Shown: piece by piece, positions 1 to 64,000 of the stretch | Layout: each line of letters starts with the position of its first letter | How positions within the stretch are numbered: the stretch's first letter is position 1 | Source of the DNA: Amphiscolops sp. MND2022 | Lineage: Eukaryota | Length of the DNA stretch: 64,000 nucleotides | NCBI GenBank assembly: GCA_964187785.1 | Contig: OZ076409.1 | Span: forward strand, 43,154,001-43,218,000 | Reading direction: 5' to 3' | Notes under the pieces: model-generated | What the model saw: the letters and a program-made list of their open reading frames with translations, nothing else | Databases searched by the model: none | Told to the model about the DNA's origin: nothing | Made by a program: the position numbers and the translations under genes

Positions 1-1124
1 ATTTCTGAAAACAATAACGTCTAGTTACTCAGTATGTTTTTTTCAGTTGAATTTTTGGAATGAAATTGTTGGTTTAAAAAGCAAAAAATAAGAAGACAAC
101 AACCGGCAGATACATTTTTGGAGACATAGAGAGATATTTACAGCTTCTATTCCATCATCAATTGACCTGATGGCTGCAACCATGGTACTGTAGCTTCTTC
201 TGGGTAAATGGTATCGAGAAATGTACCGTTTTTCAATGTCAAAACCGGGCCAGTCGCAGACCTGGCGTTTTTCGGTATTTGACTTTTTCTTCTTTTTTCA
301 CAACTTCAGACTGTATTTAGCATTGGGATTTCATTTTTTGAAAAACTTACGTGGATACTGGTATTCACAGTTCAACAACAAAACATTTGCGAACAGATTT
401 TTCTTTTGAGTTGACAGCAGTGATCTTATTGTGTGATCTTATAAGTTTTTCTTACTGTTTTTACTTCAGACTAGTTCCGAAAATAAGTACAAAGAAAATC
501 AGCCGAATCAATATTGAAAAAGCTTAATGACAACTACTCAAAAATCATCCAACATCAATAGTTCACAGTATAAACCTTTTGTTGCTTATACGCTTATCAT
601 ATCTTTTTTTACCTTGTTTGGAATTCTCATTAGCTTCAAGACACGCGGTGCCTATAAATGTCCCCAAATGATCCCGGATCATTAAAGCTCATCATTAAAG
701 AATATGTTGTTTTTACCCTATCAGGCGTGATTTTTTGTTTCATGTTCCACTTCGTTTCTAGTTTGTCTCAAGACAAATAGTGGGAAAAAGTGTTGAAAAA
801 ATGCTTATTGCTTCTTGCACCGCGCTGATGACTCTATACATACCCCAAATGAAAAATTGATTACAATTTCAGCTTTGTTCAATTTCCCTGGAAATAATCC
901 ATGTGAAATCAAGGACCTCCACAGCAGGGAAACTATAATTAAATTAAGGTTTACAAAATACTATCAAACAGAAATTTCACAAGATCTGTTGTTTCTCCAA
1001 AAACACATTTTCACTGATATAAGGCATTGCTTGAATAAGACTCTACTGTTAATTATAGACACTACAAAAAACTGTATAACATTTATTTGGGCCTTCCTAA
1101 TATGAGACACTCCTCCTAACTTTA

Positions 1125-1750
1125 CTGTGCATCTGCAAGCTAAATCGCTACAATCACATTTATGTGAGTGTAGGCCCTCTGCTTCCGCAGACATGTCTCA
1201 AAGCGTGTGAATTTAGCAAATCAGCACTGATTTTGCGGAAACCACGCAACGAAAATGGCGGTTTTTGGAATTCGAGGGGTTGTAATATTGGCCGGTTTCA
1301 TTTTTGGGAAACTGGGACCAAGAATATGCCATCAATATGCCGAGAAATTCGTGTCTGGGATTCCACAAAAAGCATTTTAGCCTATCATATACCTGTAAAT
1401 TTAAACGCGTCAGTTTTCGCTCACATTTAATTAGCCGCATTTAAATTTAATGAGCCAAAAAGAAAACATAAATTCAATAACCACAAACAAGTCCCAACTA
1501 ATGTCACACTTTCCGAAAAATTGTCCGCTTTTCTTTCTTTCATCTTTATATAGGTGGTGTGTTTCTTTCAATTCTTCTCTACACTGTACTATAGTAGAAT
1601 ATAATTATGCTATAGTGAAATACAATAGGGATACACTACAATTTTACCACTCGGAATAAATTTGAATATATGTATATATATTTTGAAACAATTAGAGTGG
1701 AAATAGAGAGATTTTGAGTCCACTTTGAGTCGACTTGCGAAGCTTCTTAA
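1125..1750 (+). mobile_element. Partial Tc1/mariner-like non-autonomous element (same family as 20463-21448)
   Basis: Starts ta|CTGTGCATCTGCAAGC, a variant of the CAGTGCAnAGnCAAGC TIR. Colinear with 20463-21100 over ~600 bp (e.g. aagctaaatcgctaca, gcactgattttgcggaaa, aaacaagtccca). No right TIR seen. Confidence 0.6.
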
Positions 1751-2443
1751 CCGAGGAAAAGATTTCACTTAGGTAATAACAGAAATGACTCCCAAAATGG
1801 TATCATTACAGCGTTCCATTTTCTGTTTAAACTTTAGTTTCAACGGGAATAATTTTGAAAAGCTTATTGAATTACTTGGAATAGAAATGAAAGATTTTGG
1901 GGGGCATGTGTTCTTTCCATCCCCCCTTTCCAACTTTACTGCCCCCCCCCCCAGGTACACCTTGTTGCTGATTCCCCATCGACCACCCCCAACACGAAAG
2001 CACCTTGTCCAAATGTAAGACAACCTCTCAATTTTTATCGCTTGCCCCTATATGACACCCCCTAAAACGGTCAATTGTTATCACCGCCACAACCACAGGG
2101 CATGATCGTGAAAGAATGAGATTAATTAACTATCGAAAGTCCATTTCTTTTTGATATTCAGTCGGTTTTCCCTTCATTTTAGTAATAACGGAAGTCATTA
2201 AGGAAGGAGTTGAATACGGATTGCCTTACTATCTTTAAGGTTGACTATAAAATTTGAAAATTGATCTGAAATTGCTTCAAAAATTTCAGAAGATTTTCGA
2301 CAAATTGTGAAAAGTAGGGCACGCCGAATTTAGAAAGCTCCCTTTTATAACACGTGATTTGCCACTTTGAAGTAATTTAAAATATTAGGTATGCTTTCTA
2401 AGAAAACCCCAATACTGGTATATACGCAACAATGTATAGACTA

Positions 2444-3097
2444 ACAAGCCCGGAGCGGCCTGCGACGCCCCGCTCGAGTATTAAAAAAACAAGTCTCAAA
2501 TTATGCAAAGGACACTATCCCCGAACGCATAAGACTCAAAAATGTTTTACTTTTTTTGCTCAAACTAGAAACAACGAAAAGACCATTTTTGGAAAATTAT
2601 TTTTATTCGAAAAAATATCTCAAGTGCCAAAAAGGTAGCTTTAAGCTCGCAAAACGTTTTTTTTTCAAGCCGAAAGCATTTATTAAAGTCAAGGGTACAC
2701 TTTGAACAACGAAAATCGTTTTCGAAGTCGTACGCTGACAAAAAATTCTAAAGGGGGACCTTTGGTCTACCCCTATCTTTGCAAACATGGAAAATTTTTG
2801 GTTTAATGTGAGACCCACGTGCTTCTGCTTCTCACACCCCGTAAAAAGTTTGGATATAGCGTGTCGGGACAAATGGGAGCATGTTTTTCGAACCTCTGCC
2901 TCCTCCCTCAGTTAAATGCAATATAGTTCGGAAATAACCCCAAAAAAATGGATATAGAGCAATATTTTCGAACCCACGCCTCTTCTTCAGTGAAACGCTA
3001 CTTATTTTCGATGTAACGTCAAAAATTCGGATATAGCAACGAAGAAGAAAAAATAGTCACAGTAAAAATCGTGCTTCTTCTATAAAAACATGATTTG
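2444..3097 (+). mobile_element. Helentron/HINE-like non-autonomous repeat
   Basis: Begins AACAAGCCCGGAGCGGCC and carries the internal aaagggggaccttt motif shared with 21760-22245 and 22960-23497. A short terminal stem (aatcgtg...catgatt) is present. Classification is inferred from resemblance to the DINE-1-type AACAAG head. Confidence 0.4.
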
Positions 3098-5731
3098 TAA
3101 ACTTTCTTGTATGTTCGTTTAATAAACAGTAAGACTACAGAGAAATTTTACACGCAGCATGGATGCATGCAGGTTGGTTAAAAAACATTTTTTGCCGCTA
3201 GGAAGACATATCTGTAGCCCTCATTCTATCTAATTAGAAAAAATGATGCTCATTTTTCTCTGTCAAAAGCATATTTGAAACAGCTGACAAAAATGAGTTA
3301 CAAAAATAATTTAAGAAAAAAATCCACAATTTTGCCAATAAGGAATGCAGATAAAGACGAGGAGGAATTGTAACGGCAGGTATTGATAGGTTGCTTAACA
3401 CATTAGAGGTGGAGAATTAAGGACGGAAACGTATGATGTCCAGGACTGGCTGCCTTGAAGTCCTTAATCAATTTCCCTCGTAAGAATACCGGCCCCGAGA
3501 AGGGAGAACCGTCTTCTGGGAAGCTCTCCTACCTTCGTCCGGTCTTTTACTGCTATTGAATACGGGCATCTTGCTTTTTCCTCAGGACCAACATAAGGAA
3601 CGTTCGAAACGTTTCAAGAATAAGCAATATAAATTTCCATTTCCAAGGTGACATCGGAACAACGTCTAAAATTGCAAAAACTAGCTCTAGGGCAGGTAAA
3701 TACAGCTAATCACAGTGGAAATTCATCAAAGCACACATAGATATGGCAGACCACACAGCTGAAAGCCGGGGCGCAGGGGCTCCAGAAATCAAACAAGGAT
3801 GTTTAGGCAAAAAGTCTCATTTTTCCGGTTCTCGCTACATAGGATAGCAAAATGCTGAAAATCAGTAACAACCGTGTGTTAGCACCAAAAAGAGTGTGTG
3901 TTCTCTGTGTTCTCGCTCGGTCTGCTCTGGTCCTCGTTCTGCAGAGAAAGTGGGGAAACAGTTACAAGTGCAGTCACATGTCCAGTGCTACGTCACACAT
4001 CGAATTAGATTTTTGATCAAATTTATGATATGTGCAAATTCCAAAGACGACACCATACAATGGTGTACCAGAGGATGCCGTAATAAAGTTTCGAGACATG
4101 TCACGCACTTCAAAACCATCATTTCGAATCTAGTCAATTGAGAAGCAAGTAACACTGGCGAATGGCGAAACTACCAAGGAAAATTTTTGCGTGAGTAGTC
4201 ACTTATATGCCAACATGTGGCTACAGGCGTGTTTCGAGTCTGAAAGATACCTTCGTTATTTTCAGTCTATGCGGAGTGCTAACAGGTTCTTCCTGATTCT
4301 TTTCAACTTGAACCATTTTAATATCAATTTACTCACGTTTTTTCTAACAAGATGCGCCCTGAGCAATGCGAATACTTTTCGCTCTGAAGTCAAATAGATG
4401 CGGTATACTATGTCCCGAGCGTGGAGACTTCCACATTTTTCAAATCATTTCACGCATTGTATTTAAAGACAAAGAGAATGTTTCCTCAAATACCATATGA
4501 TTAGTGGACAACTTTTGGTATTGAACTCCATTGATATTCAAACTACAGAAACAATACTACAAATAAAAACCGATACAGTGAAGGTTATCAAAAAAGCACG
4601 AAACGTTCAATGTAGACACTTTTGGTTCCTATATAGGACATTGTGTGTTGTTTTACAGAATATCGTCAGCTTCCTCATTTTGAAAAAAAATGCTAGAGAA
4701 GAAGTAATTGTTTGTTGAAATGCTGTTGTTATTCAAAGACAGGAAAAACTGTACATCTGAATGTTCAAAAATTGTACTGAAACTGAGTAACACGTTTCAA
4801 ATTTGGAGAAAATTTGACTTTTGTGAGATTATCGCGAACTTTCCAGAAAATTTTCAACTTTCTCCTATGAAAACCTACTGAATAGTTGTTTTGACTACGT
4901 TCAATTCGCTGGATATTACAAACTACCAAAAAGTTCAAAAACTGCCATTGGTTTGTCAAAAATGAAATTTTTTGAACATTTGCGGAGATCCATTCGACGT
5001 CATTTCTGAACATTATGCGTCGAAATATCCACCAAAAAATCCAGAGCTTAGAAAAAAATTGCAACGAAGTGTCCAGAATTTAACAGAACGCATTTTGCTA
5101 GTATGCGCATTTTGCTAGTAGTATTTTGCTTGCATGTATGAAGAAATTTTTCGATAAATCAGAAAAAATTGCCGAATGAAATTTATTATCTGAATCAATG
5201 AACCTTTTGTTTTTGAAATATTTAGTTATTCAAACCTATAAAACGATCGAAAAGTGTACAGAAAGTGTAAGCTGTAACTTCCATAAGCATATTGCGATTT
5301 ACAGAAGAATTTTTCTAATTGTAATTGATCTTTGGAAAAAACTTTGAAACTTTTTGAAGTTTTCTTGAAATTTGAAACTTGAAATATTTTTTGAAGTGTT
5401 CTGTTGGTAAACCTTTTTCCGAGTCCTAAGGGTGACCTTTCGGAATATTTTCTGATTCTGTGGAACTGATGAAAGATTTGTTACCGGTTCATGAAGCAAA
5501 TAATATTTTCTGTTTTAAAATTCAAGTTGGATATTTTGTTTCAACTTGAAACTAAAAACTTTTTGACACTGGAGAATTAAATTATAGAAAGTGTTCGGAA
5601 ACTGATAAAAAGTTCAAAATACTGGACAAAACTTGAGTAGTTATTCTTTATTGGTGTCGTTGTAGGGTCTTTTTTATCCATTAACTCCTAAATGTTCGTC
5701 ATGAAAAAACATAACAGACGACTGTTCAGTT

Positions 5732-5873
5732 TGAATAAAACGGCTCATAAAGTTCTATTCGTCAAATAACTGTTCAGTATTAAAGTCAAAACCCATGTGA
5801 ACAAAGTCAACACAAGAAATCAAAATGTTTGGAAAAAAGTAGTTTGTGAGTTCGAGTTAATGAGTCATTATCA
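5732..5873 (-). repeat. 3' LTR of BEL/Pao element
   Basis: 142 bp; 9 substitutions versus 14076-14217 by manual alignment (~94% identity); immediately follows the integrase C-terminus on the minus strand. Confidence 0.95.
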
Positions 5874-8800
5874 TTCTCCGAGGGGGGGGCTTTGTTCTGG
5901 GAGGAATGTTTTTTGGGTGCACTAAGCTTAGCCTTACTGCGTGCCTAGTTACTTTTCCGAGGGCGGTTTTTAGTAAGCATGATCGAACGACTCCATCGGG
6001 CCCGGTGTGCGTCTTTTTCACGATACCCAATGGCCAGACACCTCGAGGGCAGTTGTCATTAAGGATCCACACAAGGTCTTCTCCTTTCAGCTGTGAATCG
6101 TGTTTGTTCCATTTGGGTCGTCCAATCATTTGCGGGGTAATCTCGTGTAGCAGGCGTTGCCAGAGACTATTCAAATAGCCCTGGGAGCGGCGCCAAGAAG
6201 ACTGAGCAGGCGAATCGCTCCCCCCGAAAATAGCGGCAGCAACATTTGGGCAAGGTCGATCCAATAAGAAGTGATTTCAAGTAATGGGTGTTGCATCTTT
6301 AATGTCGCTGCTGACAAGGGTTAAAGGTTGGCTCTTGAGAAGGGACTCGCATTCAACTGTGTTGGTGTCGAAAACTTCTCGCGTTAGGCGGCTGGACCGC
6401 AGAGTAATCAGGAAAGCTCGTTTAAATGGCTGAACTAAGCGTTCCCACGCGCCACCGAAATGAGGTGCACAAGGGGGATTCAGGCGCCATTGTATGCGTT
6501 GACGCGCAAGTTCTTTCCCTACAAACGTTTCATCGAATGCAAGAGGTTGACGACGAACTTCCTTCTTTGTTCCGAGGAAATTTGTTGCATTGTCACTGTA
6601 AATTATCTCTGAATCTCCTCGACATGCTACAAAACGACGAATAGCGGACATGCACGAGTCTCAGCTCAAGGAGTCTGCTACTTCGAAATGGACCGCTCTG
6701 CTCACAAGACAAGTGAAGAGGCAAACATACCGTTTTTCAGTGTTTCGTTTTTCTACAACTTCGAAAGGTCCAATGAAGTCAATACCGAGAGTTCGGAAAG
6801 GATAATGATTATTATCAGCATCTGGGAACCTGCAGGAAGGCAGACTGCTCATGTAAGGTTGTAGTCCTTGTTCGCAAAAGCGGCGACATTTAAAACAAGT
6901 GAAAGATATCGAGCGAAGGGTTGTTCTAAATCGGAAAATGTAGTGCGTTTGTTGGATGAAGTTTCGCACATGATCGATGCCAGCATGCATGCAAACCTCG
7001 TGGCAATGTTGAATGGAGAGGCGCGTGATATGTCCGTCAGAGTTCAAGATAACTGGGTGCTTTGTAGCCCATGGGAGAGACGCTTCGGTTAGACGACCGG
7101 TTGCTCGAATTAAGCCATTGTCATCTAGGAAAGGTCCAAGCGGAAGGAGTTTGTCCTTGTGACCAAGGGGTTTACCTTTTAATAATGCTTCGAGCTGCTC
7201 GGTGAACGAGGACTTTTGTGAACAACGGAAAAGATAATTTCTAGCCTTTGCGTAATGAGCCGCATTGATGGCTGTTTTTGCACGATCTTTGAAAATTTGT
7301 ATTGACTAGTACAACCTTGCAACAACTTGACCAAGTTGAGTAGTTTTTGAAGTCTAAAGATTCGAAGACTTCGGATGATGAACAAACGTTCGTTTCGTGT
7401 GACCGAGAGTTTTGGAAAACCCACTCTTTTTGTGGTAGCAGCAGGAACGGTGGAGGTGAAAGCCAGAGTTTTTCGATGTTTTCCGTTTTAATGCCGCGGA
7501 TGGCATGATCAGCTGGATTGGAGGCACCTGGTACATGATGCCACTGTTGAGATTTTGTTTTTTCTAGAATTTCTTTGATGCGATGGGATACATATGTTTT
7601 TGTTTGGAATCAGATTTGATCCAGGCGAGCACTGTTGCACTATCCGTCCAAAAGGTGACAGAACTCAGAGGAATGCGTAAACTTCACTGAATGAATTCAC
7701 TCAAGCGTACGCCGAGAACAGCGGCATCCAGTTCACGACGTGGTAAGCTCTGTTGTTTAATGGGTGCAATTTTGGAGCGGCCCACCACAAAAAAAGCCAA
7801 TATGGCTGTCGATTGTGGCATCCTGAGATAGGCTACGGTTCGGAGCGCCAATTGCGATGCGTCGGTAAATACATGAAGCTCAGTTCGCGAATTGGTAGGA
7901 AGGACTTGCATGCAACGCGGAAGAGAAACTCGATCAGATTTTGAGCTCTCGTGGAGCCATTTTTGAGTTCGTTTTTGGAATGTGATGGGCAAATTTTCGT
8001 CCCAGGAAACTCCAGTTTGCCAAACTTCCTGCAGAATAATTTTCAATGTGACGACAGCTGGTGCTACTAAGCCAAACGGGTCAAAAACGGAAGCAATCAA
8101 GGACAAAAGTTGCCGCAAGGTGAAACTTGTTTTTTCAGTAAAGTTATTCATATCGAACTTAAGGAAAAGTTTGTCTTCTTGTATATCCCAAGAAAACCCC
8201 TAAGACACGCAGTGGGTGTAATGACTGAACTGTGTGATCCTTGAGCGGACCTTGTAGGCAATTCAGGTCGTTACTAACGAACTTAGTAAGGTTGAATTCG
8301 CCTTTTTGAAGAGCCTCTTTAACTGACAAAAGATTTCGAAACGCTTCATTGGTGTTGAGGAAAGAATGAACTAAATCGTTCATGTGGAATGCGTCGTGAA
8401 TCAACTCTTTTGTGGCCTTATCGTCTGAGGCAAAATCGTCTGCTGATTGTTTCCGAGCGAATATAGCAGTGGTGGGAGAACAAGCAGCACTGAATATCAA
8501 ACGTGTGTACTGGTTTTGGCGGATCGAATTTCCAGTCAACCACAGGAAGCGAAGTGTGGCCTGGTCTTTCTCTGTAATGCTAATTTGCATAAACATGGCT
8601 TCTATATCAGCTTTAACAGCGACTGGTCGATCGCGGAAACGGAGCAGAAGGAGAAACAAGTTTTGAAGTAAGTCAGGACCTGACAAAAGGTTGTCATTTA
8701 GCGATTGTCCTCGAAAGGAAGACGCTGCATTTGCCACACGCCGAACTTTCCCAGGCTTTTTCGGGTTACACACTGGGTGATGAGGCAAATACCAAACTGT

Positions 8801-9680
8801 TTCAGGCTGAGGTTCCGCGAAGACCACTGGTTTCACATACCCTTTTTCCAAATCTGTTTGCAAAGTTTCTTGGTATTTGATTCGCAAGGTTTCATCATTG
8901 GACAAACGCGAATGTAACGACTTCAATTGAGCTTTGGCTACTGGATAGTTGTTTAGCAACTCAACCTTTTATTTCCATGTCAATCCAACTTCGTACCGCT
9001 CTCCTGTATGCCTCGTGTTCTCTTCAAGGAACTTCAATGCTTGCTGGTCTGTGATGGTGTTTTTGCTAGGAGTAGTTGATTCGGTACCAACAGAGTCAGC
9101 TAACCAAAGTCTCTGTACCATTTGAGTAAGAACGTCGTTTTCATGTGATGAGCTGTAAAATTAGTTCGGGAGGAGGAACAGGAAGTTCGCACACTCAAAG
9201 ATCCAGTGACGGTCCAACCTAGCAGTGTTCGGACTGCGTAGAGGTTCGGTTTCGGGCCTTGTAGTATTTCACGTGTTGCGATGTACTGGAATGCGTCGAT
9301 GCCCAGAAGAAGCTGGACTAAATTGTCAGGTAAACACGGAAAGGAGACATGGTTGAGGTGTGTGAATGTCTGACAAATCTCGTTTAGACGTTTCACATCT
9401 GGTGGTCTGAGATTCATCGAGTCAACTGCGTGAACGATGATCAGAGTGAACAAAGGTCGTTTGGAATTGTATGCCCCGATTTTCAGGGACACGATGCCTG
9501 CTTGCAGGAGTGACTGCTCATATATACTTGTTAGTTGAAGCTCAATTCTCCTTTTCGGTTGAATACCAAGTGTGTTCACGGTGCGATTTAGTATATAAGA
9601 TGCGGTACTACAGGTATCGAGTAAGGCGTAGCAGTCCACAAAACCTTTGTCGCCATGAACGCGTATGGGAACTGTTTGAA
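5874..9680 (-). pseudogene. pol: BEL/Pao pol (aspartic protease, RT, RNase H, integrase), frameshifted
   Basis: Protease YALLDTCSTASYI (9100-9639). RT WYLPHHPV..KPGKVRRV, SLNDNLLSGPDL, ADIEAMFMQI, with the catalytic YxDD decayed to HMNDL (8159-8959). RNase H ELHVFTDASQ, PRRELDAA (7684-8151). Integrase H..H..CxxC, GIDFIGPF, FTCLVSRAVHFE, IYSDNATNF, GGAWERLV, WPLGIV (5857-7047). Confidence 0.95.
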
Positions 9681-9859
9681 GTTGACTAGCTGCTTGATGC
9701 TTGAATCTGGTACTGGTATCGAACGCAGTTGTTGGTTCGAACTCGGAGGCCTTGTTTCCGGCAAATTTAGTGTCGCTTGAGGCAATTTTTTGGATCGGTT
9801 TGTTTTTGTGGTTAGAATCACCAGGTTTGGTGGAAGTGGACGCTGATCCTTGATTTTCA

Positions 9860-11578
9860 CGATGAAGGCTAGTGTGATGTCGTTTTCCACAGTTGGTGAC
9901 TTGACATCGAACAGTCGATTTGCAGTCTTCAACCTTGTGACGGGGTGAGAGACAATTAAAACAGAGGTTTGAGCTTCTGACAAAATTGATTCTTCCTTGG
10001 ACAAGTTTTTACAAAAAACAAGGACATTTTCCCAAATGATGTTTCTCGTTATCAATAGGGCAAGCTATGGAAGCATGTTTTTTCTTGCTTTTTCACTGGA
10101 AAGGTTGTCGATTTGGTACGAACATTTTACCCGTCGCTTTGTTTTGTAGTCTCAGGCATATATTCACAAGCTCTAGCGGTACACCGTCAACCGTTCTGAG
10201 ATGAAGCGGAAGGAAGCGCCGTTCGGGAAGCTTGTAATATTGTACTCATTCCACTTCATGTGAACAGCAGCTGGTAGCTTGGCGACGGCGGTTCCCAAAC
10301 TCGAGCGAAGATCAGAATCAAACTGTAGATTTTCGAACGTTCGAACGAGTTTGCGGAGGAAAGCGCTGAAACCTTTGAATGATGAAGGACTTGATATATG
10401 CGGTGCGGGAACTTTCTGCAGTTCGGAGATGAACGATTTTACAACATGTTTGGGATGACTAAAACGACGGCACAATTCGTCAAGAGCGGTTTTGTAGAAC
10501 AGAGGATTGCATCCGTGAAAGCCTGTAGCTTCTTTGGCTGAACCGAAAACTAGTGTTTGGAGATAGGTAAGATTTTCCATCTCGCTGAGTCGCATGTTAT
10601 TGTCGATGGCAGCCTGGAACATAGCGAACCAGTCGGGCCAAAGCATAGGATTACCATCAAAGCGGTCATGTTTGATGTCTGGTAGTTTGAAAGGAGAACG
10701 TTGACAGAGCTGATGACTTGTTTGAGCGCTTGGAGCAGGTATAGTCCTGAACGCAGCTGTTGTTGTTGGAATCGGAGGATGATGGGTAGGTACAACACTA
10801 CCGACACTAAACCGTACAGCCGAAGGCCCATGTGAGTCACAGGGTTCGTGACTGGGGTGTTGAGAGAAGGTGTTTTGGGGATTAGAACCGAACAACGGTT
10901 TAAGTGGGATCTGAGGTGACGGACGTTGAATGGAGTTGTGTCGGAAATTGGAGAAGGTGTTTCCAGTATCAGCCTCAGCAAACCGAATAGTGGTTGGACG
11001 CAAAGAGTCTTCGTCAAGCATGTCCAGTTGATAGAGACTTTTCGGATTCGATGTGACGTTTTGACTTGGACGGAAACTGCTGCTATGGAAACTGGATCAA
11101 GGTTAAGAGGGGCACTAAGATCCATCGGACTGGCTACATCAGTGGGAATGGTGTATGTTGGTTCTGATTCCGATGGGGGACGAGTGTTAGAAATAGGAGC
11201 TCGGCTACTCGGACTCGAGCGTGAGCTTGAACGCGTTGGTGCGGATTTGAATTCTATTTCATGCTTTTTAACAGCTAGAAGCAAGGTGAGTTTCTTTGAC
11301 TGAAGGTCTGCAGCTGTAGCTCTCAGATCGACCAACACTAGATGATCTATGGAATCCATTCGACGAAGAACGACTTCCAAATCATCCAGTTATCGGGAAA
11401 ATTCTTCATAGAGTAGGTTACAGAGAGTCGGGTCATCCTTGCTGGTGAGAGCGTTTGTCAGCCGGGAGTCGATATCCTCAAGGACGCCTGAATGACGCTC
11501 GAACCGTTTGACCAGCTCGAAATCTTTCTTCGGCAAAGCAGTTGATTCGTTTGTCATGTTCGTTGGGGGCGATTGCAC
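9860..11578 (-). pseudogene. gag: BEL/Pao gag, frameshifted
   Basis: KLPDIKHDRFDGNPMLWPDWFAMFQAAI...LTYLQTLV (BEL gag-like, 10173-11021). A Cys/His knuckle cluster near 9870-10060 reads CPIDNEKH.., LCFNCLSPRH..C..RCQVTNCGKRHHTSLH across frameshifts. Confidence 0.85.
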
Positions 11579-11579
11579 A

Positions 11580-12990
11580 AATCACAACAGATTAGGAGAA
11601 TGGGGGAATGCCTTTTGACAGCAAACGCAAGTAGCTCAATGGCCCACGCCAACAACTCAAAAGGCAGGAACGGAATTGAGGGAATGCCTTTCGCGGGTAA
11701 ATCCAAGGTCGCTGATGGCCAACGCCAACAGCTCACGACAGACAAGGAGACTCGGGGAATGCCTAATGCCACCAAACCCAAATAAATTGATGGCCCACGC
11801 CAACAACTGAAAAGACAAGGAGATTCGGGGAGTGCCTATTGCCATCAAACCCAAGTGTGTTGAAGGCCCACGCCAACAACTCACAACAAGGAGATTGAGG
11901 GAATGCCTATTGCCAGCAAACCCGAGTGTGTTGATGGCCCACGCCAACAACTCACAACAAGAAGGAGATTGAGGGAATGCCGATGCCCAGCAAACCCAAG
12001 TGTGTTGATGGCCCACGCCAAGAACTCACAACAAGAAGGAGATTGGGGGAATACCGATGCCCAGCAAACCCGAGAGTTTCGATGGCCCACGCCAACAACT
12101 CACAACAAGAAGGAGATTGAGGGAATGCCTATTGCCAGCAAACCCGAGTGTGTTGATGGCCCACGCCAACAACTCACAACAAGAAGGAGATTGAGGGAAT
12201 GCCGATGCCCAGCAAACCCGAGTGTGTTGATGGCCCACGCCAACAATTCACAACAAGAAGGAGGTTAAGGAATGACTATTGCCAGCAGACCCGAGTGTGT
12301 TGATGGCCCACGCCAGCAACTCACAACAAGAAGGAGATTGAGGGAATGCCTATTGCAAGCAAACCCGAGCGTGTTGATGGCCCACGCCAACAATTCACAA
12401 CAAGGAGATTGAGGGAATGCCTATTGCCAGCAAACCCGAGTGTGTTGATGACCCACGCCAACAACTCACAACAAGAAGGAGATTGAGGGAATGCCGATGC
12501 CCAGCAAACCCGAGTGTGTTGATGGCCCACGCCAAGAACTCACAACAAGAAGGAGATTGGGGGAATGCCGATGCCCAGCAAACCCGAGTGTGTTGATGGC
12601 CCACGCCAACAACTCACAACAAGAAGGAGATTGGGGGAATGCCTATTGCAAGCAAACCCGAGTGTGTTGACGGCCCACGCCAACAACTCACAACAAAAAT
12701 GAGATTGAGGGAATGCCTATTGCCAGCAAACCCGAGTGTGTTGATGGCCCACGCCAACAACTCACAACAAGAAGGAGATCGAGGGAATGCCTATTGCCAG
12801 CAAACCCGAGTATGTTGATGGCCCACGCCAGCAACTCACAACAAGAAGGAGAGTGAGGGAATGACTATTGCAAGCAAACCCGAGTGTGTTGATGGCCCAC
12901 GCCAACAACTCACAACAAGAAGTAGATTGAGGGAATGCCGATGCCCAGCAAACCCGAGTGTGTTGATGGCCCACGCCAACAACTAACAAC
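11580..12990. repeat. 74-bp tandem array (~19 units) in the BEL 5' leader
   Basis: Consensus gcaaacccgagtgtgttgatggcccacgccaacaactcacaacaagaaggagattgagggaatgcctattgcca. Period measured 12138->12212 = 74. Some units are 71 bp. No unique spacers. Confidence 0.97.
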
Positions 12991-13214
12991 TGGAAGAGTT
13001 CTGAGGTAGATGAAAAGAAGACTGCTTCATAAATTCAATTTATGAAGCAGTCTTCTTTTCATCTACCTCAGAACTCTTCCAGTTGTTAGTTGTTGGCGTG
13101 GGCCATCAACACACTCGGGTTTGCTGGGCATCGGCATTCCCTCAATCTACTTCTTGTTGTGAGTTGTTGGCGTGGGCCATCAACACACTCGGGTTTGCTT
13201 GCAATAGTCATTCC
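12858..13214. repeat. Perfect palindrome, 178-bp arms, 1-nt loop (C13036)
   Basis: Centre ctgcttcataaatt-c-aatttatgaagcag. The right arm reproduces private variants of the last array units (gaagtagattg/caatctacttc; ggaatgactattgc/gcaatagtcattcc). Confidence 0.97.
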
Positions 13215-13674
13215 ATAGCGTAGCGACTATTAGGCTTTGTTTTTTTCAGGGGTTCCATGTAACCATTCATTAAGACTTAGCTTTTCGTAGGAATAGCATA
13301 GGAATACCAAGAAAAACCAGACATTTCAATTTGTTTTCGTTTCTTTTTGACATTTGAGTTCTTCTCAATAATTCCGAATCGAAACCGCCCATTCGGCCCG
13401 GTGTGAAACGTCACCAATGCACTCAACTATCTCCAAAAACGAAGTTCGTTTTTGGAGATAGTTGAGTGCATTGGTGACGTTTCACACCGGGCCGAATGGG
13501 CGGTTTCGATTCGGAATTATTGAGAAGAACTCAAATGTCAAAAAGAAACGAAAACAAATTGAAATGTCTGGTTTTTCTTGGTATTCCTATGCTATTCCTA
13601 CGAAAAGCTAAGTCTTAATGAATGGTTACATGGAACCCCTGAAAAAAACAAAGCCTAATAGTCGCTACGCTATG
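13214..13674. repeat. Perfect palindrome, 230-bp arms, 1-nt loop (G13444)
   Basis: Centre tctccaaaaacgaa-g-ttcgtttttggaga; ends catagcgtagcg / cgctacgctatg. Confidence 0.97.
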
Positions 13675-14061
13675 CTTAGGTTGCTTGTAAGTTTTATTTG
13701 TGAAGTAGGAAATGCAATCAGATGTTGCGCTAAGCAAATTCAAAAAAATTATAGGGGGAGAAGCGGAGAATGTTGCTTTTCTCCACTTCCAGATCACGAG
13801 CTTGATGGGTTACCACTGAGATGGGTTTTTACTCAGAGGGGCATCCACTGAGGCGGGTGGCCACCGAGAAAGGGTTAACAATACCATTTTTGTAAGAAAG
13901 AATACACGGAGGAGTTATACAAAACAGGATGTCAAAAACTGGGGACAAAAATTGATGTGTTAGGACACATGCTGTTTTTTTAAAATTCAAGAAGAAATGT
14001 TTGTAGGGAAAGTTTTTTTATAAATTTTTTCAGGTTGGTAAAGATAGCATCGTTTTAATAA

Positions 14062-14072
14062 CAGGAGCGCCA
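14062..14072 (-). promoter_or_regulatory. Putative tRNA primer-binding site of BEL element
   Basis: Minus strand TGGCGCTCCTG starts 3 nt after the 5' LTR; TGG is complementary to tRNA CCA. Cognate tRNA not identified. Confidence 0.7.
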
Positions 14073-14075
14073 ATA

Positions 14076-14217
14076 TAAATAAAACGGCTCATGAAGTTTT
14101 ATTTGTCAATTAACTGTTCAGTATTAAAGTCAAAACCCATGTGAACAAAGTCAACACAAGAAATTGAAATGTTTGGAAAAAAGTAGTTTGTGAGTTCGAG
14201 TTACTGAGTCATTAACA
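14076..14217 (-). repeat. 5' LTR of BEL/Pao element
   Basis: Direct repeat of 5732-5873; begins TGTTAATG on the minus strand; adjacent to the PBS and TSD. Confidence 0.95.
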
Positions 14218-16050
14218 CAGTTCGTCTCTGAAGTTTTGGATGTTTGATACCCTCTAAACATTCAAAAATTTTGGAGAAGTTCCAGTGAAGTTGCTAAAAA
14301 GGGACTCTGTAGTTTTTGGGGGTAAATCTTGATTTCTTAACAAAAACGTTTACTCTTCGTAACATTTTTCTTCAGTCACAGTGAACAATCTTTTGGCCTA
14401 CCGTGGTTTCGAGTCCCGCACTCAACCAAAATTTCATGCTTGCAAAGGTAGAGGAAAAAGCATTCGATGTTTTAGTCAATATGTGCCTTTTTGACTTTTT
14501 ATTAGTTTTAATTCATTCATACTTTTTTGATTTTTTGATACCTTTGGATGGGAAAAACGTGCAACTGTCAACATTTGCTGATTGCGCAACATCTTGATTC
14601 TTGCAGGTCTTGATTCTTGCAATCCACAGAGCATGCATCGTCCACTAATTGTTAAAACATGCTAGCTAACAGATCACTGTGTTTTTGGACGTTTGAAATT
14701 TCTTTTACAGAGCCCGTAAGCTCTGCGGCGTACGAGGTTCTCATCGAAAATCGTTTTCCCACAGCAGTAAAAATTCCGTTTGAGCACCGTTAAAGCGCTT
14801 GTTGTTAAAAGTTTGAAGCACCGTTGTTCGTGGTAAAAAAGTTTTTTGGCGGAAGAACCACTGTTCAAAAGGAAGACACGCGATTTTTGGATACTTTTTG
14901 TTCGTCGTTCGGCTTGATTTCGATGAGATGTGCTTATGTGCTGCTCCATACCTGCAAAAAAGTAGCATCTTTTAATCAATAGCAAACTATGAACTGCTCG
15001 TGAGAGTTAGCACTCGAATAAAGAAAGAAACGATAGACGAAATCTTGCAAATCCGATATCTGGAGCACGTGAACTCCGCATTTTTGAGTGTCACGTTGAT
15101 GCCTGGGGGACAATTCTGAAAATCTTGTGATAAATACGCAAAACTAAAATTTCACCTTCTGGTGAAGCGATACATGTAGAGATTTTGGAATGCTTATTGC
15201 GTTTATAGAAGTATACTAATTCGAAGAAACAAAGTTATATGACGACGTTTACTTGACTACTATTGAAGTATTGGAGTCAAGCTGGGGAAATAACTGCTTG
15301 AAAACGAGCGTCACGCTGCCAAGTGTCCATTACCAAACGTAAATATCCTCCGGGCATTGTCCTTTCAAAATGTAGAGAATAAGGATGTTATTATCCTCAT
15401 CTGGGGCTCCCCGGGCCCTAATCATTGCGCACCCTCCTTGATATGAGGACAGTAATGAATGGAATGCCAAACCGAAAATGCAAGAAGATACATTGGGCGT
15501 TGACGGCAAACCTCGCTGCTTGAGAAGAAATGGAGTGTTGTTTGGAATGGATAGGCATCACCATCCAATAGCAGAAGGACGTGTATCCGGTAAGAAGTAT
15601 CAGGTAATCAAATTGAGAAGACTTGCCGCTTCTTCAGGGTTCTTGTTGTTTCTGGTGATAGAAATGTTCACTTTTAAACAGCAGTATTTTTTCATTTTAC
15701 GGAACTTGCAATCTTGTTTCGAATTCTCAACTTCCTTGATGGAATTCCACAAAAAACCAAAAACGTTGCAAATTCAAAAAGTGATTATTTTTCAAGAAAC
15801 TCACAAAATTGTATTACAAGTAAATGGCAACCTGCAAATCTTGTAAAGGTTTCGAACCATATCAATCAAGGTTGTTTGGGATTCAATTTATTCAAAAACC
15901 AACCTAAGTTTTTGGGAAAACGTCAAAAACATTTGATGATTGTTAGTTTCCGCCCACATAAATGGTGGAGGAGTGTCATGATCTGTGTTGCGTTTTTTTT
16001 ACAAATTCTGCCAAATCTCCAGTTTATTTACTCCTTTTACTGAAACGATA

Positions 16051-16180
16051 AACTAGTCACCGTGTCACAGTTGGTAGTGCGTCTGCCTGCCAGGCATGAG
16101 GTTATAGGTTCGAACCCTGGCTGGAGCGTTACAGTTTTTATAGCGGAAAATATCCCGGTGCTTAGCGGGCGTCTTGTTTG
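16051..16180 (+). mobile_element. tRNA-derived SINE-like element / tRNA pseudogene
   Basis: Box A-like GTGTCACAGTTGG and box B GGTTCGAACCC at tRNA spacing. No clean acceptor stem; followed by a non-tRNA tail (atatcccggtgcttagcgggcgtcttgtt). Confidence 0.6.
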
Positions 16181-17349
16181 TAAATGAGATGCAAAGGTTT
16201 TTGTGTAAATTTTTGAACCTTGGGATTTTAGATCAGATTGGGTCCTACAGCTCAAAATAACAATTAACAGGGTTGTAAGTTCCCAAAATTCGAAAAGTGC
16301 GTCTTTATAGTCTTCAATTCGTGGAAATGCCATTTGAATTGAAACTTTGTCCCTCGTTCGAAGTTGTTTCCTCAGTGTGTTAACAGTCCTAAATTTCATA
16401 CAACTCCTCCATTTGAAACTTCGAACTCAGGTTTTGATATCTGAGGTTCTTTTGGTTAACCTAAAATGCCTGAATTTTCGAAATGTTCTAACAACAAAAG
16501 TTGTTTCTTTGTTTATAAACTCCTGGGCGGTTCCGGCGTAAATAATTATACGTTTGTTTACAGTTATAGCTTTTGGTTGTCAAGACTCTCAGTCTAAAAG
16601 GTCATGTATTCAAGAAACTCGCGATAAAAGATTTCCTGATTTTCCTAAATTTCTTAAGTTGTTAAGTTAATGGGCGCGTTTTCATGAAGAAAATTTACTA
16701 CGCCGCAGCACTTTCGTCGACAACCTCTTAAATCATCGCTTGTTTGCTCTCATTTTTATTTCTTCGCTGGGCTGGAGCGTTAAATTGACTACCCTCCATA
16801 ACAAATGGGTAGTAGTTATAATTCAATTATTATCACAAAAAACTATCGCTAGAAACCCAGATGTTACTGATAATGGAACAACTAAATCAACTAAGCAAAA
16901 AATCCCAAACTTACACTAATGAGAACAGAAAAGCCCCTTTAAAAATCCTGTGATTTTCCTGAATTTTGTAAGTTTGTAAATTTTGTAATTTTGGTCTATG
17001 CAAATTGTATTATCACATGCTGGTTAGCGTCTCAAATGCAAAACATTTCACGTTTAGTTTGATAGCTACGTATCGAGAAACTTTTGAATTTTTTGTTTAA
17101 AATCTTCGCTTTTCCATTAGAGCAAAAAAGCAATACGTGTACCATTTTCATTCGTAACTTCATACATTACTCTTCGAAAAAAAATTGGTGTTTGTCAGTT
17201 TGGAACAAAACTTTTTGTCTAGAACGTCGCATTCTAACCCCTATGCTAGCGGTCTTTTGGTCCTTTCAGTAGATCAGATCTATTTTGGGTGAATCCGAGT
17301 TGATTGAAAAGAAAATGACGAAAAGGAATTAGTAGTCACCATTCCATAT

Positions 17350-19053
17350 TGTCACAGATTGCAGCCTGTGACGGAACTCAATATTCCACATCAGCAGTGG
17401 GACAGGAAATTGTTTCGGGAACGCTCCCTACCTACTTAAACATTTGGTATGTTAACAAAAACTGATTTATTTTGAGTGGATACACTTTGTTATGATAAAT
17501 GATATTGTTGAGTTTAAATGAGATTAGTCTGTTAACAGTTGTTGGAATATTCAAATTGATGAAATGTAACTGAATATGTGTAGAGCAAAATATAGTAGAC
17601 TGCAAGGCAAAACCGAAACGTGTTCAAACGTCCAAATGTACTCACACGGCAACGTGGCTTGCAGTGAGTGCATTAATCAATAACATTGCGCTGTTTGTTG
17701 TACTAATTGAAAGTATTAGTTTGATAGGCCGGTTACGGCCAATTGACAGAGTGGAGCTAGAATTTCAAATAGTACAAGGCAAATGGCCGGATTCGGCCAT
17801 ATCAACTATTACTCGACTAATCAGCATTAGTACCTTAATATCGTTGCTCCTAATATTAATAATGTTTAGAAACCCCTTCTAATGTTGTGAAGTGGCTCAT
17901 TACTGATAAATAAGCTGTCCATTAGTTGTCCATGTGAAGTGCTAAATACTTGTCCTTAGACTTTTTCCGGTCCAAGAATTATAATACAACAAGTTGCTAG
18001 TCTAATAGCCGGATCAGGAAATTTTAGTGCTGTTCATATTACATGAAATTCATGAAGCTCAATATACTCAGATGATCCACTGAGGCACGTGCGCAGGTTC
18101 TTGCCTAAGCGTGATGTTTACATTCTTCTAGAAGGTTCAAGTCGCTATTAATGCTTTGATGTGCTGTTTTGATGCTTACGGTCAATTGCCATTCCATTCA
18201 AGATTGCGTTTGAAATGTATTGTTTAGGCAGTTTCCGAATTCCTCCGACACTTTGATATGAACTTCTGAGAATTATCACGTGCAGTTTCAGGAACTTTAA
18301 TACTGAAAGCATGTAAAATCTGTTGCTTTTGAAAAGTAAAAATGTGGGTGTCGTGCCAAAGGGGTATGTAAAGCTCCAACACCCAGAAGTGAACACAATT
18401 GTAACGAAATTTCATACAGTTCAAACCTCATCTGAAACAATTTTTTCGATTAAAATTAAATTATTTAAAATCGGCTATTATGATGCATGTCACTAGAAAG
18501 CAGAAAATCAATCCGAGAACGCAAGAGAAGCTGTTATGATCTCTGTCTTGGAAAATATGGATCTGATGATAGAAAGTGGTCATTATAAGAGAGATGATAG
18601 TGAGTTTGGAAACTCAGTTAGGAGGCGCTAAAGCCCCAGTTATGATGCCTTGATCGATCACCATTCTAATTCACATTCAAGCTCAAGAAAAAATGGAATC
18701 AGGGCAGGTGCCGGAAACGGTCGAAATACAACTGAAATACATTCACGTATTGAGCTTACTACGTTATCCGTGGGAATAAAACCAAAGGATTACTCAAGAA
18801 ATGAATGGACTAATGAATAGTGTTAGTTTGCGAAATCAACGAGCCAAAAAGGTGGCTATAAATGGCAAGTTTTGCCTCACCTTCAAGCCTCACCTAAGTT
18901 CGTATAACGGTCAACAGTCTAACAGTGGATGGAACTTTCCTGGTGAGAGTCTGGAACGCAGGTCCGAAGATACTTTTAGCAAAAAAGTTAGAAATAGTTC
19001 GAGAGAAGAGCCCCTCAGAAATCTGAATCGAGAAGATGAGGACACTCCTTACA
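17350..19053 (+). mobile_element. Long solo LTR (~1.7 kb) with ORF remnant in its 3' part
   Basis: catat|TGTCAC...CCTTACA|catat: TG..CA ends with an exact 5-bp TSD. The 3' ~570 bp is homologous to 27563-28112. Confidence 0.7.
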
Positions 19054-19758
19054 CATATATAACATCGAATAAGAAGATGACCTTCGTTACAATTAAACAT
19101 TCTTAATTTTAAACCTGAAAAGGGAACTGGGTCTATGAGTATTATTTCACCGGATGCGATTCTTGCGATGTATTAGACTAAACACTGTAGAAGATTCCAC
19201 TAAAAGCTCAACGATCGATGCAGTACAGTCCACCGTAGGCCGCAGTGGAATCAACCGTTGGCTGTAGTGGACTCCAGTGCAGTCTTTAAGACAAATTCAC
19301 TGCCGCGTTTTAATGGAACTCACTGTTTTTATTCAATACCACCCAGTAAAATTATCAACTATCCCAATGAAGTGGACTCCTTGTATTTAGAGCCTAAAAA
19401 ATTTTCACGTGTTTTTTTGTTAGATACATTAATGGAAAATACATCAGCAGGAAGCATTCACAATAGAAACGACTCAAAAACTATTGATTTTATTCAAAGA
19501 TATTACCACTGATTTTTTTCTGTCAATTCTTTTTTGCCGAACTCGCACCGCCCTAGTTTGACTGTACCTTGTTTTCCTGCTTTGGTTGACTCATGGTGAG
19601 CACTTGAGTTTCACACAGCTCTGGTGTGTAGCTTAGATATTACTAGATTTCAATTTTCAATTAACTCATTGTGGTCGCAAAATTTCAAAATGAATTAGAC
19701 GCCAGATTGCGCTTTTCATGAATGAAATTCAACTTATTGTTCTCAAAGGCTCTCTCAG

Positions 19759-19840
19759 AGACTACTATGCCCATCATGACAAAACTAAAGACAAAAACGA
19801 GACGTTCAACCCAATTCCTGAAGAGAGAAACGCATCAGGT
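19759..19840 (+). CDS. Candidate internal exon, possibly TM5-end/ICL3 of the GPCR at 35617
   Basis: Bounded by tctctcAG| and |GTAAGT. One open frame reads TTMPIMTKLKTKTRRSTQFLKRETHQ and ends in phase 2, which is compatible with the phase of the exon at 35617. Confidence 0.3.
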
Positions 19841-20462
19841 GTAAGTTGTAACCATTGATAAACAACAATTGCTAAATTCCCACCATTCACCAACTGCTTC
19901 ACAAAACTTGTATTCGGCTGCATGAAACAACAAAAGAAATCGAAGTCTTTCAATAACATGGTCATTCACATGTTCGTTGGTGAGATACATTAATCAGAAC
20001 CATTATAAAATTTTCAAAAGAAGAAAGATGCAAAAACTAATCAAAGCCTCCTAGAAGTAAATTTTAACGGATGATATTTTAGGTAAATTTTACAGTATTT
20101 GAGCGTTCAAATCCAATTTTTCTTGGTTTAAAAGGATCTCACACAAGATTTGAGTAGATTACGAATCTTTCTCATCACCTAGTAGATTCCACTTCTGTTT
20201 ACAGTCGGTTCCACTCTTTTCGCAGTCCTTTCCACAAGGATTTCCCCGAACCTGAAGTGAGCTGACGCGATTCAGTTGGCAGTGAAAAGCAGTGGTTCAG
20301 TGCAGGCACTTTTGTTCATTGGCTAGATGTTAGTTGAAACCAAAAGAGGCCACAACGGAATCCACTGGAAAGCAATGAAATTTTTGTTTAAAAGCATGTG
20401 ATTGGATTTTGGAGTTTTGATAGCACACAACTGTGCTTACTCACGTTTGGCACTGTACATTA

Positions 20463-21448
20463 CAGTGCATAGACAAGCTAAATCGCTACACACACATTTC
20501 TGTGCCTGTGGGCCCTCCGATTCTTAATCATGTCTGAAAGCATGTGTTAAAGCATGTAAAATTAGCAATTTAGCACTGATTTTGCGGAAATCACGCCACG
20601 AAAAGAGGCGTTTTTCGGAATCCAAGGGCATGGGTTATTACGTTAGCCAGTTTCATTTTGCGGAATCCGGGACCAAAAATATCCCGCCAAGATGCCGACA
20701 AATGCGTGTCTTAGTTTCCACAAAATGTAATCAATTAATTAGATGGCTGTAAATTTGGGCTTCACAGTTTCTACTTACATTCAAAATAGCCGAAATTAAA
20801 CCTAATAAGCCAGAGAGTAAATATAAATCAATTAGTGTCCCAACAAACAAGTCCCAATTATTGTCTCACTTTCCGTGAAAATGTCGGCTTTTCTTTTTTA
20901 TCTTTAATTAGGTGCTACGTTTCTTTCATTACTTTACTATACCATGGTGGAATACACTTATACAATGATGAAATGTATTAGTAAAATACTACATTTCTAC
21001 CAACTGTAATGAAATTGAAAAAATGAAAGTTTATTTATATATTTAATGTGGAATTGGAGGTATTTTGTTTCCAATCGTGGGTCAAATCGTGAAGCTTCAT
21101 TTAACAAGTTTGTTTCCGAACATTATCTTTTCTAGCAAGTTTCATCTGATTTCAAGAGATGAAATGCGGAAACATAATATAAATGTTGCGGAAAGTAGGT
21201 GTACGAATTACTATTGTAGGTGTACGACACATTGAACTATTTGCACTCTACAAAATTGGCCCTATTAAGGCCTGGCATAAGTGGCAATTATTGACAGACA
21301 CAAAATTGCGGAAAGTAAGATTTCAACTTCAAAGGAAGCTAAGGCAGTCGACATCAAAGGGAAATGAATTCAGTGCACGCGTCTCGGTTTCCGAGATTTT
21401 GTGTCCTGATTTCCGCAACACGCTCAGAAAAGGCTTGCCAATGCACTA
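20463..21448 (+). mobile_element. Tc1/mariner-like non-autonomous DNA transposon
   Basis: ta|CAGTGCATAGACAAGC ... GCTTGCCAATGCACTA|ta: imperfect TIRs and TA flanks; no transposase ORF. Confidence 0.7.
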
Positions 21449-21539
21449 TAATGTAATAAAGGGCAATGTTTTTAAAATGTGCTCAAGACGTTTCTATGAA
21501 AAACTCACAAAAAGTTTCAAAACACCCAAAAGTTGCTGC

Positions 21540-22245
21540 TTTCGAATGGCTCCGCTTGTTTTTGAACCTCCGCTTCCTCCTTCTCTTTTTCAGTAAAAGG
21601 CAATATAGTTTAAAATATAGCGTCAAAAAATTGGATATGGCGCAGTATATTTGAAGCTCGACACCTTCTTTAGTGGAACGCAACTTACGTTGGGTATAGC
21701 TTCAAGAAATTGGATTATTAAAAAAAAATTTTGGTGGATATATTCAGACCAAAAATGAAAGTTTTGGACCAGTCGAATAGCGCCGAAATATAAAAAGGGG
21801 TACCTTTTTGGCTTTTTCAACATCCAATTTGTTACAAAATATTAAAAAATGACTCTCTGGAGACATGGAAAAATGTTCAAAAACAACGAAAAATGAAAAC
21901 TTCGAACAGTCTCATAGTGCCGAAAAATGTAAAAGGGCCCCCTTTGGCCTTTTAATTGTCCAGTTTGATGCAGAAAATCGAAAGAATCTAAGAGGGGACG
22001 CTTTGACGACATCAAAAAGTTTCGTGAATAAGTCCCACAATGCCGAACAAACCAGTAACACCAAACCTTCTGAGTTGTCTAGTAACAAAAAAGGTTCGAA
22101 AACTATAGTATCTAAAGGTGGCACCCTTTGGAAGCACCCGAGGTTGCTTTCTAGTAAGGTAGCAATGCCTAGAGAAATTCTGTAAAAAGTGAACCTTTCA
22201 GTGTGAGGTCTGTGGTCTGGAGAGGAAAAAGGTCACTGAAAGAAA
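21540..22245 (+). repeat. Fragment of the HINE-like family
   Basis: Shares gccgaaa..aaaagggg..ccttt and aaaaaattggatat motifs with 2444-3097 and 22960-23497. Confidence 0.45.
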
Positions 22246-22959
22246 GTTTAGCGTTAACGGAATGTTCGGCGTGTTGAAAAGCTTTTTAGGGTACTACCTG
22301 GAATTTACCCGAGCATGCAAAAAATTTTTTGTAATCTTTTTCTTCTTCCGTACTCATAACTATGCAATTTTGAACAACACAAGATTAATATCCAAATTTG
22401 AATGGAAAGAACCCCAAAATAAGATAGATGGTATCAGGAAACGTCATTGAGAAGATTTCTAGACCTCACAAAGGAAAAGTTCCTTGCAGATTACATGAAG
22501 GACGTCACTCAGCGTACAATGAAATTGTCAATCTACATCTTGCTTCTTTGCGATTCAACGCCTTCAAATTTATGATCAGTATGTGGCATGACGGTATAAG
22601 CGCAACAACCGGCGACAGTTGAAGGCCACTGTCGAATAAAAATTCTAAATAAAAAAATTGGTTGGGTTAACAGATAGAATTCAACACTCGGTTAGGGCCC
22701 TTTGGAATATCTTTCAAAATGCAAACTTTGAAGAGACAGGCGCAATGGTAAAATTGACTTTTTCATCTGTAGGTTGCTTGCTGAAATTTGAGCTGATACC
22801 CTGGCTTATTAGTGAATATTCGGCGAATCGTTTTTTTATGCGACGTCATTCTCGATACTGTAGCGACAGGTAAAGATCGATATTGTGACCTTTCACTTGC
22901 ATCATGAGGTTGTGTACAAAATGGTACATGAAATACTTTGGGTGGCTGAGATAATTGAT

Positions 22960-23497
22960 AACAAGCCGAGAACGGCCAAAGTCGGCGCCATATCTAAGGC
23001 TCAAAATTTAAAAGGGGGACCCTTCGGGCTTTGTGAAACTCCAGCTGGTTGCAAAAAATTTGAAAAAAATTGAAGCGGGGACCCTTTGGAGACATGAAAA
23101 AATTTCCCAAAAAAATTTTTTAATGAGATTTTTGAACAGTGTCACAGTGCCGAAAAATGTAAAAGGGGGGACCCTTTGCGATTTTTTGACATCCATTGTG
23201 TTGCAAAATATCGAAACAAATGAAGGGGGGACCCTCTGGTGCAATCCAAAAAACTTCAAAAAAAAGTGCTGAAAAAAAGTGGTGCTAAGGTGTGTTTTCG
23301 AGGTTGTGGACGTCTGTTTTGATTTTTCTTTTCGTTTTGGACGCGCTTCTGAGGTTGGAGTTGTTGAGGTTTGAAGTTGTTTAAGTTTGAGGTTGTTGAA
23401 CAAATGAACAAAAAAGTGGACCCTTCGTGTCTAAAACAAAAAAAACTACCCACTGTAATAGTCGGGCACATTTTCTACTAAAATGCGCCGACTAAAA
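22960..23497 (+). mobile_element. Helentron-associated (HINE/DINE-1-like) non-autonomous element
   Basis: Head AACAAGCCGAGAACGGCCAAAGTCGGCGC; subterminal inverted copy GCGCCGACT followed by an A-run at the other end; 3' stem agtcgggcac..gcgccgact; internal aaaggggggaccc repeats. Confidence 0.55.
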
Positions 23498-24078
23498 ACT
23501 AATAAAAAATTACTCGATGAAAACTAAATGCCATACAAACAAATATTTTATGATCTTATTATGACTGAAATGTTTTGATATATTGCCATTGTGAAACAAT
23601 TTGGTTGATGCAATGAAGTAGTCCATACAAGGGTTTCTTATGAATAAACTCTGATTATAGTAAACCTGAGCCTATTCATAAGAGACCTTTCGAACATTCT
23701 AATGGGAGGCCTTAGTCGAGATTGCTTGAACTTTTTACATGCTGCATGTAAATATGCATGCTAATTTTTACAAATCATGGGAAATTCAGGGAGCATACAT
23801 GGAAACATTTAATAGGATTAGAGCGCAGCCTCCACTATTTGAATAAAAATTGAAAACATTTCCACTTCCTCACCACCGTTGTCACTTTGTTTTCACGCAT
23901 AAGTTTCTGAAGTAACTACTTTATGCAATCACCGTTATTCAAATAACTCGCTGAATTTGACGCTACGTTGAAACCTATAATGTGACTGGAGTTTATTTGC
24001 ATTGAAATCGCGGTAAAATTGAAGAAGGTCTCAGCTGCTTTCAAAATTAGAACTGCAACTTAATGAAACCTGGAAAAC

Positions 24079-24688
24079 TTTGCGGCACAGAATTGCCGCC
24101 AAATTTAAGATGCATCGTATAGAAAAATTAAGTCAAATCAGTGAAGTTTTAATGCTGGACTCTAAGAGTTCTTTGAGAATTTTAAAAAATCATGGAAAAA
24201 TAGCTTGGTAACCAAATTCAAGCAGTTAGTTCCAACCAGGGGCCTTAGGCTGTTTAAACTGAAGGTGGAACTGAATATCACTCAATCTTGAACCTCCAGT
24301 ATTGTAAACGGGTACATTCAAGATTTTCGCATTCACTAAATTAGGAGATGCAACAATATTTTTTGCCTTTTTTAATTAGCATTAAATCTTGTTTTATTGC
24401 TGCACAGAAATTTTGCGGCACAGAATTGCCGCCAAATTTAAGATGCATCGTATAGGCATCTTGAAAGTTTAAGTCAAATCAGTGAAGTTTTAATGCTGGA
24501 CTCAAAGAATTCTTTGAGAATTTTAAAAAATCAGCCTTAGGCTGTTCAAACTGAAGGTGGAACTGGATATAACTCAATCTTGAACCTCCAGTATTGTAAA
24601 CGGGTACATTCAAAATTTTCGCATTCACCAAATTAAGAGATGCAACAAAATTTTTTGCCCTTTTTAATTAGCATTAAATCTTGTTTTA
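24079..24688. repeat. Local tandem duplication, ~330-bp period
   Basis: tttgcggcacagaattgccgccaaatttaagatgcatcgtatag at ~24079 and ~24412, colinear to attaaatcttgtttta; the second copy has a ~50-bp deletion and a ~10-bp insertion. Confidence 0.9.
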
Positions 24689-26477
24689 CAGCCATACCCC
24701 TTCTCAGGGAGATTTGTACAACCAGATCGATCATGGCAAAAAAATAGCATCAGATGCAAAAAAATGATAATTGTGATGATATTCTTACGTTTTCATCAAC
24801 TCGAGCGTTAATTGACTACGTCATGCTAATTTGTGAGGTATAGAAAATTATACATTCCATGAAAGGACCCTAACATGGTTATAGCATGTATTGATTGTTT
24901 TTTCTCTTGATTGGTCATTGTATTGATTGATTATAATAAGATGACCATATAAGACTTTTTTTAGTAATCTAGATGTTTTTATACGGTGGCCATCCCGGGT
25001 ATGTAACTGGAAACTTAGTTAAAATTACGATCACTGAAACAAATAATTATTATTCTGGAAAACGAATTTCGAGAGCCAAGGTTGTTTCTAATTTGAAGCC
25101 TGTCAATTTTCCGAGGAAAAGTTTTACATCAATGATATTTAATATGCGGTTTATATTAAATCAAATAGTTAATTCAATTATTTGATATTCGGTGTAATAT
25201 AGAATTCAATCAATTCAGTTGGAGAGTCGCAGTCACAAACAGCAAAACAGTCTTTTAATTTCAATTAGTTTAGTTTTGGAAAATTTATTACTTATTAATA
25301 TACCTGGTATACTTGGTGTGCTTATAAATATAAATGCACTTGTAAATCTAGTGGAAATCATTTTTTCAAAATTCAAAATTACATCATGACAAAAAAACGC
25401 AGCCATTTTCCCCTTTCTATTTTTCAAGTACAAAGACTACTTTAGGCAACGTGATGTCAATATGTAAGTCTGAGTAAATTCACTCTAATTAAGGTTTTAA
25501 TAAGATGCCTTTCAGGAACCTTCCTTCTACAATGGTTTGACAGAAAAACAACAGAGTTATCGCCCCGAAATAAATGCCCACAAAAAGATCTGGATACCAG
25601 TTCATGCCTGAAAGACTACATGATTCCAACATGACCTTTCAATGGGGCATTTCTTCAGCCCTGCTTTCATCAGGGTATTGGTTGTTTCGCGGTGCGGTAT
25701 TCCTTTGACGTCGAGATTGGATATAAGATATTCGGTTATAGGCTAGCGATCTTCCAGGTTAAGATAGAAGAAACGTTGTTTCAGGAACAAAAGCTGAAAA
25801 TTCTCTAACTCGTTCACTTATTTCGTATATAATATGCGGCAAATGCTTCAAAAATAACTCGTCGAAGTAAAAGGGCGGAAAACGGGCCGAAAATTTTCTT
25901 GTCGATTATTCATTGGGTGCAAAGCCGTCTAATAATTGCAAATTACCAATTGGTTCTTGGTAACCCACCAAAAAATCTCATGAATTTTATTGCGAAGAGC
26001 TAGTTACGGATTTTTTGCCTTTTGATGTGAGAAATTTTCAGTTCTATTATTTTTTTGAGCATTTTCGGAACAATTTGACATATTTCAGAATTTTCGTCTT
26101 GTGTTTCGAGAAGATATTGTGCTAATTGAACAAAAAAGTTGCTGTGTAATCCTTTTAATTGGGGGAGGAAAGACGATTTAATATCTAATGATGAATCGAA
26201 ACTCGTAAAATTATTTTAAACTGGTAGTTTCCTAAATCTAGCCTCGAATGAGCGTCCAATTTGTTGTTTAAAAACCCAGCGGAAGTCTCTATTGTAAATG
26301 ACCATATGTATCGATAAAGCAGTCATAAAAAAGACGAACGTTATTCAAGTTGGCGCTTTATTGAAAATAAAAAGCGCAACTAATATGGTGGCTTTTCGTC
26401 GGTTTTTTTAAAAAAATATCAATGCACACGAACTGACCAAAATAGTTCTACAAAAATTCTACAAAAACTTGAAATCG

Positions 26478-28112
26478 TGATATGTACGGCCCAGAACGCT
26501 ATTCCCGAACTTTTGACGTTATATCCGAAGTAATTTAATTTTGGTTTACTTTTCTCCAAAGAGGGAAAAGCTGCTTATCCCGGAGAGCCAAATTTAAATC
26601 TGTTCACAATTGTTGGGTTATCAAAATTGAAGTGTGATTTGTTTAAGGCGTTGAAATGTAAATTAGCTGTAGAATGACAATTGCAATGTAAAAGTGAATT
26701 ACTGCGCACTCAAATGAGCTCCCGTACTTCTACGGCAGCGAGACTTCCCGGCAAGCAAACAGCCAATCACAGCACTTAAAATATGCTCGCAGTAATATTA
26801 CTCGCCGATTACGACCTTTCGACTGTACTTTAATGATGCTTGGTTAGAAGTAGGCAATTGGCCGGTTCCAGCCTGATTATGTATTGATGTCATTATTTTG
26901 CTTTTGATGCTATTATTTCATGTACCAACAGCGCAATTGTTATTGATGTGATGAAATGCAAGAAGTACTTATGTTTGAGGTGATCATTATTTAGTTTGTG
27001 TCCTGTTGTAAGTACCAGTCCTCGGACTTGCGCCGACTATTATTTGAAACGCAATATCGTGCCAACTGGCCGAATTAGGCTACAACAATATAGAGACCCC
27101 TCACATGTAATTTGAAGTTTGCTCTGTCCTTATAGCCTTCATGTCTCGCGCGCGAGCGCGTGCTTGAAACTGATGATGCCAATTTGTAATACCTTTTACT
27201 ATTTGTTGACATTTTGAGAGATTGTTTTGGTTGATAGTGATACGTTGTTTGTTTGAAGTTGCTTTCAAAATGCTATGTGCTAATTTTCAGAAAGCCCCGT
27301 TGCTTTGATGTTCCTAACTGTTGACGGTCAGGTGACTTTTCAGGAATGTATTAGCCAGGATTCATGTGATTTTTCCTTCATTTGAAGTAATTATTGAACT
27401 ATCGATGGTATGTAAAAATGTTAGCGTCTTGCCTTAAGTGGTATTTATACCTCTGACTTCTCAAGCGTGACACACTCTTCCCGAACTATCCAGTGTTCAA
27501 GACGTTTATTAAATGTTCAGTTTCCGATAAAATAATTCAAAAACTAGTATCGGATATTCTTCATGCTTACTTCAAGAAAGCAGAAAAATAAAGCAAGGAA
27601 ATCAAGACAAGCTGATATGCTATCTGATATTGACAACATGGACATAAATCTGGTCAGCAATCACTTTGAAAGAGAGTAAAACGAAATTAGCAACTGAGTT
27701 CGAAGACCAGAAAATCCTAGTTACAATGTCTTAAGAAACCATGATTTGAACTTTCACTCTAGGGAGAACGAAGTTAGGGGTTCTGCGAGAAAACGATTCG
27801 AGCAGTGAAATTAATAGATTGTTAGGGGAATTGAACCAAAGGATCACTCAAGAAATGAATGACCTAATGAGTAGTGTGAGCCCACAAATCCAGAGAGCCA
27901 TAAGTGAGGCCAATAATGAACAAGTTTTACCCCAGATTGAAGCTACTCCTAGGTCCGGACAAGGACAGATGCCTCGTAAAGGATGGAAGGACCGGCTGAG
28001 AGACCGGAATATAGATCTGAAGAAGCCTTTAATCGCAATTTCAGGAGTTGCTCTAGGTATGAGTCCCCCCGAAACTAAATTAGAGATGAGGACGAGGAGG
28101 AAACTCACAACA
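26478..28112 (+). mobile_element. Probable long solo LTR related to 17350-19053
   Basis: The 3' part encodes decayed MLTSRKQKNKARKSRQADMLSDIDNMD...GELNQRITQEMNDLMSSVS, homologous to ~18485-19053, and ends ...CACAACA. The left boundary (atcg|TGATATG, imperfect TSD atcg/gtcg) is tentative. Confidence 0.5.
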
Positions 28113-29190
28113 GTCGGTAAGTGCTGAAAAAACCCTAACTTGGTCTTTCCTTTACCTTTGCAAAAAAAAACACGGTTTAAAGTGTGACTTGAACCGTGAA
28201 CCATGATGTGCAAAGACCTAGGAACTCCGTGTTAACTTCCAGGCCAAGTATATGAATTGGAGTGAAGTTTCAGAAGTTATAGAAGTTATGGCTGAAACTG
28301 GCGGAGGAAGAAAAGTATCGAAAAGTATGAAAAAACAAATACAAAAAGAATATAGAACTTCATTGTTAATTCCAATCTGTACTAATGTTAGTATCGCTTG
28401 TATAATAATTCATCTTAGTTTTTCGATAAGGTTAGAAATTATCAGTAAACAACAACTAAGTTAAAATGGAGCTTCTAACCCTTTTGCTTTTTAACCGCAT
28501 GGAATCAGAATAAATGCTTGGCCGAAACTCAGATATTCAGGCAATTACGTTTCGAGGCACCTGTACGGTAAATGAACAAAGGCCGTTGTCAATATCCTAC
28601 GCACCAGAATATTAAAGGACTCTTTAATACAAATTACAATACAAATTACTTGCCAAAAGAAAGTCTCTCGCAAACAATCATCGAAAGCTTTGACTTGGTT
28701 CGAACACATGGAAGTAATGCCAAATAACCTACAAGAAATGATTCTGAGGCAAATACTATTCTCGCCAACAGAATAAGAGAACTCAATGTTTTTGATAACA
28801 TACAATTGTTTTTCAATTTTATTAGAGTTTCTAAAAAAATGAAAGCATTCAAACTTAGTTTCTTCTTTTGCATTTTGAAGAAAAATTTCATTATTTGTGC
28901 CGGAGTTGATTCTTTGAGGTGGGGGCTCGATGAACAACTGCTCATTCTTCATCTTAATTGGATTTGATTTTTGTTCAATCATTTTATAAACAACGCCAAT
29001 TTGTTATTGTATTTGTATCCGAAACAATTAACCTTCTATATATATCTATGAAAAAGTTCTGTTTTCGCTATCGATTAGGTAAAGAATTTATCTCACTTTT
29101 GAAAGTCTTCCCTGACTACGAATCTCCGCCCAGGTTGACTTATAGAGACGTTTCTGTTCCATCAGAGAAATTTCTTGAATTTCCAGACCA

Positions 29191-30481
29191 CCCGGGTCGA
29201 CCCTCCATGGATATCTTAGTAAGATCTTGGCAAGATCTTGCCAAGATCTTGGAAAAATCTTAGCTAAGATCGTGACAAGATATTGCCAAGAATTGCAAGA
29301 TGCCATGGTAAGATCTTATCAAGAGAGCCATGTTTCCAAGAAAAATCTTACTAAGAAGCCCAATATGGCAAGAAAAATCTTACTAAGAAGCCCAATATGG
29401 CAAGAAAAATCTTACTAAGAAGCCCAATATGGCAAGAAAAATCTTACTAAGAAGCCCAATATGGCAAGAAAAAAGTGCTACGAACTGCTCGATATCGAGA
29501 AAAAGTAGAACCAGAAAATCATTAAATTAGGAGTTATGTAAAAATAATCTAGACATCACTCAAAACAAAATTACTGAATGATTTTTACAACCATTTCGAT
29601 ATCGTAGATACATTATTGTCATTTTGTGAATGAATTGATTTTCATTTGTCGCTCGTAGACTAATTTTGGGGATTCCTTTCGAAGCTGTCTTTCAAAAGGT
29701 GAAAAATTTCTTTGCGCGAATGAACTTCTTCGGCGTTCCAATTTCATACTGACCCTGAAAAAAACACCCTACATCGTTTTCCATTTCACAGGAATAAGAT
29801 CTAAAGCCACTGAAATAATGAATAAAAGCACAGGAATAAGATCTAAAACCACTGAATTGAGAACCGAATCCACAGCAATATACATGGAATAAGATCTAAA
29901 ATTCCCCAATACGACATTTTCTCCAATTTCAATCGTAAAAAATCAATAATGGGCACAAATCTGTGTACGTCGGTTCTCATTTTAGTGGTAGAAGACCTAA
30001 AGCCATTGAAATAAGGACTAAAACTGCTGGAAAATCTAAAATTCATCACGACATTCCAATTTCATACTGAAAACCCCTGAAAAAACCTCATACATCGGTT
30101 TCCATTTCACAGGAATAAGTTCTAAAGCCACTGAAATAATGTCCAAAAGCACAGGAATAAGATCTAAAATCACTGGAATAAGGTTTGGATTCACAGAAAA
30201 TTTGAATCTTTACAGGAAATCAAGGTCCAGCCTGAGAAATCACGTAAAGACCCGGCAAAAGAATTATCATACGAAAGTAGCTAATTTTAGCACCCTTGAT
30301 CGAAATTTTGAAATCTTAGAATTTTTTCGATCTTAGTAAGATTTGATCTTGGAATGATGATACATCTTGGTAAGATCTTAGTAAGAATCTTGCCATGGGA
30401 TCCATGGCTGCCAAGATGTAGTAAGAATTTGGCAAGATCTTGCCAAGACAGCCAAGATGCTAGTAAGAGGGTCAACCCGGG
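29191..30481. mobile_element. CMC/EnSpm-like non-autonomous DNA transposon
   Basis: ca|CCCGGGTCGACCCTC ... GAGGGTCAACCCGGG|ca: TIRs, 2-bp TSD and subterminal aagatctt repeats at both ends. Confidence 0.7.
29337..29473. repeat. 32-bp minisatellite x4.3
   Basis: caagaaaaatcttactaagaagcccaatatgg units start at 29337, 29369, 29401 and 29433, with a partial unit at 29465. Confidence 0.95.
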
Positions 30482-30768
30482 CACCCATTTTCGACGAGCA
30501 ACAGAATCAGAATACTAAAAAAGTACATTAATATTACTGTCCTCATTTATTTATATGCCATGTTGATCTGTTGCTTTCAAGAGACTGTGTCACATATTCA
30601 TATACAAAGGAACGTATGCAGTACTGAAGTTACTCATGCGATGGAACTTTTCAAAATGCTTTAAAAGTGTGCCGCTGAGTTTGGGAAACTTTCAAAATTG
30701 TTACTTAGTACTGATTGCATGTTCATTCAACTTTTTTTGGATGACAAAAATTTAGAAAAACCAAGATA

Positions 30769-31110
30769 AACCAGAGCCGCATATGCGGTAAAGGAATCGG
30801 CTCAGGTCTTTTTCCTTCTGACTCGAATCCCAGTCATACGAATTTGATGGAATTGCACACAAAGGACCATAATATGGTGTAGAAAGACTGTACAAAATTT
30901 CGTTCGAATCATATGGACAGTATTTGCGAAAATCAAAAATCTAAAAATAGCTGTTTTTCGGCCATTTTTGGGTTAATTTTGGCTATGTTCCTCGCATCTC
31001 AGCCATACAAATTTGATGAAATTTCACACAAAGGACCATAATATGGTGTGGAATCAATGTGAAAAACTTCGTTCAAATCGTATGACAGTTTTTGCGAAAA
31101 TAATAAAAAG
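30769..31110 (+). repeat. Dispersed repeat with hairpin head and ~170-bp internal repeats
   Basis: Head aaccagagCCGCATATGCGGt; catac.aatttgatg.aatt.cacacaaaggaccataatatggtgt occurs twice (~30835, ~31004). Confidence 0.5.
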
Positions 31111-31519
31111 TCTGTTATAAAAGTCTGTTTTAAAAAGTTAAAAATCGTGTAATTTGGTTAAGACTTTTGACCTTGGAACGGAATAAGCATTCGGAAAGAA
31201 AGAGCGTTTGACAGATATAGGTACTTTGAACGTGAATGGTTTAGACTAGACGAGAAAGTCAAAAAGGATCAATGTCAAACTTGATAACAAAAACCGGTAA
31301 CAGTGAACTGAATTGAACCGCTAGCCTAATTTGGTCAAAGATTTGATCGCGGCAACGAGTGCTGTTTCTATTGAGTATTCAATTATTTCAAACGATTACG
31401 TAATATTTTTACGATGGCTTGCATGTTACGATGATCTTCAACGAGTGCTCAACACATCATTCAACGGTAAGACTATCCCGGCTCCCGTTCCTGATCACAG
31501 GAACCATAAAGTAGGGCAG

Positions 31520-34200
31520 AGTACAAGCTTAGCAAGTGGGCGAGTAAAAAGACCACTGGAAGTTTGATGGTAGCAGATCAAGCAATACCATCATCAGATA
31601 TGTTCATCTTGAAAAAACGTCCCAGGGGGTATTGACCCTTAGCACTTGAACTATCAACGAGCCAGGTTAAACTGTCAATTGAGATAGGTAACGTTGAATC
31701 AGAAATCCACATGGACCTGGTTTGCAACTGGTAACATGTTTGTTTAGCCAACGGCGCCAAAACAATTCAGTATAACATTGAGCCTGACGAAACACCCGTT
31801 GATGAGAATGATCATTGGATTGAACTAAGCCAACAGTAAAGTATCCGGTGGAAGGACCTAGCAAAACGTGATTGGGTGCTAAAGCATCAAGACCATTCAC
31901 ATCAAAACTCACTGCAGTTAGAGGCCGAGCTTTAGGAGCTGCTCTACTAGGGCATAAAGTCAACAAAGTCTCTTCGGTTAGACGGCGGCCATTCCTAACA
32001 GCAAACGTGGCTCTTTTGCAGGACCTAACTAATCGTTCCCAAACCCCACCGGCTTCGCAACCACGATAGGTTGAGTGAGACGACTCGTTGTCACTTCGAG
32101 TAGGGGACAAAGCAAAGCTCTTTAGCTCCTTTGAAGCTCCTACAAAATTAGTGCCATTATTGGCGTTGAATCAACTTGGGAATGCTGTAGCACGGACAGC
32201 TGTACTTTGGTTGCTATTGCTTGGATAGCAAAAATTTTAAGGAAAACTGATATTCAAACTAGACGACATAACACTGAAAATTAAACGCGGTAAAAGCGCT
32301 GAATACTACACATTGAAAAGATGAATAATCGAAGTCTCAATATGATAGTTAGGTAATCTCAACAATCGGAGATCATCGTTTTCGGTACATCCCGCCGCGC
32401 ATTGAATCTCTGAATTGCTAACAATTAGGAGTCAGTGGTGAGCGAATGACAAACCGCGAACGGCGGTTGATTGAAACCAAGTTTTTCACTGGACAAGTCA
32501 GCCATCTGAGGCTGTACAAAACTGGGACTCCGTTTTCTACACAACAAACAATGGTTCTTGATACGACGAAGTTCGGCTTCTAACACGACAACCCAATACG
32601 TCTGTTGCACACTTGACCGTAAGAATTCGACCCCTTCAAAAGAAATCTCTGATTGAATTTTAATCAGGAACAACTCAACAACTGGATTTTGAAAAGAAAG
32701 AATGATTGGCTGTTTTTGTTCAAAGATCATTTTAGAAGCACTACGGATCCTTGCACGGGTCTAATCAAACCATCACACATTAACGGAACTAATGGAGCAA
32801 TGGTTGATTGGTCAAGTACATCGTTACCCTGATCCAGAGAAATGTAAACTTTGACAAATTGTTTCCGTTGAACTAGGCGCCAAATGGTACGTTCAGATTC
32901 ATTCAGTTTCTCAGCGGTCAAAACAGATGAAGTTTTCTGTTCGTTATTCGGTGTTTCTCGCAGTTGTTCAAAGAACTTTCGCAACCTCAGCACTCAACCC
33001 ATAGCTCGTTTCACTTTATTGTTAAAAAAGTTCTAATTCACTTGCTAAAAAGTTCATCATCAAAGACATTTTTTGCTGGGCGGTTTGCACCCTGGCTGTG
33101 GCACATACAGCTGTTTTCGATTCAGAAGTGCTATCAAAAGCTGGCTTTGCAGGCCGTTGATCGTTTTCAAAATTCAAAAAATACGCTCCACCGAACCACT
33201 CACAATGTTTCAGCTCGGTTACTTTCACACGGCGATTGCCAATGTGGGCAGGGTTTTGAATTCCCGGAACAAAGTTCCACTCATCAACTCTTGAGTGATC
33301 TAATATTTCGGCCACATGATTGGCAACAAAAACAGGCAAACATTTATGAGATGAATCAATCCATTGAAAGACAGTGGAGCTGTCGTCGCTCCAGAAAACA
33401 GTTGCTTTGATTGTCAATGGCAAAATTTTTTAATTGAAGTCACAAGGCGCAGACCTATCAGACTGCTTGCAGTTCAAGCTTGGGTATAGTGGTCGCACGT
33501 ATGGGAGCGACACGGCACTTTCCTACTAAGAATGAAACTTGCAACACTTGATCCATTGGGCACGTAAATGAATGACCGCACACATAGCGGACTGCAAAAA
33601 TGCCCCGCTCAAGTTTGATGTCGGAGATATTCCTTTTTTCAGCATCCCATTCAAAAAGGCAACTTCAATTTCATCAGGGACTGGTGCGTCCCATTTTTGG
33701 CCTTTGACGCACCAAAGTTGTTTCAGAGCTGAGCGGCCTGTTATGGTCAAGGGAGAAATGAAACCCATAGGATCAAATATCCCGAAAACTGCTTATAAAA
33801 CTTTTCGCTGAGTAATTACATTGGTTGTCAAATTAGTTACACCTCAACACACACTCAATGAATCTGTTTTGGAGTCCCATTGTATCCCCAAACACTAATT
33901 TCAGACATTTCATTGAAGTTAGATATGTCGAAGGAAACATTTTTTGACAATCGATTGAAGGTTTCTACATCATTGGTTATGAACTTAGTGAGATTGAACC
34001 CACAATTCTCCAATATTTGCTTGACCTGAAGAGCGACGGTAAATGCATTTTCCGGACTGAAAAAAGACTTCAAAATGTCATCGACATAGTATGAATCAAA
34101 AACTGTTTCGAAAGCTAAAGGGAATTGCAAACGGTTATCTCTAGCCTCTTGTTGACCACTAAAGTTAGCGACAGTGGGATCAATGATGAGATTGAAGTCT
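31520..34200 (-). pseudogene. pol: Second, 5'-truncated BEL/Pao pol remnant (RT C-half, RNase H, integrase)
   Basis: FDSYYVDD..GFNLTKF (33855-34217); FDPMGFISP; FWSDDSSTVFQWI..FVANHVAEI..NPA (33022-33423); CLLCRK..PQMADL; NGTNFVGA; GGVWERLVRSCKRA; YPLGR; RPLAKL. A 3' LTR may lie at ~31130-31472 but was not verified. Confidence 0.92.
32164..32364. mobile_element. 201-bp solo LTR inserted in the BEL integrase
   Basis: attgg|CGTTGA...TCAACA|atcgg: near TG..CA inverted ends and a 5-bp TSD with 1 mismatch; it splits ISD|NGTNFVGA. Confidence 0.8.
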
Positions 34201-34311
34201 ACCAATATACGCATCATATCTTTGGTGCATTTTCATCTTCACTCCCGCTAATTTTAGTGTTCAACAAGGCTTGAGATAACCCTTTGCAATTCCCTTTAGC
34301 TTTCAAAAGTT
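34101..34311. repeat. Decayed inverted repeat at the BEL RT truncation point
   Basis: gaaagctaaagggaattgcaaacggttatctc..ttagcg (34110-34170) is the reverse complement of 34246-34304 with a few mismatches. Confidence 0.85.
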
Positions 34312-34398
34312 CGCTTTAGTCTGGAATGAAATGTAGATTCTAAATTACTTTCGAATAATTTGGTCAGTTGGCAGAACGCCAATACAAAAATTCAATAA

Positions 34399-34534
34399 TT
34401 TACAAAAGTCATTCATGAAATCAAACTATTTACTATGCAAGAATCATTCGCAGAAACAATCAAAAGCTTTTGATTTATTCTGCGAATGATTTTTGCATAG
34501 TTAATAGTTTGAATTCATAAATGACTTTTGTAAA
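34399..34534. repeat. Decayed palindrome, 68-bp arms, no loop
   Basis: Centre atcaaaag|cttttgat (34466/34467); arms tttacaaaagtcatt... / ...aatgacttttgtaaa with scattered mismatches. Confidence 0.9.
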
Positions 34535-35616
34535 CTGAAAAAATACGGCAGTTTAATCCAGACTTTTTTGTTCACGTTTTTGTTTTTGCTAAAGTGCTTC
34601 AGAGCATTGCTTACGGACTCTGATTTGTTACCGTAACACATATTTGAACATCTTTAGAACATTTAGTCATATACATTTCCCTTTTCACAATTTGAACCGC
34701 GAGTTTTTTCACCATTTCCACTTCAAACCTTCCAGTTCAGGCTTCGGCTAGAATTTTATCGTTCGCATACACAAACTCGCAAAAGTCAGCGTCAATATCA
34801 TTTTAGTGAAGGCTTGTGTATCGAAGACAAAAATTCATCAAATCAAAACAAGATGTCTTAGGAGCGAAATATCAATAAATTTCCAAGGGCCTTCATTGAT
34901 GCTTTTAGTTTTGAAGTCCAATCATTTTTCGAAATGTTACGAAAGCCTTTTTGCCGACCGTTTTGACAGTTCATGTCTATTATTTTTCTACACATACCAG
35001 TTATCGCAACTTTCATAATTACTTGTAGCCCTCAAATGTCTTCAGAGTTCCCTCGATAATCACAAACTCTTTAAGAGAAATTTAGTCACAACTTGATATT
35101 TGAGCTATATCCCATCTTAATGCATGACACCAGAGACCACTCTTCATTTTCTGTTGAAACTCCCTGGAAGAGTGAATTTTTGACAAAACGTCAAATAGAA
35201 ACCTTGTAAATAATACCAAGGTCTACAAAATCATGCCTTTGAATCAGACCATAAACGGAATCGCCATTGAGATTTTCGGTCTTGATTGTAAAAATGATTA
35301 AAATTGTTTGAAAGAAAAGTCATCATAACTTTCAGAAAAGTTGCTTGATTGCAATACAAAAAGGACTAGAAAAAAAGGAACGTCTTTGTTCGACAAAATC
35401 TTTTCAGAAAAACTTCAGGCATGAAAATGAAAATGAAAAAAAGAGTCGACGCTTACTTTTGTGGGCTAGAGTATGCTCTTTTGAAAACTCTTAAGGCCAT
35501 GCAATGTTTCTGCATATAACAAAAAGTCATGACTTGTTTTCGAACAAAAAGGTGAGTCTTATAACGTTATATACTATAACAAAATACTATAGTTAAGTAT
35601 TATAATTTTCTTCCAG

Positions 35617-36148
35617 ACCCCGATTTCCAAGTGTGGTGGACACGACACGCAACTACTCAGTGACGGAAATCACTCTCTCTGTTCCTATTTCTAACATGAA
35701 AAGTTCCCTGGCCACTGAGCACTCTGGCTCATTGATGGCATCGGCTAATGGTCCAGGGTCTGGAAAAGATGGGGCACAGAAGACAGGCAAGCACCTGAAC
35801 CAAAAAAACGCCCGACCAAACGACAGAAGCAAGTTCCCGGGGTCACAAAACGGGGTCAATCAAGCTAACTCCTCATCTAGCTCATCAGCTGACAGCAAGA
35901 AAAGAGTGACGGCCACTTTATTCTACGTCACTGTTTTCTTCATCATAATTTCAACCCCGGTCGCAATCGCGGAGTTGTTCCAGAACGTGTTTGGGTTTAT
36001 AAATCTGTCCCCAGTAGCTTCAGAAATTCTGACACTGAGCACGGAAACTTTGTTTTGCGCAAACTTCTTTCTTAGTGCTTATCTTTTCATATTTAATAAT
36101 TCCTACATACACGAGAAACTTAGATCGTGGAAACTTTGCATGCGTTGA
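35617..36148 (+). CDS. Terminal exon of a probable rhodopsin-like GPCR (long ICL3, TM6, TM7, helix 8)
   Basis: Acceptor ttttcttccAG at 35616. The open frame gives a Ser/Gly-rich loop, then KKRVTATLFYVTVFFIIISTPVAI (basic patch plus TM6 with Pro), then ILTLSTETLFCANFFLSAYLFIFNNSYIHEKL (TM7/H8-like), then a stop. No frameshifts. Confidence 0.7.
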
Positions 36149-36307
36149 GAAATTGATCGTTTTGTGAAGCTATATTTTGAGGTTGAAAATATTCCTACGA
36201 AAGCCTGATGCTGACATTACTAAAAATCTTGAAATGATTAATTTGAAAAAAATTGAAAGATGATTTGTCCTCAAAATGTCTTCAAATGGTGTTTTACTAT
36301 AATACAT

Positions 36308-36537
36308 CCCGGGTTGTTCTCCCTTACAAAAACCGGTCAATCATACTCTGCCATCATACTCACAGTATGATTCCAGGCTGATCATACTCTGGACCATATA
36401 TGATTCCAGGCCGATCATACTCTGGACCATATGTGATTTCAGGCCGATCATGGCAAGATCCAAGTAAGGAAATTCCTATGGTTTGTATGGTGCCATAATA
36501 TGGTCAGATTATGATCGGCCTGGTAGGCAAACCCGGG
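36308..36537. mobile_element. Small CMC/EnSpm-like MITE
   Basis: at|CCCGGGTT ... AACCCGGG|at with a 2-bp TSD; internal ~34-bp repeats (tgattccaggccgatcatactctggaccata). Confidence 0.7.
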
Positions 36538-37479
36538 ATTTAAAAATATTTAAAAATTCTCCTCTTAAAATGATTGTCTGTTAATGAGAATACATGTTGA
36601 TACATTTGTTAATATAAGTTTGTATCTATTTAATGAATTATAAGTGATGCTAGTTTGTAACTACTTGTTCGTGTTTCTTTTGTCAAAGTTGTGCCATATC
36701 AAAATATTGTTTTGAATAGTCAGATCCCTGTTCAAATACCCAATTTACGATCATTGAGCCAAAACTTTTAAAACGCTTCGACACCAATTTAGACATGATG
36801 TTTTAAATAAAAAACAAGAAAGCGTTACTGATAATTTGAGGTACTGATAACATTTCAAATAATCTGTTTTGACACTTCTAGCAAAAATTACACTAATTAT
36901 TGTCCAAAATAGCAAAAATTCACGCTTCGAACAATCTAAAATCGCATAAAAAGGCCCCTATTTCAACGCGAATATGCCACATGGGAATAGACTATAAGAT
37001 CCGAAATGTGTTAATGAGGCGACCTGGTAACATTGTATCTAAAGCATTTTGATTTTTCCGCAATGTTTCAACAATTGCTTAATTTTGTTGCACTTCCTCA
37101 AAGAATTTCTGAAACATGCAACTAATTTGCGCAACTACATGAAAATCAATATCGCTACCTTGTATCTGACGATCTTGTTCAGAATTTTGCGTCCTGTGCC
37201 GAATTATGAACATTTTTTCCTAAAACAGGTATTACAATATTTGAAGCTTCTCCTTGCTTAAAACTGCTTGACTATTTATACATCTTATTGAAGTTACCAA
37301 GCATGTACACAGTGATTTTATAAACTCTGACCAAAAAACTTCTTGTAAGTTTCCTCGCTTCTTTTCGAATTTCATCGAGCTATCTGGAAAATGCATCTTT
37401 AATTTGGCAGGTATTGGAAACCATGAAGATTTGCAGGTTTCAACATCCATTAGTTCTCCCAGCGTTTGACAGCTTGAAT

Positions 37480-37885
37480 ATCTTACCAAGATCTTAGGGA
37501 GATCTTGAATTCTTGAATATCTTGGAAAGATCTTGGATTTTATCTTGACATCTTGAATTTCTTGGTAAGATCTTGGATTTCATCTAGGATATTTTGACAA
37601 GATCTTGGATCTTGAAAATCTTGGTAAGATCTTGGATCTCGAATATCTTGGCAAGATCTTGGATTTTGTCTTGACATCTATGAATATCCTAAGGCCGGTC
37701 ACGTGTTGTACAGAAATCTACATCAGCAGAGAGCCTCCACCTCAAAGTAAGGACATTGTTCAGTTTCTGGAAGCGTTGCTTGTAGAAGAACTACATGTTT
37801 AACAAATATATTCTTGGAAGCTATCTTGGATTTCTTGGTGAGATCTTGGATTTCATCTTGGATTTCTTCCAAGATCTTGCCAGAA
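37480..37885. repeat. aagatcttgg-rich degenerate repeat related to subterminal repeats of 29191-30481
   Basis: Numerous aagatcttgga/atcttgg motifs in two clusters. Confidence 0.6.
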
Positions 37886-39699
37886 CTTTTAATGCAGCTG
37901 CGATCTCATCATGTCTGCAGCCATTTTAGATGTCAACTTCAGTCACTTCATAAATTTTTCAGAAACGTGAACTTCAGCGTGCAATTTGGCGAACAGTGAT
38001 TAAATATGAAACATTTAGGATACGAAAAAGTGAACTAAACATGCTACGTCACCAAAGTGATTGAAAGAACGAACCTTGCCTTGTTTTTATATAAAGTAAC
38101 CTATAACTTATATTTTGGAAGAAAAAGAAGCCAGAGCAGCTGGAGTATGTTCAGCATTGAATGAAATACAATCTTGAATTGAATTTCATGAATGACTGTA
38201 TTAAGAAAAGCAAAATCCAAATTTTAGCAGAAGAAATTTTTAATGCTTTACTCCACCAGCTTCTGCCATAAAAAATCAATAGCTTCACTTCTATTTCTAC
38301 GCGGCATATTATATGCAACTTGGCCAGGAGTTTTAACGAGAGTTTCTCTACGTGGTCAGCCAGTGTTCGAAGCCATGGTATCCTTGCCAAAAACAAGTTT
38401 CTATGGGCTTTTTCTTGGTTATTCCATTTTTTGTAGCAACCGAATAAGTCTTGTATGTATCAATATAGTATCGAAAATAATCCAACAGATCAAGCAACGG
38501 TTAGAAACTGTTAACGAAAAACAAAAAGTTGAAGATTGAATCTTAAAGAGTTGTTTCCTCTTTTCTGTTGATATTAGGATCACATTAAAGTTTTTAACAA
38601 TTAAAACTTTTGCGGCGTCGAAAAGCCACATAAACCAAAAGCACTGCGCTGAATGGATGACCTAAGAACTAGACAAATTAACACTGATTTGAAAAACTGA
38701 TTGAAAACATTTTTACAGAGTGAAATGCTGAAGAAAGTGAAAGTTTGAAAGTTTCTCGTTTAATCATTTCAGGTAACTCTCGCTATTAAAGGCTTCTCTA
38801 GAGCTGAAAAAGTGATGTTATAGTGTTCAAACTTCCAACATCATTCTACCTATATTGCACATGATTGCGATATTTTTGCTTGAGAAAGTTATCCTGCACG
38901 CTAGGATTTGGACTTGTCGTTTGGTTGAGCAGATCAACCACGCTACCCCTCATCGAGACAGCTAAGTTGATCCCTCTGTAGTTTAGAATTTCAAAGCTAC
39001 TTTATATTTGTGAAACAGAATGTGTGCCAAGTCAAAGTTACAGTATTTGCTTCACCGACTTAGGAAATTGCTCAAAGTATCGCCAACTAATTTTTTTATT
39101 GGAGATAGATGCGATATCATCTATTCAAAGCTTCAAAAACCAGAAACTTGTCAATTTCTGATAGCCAAGGAAAAGGGCTCGAAATAACAAATTTTAACAA
39201 TTTATCACAGCTTGGAGCTAAAGTTGAACACGTTTACAATTTTATACCCAAGAAAGGTCTTTATCCGACCTTGCAAACCTTTTATTAACGAAAGCTGAAA
39301 GGGCTTTGTACTTGGTACGCCACTCTCAGCCTCATAAAGCAAAAGAAGTTGGTTCTTTACTAGAGTTCTGGTCAAGAAGGCTGGAAATTCAGAGGAATTT
39401 CGAGGCAAGTGTTTGATAGTAAAGACTTGAAGAAAGATAACGTTCATTGAATTCCAACGCATTGAGTGGAATGACCGATATTCTGAAAAGCAAGATACTT
39501 TACAACAGATAATGTCTGGAGATTGAAAGGGAAGGACATCTCAGAGTAAATATGTGTAGTGAAGTTTGCAAGTGTCTGTATTTTTCTTGGAAAAATCAGT
39601 TTAGAATTGTCCGCAAGTTGTCAACCAGGCAATCGGAAAGCTTGGTAAGTGTTATTAGCAGTTTACCTTGCAGACGTAACTGTTGTCTTCAACTTGCCC

Positions 39700-40560
39700 C
39701 GATTTATTGTGTTTGTAGCTCTTTTTTTGTATTTAATGGTTGATAAATTCCCACAAATCTGTTTGATCTGCTGACCGATTCACCGTCTATTCGAGCAGTT
39801 TCTTCACAACTTCTTTTGTTTGGTCTAGACGTTATCGAAATTGCTCTGCTGCTTGTCTCAAGCCAAAGCAAATCATTGTACATTTCCTTTTTTCGAACAA
39901 GTACACTTTTGGGTAAATCAATTTCGCTATCGCTAGGTATAAACGTGACAAGTTAGTTGAACTTTCACTTGTTTTCGTGAAGTTTCCCATTTTTCCGTGA
40001 TTGGTTTGTGACTTGTTTGTAAAAATTAGGTTTTACGTATCTTTGGTAGTGTCTCTGGCTCTCTCTGATACGTGCGCTTAAATATCGACTGCCGAATGCT
40101 ATTGGTTTCACTTCTCAGTCTGATTGCTTTTGCCAAAGTGCAATTCCAAGCCCTTCCTAAGCGTCGCTTGTATTTTTGCGGGTTTCCTTGCAGCTTTGAT
40201 AATTTGAAAGTTGCATTCGTTTTCAATTTATGTGTGTCTCCGCGAGAGATCATCTGGTGTTTCGGTTCTGATTGATTAGCTCACAAACATTCTCTTTGTT
40301 ATGACATGCAATTGTTTTCTTGAAGACGTATTCATTGACTAGTCGAATAAAGTCGTTGATCGCTCCTTTTTCCAGTTTTGTATTTTTTTGTTCGTGTAAT
40401 TTGGTAAGGACCTTCCTGGCCGATTCTTCTCGAATTTCTCATACTTATTGGGCCAACTGTTTTGTGTCATGTAACTTCGTTTGATTTGATTTTTACCTAC
40501 TCTCTGATTCTCTATTGTTTCGAGGTGAATATCAGTTTGCTGTTGGTGGTTGTTGCTTCG
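39700..40560 (-). pseudogene. Heavily deleted Ty3/Gypsy remnant
   Basis: Minus strand 40168-40078 reads, with a small frameshift, DA.RKGLGIALWQKQSD*EVKPIAFGSRYL, a Gypsy RNase H motif. Boundaries approximate. Confidence 0.6.
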
Positions 40561-41639
40561 AAAATGGGTATTTCGATCAATTTGGGGTTCGAGCTTTTCC
40601 CATATGGTCGAATTTTGTTTTTTTTTCGCGGATTCCGTGACAAGTGCCGAATTTTCAAACTTGTGAGACAGTTTTCTGAAAACTGAGAATAGATATGGTT
40701 ACCATTTTTTCGCTAAAAAATTCGCAAGATCCTGGGCTACATTTTCGCCGAAAAAAAATCGATTTCTTGGTTTTTTGCAAAGAAGTTTTGAAAAAACGCA
40801 ATTTTTGAGTGTTTTTCCTCTTTGATCCCCTATAACTCAAAACTGAGACCGAATACAGAGTCCATGGTGTCTTAAGCATTTTGTAGGCCCAAATTTAGTC
40901 TGAAAACGACGTCAAAATTTTTTCAATACTCAGTTTTTCGGGCAAAAATGGGATGAAAAAAGTCTGATTTTTTCCCATTTGTAGCTCATATTTCTCAAAA
41001 CTATTACAAATACCAAAAACCATTCTCTCGCAAGAATTATAGCGAAGATGTAGGCATAATTGTTTACTAAAAAGTTTCCGCTATCAAGTATGACGCCTTC
41101 GTTTTTCTGCTTGATTTTTTTTTCATTTGTTATTACTTCTTTTGAACTTGAGCTCTTTTATAACAGGACCGAGAGCAAAAACGGAGTCCATGGTTTCGTA
41201 AATTGAATGAGGGTTCTGTAGGCTACGTTTAGGGCTAAAAGTGAGGGCGAAACTTTTTTGATTTGAGGCAAATAAAAGGATGAAAAGAAATATCTCTTTT
41301 TCTTCCATTTTGTAGCCGATTTTTATCAGAACTGGGAATAGATGATGTCGTAATCAATTTCACTGTTATGAGTTGTACTTGGTTGCGCGAATTCGACTAC
41401 TCAATTTAATTCCAGTTCGAGGGCTATTTTCTAGCGTTTCCTGAGCGTTTCTAGCGTCGGGGTTCCTATGTAGCCTACCGGACCGTCGATCCACCACGGT
41501 GGAATATCCTTTCTCCTGCCTACTAAGAGTATTATGAATGGATGAAATCACTAAGTGCTGCACTTTTTGCTGCCAGTATCTGAGACTTGATGTCTGATCT
41601 GATTTCATCTAGCCTGATTAGTTTTCTCATCATTGAACA

Positions 41640-42920
41640 TTCTAGTTGTTTCAATGATCATCTTCCTGTTTTCTCAACTAATTGTATTGAGCAGTTATCT
41701 GAAACCTTCACTCATTCATTTTGTACTACTTTGTAGCTACTATACTCTAGATCCAAATCTACATATTTTCATTCTGTTCATCTCTCACTTCTCTTCTAGA
41801 ATAACCTCCCAGCATTATATCTACCTTTTCTCAATCAGACTTTACGTCTGATTGTCTAGAACGTTTTTCTCGTGCTTTTTACTTTCTAGTAGAAACCATC
41901 CGGGAAAGTATTGATTGCAATAGTTTTTTGTGAAACGATTGATATTTATCAACAGTAAGTAGAAAAGGCAATCAATGGAATGGTAGCTGTGATATCAACA
42001 GCGTTTCACTTGTATCTTGTGATAACAATTGTCTCTTTTAGACGGTCAGTACATATAGCTAGCAAAGTCCGACAAGCACAATTATGATGTTTAACGTTCT
42101 AAAAAAGTCTCTATGGTCACAAAACGACCCTATTTGAGGTGACGTAAAAATTACCGCACTATATGATCATGGTGTAAAAACAGTATCAAAGGTATATGGG
42201 GTAAAGTTGGCGGTTAGATCAACAGCTCTGGAGCTTACATGGCAACTCAAATGCGTTATTTACATGTTGATAATTTTAATGTCAACAATACAAGTTACTT
42301 GAAGTGAGAGGAAACAAAAAGCGCTTGTAATTATACCGCGACGGACACTAAGTCCATCTGGCTAGATGAAACGATAGCTCCACTCTCTTTGGCTAATTGA
42401 TTCTTGGACAGCGTGTACATCAATCAATAGCATTGAATCATTTGACTTTACTAATTACCAGCACTTCAACATAATATCAGGCACAAAATGAAACATTTAG
42501 GTAATAAAATATTGTTTTTTTGGTAGTTGAAAAAAATCAGTTTTGATGAAGTCGTACGGACTGAGGTTCCGCATGGTTTAAAGAGGGCGGCCTCCATTGG
42601 AGTTTCAGGTCTGATGTAGCAGCTGGGACTGGCGGTTCACACGGTTCAAATAGGCAATACCATTGACTGGGGATTTGTTAAACTGTCTTCACCTACGATT
42701 TGGTAAAAGTTACAGTCACATGCGGCAGCCTGCGACACTCCCCTAGAGACAAAGAGCACTGTCCCCTGCTCCTTTCCAGCTAAACAGGTGTCGCGTCTCC
42801 GTTGCCGTTCTTGATACCTTTCGTTGCGACTTGACAAAGACTCCATGTAAATCAATACAGCTGTTTCTTTAATTTGTTCATAGCTGCAGCCACAAACAAA
42901 ACAATTAACAAACACTGACA
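41640..42920 (-). repeat. Unclassified dispersed repeat with decayed coding character
   Basis: Colinear with 56850-57660 and 60400-61600 (e.g. catccgggaaagtattgatt, cttacatggcaactcaaatgcgttatttacatgttgataa, catggtttaaagagggcggcctc). Confidence 0.75.
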
Positions 42921-44094
42921 CGTTGAGCTCTCCACAGCGTTTGGTGATCCGTACACTAATTCCTTGTATGTGGGAGTTGACCGGAGCAGAGTAATCGGCC
43001 TTATTCTCTCAGCGGGGGCGATAGTGGAGAGTCTACCACCGGTGATAAGGTTGCGCAGCGATAAATCCAGCAATTGCTGACTTGTCTGCTTGGTCCAGCT
43101 CCCTTTTCCACTTTGTTCGTTTGAAGCTCTCCCGACAAAAGATCATCATAATCCTCCTCCTCGTCTTGCTACTGCGCCTTCAGATTGCGGTTCCGTCCCT
43201 GCTACGGAAAGGTGTCGACGTTCACGTCCATAAACTCATCTGTAGATAAGAAAGAAGGGCTCACTAGAGAACTGGTGTTTTTCAAAAGAAAATTTAAGAT
43301 CCATTTCGTTTCGTTATTGATGCACAAGTAAGTCTTTAGCATTTTTGATGCGTTTAGATAACAACTGATTGTTATCACAGAGTCGGTCAGAACTACTTGT
43401 TTTTGTCTAACTGTTTTACCCTTTTCGCGGGGAAGTTTCGCAAAATCCGCTGATCTCATCAAACCATCTAGGTAAATTCTTTCCTTCTCAAAAATTTGAT
43501 GATGAGCTTATACTCGTAATAACTTTGAGTGCCTTTTGGTTTGTTTACACAGCAGGTAGAGAGTTATCCATTCAAAGAAAGTGTGTCAACAAAGACTAAC
43601 TATTGGTACATAATAGTCACCATCAAAGACTGTCGGTCCGTGCGACTAGAGCCACTGAACTGACCAATCATGCTCTTTTGACCAATGAATGAACAGTTTA
43701 AGATGATCTTTTTGTAAATATATTTTTGTGTTTTGGGAATTAGAGAAAATGGTAAAAGAAGAATCAAAGAAAGGTAGACTATAAACTGAATAACTGACTA
43801 AGATCAGTTCAGGACTATTTCCGACAGAAGTCTTCACCCAACTTCTGAACGTCTGGAACTACAAAGTCAGTTTCCCTGTCATGAAGATAACATCAGGTAA
43901 GTTTTTTCCAAGTTGGTCTTTCATTAAACTTGATTATGTTTTACTTAGGACCAAACTTTACTTTCTCCTCCGTGAATTTTTTTCATGCTGAAACATTGAA
44001 TTCAATAATCTTACTTCCGGATGCTTTCAAACTGCAGTAAGATGGACTTGTTTGCTGGGAGTGGAACGCGAAAGCTAATCTCTTTTCGTATTCT

Positions 44095-44930
44095 GACATT
44101 TCAGTGGGAAGTGAAAAACCTACTACGAAAAGTGGCCGCTGGAATTAAGACGCTGTATGCCATTCGTGATCTTTTTCCTGAAAAAACTTGTCTTCTGTTA
44201 CTGAATGCTCTACTAATGAGTCATCTCCAGTACTCGGCTATCTTATTAAATGGAATTCCCGAAAATTTATTAACAATTTTAGAAAAACAAATCAGCTGGG
44301 CTGTAAAAGCTTGTTTCAACCGAATGAAATACGATCATTCATTGAATCTCAAACTCAAGCATGATATATTACCAATACGCTATTTTTTGAACATGAAAAC
44401 TACATTATATTTCTGGAAATTCATGCACAAAATGATTCCCGTATTAGCGAGAGAAAATCAGCCACCCACAGCTATGATACGAAAGCAAGAAAGAATAAAT
44501 CAAATATATATCGACATCACACCAAAAACTGCTTTCTTGAAACATAGTTTTTTCAACAGCGTGGTCAAAATATGGAATACTTTACCAGAAGAACTGAAAA
44601 CAAATCAATTCACTTACATCACAGCTAAAAGAATATGCAAAAACATTTTTTTCGAGAAATTCAAAACTGAAGTTGAAATACCCGAATTTACCCAGAAGTG
44701 TTGGAAAGAATTTGGATTTCTTTAATTATCATTTTCTGCTTATATAACTTGAATAGTTTTTTAATCTCTGATCTGTACAATATTTTAAACTCACACTGCT
44801 TTGTTTCAAAACTATCTTTCATGATTTAGCAACAAAGGTCGAATACAGTGTTTTTTCGTTTGGAAAAAAAACTGGCCAATCATCCCAAACTGTAGTTGAA
44901 GCTGATTTGACGACCAGCAAATCTTCACCT
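44095..44930 (+). mobile_element. 5'-truncated non-LTR retrotransposon (CR1/L2-like ORF2 C-terminus plus 3' UTR)
   Basis: EVKNLLRKVAAGIKTLYAIR...LLLNALLMSHLQYS...SFFNSVVKIWNTLPEELK matches the post-RT thumb region pattern of LINE ORF2; stop at 44725. The 3' end is approximate. Confidence 0.85.
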
Positions 44931-44979
44931 CGTTAGAACCTTTTCGAAGTCACAGTCCCAGCCAGCAATCTTGTTGACG

Positions 44980-47600
44980 ATCCTGAAGCAATGGACATTG
45001 AGTCCATGCAGTCAGCGACAAGGCCCGCGCAGTCTCCTCTTACGAGACTTCTAGAAAAAGACAGTAGTGACTCAAATGAAAGTTGCCAAGCCTATTTCAC
45101 ACGGAAAATGGCGAGCGTTGGAACTGAGTCCGGTAATCAAGAACCCCAGAAGTGAAGAGTCACGTTCCTCGAGAAAATCGAATCTACCCTATAGCACTTA
45201 CTCCAAGTCAGCAACGAACTGGAAATACAATCCAGCTGGAACGCTTTGTCCCCAGAGTTAGGTTTCTGGATACAACTCCAATCCCATCAGAGGATACGCT
45301 TTGCGGGGCCCCAATTATGAATGTCAAACTGACTCAGTTTTTTAGACATCACTCTCCTCCGCCGTGTACTTACTGTCAACGGCCATCCTCACTGGTATCC
45401 GGTCCCACTTGCTTCGTCTCCCGCACCACGGAATATGAGCAACCTACATCTTCGCTTGGAGTCCCTCCAAGTAGCAGTTCCGACATGGGTCTAGACACTG
45501 ACATGGAGTCCACCAATGTCGCCGGTTCCACTTTCACAGAACCCATGGCAGCAGGGATGACCCAACATCAGGTGGATTGCAGTGACAACTCGAGCAGTGT
45601 TACACCTGTCAAACTCGCTCGAGACTCAAAGTCCCAACCATTCAGGGCCAGTAGCCGAGCATTGCGGAAGGAGCATTTCATCTCAAGTGAGCCCTTCAGC
45701 TTACCCCCAGGCCATCCCACAATCGCGTTTACTGAAGACCATGTCAGTAGCGTGTTGAGAGTTGTCACCAATGAAACCGCCAGGGCTTTTCACTACATGT
45801 TAGAAAACCTAATTCAGAGGGCTAGTCTGCTGAGGTTGGAGTCACAGTCTACTCAGCCGAAAACTGGCACGAAAACTGAACACGAACGATATGGAGGCGA
45901 CAACGTTCACTGCAAAACGTATGAAAGTACAGGGCATGACCACTGTGACACAAGCGGGGCATTCCGCAGTGATGATGATTTCAAGAGATTTGGCTACTCC
46001 TACAAGCTATCTTATCTGAACCTCGCCCAATGGCAAGACCAAGCATCAAGTACCTTTTCCTTGTGTCATTGAAACTTGAAGCCGGATCGAAAAACGGATA
46101 AGGCCGTCATTGAAACGGATAAGGCCTCTCGCCCCAATGGACAACGAAATCGTTTCATTTCTTCCTCCCGAGGTACTGGCAGCAGGAGAAAAGTCACTCG
46201 CTCCTGTGAGAGCATGACGGAGGTGAAATTCAAAGGGATGGAATGGAAAAAGACTTTCGTCTCTGGCCCTGTGCACCCACGGTGGAGCCCCTGCAAGTTC
46301 TCTGCCAAATTTGCAAAGCAAATATATCAATATTTGGGAAAGGAGACAAGGATATCTTGAGACATCATTCTACCAAAAAGCACCTCCAAAAGGACCATCG
46401 CTGGCGTTATGAGCACCTGGCCAGAACAGACCCTTTCACGAAGTTGAAGGTTCATCAAGTCTGGGACAAAGGAGGCAAGCTTCCTACGCCATATCAATTA
46501 AAACGTGAGTTTTCCACATTCAAAGACGCAGAATTAGTGGACATTGGGGAGAAGCTCTCCTATTACGACAAGTACACGTCTGGTATTGACTTTAAGCCTC
46601 TTCTGCGAACCATCGTCTCGGACGCTGATTTCTGTCTATTGCTGGTTTCTCCCCAGTTAGGGTGACCTAGACTTTTTCAAAAAAATTCTGCAGCGTTGTG
46701 AGCGTCATCTTCAGCATCAGTCTCTATTCACCGGCATGGATTGGGTGAAAGAACGGCTGTCTGTAAGTGTTTTTAATGCTCAACATTAAGACCTTTAGTA
46801 ATTAGCACAAAAGACACTCGCTCATTTGACCAGAGTAATTTTCTTTCTTGATAGGTTCGTTAACTTTAGGTGATCTTTCCATATGTTTCTCGAGATAGTC
46901 AAAAACAATGGCACACTTGTGGCTGCGACTTCTGAATACTCCTTTGGATTTGACAACGACGGGGTATTCTTACTGCTATTCATCCGATAATGGCGCGACG
47001 ATCAATTGTGTCGGGTGTTTCTCCGACGGACTGGACGTTTAAAGGGCTAAATCCGTGCCGAGGTATGCCGCATAGATGGGGTGATGGGTGCCATTTCATC
47101 TTTTCCAAACCCCAATAGCTGCACCAGGTGTAACTTCCGCACTATTCGTTTGCTGGACCAATGCCTATATACGCATTTCGGTCCACAAAGTCCTTCACGT
47201 TTCGACGAGCTCTCTTTACCCACTCCAATGCGCAAGAACAACCACAGTGTAAACGGGAAAAGAAACTTTTCCTCTAAACTAGGCTTTCTGGTCGTGTCAC
47301 TAGGGGGAAGCCTGGAACGTGAGTGGGATGCTACTCTCCTCTGAACTTTTTAATGTTGATCATCAAACTGCAAGTCTCGTTTTTTCACATACCATATAGT
47401 TGCTAATGTTAAACCGTTGGTTTGGGCAATCCGATCCTACCAGCTTGACCTTACCGGTCTGCCAGTCATGTGTCAAGAGCACCTACGCTATTGGACACAG
47501 GTAATTGAATTCCTCAGTAAACAGGCTACAACACACGAGATGCAGGGGGTTAGGAAACAGGTAAGTATTCCCTAACCCCTTACCCATTTCATGGTATTCA
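44980..47600 (+). pseudogene. Degenerate ORF(s) with BED-like zinc finger, probable transposon remnant
   Basis: Low-complexity ORF 45152-46072, then EWKKTFVSGP.. and CQICKANISIFGKGDKDILRHHSTKKH (C-x2-C...H-x4-H) across frameshifts. No catalytic domain recognised. Confidence 0.45.
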
Positions 47601-48889
47601 ATACTCCTAGTTTTATCCTCAAAGTCTACAGTGGTCAATTGTGTAAGGCGATCTGTTTCGATGCCACTTGGAGCTGTTCAACCGATTAGTTCGAGACTGT
47701 AAGTAAACTACCCCGATTGCGGTTGTTTGTAGTTAGTTCTGGTAATTTCTTTGGAGCATTTGATCTAGGCAACCTACTTGTTGACCTGATTACTCAGTCT
47801 ACCTATTGCTTGAAACAACTTTTCAACTACTTGCTTTTCAACAACTTTTCCAGCTACGTGGGATCTTCCACTGAGACGAGGAGTTGAAATATGCCGAGGT
47901 GTACATTTTTTTCCTCGACGAGCTGGAGTAATTGCACCCAACATTGAACAGACCAAATTGCTCTATTCGGACAACATTGAAAAAATGTCTACGGCCACAC
48001 CAAACCAAAATCTTCCGCCCGAATTGTTTGTGGCTTGACGAGCCTCTCTTTTTTTCGGCAGTTCAATTTAGTCCAGTTAACAATGATCATCCAAAAATTC
48101 AACGTTCGGCAATCAACATCTTTGCCCCAATACTATCTTATTTGTGTAATGCCCTCAGCCGAGTCGAAGTGTTCACCTCCGAACACTTCGAACCACCGAA
48201 CACATCTATCCTCAAGTTTTTTCCCCTGGAGCCTACTTTTGGAACCATTGGCCTTATCAACTGGTATAGTCCCTAGTATCAGCTAGAATAATTTGGCCAG
48301 ATCCAAATCCAGAAATCCATTGAACCAGTCGCATCCAACAGTCGTGAAGCTTCAACGACTCCAAGTCACCGTGGAATTAGTAGGGCCCTCGTTCCGTTTC
48401 ATGTCCCCAAGCCAAGAAGACTTTGTAGCAATCTTCTGACAGAGCAAGAAATGGCTGATGCAGCCAACCGCTTAAGTAGTGGTTTCGATAAATCTTAATT
48501 GTACAATATGTACAATTGTGAAGGATTTTGTAATTTGTTTTACATAGACTTTCGATGTATTTATTATTCGTGTTCGTTTGTTGCCGCTATTTATTTCTTT
48601 TGGATTTTCAGTCTGATAGTCAGTCAAGTACCGAAATAGATACTATTATTAATTATAAACGGGGCCTTAAATTTACGAACCCGACAAGTACCTGTAATCA
48701 TCAGTGAATTTGGGGGTGGGGTTAGGTCAAAAGTTTTATTTTCCTCAACTAGGACTTTCATTTTCTACAATCAAAAATTTCATCGTCCAATTTTCAAGCA
48801 AGACAGTAGTTTTTGGTCAGGACACCATTTTCATTTCCGTTTGGCCGTATAGACTGAAAGTCCACGATGGTGGAATCTTTGTTCCATTA

Positions 48890-49681
48890 CAGTGCACAGG
48901 CAAGCTATTTTGCTGTTTTCGTGGAATCCGGGACACGAAAATTGAGAAAAGTCGTGGAATCCAGGACAAAATTTCTCTTTGATGTTAACGGTGTCTTGGA
49001 TTCCACGACAGTGCTTGTCCTGGATTCCACGCCAATACTGCTGCTATAATGACACTCTTGCTGCTGCTCTCTGATTGGTCCGCTGATTTTGAGTAATCAT
49101 TTTATATTGATTCAATTTTATATCAAAGGAAACTGTTTTGATCGACACGAAAAATCCAAGAAGTACGAATAGAGATACTCGTGACTGGTACCAAAATTGA
49201 AGCATGTCATTAAAAAGTGGCAGATTGGGATGATCTGGCAGTTTGTTCAAAACTGGTACTAAACTGAAAAATCTAAAAATTTTGTGTGATATTGGTGTGA
49301 TTGTCTGAATCATTTTGAATTAATATATGAAAAGTAGTGCATAATATTATGTTTGTTCAGTCTACCACTTGAATTTAATTAAAGGAGAGATGCCGCGTAT
49401 CGCGTCAAGCATAAAGTCGTGGAATCCAGGAAATTTATGATTTCTGCAATCTGATTGGTTCATTTCGCAAAACTTACGTTTTTGTGGAATCCGAGACACC
49501 GCTGCATGCCGACAGTTCGTACAGCTAAGCATTTGTTACTGGAATCCACGACTAAATCCGTGGAATCCGGGACAATTGACGTAATTTGCCAATTTTGCAC
49601 GGTTAAAGGTATGGTCGTGGAATCCGAGGTATTGAACGCACTATGTTGCGCTTTGAGCAAATAAGGCTTGCCTGTGCACTC
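48890..49681. mobile_element. Tc1/mariner-like MITE, copy 1
   Basis: ta|CAGTGCACAGGCAAGC ... GCTTGCCTGTGCACTC|ta; internal (g)tggaatcc repeats. Confidence 0.85.
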
Positions 49682-49734
49682 TAATGTCTGCTGGCTAACA
49701 TTACCATCAGGGGCGTAAGAAGAGCCTATGCTTA

Positions 49735-51780
49735 AATTGCCTGATTCGATTCATAGTTTGCGTTTTATTGAATTTCAGTTTTGCGAACAATGTATGTTTC
49801 ATTCAGTAAAAGCTTTTCAACATTACCAGGTCCGATCCACCTCTTATTCCGAAATGGAGTTTTTGATCGTTGATGGTCAGCAATATGTTGTAATATGAAA
49901 CTGTAGTCATTTTGTTGCAAAGGTGCTGCATTGGCCTTCAGGTCATATTACTCTTTATGTTTCGTATAGGGTTGCATGATGTTTTTTTTGTAGAATCAAT
50001 TAGTACTTTTGTTCGTCTCTAAAATTAGGTAGTAAAGTCTGTGGTTGGTAAGCCCTTCGGCTTTTGATTGAGGCCCAGTTTGCGGTCTAACATAGTTTAT
50101 GGAATTCGGTCGTAGAAACTTCTTGAGGGTGCACAGCGTCGCGTGATAGGTCGTGTTATTGTTTGGATCGACCAGTGGCAAGTATTTATGACACTGTTGC
50201 CGGTACTCCCTCGAGGCCGTTTTAAAGTTTGTTTTAAATCTAGCGTGAGTACGTTCCTGTTTAGCAATACTTAGTGGATGTTTTGTTGTTGCATATTTGA
50301 TTTGATTCCAAGGATTTGAGCAATTTTTGAGACAAACTTTGACGTAAACGCTGTTCCTTTGTCAGTCATCGAAGTGGTTGGTAAATAACTATGTTTAAGT
50401 ATTATTTCAAAAAAACCTTGCCGTGTTTGTGGCCGATGCGTCCGTAACTGTGTGTGCGCAAAATTATTTTGAGAATACGTCCATTGCACTTATGATTTGT
50501 TCATATCCAACGCTGGGGGTAAGTTCAGTAACAAATCGAACTCAATGCCTTCATCGGGACCCCAATCTCATTCTGGTAGGTTAAGCAATTCGGGATCATG
50601 GACAAACTAGGAATTCTTCTGTCCTTAATGCAAATTTTGCAGTCTCGAACATTCTTTTTGACAATTTTTGCTATGCAAGGATGATAGTATTTTTGTCGAA
50701 TCTCTATTAGCAATTTGGAAATTCCAGGGTGTTTATTTGCTTTCCCGTGGAGAGCTTCAAGTAGTTCAGTCACAAATTTTTTGTTAATAACTTTTGATTG
50801 TACGTTACAGAGCCCGCTTCGTCGAAATTTTGTCTAGAAATAATGGCTTCCATGGTGGACAGCCGGTCTAGTTGGCAAGTATAACGTTGGTAACTTGCAG
50901 TAATATGGTCTCTGAGTATTCTGCTTTCAGTACTTGGAGTCTGAGTTGTTGTAAGGTGATGTCGTTGTTTTGTTCAATGACTACTGCGTTAATTTTATGA
51001 AAATTTTTGGAAGGTTGAATGTTTTTGTATTTGCTGGCGTACTGAAGTTGTCGAAAGAAATGTCCAGCAATTGATTTGATGGACGTGTAGATGAATCGGT
51101 GTTGTCGGATTGTGTTTTCTAATTCTGAAGATCAATTTCTCTTTTGGAAATTTTTCCGGAAAAGTTAAGTGATCAGCTGTCGTGTTGGTTTTTCCAAAAA
51201 ATGCGCAAAAGTAAAATTGAACTGAATTACGTGATTATACGCTTTCCAGAGAGTAAGAGGAATGAGTTTTGTTTGAAAAATTGTGTGACTGATTTGTTGT
51301 CTGTTAGTATATTTGCCAACCTCGAACGCAAAAAAGTATTGCAAAGAATTTTTTGGCGTATATGGACAATATAAATTGGGTAAGACTGAAGGTCTTGGAT
51401 CCATAAGCAACTGGTGCAAAGGTTTTCCTCGTAGAAGTATACTTCTCTAGTGGATTGTCTTCGAGAAGAACTACATAACCTGCGACCGAGAAGCTAGCAT
51501 CTGTCATGAGGGCTATTTGTTTATTTAGCAGAGGTTGTTTGAGTGTTAAATCACATATCGGTCAAGTAGTCTTGTCGATGTTGGTGATCTATTCCAACAG
51601 GACCGGTGATATTAGGAATTTTTCGCTGTTTTCCAGTAGTTTGAAAAACGGTGAGCCTCGAGATGTAATTTTGGTAGAAATCTCTGCATCCCAAGTAAGA
51701 CTGAAGAGCTTTCTTAGATATCGGAAATTACGTCTATTCCAGGAAGTTTTGGACCCTGGTCTGTTGGCTTCACCCCAGCA
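49735..51780 (-). pseudogene. pol: Ty3/Gypsy pol remnant (RNase H, integrase), copy 1
   Basis: MTDASFSVAGYVVL..APVAYGSKTF (RH); LHGKANKHPGISK..YYHP..CKIC (IN zinc finger); TDKGTAFTS (IN core); RWIGP (GPY/F-like). Confidence 0.9.
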
Positions 51781-52988
51781 ACCGATTAGTTCGAGACTGT
51801 AAGTAAACTACCCCGATTGCGGTTGTTTGTAGTTAGTTCTGGTAATTTCTTTGGAGCATTTGATCTAGGCAACCTACTTGTTGACCTGATTACTCAGTCT
51901 ACCTATTGCTTGAAACAACTTTTCAACTACTTGCTTTTCAACAACTTTTCCAGCTACGTGGGATCTTCCACTTAGACGAGGAGTTGAAATATGCCGAGGT
52001 GTACATTTTTTCCTCGACGAGCTGGAGTAATTGCACCCAACATTGAACAGACCAAATTGCTCTATTCGGACAACATTGAAAAAATGTCTACGGCCACACC
52101 AAACCAAAATCTTCCGTCCGAATTGTTTGTGGCTTGACGAGCCTCTCTTTTTTTCGGCAGTTCAATTTAGTCCAGTTAACAATGATCATCCAAAAATTCA
52201 ACGTTCGGCAATCAACATCTTTGCCCCAATACTATCTTATTTGTGTAATGCCCTCAGCCGAGTCGAAGTGTTCACCTCCGAACACTTCGAACCACCGAAC
52301 ACATCTATCCTCAAGTTTTTTCCCCTGGAGCCTACTTTTGGAACCATTGGCCTTATCAACTGGTATAGTCCCTAGTATCAGCTAGAATAATTTGGCCAGA
52401 TCCAAATCCAGAAATCCATTGAACCAGTCGCATCCAACAGTCGTGAAGCTTCAACGACTCCAAGTCACCGTGGAATTAGTAGGGCCCTCGTTCCGTTTCA
52501 TGTCCCCAAGCCAAGAAGACTTTGTAGCAATCTTCTGACAGAGCAAGAAATGGCTGATGCAGCCAACCGCTTAAGTAGTGGTTTCGATAAATCTTAATTG
52601 TACAATATGTACAATTGTGAAGGATTTTGTAATTTGTTTTACATAGACTTTCGATGTATTTATTATTCGTGTTCGTTTGTTGCCGCTATTTATTTCTTTT
52701 GGATTTTCAGTCTGATAGTCAGTCAAGTACCGAAATAGATACTATTATTAATTATAAACGGAGCCTTAAATTTACGAACCCGACAAGTACCTGTAATCAT
52801 CAGTGAATTTGGGGGTGGGGTTAGGTCAAAAGTTTTATTTTCCTCAACTAGGACTTTCATTTTCTACAATCAAAAATTTCATCGTCCAATTTTCAAGCAA
52901 GACAGTAGTTTTTGGTCAGGACACCATTTTCATTTCCGTTTGGCCCTATAGACTGAAAGTCCACGATGGTGGAATCTTTGTTCCATTA

Positions 52989-53780
52989 CAGTGCACAGGC
53001 AAGCTAGTTTGCTGTTTTCGTGGAATCCGGGACACGAAAATTGAGAAAAGTCGTGGAATCCAGGACAAAATTTCTCTTTGATGTTAACGGTGTCTTGGAT
53101 TCCACGACAGTGCTTGTCCTGGATTCCACGCCAACACTGCTGCTATAATGACACTCTTGCTGCTGCTCTCTGATTGGTCCGCTGATTTTGAGTAATCATT
53201 TTATATTGATTCAATTTTATATCAAAGGAAACTGTTTTGATCGACACGAAAAATCCAAGAAGTACGAATAGAGATACTCGTGACTGGTACCAAAATTGAA
53301 GCATGTCATTAAAAAGTGGCAGATTGGGATGATCTGGCAGTTTGTTCAAAACTGGTACTAAACTGAAAAATCTAAAAATTTTGTGTGATATTGGTGTGAT
53401 TGTCTGAATCATTTTGAATTAATATATGAAAAGTAGTGCATAATATTATGTTTGTTCAGTCTACCACTTGAATTTAATTAAAGGAGAGATGCCGCGTATC
53501 GCGTCAAGCATAAAGTCGTGGAATCCAGGAAATTTATGATTTCTGCAATCTGATTGGTTCATTTCGCAAAACTTACGTTTTTGTGGAATCCGAGACACCG
53601 CTGCATGCCGACAGTTCGTACAGCTAAGCATTTGTTACTGGAATCCACGACTAAATCCGTGGAATCCGGGACAAATGACGTAATTTGCCAATTTTGCACG
53701 GTTAAAGGTATGGTCGTGGAATCCGAGGTATTGAACGCACTATGTTGCGCTTTGAGCAAATAAGGCTTGCCTGTGCACTC
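52989..53780. mobile_element. Tc1/mariner-like MITE, copy 2 (product of the segmental duplication)
   Basis: Same TIRs and same flanks as 48890-49681. Confidence 0.85.
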
Positions 53781-53834
53781 TAATGTCTGCTGGCTAACAT
53801 TACCATCAGGGGCGTAAGAAGAGCCTATGCTTAA

Positions 53835-56780
53835 ATTGCCTGATTCGATTCATAGTTTGCGTTTTATTGGATTTCAGTTTTGCGAACAATGTATGTTTCA
53901 TTCAGTAAAAGTTTTTCAACATTACCAGGTCCGATCCACCTCTTATTCCGAAATGGAGTTTTTGATCGTTGATGGTCAGCAATATGTTGTAATATGAAAC
54001 TGTAGTCATTTTGTTGCAAAGGTGCTGCATTGGCCTTCCGGTCATATTACTCTTTATGTTTCATATAGGGTTGCATGATGTTTTTTTTGTAGAATCAATT
54101 AGTACTTTTGTTCGTCTCTAAAATTAGGTAGTAAAGTCTGTGGTTGGTAAGCCCTTCGGCTTTTGATTGAGGCCCAATTTGCGGTCTAACATAGTTTATG
54201 GAATTCGGTCGTAGAAACTTCTTGAGGGTGCACAGCGTCGCGTGATAGGTCGTGTTATTGTTTGGATCGACCAGTGTCAAGTATTTATGACACTGTTGCC
54301 GGTACTCCCTCGAGGCCGTTTTAAAGTTTGTTTTAAATCTAGCGTGAGTACGTTCCTGTTTAGCAATACTTAGTGGATGTTTTGTTGTTGCATATATGAT
54401 TTGATTCCAAGGATTTGAGCAATTTTTGAGACAAACTTTGACGTAAACGCTGTTCCTTTGTCAGTCATCGAAGTGGTTGGTAAATAACTGTTTAAGTATT
54501 ATTTCAAAAAACCTTGCCGTGTTTGTGGCCGATGCGTCCGTAACTGTGTGTGCGCAAAAATATTTTGAGAATACGTCCATTGCACTTATGATTTGTTCAT
54601 ATCCAACGCTGGGGGTAAGTTCAGTAACAAATCGAACTCAATGCCTTCATCGGGACCCCAATCTCATTCTGGTAGGTTAAGCAATTCGGGATCATGGACA
54701 AACTAGGAATTCTTCTGTCCTTAATGCAAATTTTGCAGTCTCGAACATTCTTTTTTGACAATTTTTGCTATGCAAGGATGATAGTATATTTGTCGAATCT
54801 CTATTAGCAATTTGGAAATTCCAGGGTGTTTATTTGCTTTCCCGTGGAGAGCTTCAAGTAGTTCAGTCACAAATTTTTTGTTAATAACTTTTGATTGTAC
54901 GTTACAGAGCCCGCTTCGTCGAAATTTTGTCTAGAAATAATGGCTTCCATGGTGGACAGCCGGTCTAGTTGGCAAGTATAACGTTGGTAACTTGCAGTAA
55001 TATGGTCTCTGAGTATTCTGCTTTCAGTACTTGGAGTCTGAGTTGTTGTAAGGTGATGTCGTTGTTTTGTTCAATGACTACTGCGTTAATTTTATGAAAA
55101 TTTTTGGAAGGTTGAATGTTTTTGTATTTGCTGGCGTACTGAAGTTGTCGAAAGAAATGTCCAGCAATTGATTTGATGGACGTGTAGATGAATCGGTGTT
55201 GTCGGATTGTGTTTTCTAATTCTGAAGATCAATTTCTCTTTTGGAAATTTTTCCGGAAAAGTTAAGTGATCAGCTGTCGTGTTGGTTTTTCCAAAAAATG
55301 CGCAAAAGTAAAATTGAACTGAATTACGTGATTATACGCTTTCCAGAGAGTAAGAGGAATGAGTTTTGTTTGAAAAATTGTGTGACTGATTTGTTGTCTG
55401 TTAGTATATTTGCCAACCTCGAACGCAAAAAAGTATTGCAAAGAATTTTTTGGCGTATATGGACAATATAAATTGGGTAAGACTGAAGGTCTTGGATCCA
55501 TAAGCTACTGGTGCAAAGGTTTTCCTCATAGAAGTATACTTCTCTAGTGGATTGTCTTCGAGAAGAACTACATAACCTGCGACCGAGAAGCTAGCATCTG
55601 TCATGAGGGCTATTTGTTTATTTAGCAGAGGTTGTTTGAGTGTTAAATCACATATCGGTCAAGTAGTCTTGTCGATGTTGGTGATCTATTCCAACAGGAC
55701 CGGTGATATTAGGAATTTTTCGCTGTTTTCCAGTAGTTTGAAAAACGGTGAGCCTCGAGATGTAATTTTGGTAGAAATCTCTGCATCCCAAGTAAGACTG
55801 AAGAGCTTTCTTAGATATCGGAAATTACGTCTATTCCAGGAAGTTTTGGACCCTGGTCTGTTGGCTTCACCCCAGCAGCGGCGATGGTACGCCCTAGAAA
55901 ATCAATTTCCGATGCATCAGAGTGACATTTGTGCATCGTTAGCTTTAAGCCGGCCTTCTGAATACATTGGAATGTGGCCCTGGAGGTTTGGATAGGTTTC
56001 TCAGCATCATTAGAATTGTATCAATAATTTCAACATATTGCGCGCATTGATCAGTTTTTAGGTTTTTATCCAGAGATTTGCTTAAAAAAACTAAGAACGG
56101 CCGACAGGGACTCGACTAAGGGCTTGTGCCAATCTGCGATAGATGAAAGTTCTACTGGCAGCATTTTATTAAGTTGAAGCCTAGTATTCTTATGGACCTT
56201 TGTTCTGCCATTTGTGGGCAGTGGTAGGCCTGAGAGCAGACCAATTTGAAAAAAAAGTTTCTTGCCTGCCATGTGATTGGCGTCAGTGTGTTGAGCGGTG
56301 TCAGTGAATGTATTGACGGTATGAGTATTGTTGATGTACTCATCCGAAATCCCATTGCATATTTTCTTGAGATCAGCCAAAAGTCGTAATTTGCCGTTGG
56401 GTTTCTTTTAGGCAAAGATCGGACTGGCATATTTATACAACGGGAGTGTTGTTATAATCCAATATCAATGCGAAAGGTCCTATTCTACGAAAATATCCTC
56501 TTTGAGGTTAATTGGCGTCGGCAGACTTTGTACGCTGCGGAATCGTCTTTTGGCGTCAATTTGATTTTGAATTTCTCATTCAAGCCTATGTCAAAACTAT
56601 CTCGGGCGACTCCATTTTGAAATTTGACTTTATTAAGTCTTCTATGCAAGCGATTCCATCTGGTTGTCCGACCAGCCAATTATTGTCAAGAATTGTTTCC
56701 TTGACCCCTAGTTGTCCTGTGGATTGAGTTTTTCCAAGTCTTGAACGTTTAGTAGTTCCTTCAAAATCTTTTACTGTATG
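53835..56780 (-). pseudogene. pol: Ty3/Gypsy pol remnant (RT, RNase H, integrase), copy 2
   Basis: As copy 1, plus RT fragments DIGLNEKFKIKLTPKDD and FFKLVCSQAYHC.QMA. Confidence 0.9.
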
Positions 56781-59700
56781 CTGAGGGTCCCCGGGGTTCT
56801 CTGGTGGATGGTACCAGTAATTATCCTTGAATTCCTCAGGTTAGAGATCATTCTAGTTTTTTCAATGGTCTTTTCACTGTTTTCTCAACTATTTCTATTG
56901 AGCGGTGATCTAAACTGTTCACTCATTAGCTATGTATATCTTTGTAGCATATTACGCTCTGGGTCCAAATCGATACCACGTTGATACTGTTCATCGCTCA
57001 CACCAGTTGAACAATAACGTCCTAGCATTGCATCTACATTTTCTAAATCAAACAATACGTCTGATTGTCTAAACACTTTGGTCTGGCTTTCTGCTATCTA
57101 GTAGAAAGCATCCGGGAAAGTATTGATTTGAATAGTTTTTCGCGGAAATGTTGGTATTCATCAACAGTAACTAGAAACAGCCATCAATTAAATTGTAGCA
57201 GTTACATCAACTTGTATCTTGTGAATAACACTTTTTTGTTGGACGGTCAGTCCCCGCTACAAATAGCCAGCGGAGCATGACAAGCAATATTATGATGATT
57301 GATGTACTAAAAACAGTCTCTACGGTCACAAACTACACTTATTCGAGGTGACGAGAAAATTACGTCACTATTCGATCATGGTGTAAAAATAGCATCAAAA
57401 GGATATGGGAGAAAGACGGCGATTAGGTCTACATGTCCGAAACTTACATGGCAACTCAAATGCGTTATTTACATGTTGATAATATTAATGTCAACACTAC
57501 AAGTTACTTAATGTGAGAGCAAACAGGAAGCGCGTGTAATTATACCGTTGAGTACGTTAACTCCGTCCGGCTAGAAGAAACAATAGCTCCACTCTCATTG
57601 GCTAGCTAATTGATGATTGGACAGCGAGTACAGTAATGAATAGCATTAGATCATTTGAACTCGTTTGGTTATTATTGTATGCTTGCATGGTAATAATTCA
57701 TTCATTCGTGCATTTTATATCGCACTTGTAATTGTGTTTAGAATTCGGTCGTAGAAACTTCTTGAGGGTGCACAGCGTCGCGTGATAGGTCGTGTTATTG
57801 TTTGGATCGACCAGTGGCAAGTATTTATGACACTGTTGCCGGTACTCCCTCGAGGCCGTTTTAAAGTTTGTTTTAAATCTAGCGTGAGTACGTTCCTGTT
57901 TAGCAATACTTAGTGGATGTTTTGTTGTTGCATATTTGATTTGATTCCAAGGATTTGAGCAATTTTTGAGACAAACTTTGACGTAAACGCTGTTCCTTTG
58001 TCAGTCATCGAAGTGGTTGGTGAATAACTATGTTTAAGTATTATTTCAAAAAAACCTTGCCGCCGTATTTGTGGCCGATGCGTCCGTAACTGTGTGTGCG
58101 CAAAATTATTTTGAGAATACGTCCATTGCACTTATTATTTGTTCATATCCAACGCTGGGGGTGAGTTCAGTAACAAATCGATCTCAATGCCTTCATCGGG
58201 ACCCCAATCTTAATCTGGTAGGCTAAGCAGTTCGGGATCATGGACAAACTAGGAATTCTTTTGTCCTTAATGCAAATTTTGCAGTCTCGAACATTCTTTT
58301 TGACAATTTTTGCTATGCAAGGATGATAATAATTTTGTCGAATCTCTATTGGCAATTTGGAAATTCCAGGGTGTTTATTTGCTTTCCCGTGGAGAGCTTC
58401 AAGTAGTTCAGTCACAAATTTTTTGTTAATAACACTTGATTGTACTTTACAGAGCCCGCTTCGTCGAAATTTTGTCTAGAAATAATGGCTTCCATGGTGG
58501 ACAGCCGGTCTAGTTGGCAAGTATAACATTGGTAACTTGCAGTAATATGGTCTCTGAGTATTCTGCTTTCAGTACTTGGAGTCTGAGTTGTTGTAAGGTG
58601 ATGTCGTTGTTTTGTTCAATGACTACTGCGTTAATTTTATGACAATTTTTGGAAGGTTGAATGTTTTTGTATTTGCTGGCGTACTGAAGTTGTCGAAAGA
58701 AATGTCCAGCAATTGATTTGATGGACGTGTAGATGAATCGGTGTTGTCGGATTGTGTTTTCTAATTCTGAAGATCAATTTCTCTTTTGGAAATATTTCCG
58801 GAAAAGTTAAGTGATCAGCTGTCGTGTTGGTTTTTCCAAAAAAAATGCGCAAAAGTAAAATTGAACTGAATTACGTGATTATACGCTTTCCAGAGAGTAA
58901 GAGGAATGAGTTTTGTTTGAAAAATTGTGTGACTGATTTGTTGTCTGTTAGTATATTCGCCAACCTCGAACGCAAAAAAGTATTGTAAAGAATTTTTGGC
59001 GTATATGGACAATATAAATTGGGTAAGACTGAAGGTCTTGGATCCATAAGCTACTGGTGCAAAGGTTTTCCTCGTAGAAGTATACTTCTCTAGTGGATTG
59101 TCTTCGAGAAGAACTACATAACCTGCGACCGAGAAGCTAGCATCTGTCATGAGGGCTATTTGTTTATTTAGCAGAGGTTGTTTGAGTGTTAAATCACATA
59201 TCGGTCAAGTAGTCTTGTCGATGTTGGTGATCTATTCCAACAAGCCCGGTGATATTAGGAATTTTTCGCGGAATTTTTATTAGGAATTTTTGAAAAACGG
59301 TGAGCCTCGAGATGTCATTTTGGTAGAAATCTCTGCATCCCAGGTAAGACTGAAGAGCTTTCTTAGATATCGGAAATTACGTCTCTTCCAGGAAGTTTTG
59401 GACCCTTGGTCTGTTGGCTTCACCCCAGCAGCGGCGATGGTACGCCCTAGAAGATCAATTTCTGATGCATCAGAGTGTTATTTGTGCATCGTTAGCTTTA
59501 AGCCGGCCTTCTGAATACATTAGAATGTGGCCCTGGAGGTTTGGATAAGTTTCTCAGCATCATTAGAATTGTATCAATAACTTCAACATATTGCGCGCAT
59601 TGATCGGTTTTTATAATTTTATCCAGATGTTTGCGTAAAAAAACTAAGAACGGCCGACAGGGACTCGACTAAGGGCTTGTGCCAATCTGCGATAGATGAA

Positions 59701-61286
59701 AGTGCAGCATTTTATTAAGTTGAAGCCTAGTATTCTTATGGACCTTTGTTCTGCCATTTGTGGGCAGTGGTAGGCCTGAGAGCAGTCCAATTTGAAAAAA
59801 AAGTTTCTTGCCTGCCATGTGATTGGCGTCAGTGTGTTGAGCGGTGTCAGTGAATGTATTGACGGCATGAGTATTGTTGATGTACTCATCCGAAATCCCA
59901 TTGTGTATTTTCTTGAGATCAGCCAAAAGTCGTAATTTGCCGTTGGGTTTCTTTTAGGCAAAGATCGGACTGGCATATTTATACAACGGGAGTGTTGTTA
60001 TAATCCAATATCAATGCGAAAGGGCCTATTCTACGAAAATATCCTCTTTGAGGTTAATTGGCGTCGGCAGACTTTGTACGCTGCGGAATCGTCTTTTGGT
60101 GTCAATTTGATTTTGAATTTCTCATTCAAGCCTATGTCAAAACTATCTCGGGCGAATCCATTTTGAAAATCGACTTTATTAAGTCTTCTATGCAAGCGAT
60201 TCCATCTGGTTGTCCGACCAGCCAATTATTGTCAAGAATTGTTTCCTTGACTCCTAGTTGTCCTGTGGATTGAGTTTTTCCAAGTCTTGAACGTTTAGTA
60301 GTTCCTTCAAAATCTTTTACTGTATGCTGAGGGTCCCCGGGGTTCTCTGGTGGATGGTACCAGTAATTATCCTTGAATTCCTCAGGTTAGAGATCATTCT
60401 AGTTTTTTCAATGGTCTTTTCACTGTTTTCTCAACTATTTCTATTGAGCGGTGATCTAAAATGTTCACTCATTAGTTATGTATATCTTTGTAGCATATTA
60501 CGCTCTAGGTCCAAATCGATACCACGTTGATACTGTTCATCGCTCACACCAGTTCAACAATAACGTCCTAGCATTGCATCTACATTTTCTAAATCAAACA
60601 ATACGTCTGATTGTCTAAACACTTTGGTCTGGCTTTCTGCTATCTAGTAGAAAGCATCCGGGAAAGTATTGATTTCAATAGTTTTTCGCAGAAATATTGG
60701 TATTCATCAACAGTAACTAGAAACAGCCATCAATTAAATTGTAGCAGTTACATCAACTTGTATCTTGTGAATAACACTTTTTTGTTGGACGGTCAGTCCC
60801 CGCTACAAATAGCCAGCGGAGCATGACAAGCAATATTATGATGATTGATGTACTAAAAACAGCCTCTAGGGTCACAAACTACACTTATTCGAGGTGACGA
60901 GAAAATTACGTCACTATTCGATCATGGTGTAAAAATAGCATCAAAAGGATATGGGAGAAAAACGGCGATTAGGTCTACATATCCGAAACTTACATGGCAA
61001 CTCAAATGCGTTATTTACATGTTGATAATATTAATGTCAACACTAGAAGTTACTTAATGTGAGAGCAAACAGAAAGCGCGTGTAATTATACCGTTGAGTA
61101 CGTTAACTCCGTCCGGCTAGAAGAAACAATAGCTCCACTCTCATTGGCTAGCTAATTGATGCTTGGACAGCGAGTACAGTGATGAATAGCATTAGATCAT
61201 TTGAACTCGTTTGCTTATTATTGTATGCTTGCATGGTATTAATTCATTCATTCGTGCATTTTATATCGCACTTGTAATTGTGTTTA
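54201..61286. repeat. Tandem segmental duplication, ~3.54-kb unit (54201-57740, 57741-61286)
   Basis: gaattcggtcgtagaaac at 54201 and 57741; both units end cttgtaattgtgttta; visibly more diverged than the 4.1-kb pair. Confidence 0.95.
57741..60320 (-). pseudogene. pol: Ty3/Gypsy pol remnant (RT, RNase H, partial integrase), copy 3
   Basis: FFKLDCSQAYHC, MTDASFSVAGY, LHGKANKHPG, TDKGTAFTS. Confidence 0.9.
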
Positions 61287-64000
61287 GGACTTTACTAATT
61301 ACCAGCAATCCAAGGTACAAATTAAAACAGGTACAAATAATTATCAGGCACAAAATGAAACATTTAGGCATTATAATGTTTTTTTTGGTAGTTAAAACAA
61401 ACCAGTTCTGATGTAGTCGTACCGACTGAGGGTCCTCATGGTTTAAAGAGGGCGGCCTCTATTGGAGGTTCCGTTCTGATGTAGCAGCTGGGACTGGTGG
61501 TTCACACGGATCAAATAGGCAAAACCCCTTGTGGGGTGTTTTTTAAATTCGCTTCAGCTGGGAGTTGGTAAAAATTTCCGTCACAGGCGGCAGCCAGCGA
61601 CAGATAAACAAACCATTCTCCCTCAGACACTACGACAAGGACCTGGTCGTTTTTTACTGTCTGAGTTTCCGTAATGATGTATAACGCTTTCAGTTTTCTG
61701 CCAAAAATATGTTTTTCCATTTTTCTGAAAAAATATTTCCACATATTTTTTTAGTTTTTTCATCTCTTATCTGAGGCATAATAAGTTCACATGTTTTGGG
61801 CCCTGCAATATTGACAAATAGTAGCACCTTCTGTCACAGACCGCTCCCGGTCTGGGTTGCCATTGCAGACGAGTGGGGATCGGAAGAGGCCATGGGTGCA
61901 GCCTGCGATTCCCCAGATGGTACTTCAATTCCTAATTTGAAAACTTTAAACCACAATTTTAAATAAACTGTGACTAAAAATACGAAAACGCACGTCTAAC
62001 TTGCGTAAGGTTTAAACGAAAATGAGAACAGAATCTAAAATGAGCCAAAATGATTTCATACACTTCCGGCAGGACGCTTTGATCACGTCAAAATAGAAAC
62101 ATTCGCCACCTGAAAACTTAATTAAGAATACGTCTTGAAACAAAGACCATAGACCGATCTAAATAAAATATATCCAAAATTGTCAATCGGGAAAGAACAT
62201 CAATCAGATCTAAAATAGAAAATACATCAAGATGGCACGCTGAAACATTTACGCCTTTTCTAAGAAAGGCAGCTTAATTGCACTTTGAACAGCAATTAAT
62301 GTAGAATAGGACGATACCGCGTCGCTGAGCAAACAAATATTAAAGGTACATGCAAATATTACTATAATCGTGATGTCAGCATTCCGCCGCTAACTAGTTA
62401 AGGCGGTAGAAAGTATTCCAAATCAGACGTCGGCGTGACGTCACAGCTATAACAGCTAGCTACGTTTCATTCCAAATTTACGTCAATGCAGCGTCCAATA
62501 CCAACGGACTAAGGCAAATGCTAATACGTACGTCCACGTTACGTCTAAAATCCATCAAAATAGCTGTTTTAGTCCATCCAGTACAGTGAAATGAATAACG
62601 GTATTATAGAAATGACGGAAAGGAAACGTTTAAGGACGATTCCAAGCTGAACTAAGATAAGAACAAAATCTAATAGACTACGTCTAAGCCTCGTCAATTT
62701 GAATACTAGCCGATTAAAATCACGTTACAAATAACCTAAATAGGGTTTTTCCTACTCTTTATGACTAAAGTCACCGTTTATTCAAAGAGAGAGTGCTGTT
62801 ACTGTACATTTTGTATTAACTATTACAGACTTTGGATACTATTTGAATAACTTGACGTCACTCTGACGTGTTTGTGAAGCAGTGAGATATGAACCGGAGA
62901 AAGCTATATTTTTAATAACATAACCATATTTTTGCTAATGCCATGCCCACATTTGTATTTTTCCACTATATCTATGTTCATTGTTGCCTCAATTGTACGT
63001 GAATACCATGTTTAAATACCTCATCATTTGTAGCTACAACCGTGATTAGATGTTTTGTATCGTCGATCTAATTTGACGACATCAGGACGTTAATCTGTAA
63101 TTTCGTGAGATTATGAAGATTTACTTGTGAAGATTTGTACGTCTTGAATTTTCTGATTATCACGTCATATTCCCGTAACCTTTTAGCCAATCTTGTAAAG
63201 GTCAAGTGTTGCAGTTAAATTAATTTAGTATTCTAATGAAAACGTTAATACTCCGTTGACTTGTTCTAATTAGTTAATAATCATCTAAATTGAGTTCAAT
63301 TTAGAAATCGTTGCTAATTCCATAGCTTTCGTTTCCACCACCTTTCCTAGCATCATTGGAAATTCCAAGGCTGATAACATTAGTCATAGCATTTTCTCAA
63401 GTTAAAATTCAAAATCAAGTATTAGTTGTTCACGTCAGCGTCATCTCAGCGTCAATTTCTAACGAACCAAAGCTGTAAAACGGGGAAGCATTTCCGGTTT
63501 GACAGACTGAAGTAATATCTACTTCCTGCTTGGGAGGAAATAAAAAGGACGCCGGGATGAAATGATATGATTATGCTTGATGACTAATATAGGATGAAGA
63601 TCATCGTGTCTCAAAGATTGACGAAAAGTCGACGCAAAATTGGGAAAGAATGATTTTTTCATCGAAAATACAGGAAATGACTAATTGTTCGAAGGAAGTT
63701 AGGATTTTAACTCGTGATCAAATGATGCTAGGAGGGTATATATACGATGATTTTAGTTGGCTGAGGGACTAAGTCTTTTGCAATTGTATTATTCAGTTGA
63801 ATTCTCAATTTCGCTAAACTCTCATTCTTGCCTAATTCTGTTAGAAAATATCTCCGAAAGAAATTCAATTCTTCAAGATAAGCCTTTTCTACAACAAAAT
63901 GTCCACAACAAGAAGCCAGAAAAGAAAGAATGATCAACAAGAAGGTGATAGAAACGTAAGTGAAGGTTTTGTTTCGCCGATAATAATGGAAAACCCCTCT

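What the first reader, a model, noticed from the sequence alone, without database searches (positions are those of the whole stretch)
12858..13674. Back-to-back perfect palindromes (A-A'-C'-C) with complementary 1-nt loops: possible footprint of a doubly hairpinned break
Seen: two adjacent palindromes with 178-bp and 230-bp arms and no mismatches by eye. They overlap by one base at 13214, and their loops are C (13036) and G (13444). Inference: deleting A'C' and one loop base restores a simple A-N-C leader. Complementary loop bases are what a 1-nt staggered break gives if both ends are sealed into hairpins (or fold back and are extended), opened ~200 bp from the tip and then joined with 1-nt microhomology. 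Known: hAT transposases and RAG leave hairpins on flanking DNA and produce P-nucleotides, but normally only a few bases long. The arms are identical while the LTRs differ by ~6%, so the event is much younger than the insertion.
Basis: partly seen in the sequence, partly recalled or inferred. Interest (0 to 1): 0.75.

Follow-up and report, generated by a model that had tools for sequence, protein, structure and literature searches.

The report
Double fold-back scar in dead retrotransposon
Two perfect back-to-back DNA palindromes about 200 bases per arm sit in the front end of a dead jumping gene in what is probably an acoel worm, and they are likely the scar of a DNA break whose two ends each folded into a hairpin before being rejoined, an unusually long and two-sided form of a known repair footprint that still needs read support.

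Summary
They lie in the 5' leader of a decayed BEL/Pao element, probably in an acoel. The inverted arm copies only the adjacent array units (0 mismatches against 5-14).

A 1-nt stagger opened like-for-like gives identical loops. Complementary loops need either two or more lost bases, or both distal nicks on one strand. No target-site duplication of 1-12 bp fits, so this is not a standard hAT footprint, and it is not an inverted triplication.

Two decayed palindromes at 34.1-34.5 kb (about 9-10% arm divergence) suggest that fold-backs persist in this genome, which argues against artefact. No genome, reads or sister DNA were obtainable, so the ancestral junction is untested. The scan noted short hAT-type palindromic scars in other genomes but returned no long two-sided one. 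Verdict: new variant of a known kind, single case.

The parts
12858..13035 (+). Arm A: last 133 bp of the 74-bp array plus 45 unique bp; likely original leader DNA
13036..13036 (+). One-base centre (C) of the first palindrome
13037..13214 (+). Arm A': exact inverted copy of A; its array part has 0 mismatches to the adjacent units and 5-14 to the 11 other registers
13214..13443 (+). Arm C': exact inverted copy of C; shares base 13214 with A' (1-bp overlap)
13444..13444 (+). One-base centre (G) of the second palindrome
13445..13674 (+). Arm C: unique leader DNA running on towards the 5' LTR; likely original
11577..12990 (.). 74-bp tandem array, 19.2 copies, in the element's leader
14076..14217 (-). 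5' LTR (142 bp, starts TG), preceded by a 5-bp target-site duplication at 14218-14222 and followed by a primer-binding-site-like motif (motif recalled)
5732..5873 (-). 3' LTR (TG...CA), followed by the matching 5-bp target-site duplication at 5727-5731
5857..11389 (-). Broken gag-pol of a BEL/Pao element (DUF1759, Peptidase_A17, DUF5641), split by stops and frameshifts
34101..34311 (.). Older decayed fold-back at the truncated end of a second BEL remnant: 65 of 72 aligned bases pair, and the 63-bp spacer is inverted upstream RT coding sequence (context evidence)
34399..34534 (.). Older decayed palindrome, 68-bp arms, 6 mismatches, no centre base, 87 bp from the previous one (context evidence)

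Best explanation
Two perfect palindromes with one-base centres lie back to back in the leader of a dead BEL/Pao element, and they are likely the scar of one double-strand break whose two ends were each sealed into a tight hairpin, opened about 200 bases from the tip, and joined through one shared base. Shown: the A-A'-C'-C anatomy, the local origin of both inverted arms, the 1-bp join and the recent age. Inferred: (1) the break; (2) covalent hairpin closure by strand transfer, most plausibly by a hAT-like transposase excising an element that lacked a target-site duplication on one side or had deleted its flank; (3) off-tip opening, giving 178- and 230-nt tails; (4) end joining and fill-in. Read on their own tail strands both tips carry the same base, which fits like-for-like processing of two ends with two or more bases lost between them better than a 1-nt stagger.
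For: Both centres are a single base, the geometry reported for Ac/Ds hairpin footprints (PMC5873905, passages), whereas fold-back priming in yeast uses loops of 3 nt or more (PMC7467729, passages). If one base lay between A and C, the first U-turn would have 0 paired bases to prime it for either candidate base, which disfavours polymerase switching. The 1-bp join is in the NHEJ range of 0-4 bp reported in yeast (PMC11724301, section 19). A' matches only the adjacent array units. Ds can excise without a canonical target-site duplication, and a hairpin model was proposed for a 598-bp inverted repeat next to Ds (PMC1978519, passages and section 5). Decayed fold-backs 21 kb away suggest that such structures persist in this genome.
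Against: No target-site duplication of 1-12 bp fits both the arm ends and the loop bases; the 8-bp hAT case matches 3 of 6 overlap bases and predicts the wrong loops. Published P-arms are far shorter: at most 20 nt in yeast and 3 nt in Candida, and typically 1-7 nt in Artemis-null cells (PMC2193825, passages). No transposase was identified in the window: a multi-copy family with a BED-like finger is only a lead, with atlas scores under 0.9 and no Pfam or PDB match. The two cut-site flanks share only 5 of 16 bases. The older pair is not shown to be the same kind of event, as its distal arm does not align better than shuffles (91 of 500 as good) and one of its centres is even. No reads or sister alleles were seen.
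Confidence: 0.45

Rival explanations
1. Library, amplification or assembly artefact: a fold-back or whole-genome-amplification chimera, or a false duplication written by a long-read assembler.
For: The arms are perfect. The relatives come from ENA assemblies of unknown library type. Amplification puts palindromes in 40-50% of Arabidopsis reads, up to 15 per read (PMC6218980, passages). Long-read metagenome assemblers report false duplications and repeats (10.1101/2025.04.22.649783, passages). No run could be checked.
Against: Described read fold-backs turn once near the read midpoint and are virtually absent from HiFi genomic data in one survey (PMC12870357, passages), although another lists fold-back inversions among the main filtered PacBio junctions (10.64898/2026.06.24.734375, passages). 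Here three junctions fall within 409 bp and the element continues collinearly to an LTR with a matching target-site duplication. The centres are C and G, not the A and T that A-tailing would add (inference). Diverged palindromes nearby cannot be read artefacts.
Confidence: 0.18
2. Snap-back synthesis at both ends of an ordinary break: each resected 3' end primed on a tiny pre-existing inverted repeat with a three-base loop, a polymerase copied about 200 nt, the tails were displaced and then end-joined.
For: One-sided local fold-back insertions of 10 to over 150 bp form this way at yeast breaks (PMC11724301, passages). Three-nt loops occur in sae2 mutants. It needs no transposase and no target-site duplication, and like-for-like 3' tails give complementary top-strand loops.
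Against: Both loops must be triloops closed by a complementary pair. I estimate well under 1 in 100 for both together from the loop sizes (rough inference). Wild-type yeast loops had a median of 36 nt. The yeast events I read about were one-sided.
Confidence: 0.15
3. Same-strand splice at a replication fork: one base lay between A and C, and two adjacent fragments of one strand (178 and 231 nt, Okazaki-sized) were ligated in swapped order into the other strand.
For: It is the only single-base solution that gives complementary loops (4 of 8 cases). The lengths are close to the 148/160/148-bp segments of small inverted triplications whose breakpoints align with Okazaki termini (PMC13334657, abstract and Discussion).
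Against: It needs two homology-free strand joins (0 bp priming). The published Okazaki-linked product is DUP/INV/DUP with about 30-bp spacers and 6-bp junctions, which this is not. The length match is post hoc.
Confidence: 0.1
4. Multi-step rearrangement: a 409-bp tandem duplication or small circle of the site, later inverted or reinserted by cuts at the same base in both copies.
For: It gives the same A-A'-C'-C order (inference from geometry). Young tandem duplications of 4.1 and 3.5 kb exist in the window.
Against: It needs two events and two cuts at exactly the same nucleotide, with no recognisable target motif.
Confidence: 0.05

Closest known systems
Ac/Ds (hAT) excision footprints with P-nucleotides (PMC5873905, passages; PMC1978519, passages and section 5)
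   Same: Palindromic additions copied from the flanks, centred on one base, possible at both ends, joined with little microhomology.
   Different: Arms here are 178 and 230 bp against at most 20 nt in yeast; there is no 8-bp target-site duplication; no transposase is identified.
Antirrhinum niv-525, a roughly 200-bp inverted duplication at a Tam3 excision site (recalled; not found)
   Same: As recalled, a hairpin-derived inverted duplication of similar arm length.
   Different: As recalled, one-sided and with a known element; here two-sided with no element shown.
Local fold-back inversions at yeast double-strand breaks (PMC11724301, passages and section 19; PMC7467729, passages)
   Same: An inverted copy of the break flank, up to over 150 bp, end-joined to the other end.
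   Different: They are primed by pre-existing inverted repeats with loops of 3 to 41+ nt and were one-sided in what I read; here both ends are copied and both centres are one base.
Small inverted triplications / ODIRA (PMC13334657, abstract and Discussion)
   Same: A local inverted copy of about 150-200 bp between direct-orientation flanks, giving two hairpin-forming junctions.
   Different: A triplication shares one inverted segment between both palindromes and has about 30-bp spacers; here the two palindromes share one base and no segment is triplicated.
V(D)J coding joints in Artemis-deficient cells (PMC2193825, passages)
   Same: Two hairpin ends opened off-tip and joined.
   Different: P additions typically 1-7 nt; RAG-type hairpins give even-centred palindromes (recalled), these are odd.

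Membership tests
hAT excision footprint | Palindromes copied from the flank and centred on a single base | tested here: met
   Both centres are one base; feature from PMC5873905
hAT excision footprint | Remains of an 8-bp target-site duplication on both flanks | tested here: not met
   3 of 6 overlap bases match and the predicted loops are wrong; no length from 1 to 12 fits both criteria
hAT excision footprint | Centre base is the complement of the base that bordered the element | not testable with these tools
   No ancestral or filled allele obtained
hAT excision footprint | P-arm length of a few to about 20 nt | tested here: not met
   178 and 230 bp against at most 20 nt
hAT excision footprint | A hairpin-forming transposase family in the genome | tested here: inconclusive
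   Multi-copy BED-like finger family at 45-47 kb; atlas scores 0.85-0.89, no Pfam above cut-off, no PDB hit
Small inverted triplication / ODIRA | DUP-INV-DUP, one segment present three times | tested here: not met
   A and C are each present twice; the palindromes share one base
Small inverted triplication / ODIRA | Spacer of about 30 bp and junction homology of about 6 bp | tested here: not met
   1-nt centres, 1-bp join (feature)
Fold-back priming inversion | Pre-existing short inverted repeat with a loop of 3 nt or more at each centre | not testable with these tools
   Needs the ancestral allele; with a one-base ancestor the first U-turn has 0 paired bases
Long-read fold-back artefact | Absent from independent reads; single turn near the read midpoint | not testable with these tools
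   No run was listed
BEL/Pao LTR retrotransposon (host element) | DUF1759, Peptidase_A17 and DUF5641 domains between LTRs with a 5-bp target-site duplication | tested here: met
   3 Pfam matches above cut-off among the element's 8 frames scanned; LTRs and duplication

The most novel reading that the evidence does not exclude
Acoel germ lines have a recurrent repair route that writes nucleosome-sized mirror copies of both flanks into a break. In its boldest form, two neighbouring Okazaki fragments (178 and 231 nt) are ligated in swapped order into the opposite strand without homology, a rearrangement class (A-A'-C'-C) distinct from inverted triplication and from hAT scars, with the decayed pair at 34.1-34.5 kb as an older example.
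Probability: 0.12. Interest if true: 0.7.

Novelty: new variant of a known kind. Interest (0 to 1): 0.4.

Why it matters
If reads confirm it, this is a natural record of both ends of one break being hairpinned and opened about ten times further from the tip than the P-nucleotide footprints I found in print. That bears on how long perfect palindromes arise in animal genomes and how hairpin ends are opened outside model species. The loop letters make the mechanism testable: one, two or many bases between A and C in sister elements separate three routes. If transcribed, the leader would form two long hairpins against its own element family (inference, no RNA data). As a single scar in a dead element it has no shown function.

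Tried and rejected
**Ancestral allele.** No whole genome is held. No sequencing run was listed. RT-protein scans found no relative in viral or genome contigs (0 of 5 and 0 of 52 candidate stretches) and only 2 distant loci at 46-49% identity among 64 metagenome candidates. A 21-base pattern from arm C matched nothing in two collections. A search for sister proteins reading across the junction found 0 of 25 candidates.

**Standard hAT, MULE or short-duplication excision.** Rejected on target-site geometry; the 12-bp case matches the loop letters but only 5 of 10 overlap bases.

**1-nt stagger with like-for-like opening.** Rejected.

**Inverted triplication.** Rejected on anatomy.

**A foldback transposon or a transposon end at C.** No convincing terminal repeat.

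**Ectopic array unit as template.** Rejected.

**Structured RNA family.** No Rfam match.

**Older locus as a complete A-A'-C'-C twin.** The distal arm is not significant.

**Short odd palindromes as scars.** There is an excess at 6-bp arms, but no insertion in the 8 of 32 centres that had a usable homologue.

**Transposase identity of the 45-47 kb family.** Unresolved; the profile search could not be run.

**Literature.** Ten searches listed no report of a two-sided footprint with arms of about 200 bp. The library lacks most subscription papers, two older papers were not held, and no supplements were read.

Full report
OBSERVATION. The two palindromes are exactly as described: 12858-13035 against 13037-13214 (178 bp) and 13214-13443 against 13445-13674 (230 bp), 100% complementary, with centres C and G and one shared base. 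Ten shuffled windows gave longest perfect arms of 8-11 bp, and the strand folds 64 standard deviations below 20 shuffles.

CONTEXT. The structure lies in the 5' leader of a minus-strand BEL/Pao element. Its LTRs are at 14076-14217 and 5732-5873, with a 5-bp target-site duplication. Its broken gag-pol matches DUF1759, Peptidase_A17 and DUF5641. The leader holds a 74-bp array of 19 copies. Of 402 RT homologues, 120 were listed; the two with names are Convolutriloba macropyga proteins at 46-49% identity, and seven unnamed ENA proteins are 86-93% identical. The host is therefore probably an acoel with many sister copies (inference).

TEMPLATE AND AGE. The array part of A' has 0 mismatches to the adjacent units and 5-14 to the 11 other registers, so it was copied locally. 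The LTRs differ at 8 of 140 bases and the arms at none of about 407 (P about 1e-10; upper bound 0.73%). The event is probably younger than about one seventh of the element's age, unless the arms are being homogenised.

LOOP LOGIC. I followed the strands through hairpin closure, opening and fill-in on random toy DNA. With one ancestral base and a 1-nt stagger, the four like-for-like openings give identical loops on the top strand, and only the four mixed openings give complementary loops. Mixed opening means both distal nicks lie on the same strand. With two ancestral bases and one base lost from each end, like-for-like opening returns those bases or their complements, so complementary loops follow if the two bases are complementary. 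A longer deletion gives complementarity about one time in four by chance (inference). The loop pair is therefore not proof of a 1-nt stagger. With a one-base ancestor, the first U-turn has no paired base to prime it, which argues against polymerase switching for that case.

TRANSPOSON TEST. Ac/Ds footprints are centred on the complement of the base next to the element, with arms up to 20 nt in yeast and 3 nt in Candida (PMC5873905, passages). MULE, hAT, Transib and RAG all hairpin the flank (PMC5499845, passages). For duplication lengths of 1-12 bp, none fits both the arm ends and the loops: 8 bp matches 3 of 6 overlap bases, 9 bp matches 3 of 7, and 12 bp fits the loop letters but only 5 of 10 overlap bases. 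A standard excision is excluded. Excision without a canonical duplication is reported, and a hairpin model was proposed there for a 598-bp inverted repeat (PMC1978519, passages and section 5), so an atypical excision stays open. I recall Antirrhinum niv-525 as a one-sided inverted duplication of about 200 bp after Tam3 excision, but could not retrieve it. The window holds a decayed member of a multi-copy family with a BED-like finger at 45-47 kb (28 relatives among 182 candidates), but Pfam, atlas and PDB searches did not name it.

OTHER MECHANISMS. Yeast fold-back insertions reach over 150 bp but use pre-existing inverted repeats with a 41-nt loop in that assay (PMC11724301, passages and section 19). 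Loop medians are 3-5.5 nt in sae2 or mre11 mutants and 36 nt otherwise (PMC7467729, passages). Small inverted triplications have similar lengths and Okazaki-linked breakpoints but a DUP/INV/DUP layout with about 30-bp spacers (PMC13334657, abstract and Discussion), which this is not. The same-strand solution amounts to two adjacent 178- and 231-nt fragments of one strand spliced into the other. Okazaki fragments are my speculative source for them.

IS IT REAL? No reads were available. Amplification and assemblers do make false palindromes and duplications (PMC6218980 and 10.1101/2025.04.22.649783, passages). Surveys differ on PacBio fold-backs. Against artefact: three junctions within 409 bp, a collinear return to an LTR with a matching duplication, centres that are not A or T, and two decayed palindromes at 34101-34311 (65 of 72 aligned bases pair) and 34399-34534 (62 of 68). 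The first of these sits where a second BEL remnant is truncated, and its 63-bp spacer is the upstream RT coding sequence in inverted orientation, as expected from a longer fold-back that lost part of one arm or from a template switch. The two are 87 bp apart, but the outer part of the second does not align better than shuffles (91 of 500 as good) and its centre is even, so they show only that fold-backs persist here.

SHORT PALINDROMES. In 51,217 bases left after masking arrays, satellites, the finding and the tandem duplicates, odd-centred palindromes with arms of 6 bp or more number 34 against about 20 expected (0 of 60 simulations reached it under two Markov orders). Spacers of 0, 2 and 3 were not clearly raised, and arms of 7 bp or more were not raised (5 against 5.4). 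Of 32 centres examined, 8 had a usable homologue and none showed an insertion. This excess is unexplained and I do not count it as support.

ANCESTRAL STATE. Every route to sister DNA failed, so the decisive test is open.

VERDICT. The feature is present exactly as described and is probably real (about 0.8). It is best read as a double fold-back repair scar, with covalent hairpins the leading route (0.45), then artefact (0.18), snap-back synthesis (0.15), a same-strand fork splice (0.10) and multi-step routes (0.05). It works like a P-nucleotide footprint but fails membership as a standard hAT footprint. Ten literature searches listed no two-sided case of this size, within a library that lacks most subscription papers; no supplements were read. 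Earlier notes of this scan describe short hAT-type scars in other genomes; look-ups for long adjacent pairs returned none. New variant of a known kind, interest 0.4.

Noticed in passing
window 34101-34534: Two decayed palindromes 87 bp apart at the truncated end of a second BEL remnant; the first has an inverted piece of upstream RT sequence as its spacer. Possibly an older fold-back event.
   Followed up: yes
window 45137-47700 (+): Decayed copy of an abundant multi-copy family (28 ENA relatives, most of 300-750 aa) with a BED-like C2H2 finger near the end, followed by an apparent splice donor. No Pfam above cut-off, no PDB match; possibly the first exon of an undescribed DNA transposase.
   Followed up: partly
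window 47679-61287: Young tandem duplications of about 4.1 kb (99.4%) and 3.55 kb (97%) carrying gypsy-like integrase and RNase H fragments; could be real or an assembly duplication.
   Followed up: no
whole window, unmasked 51 kb: About 1.7-fold excess of perfect palindromes with 6-bp arms and a one-base centre (34 against about 20); no insertion seen in the 8 that could be compared with homologues.
   Followed up: partly
window 11577-12990: 74-bp array of 19 copies fills half of a 2.5-kb BEL leader and runs up to the likely gag start; no Rfam match.
   Followed up: partly
window 29213-29473, 30429 and 37530-37879: Dispersed satellite-like motif built from short self-complementary units, forming small odd and even palindromes.
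   Followed up: no
   Followed up: no
window 13804-13858: Three diverged 16-bp tandem units in the leader between arm C and the 5' LTR.
   Followed up: no
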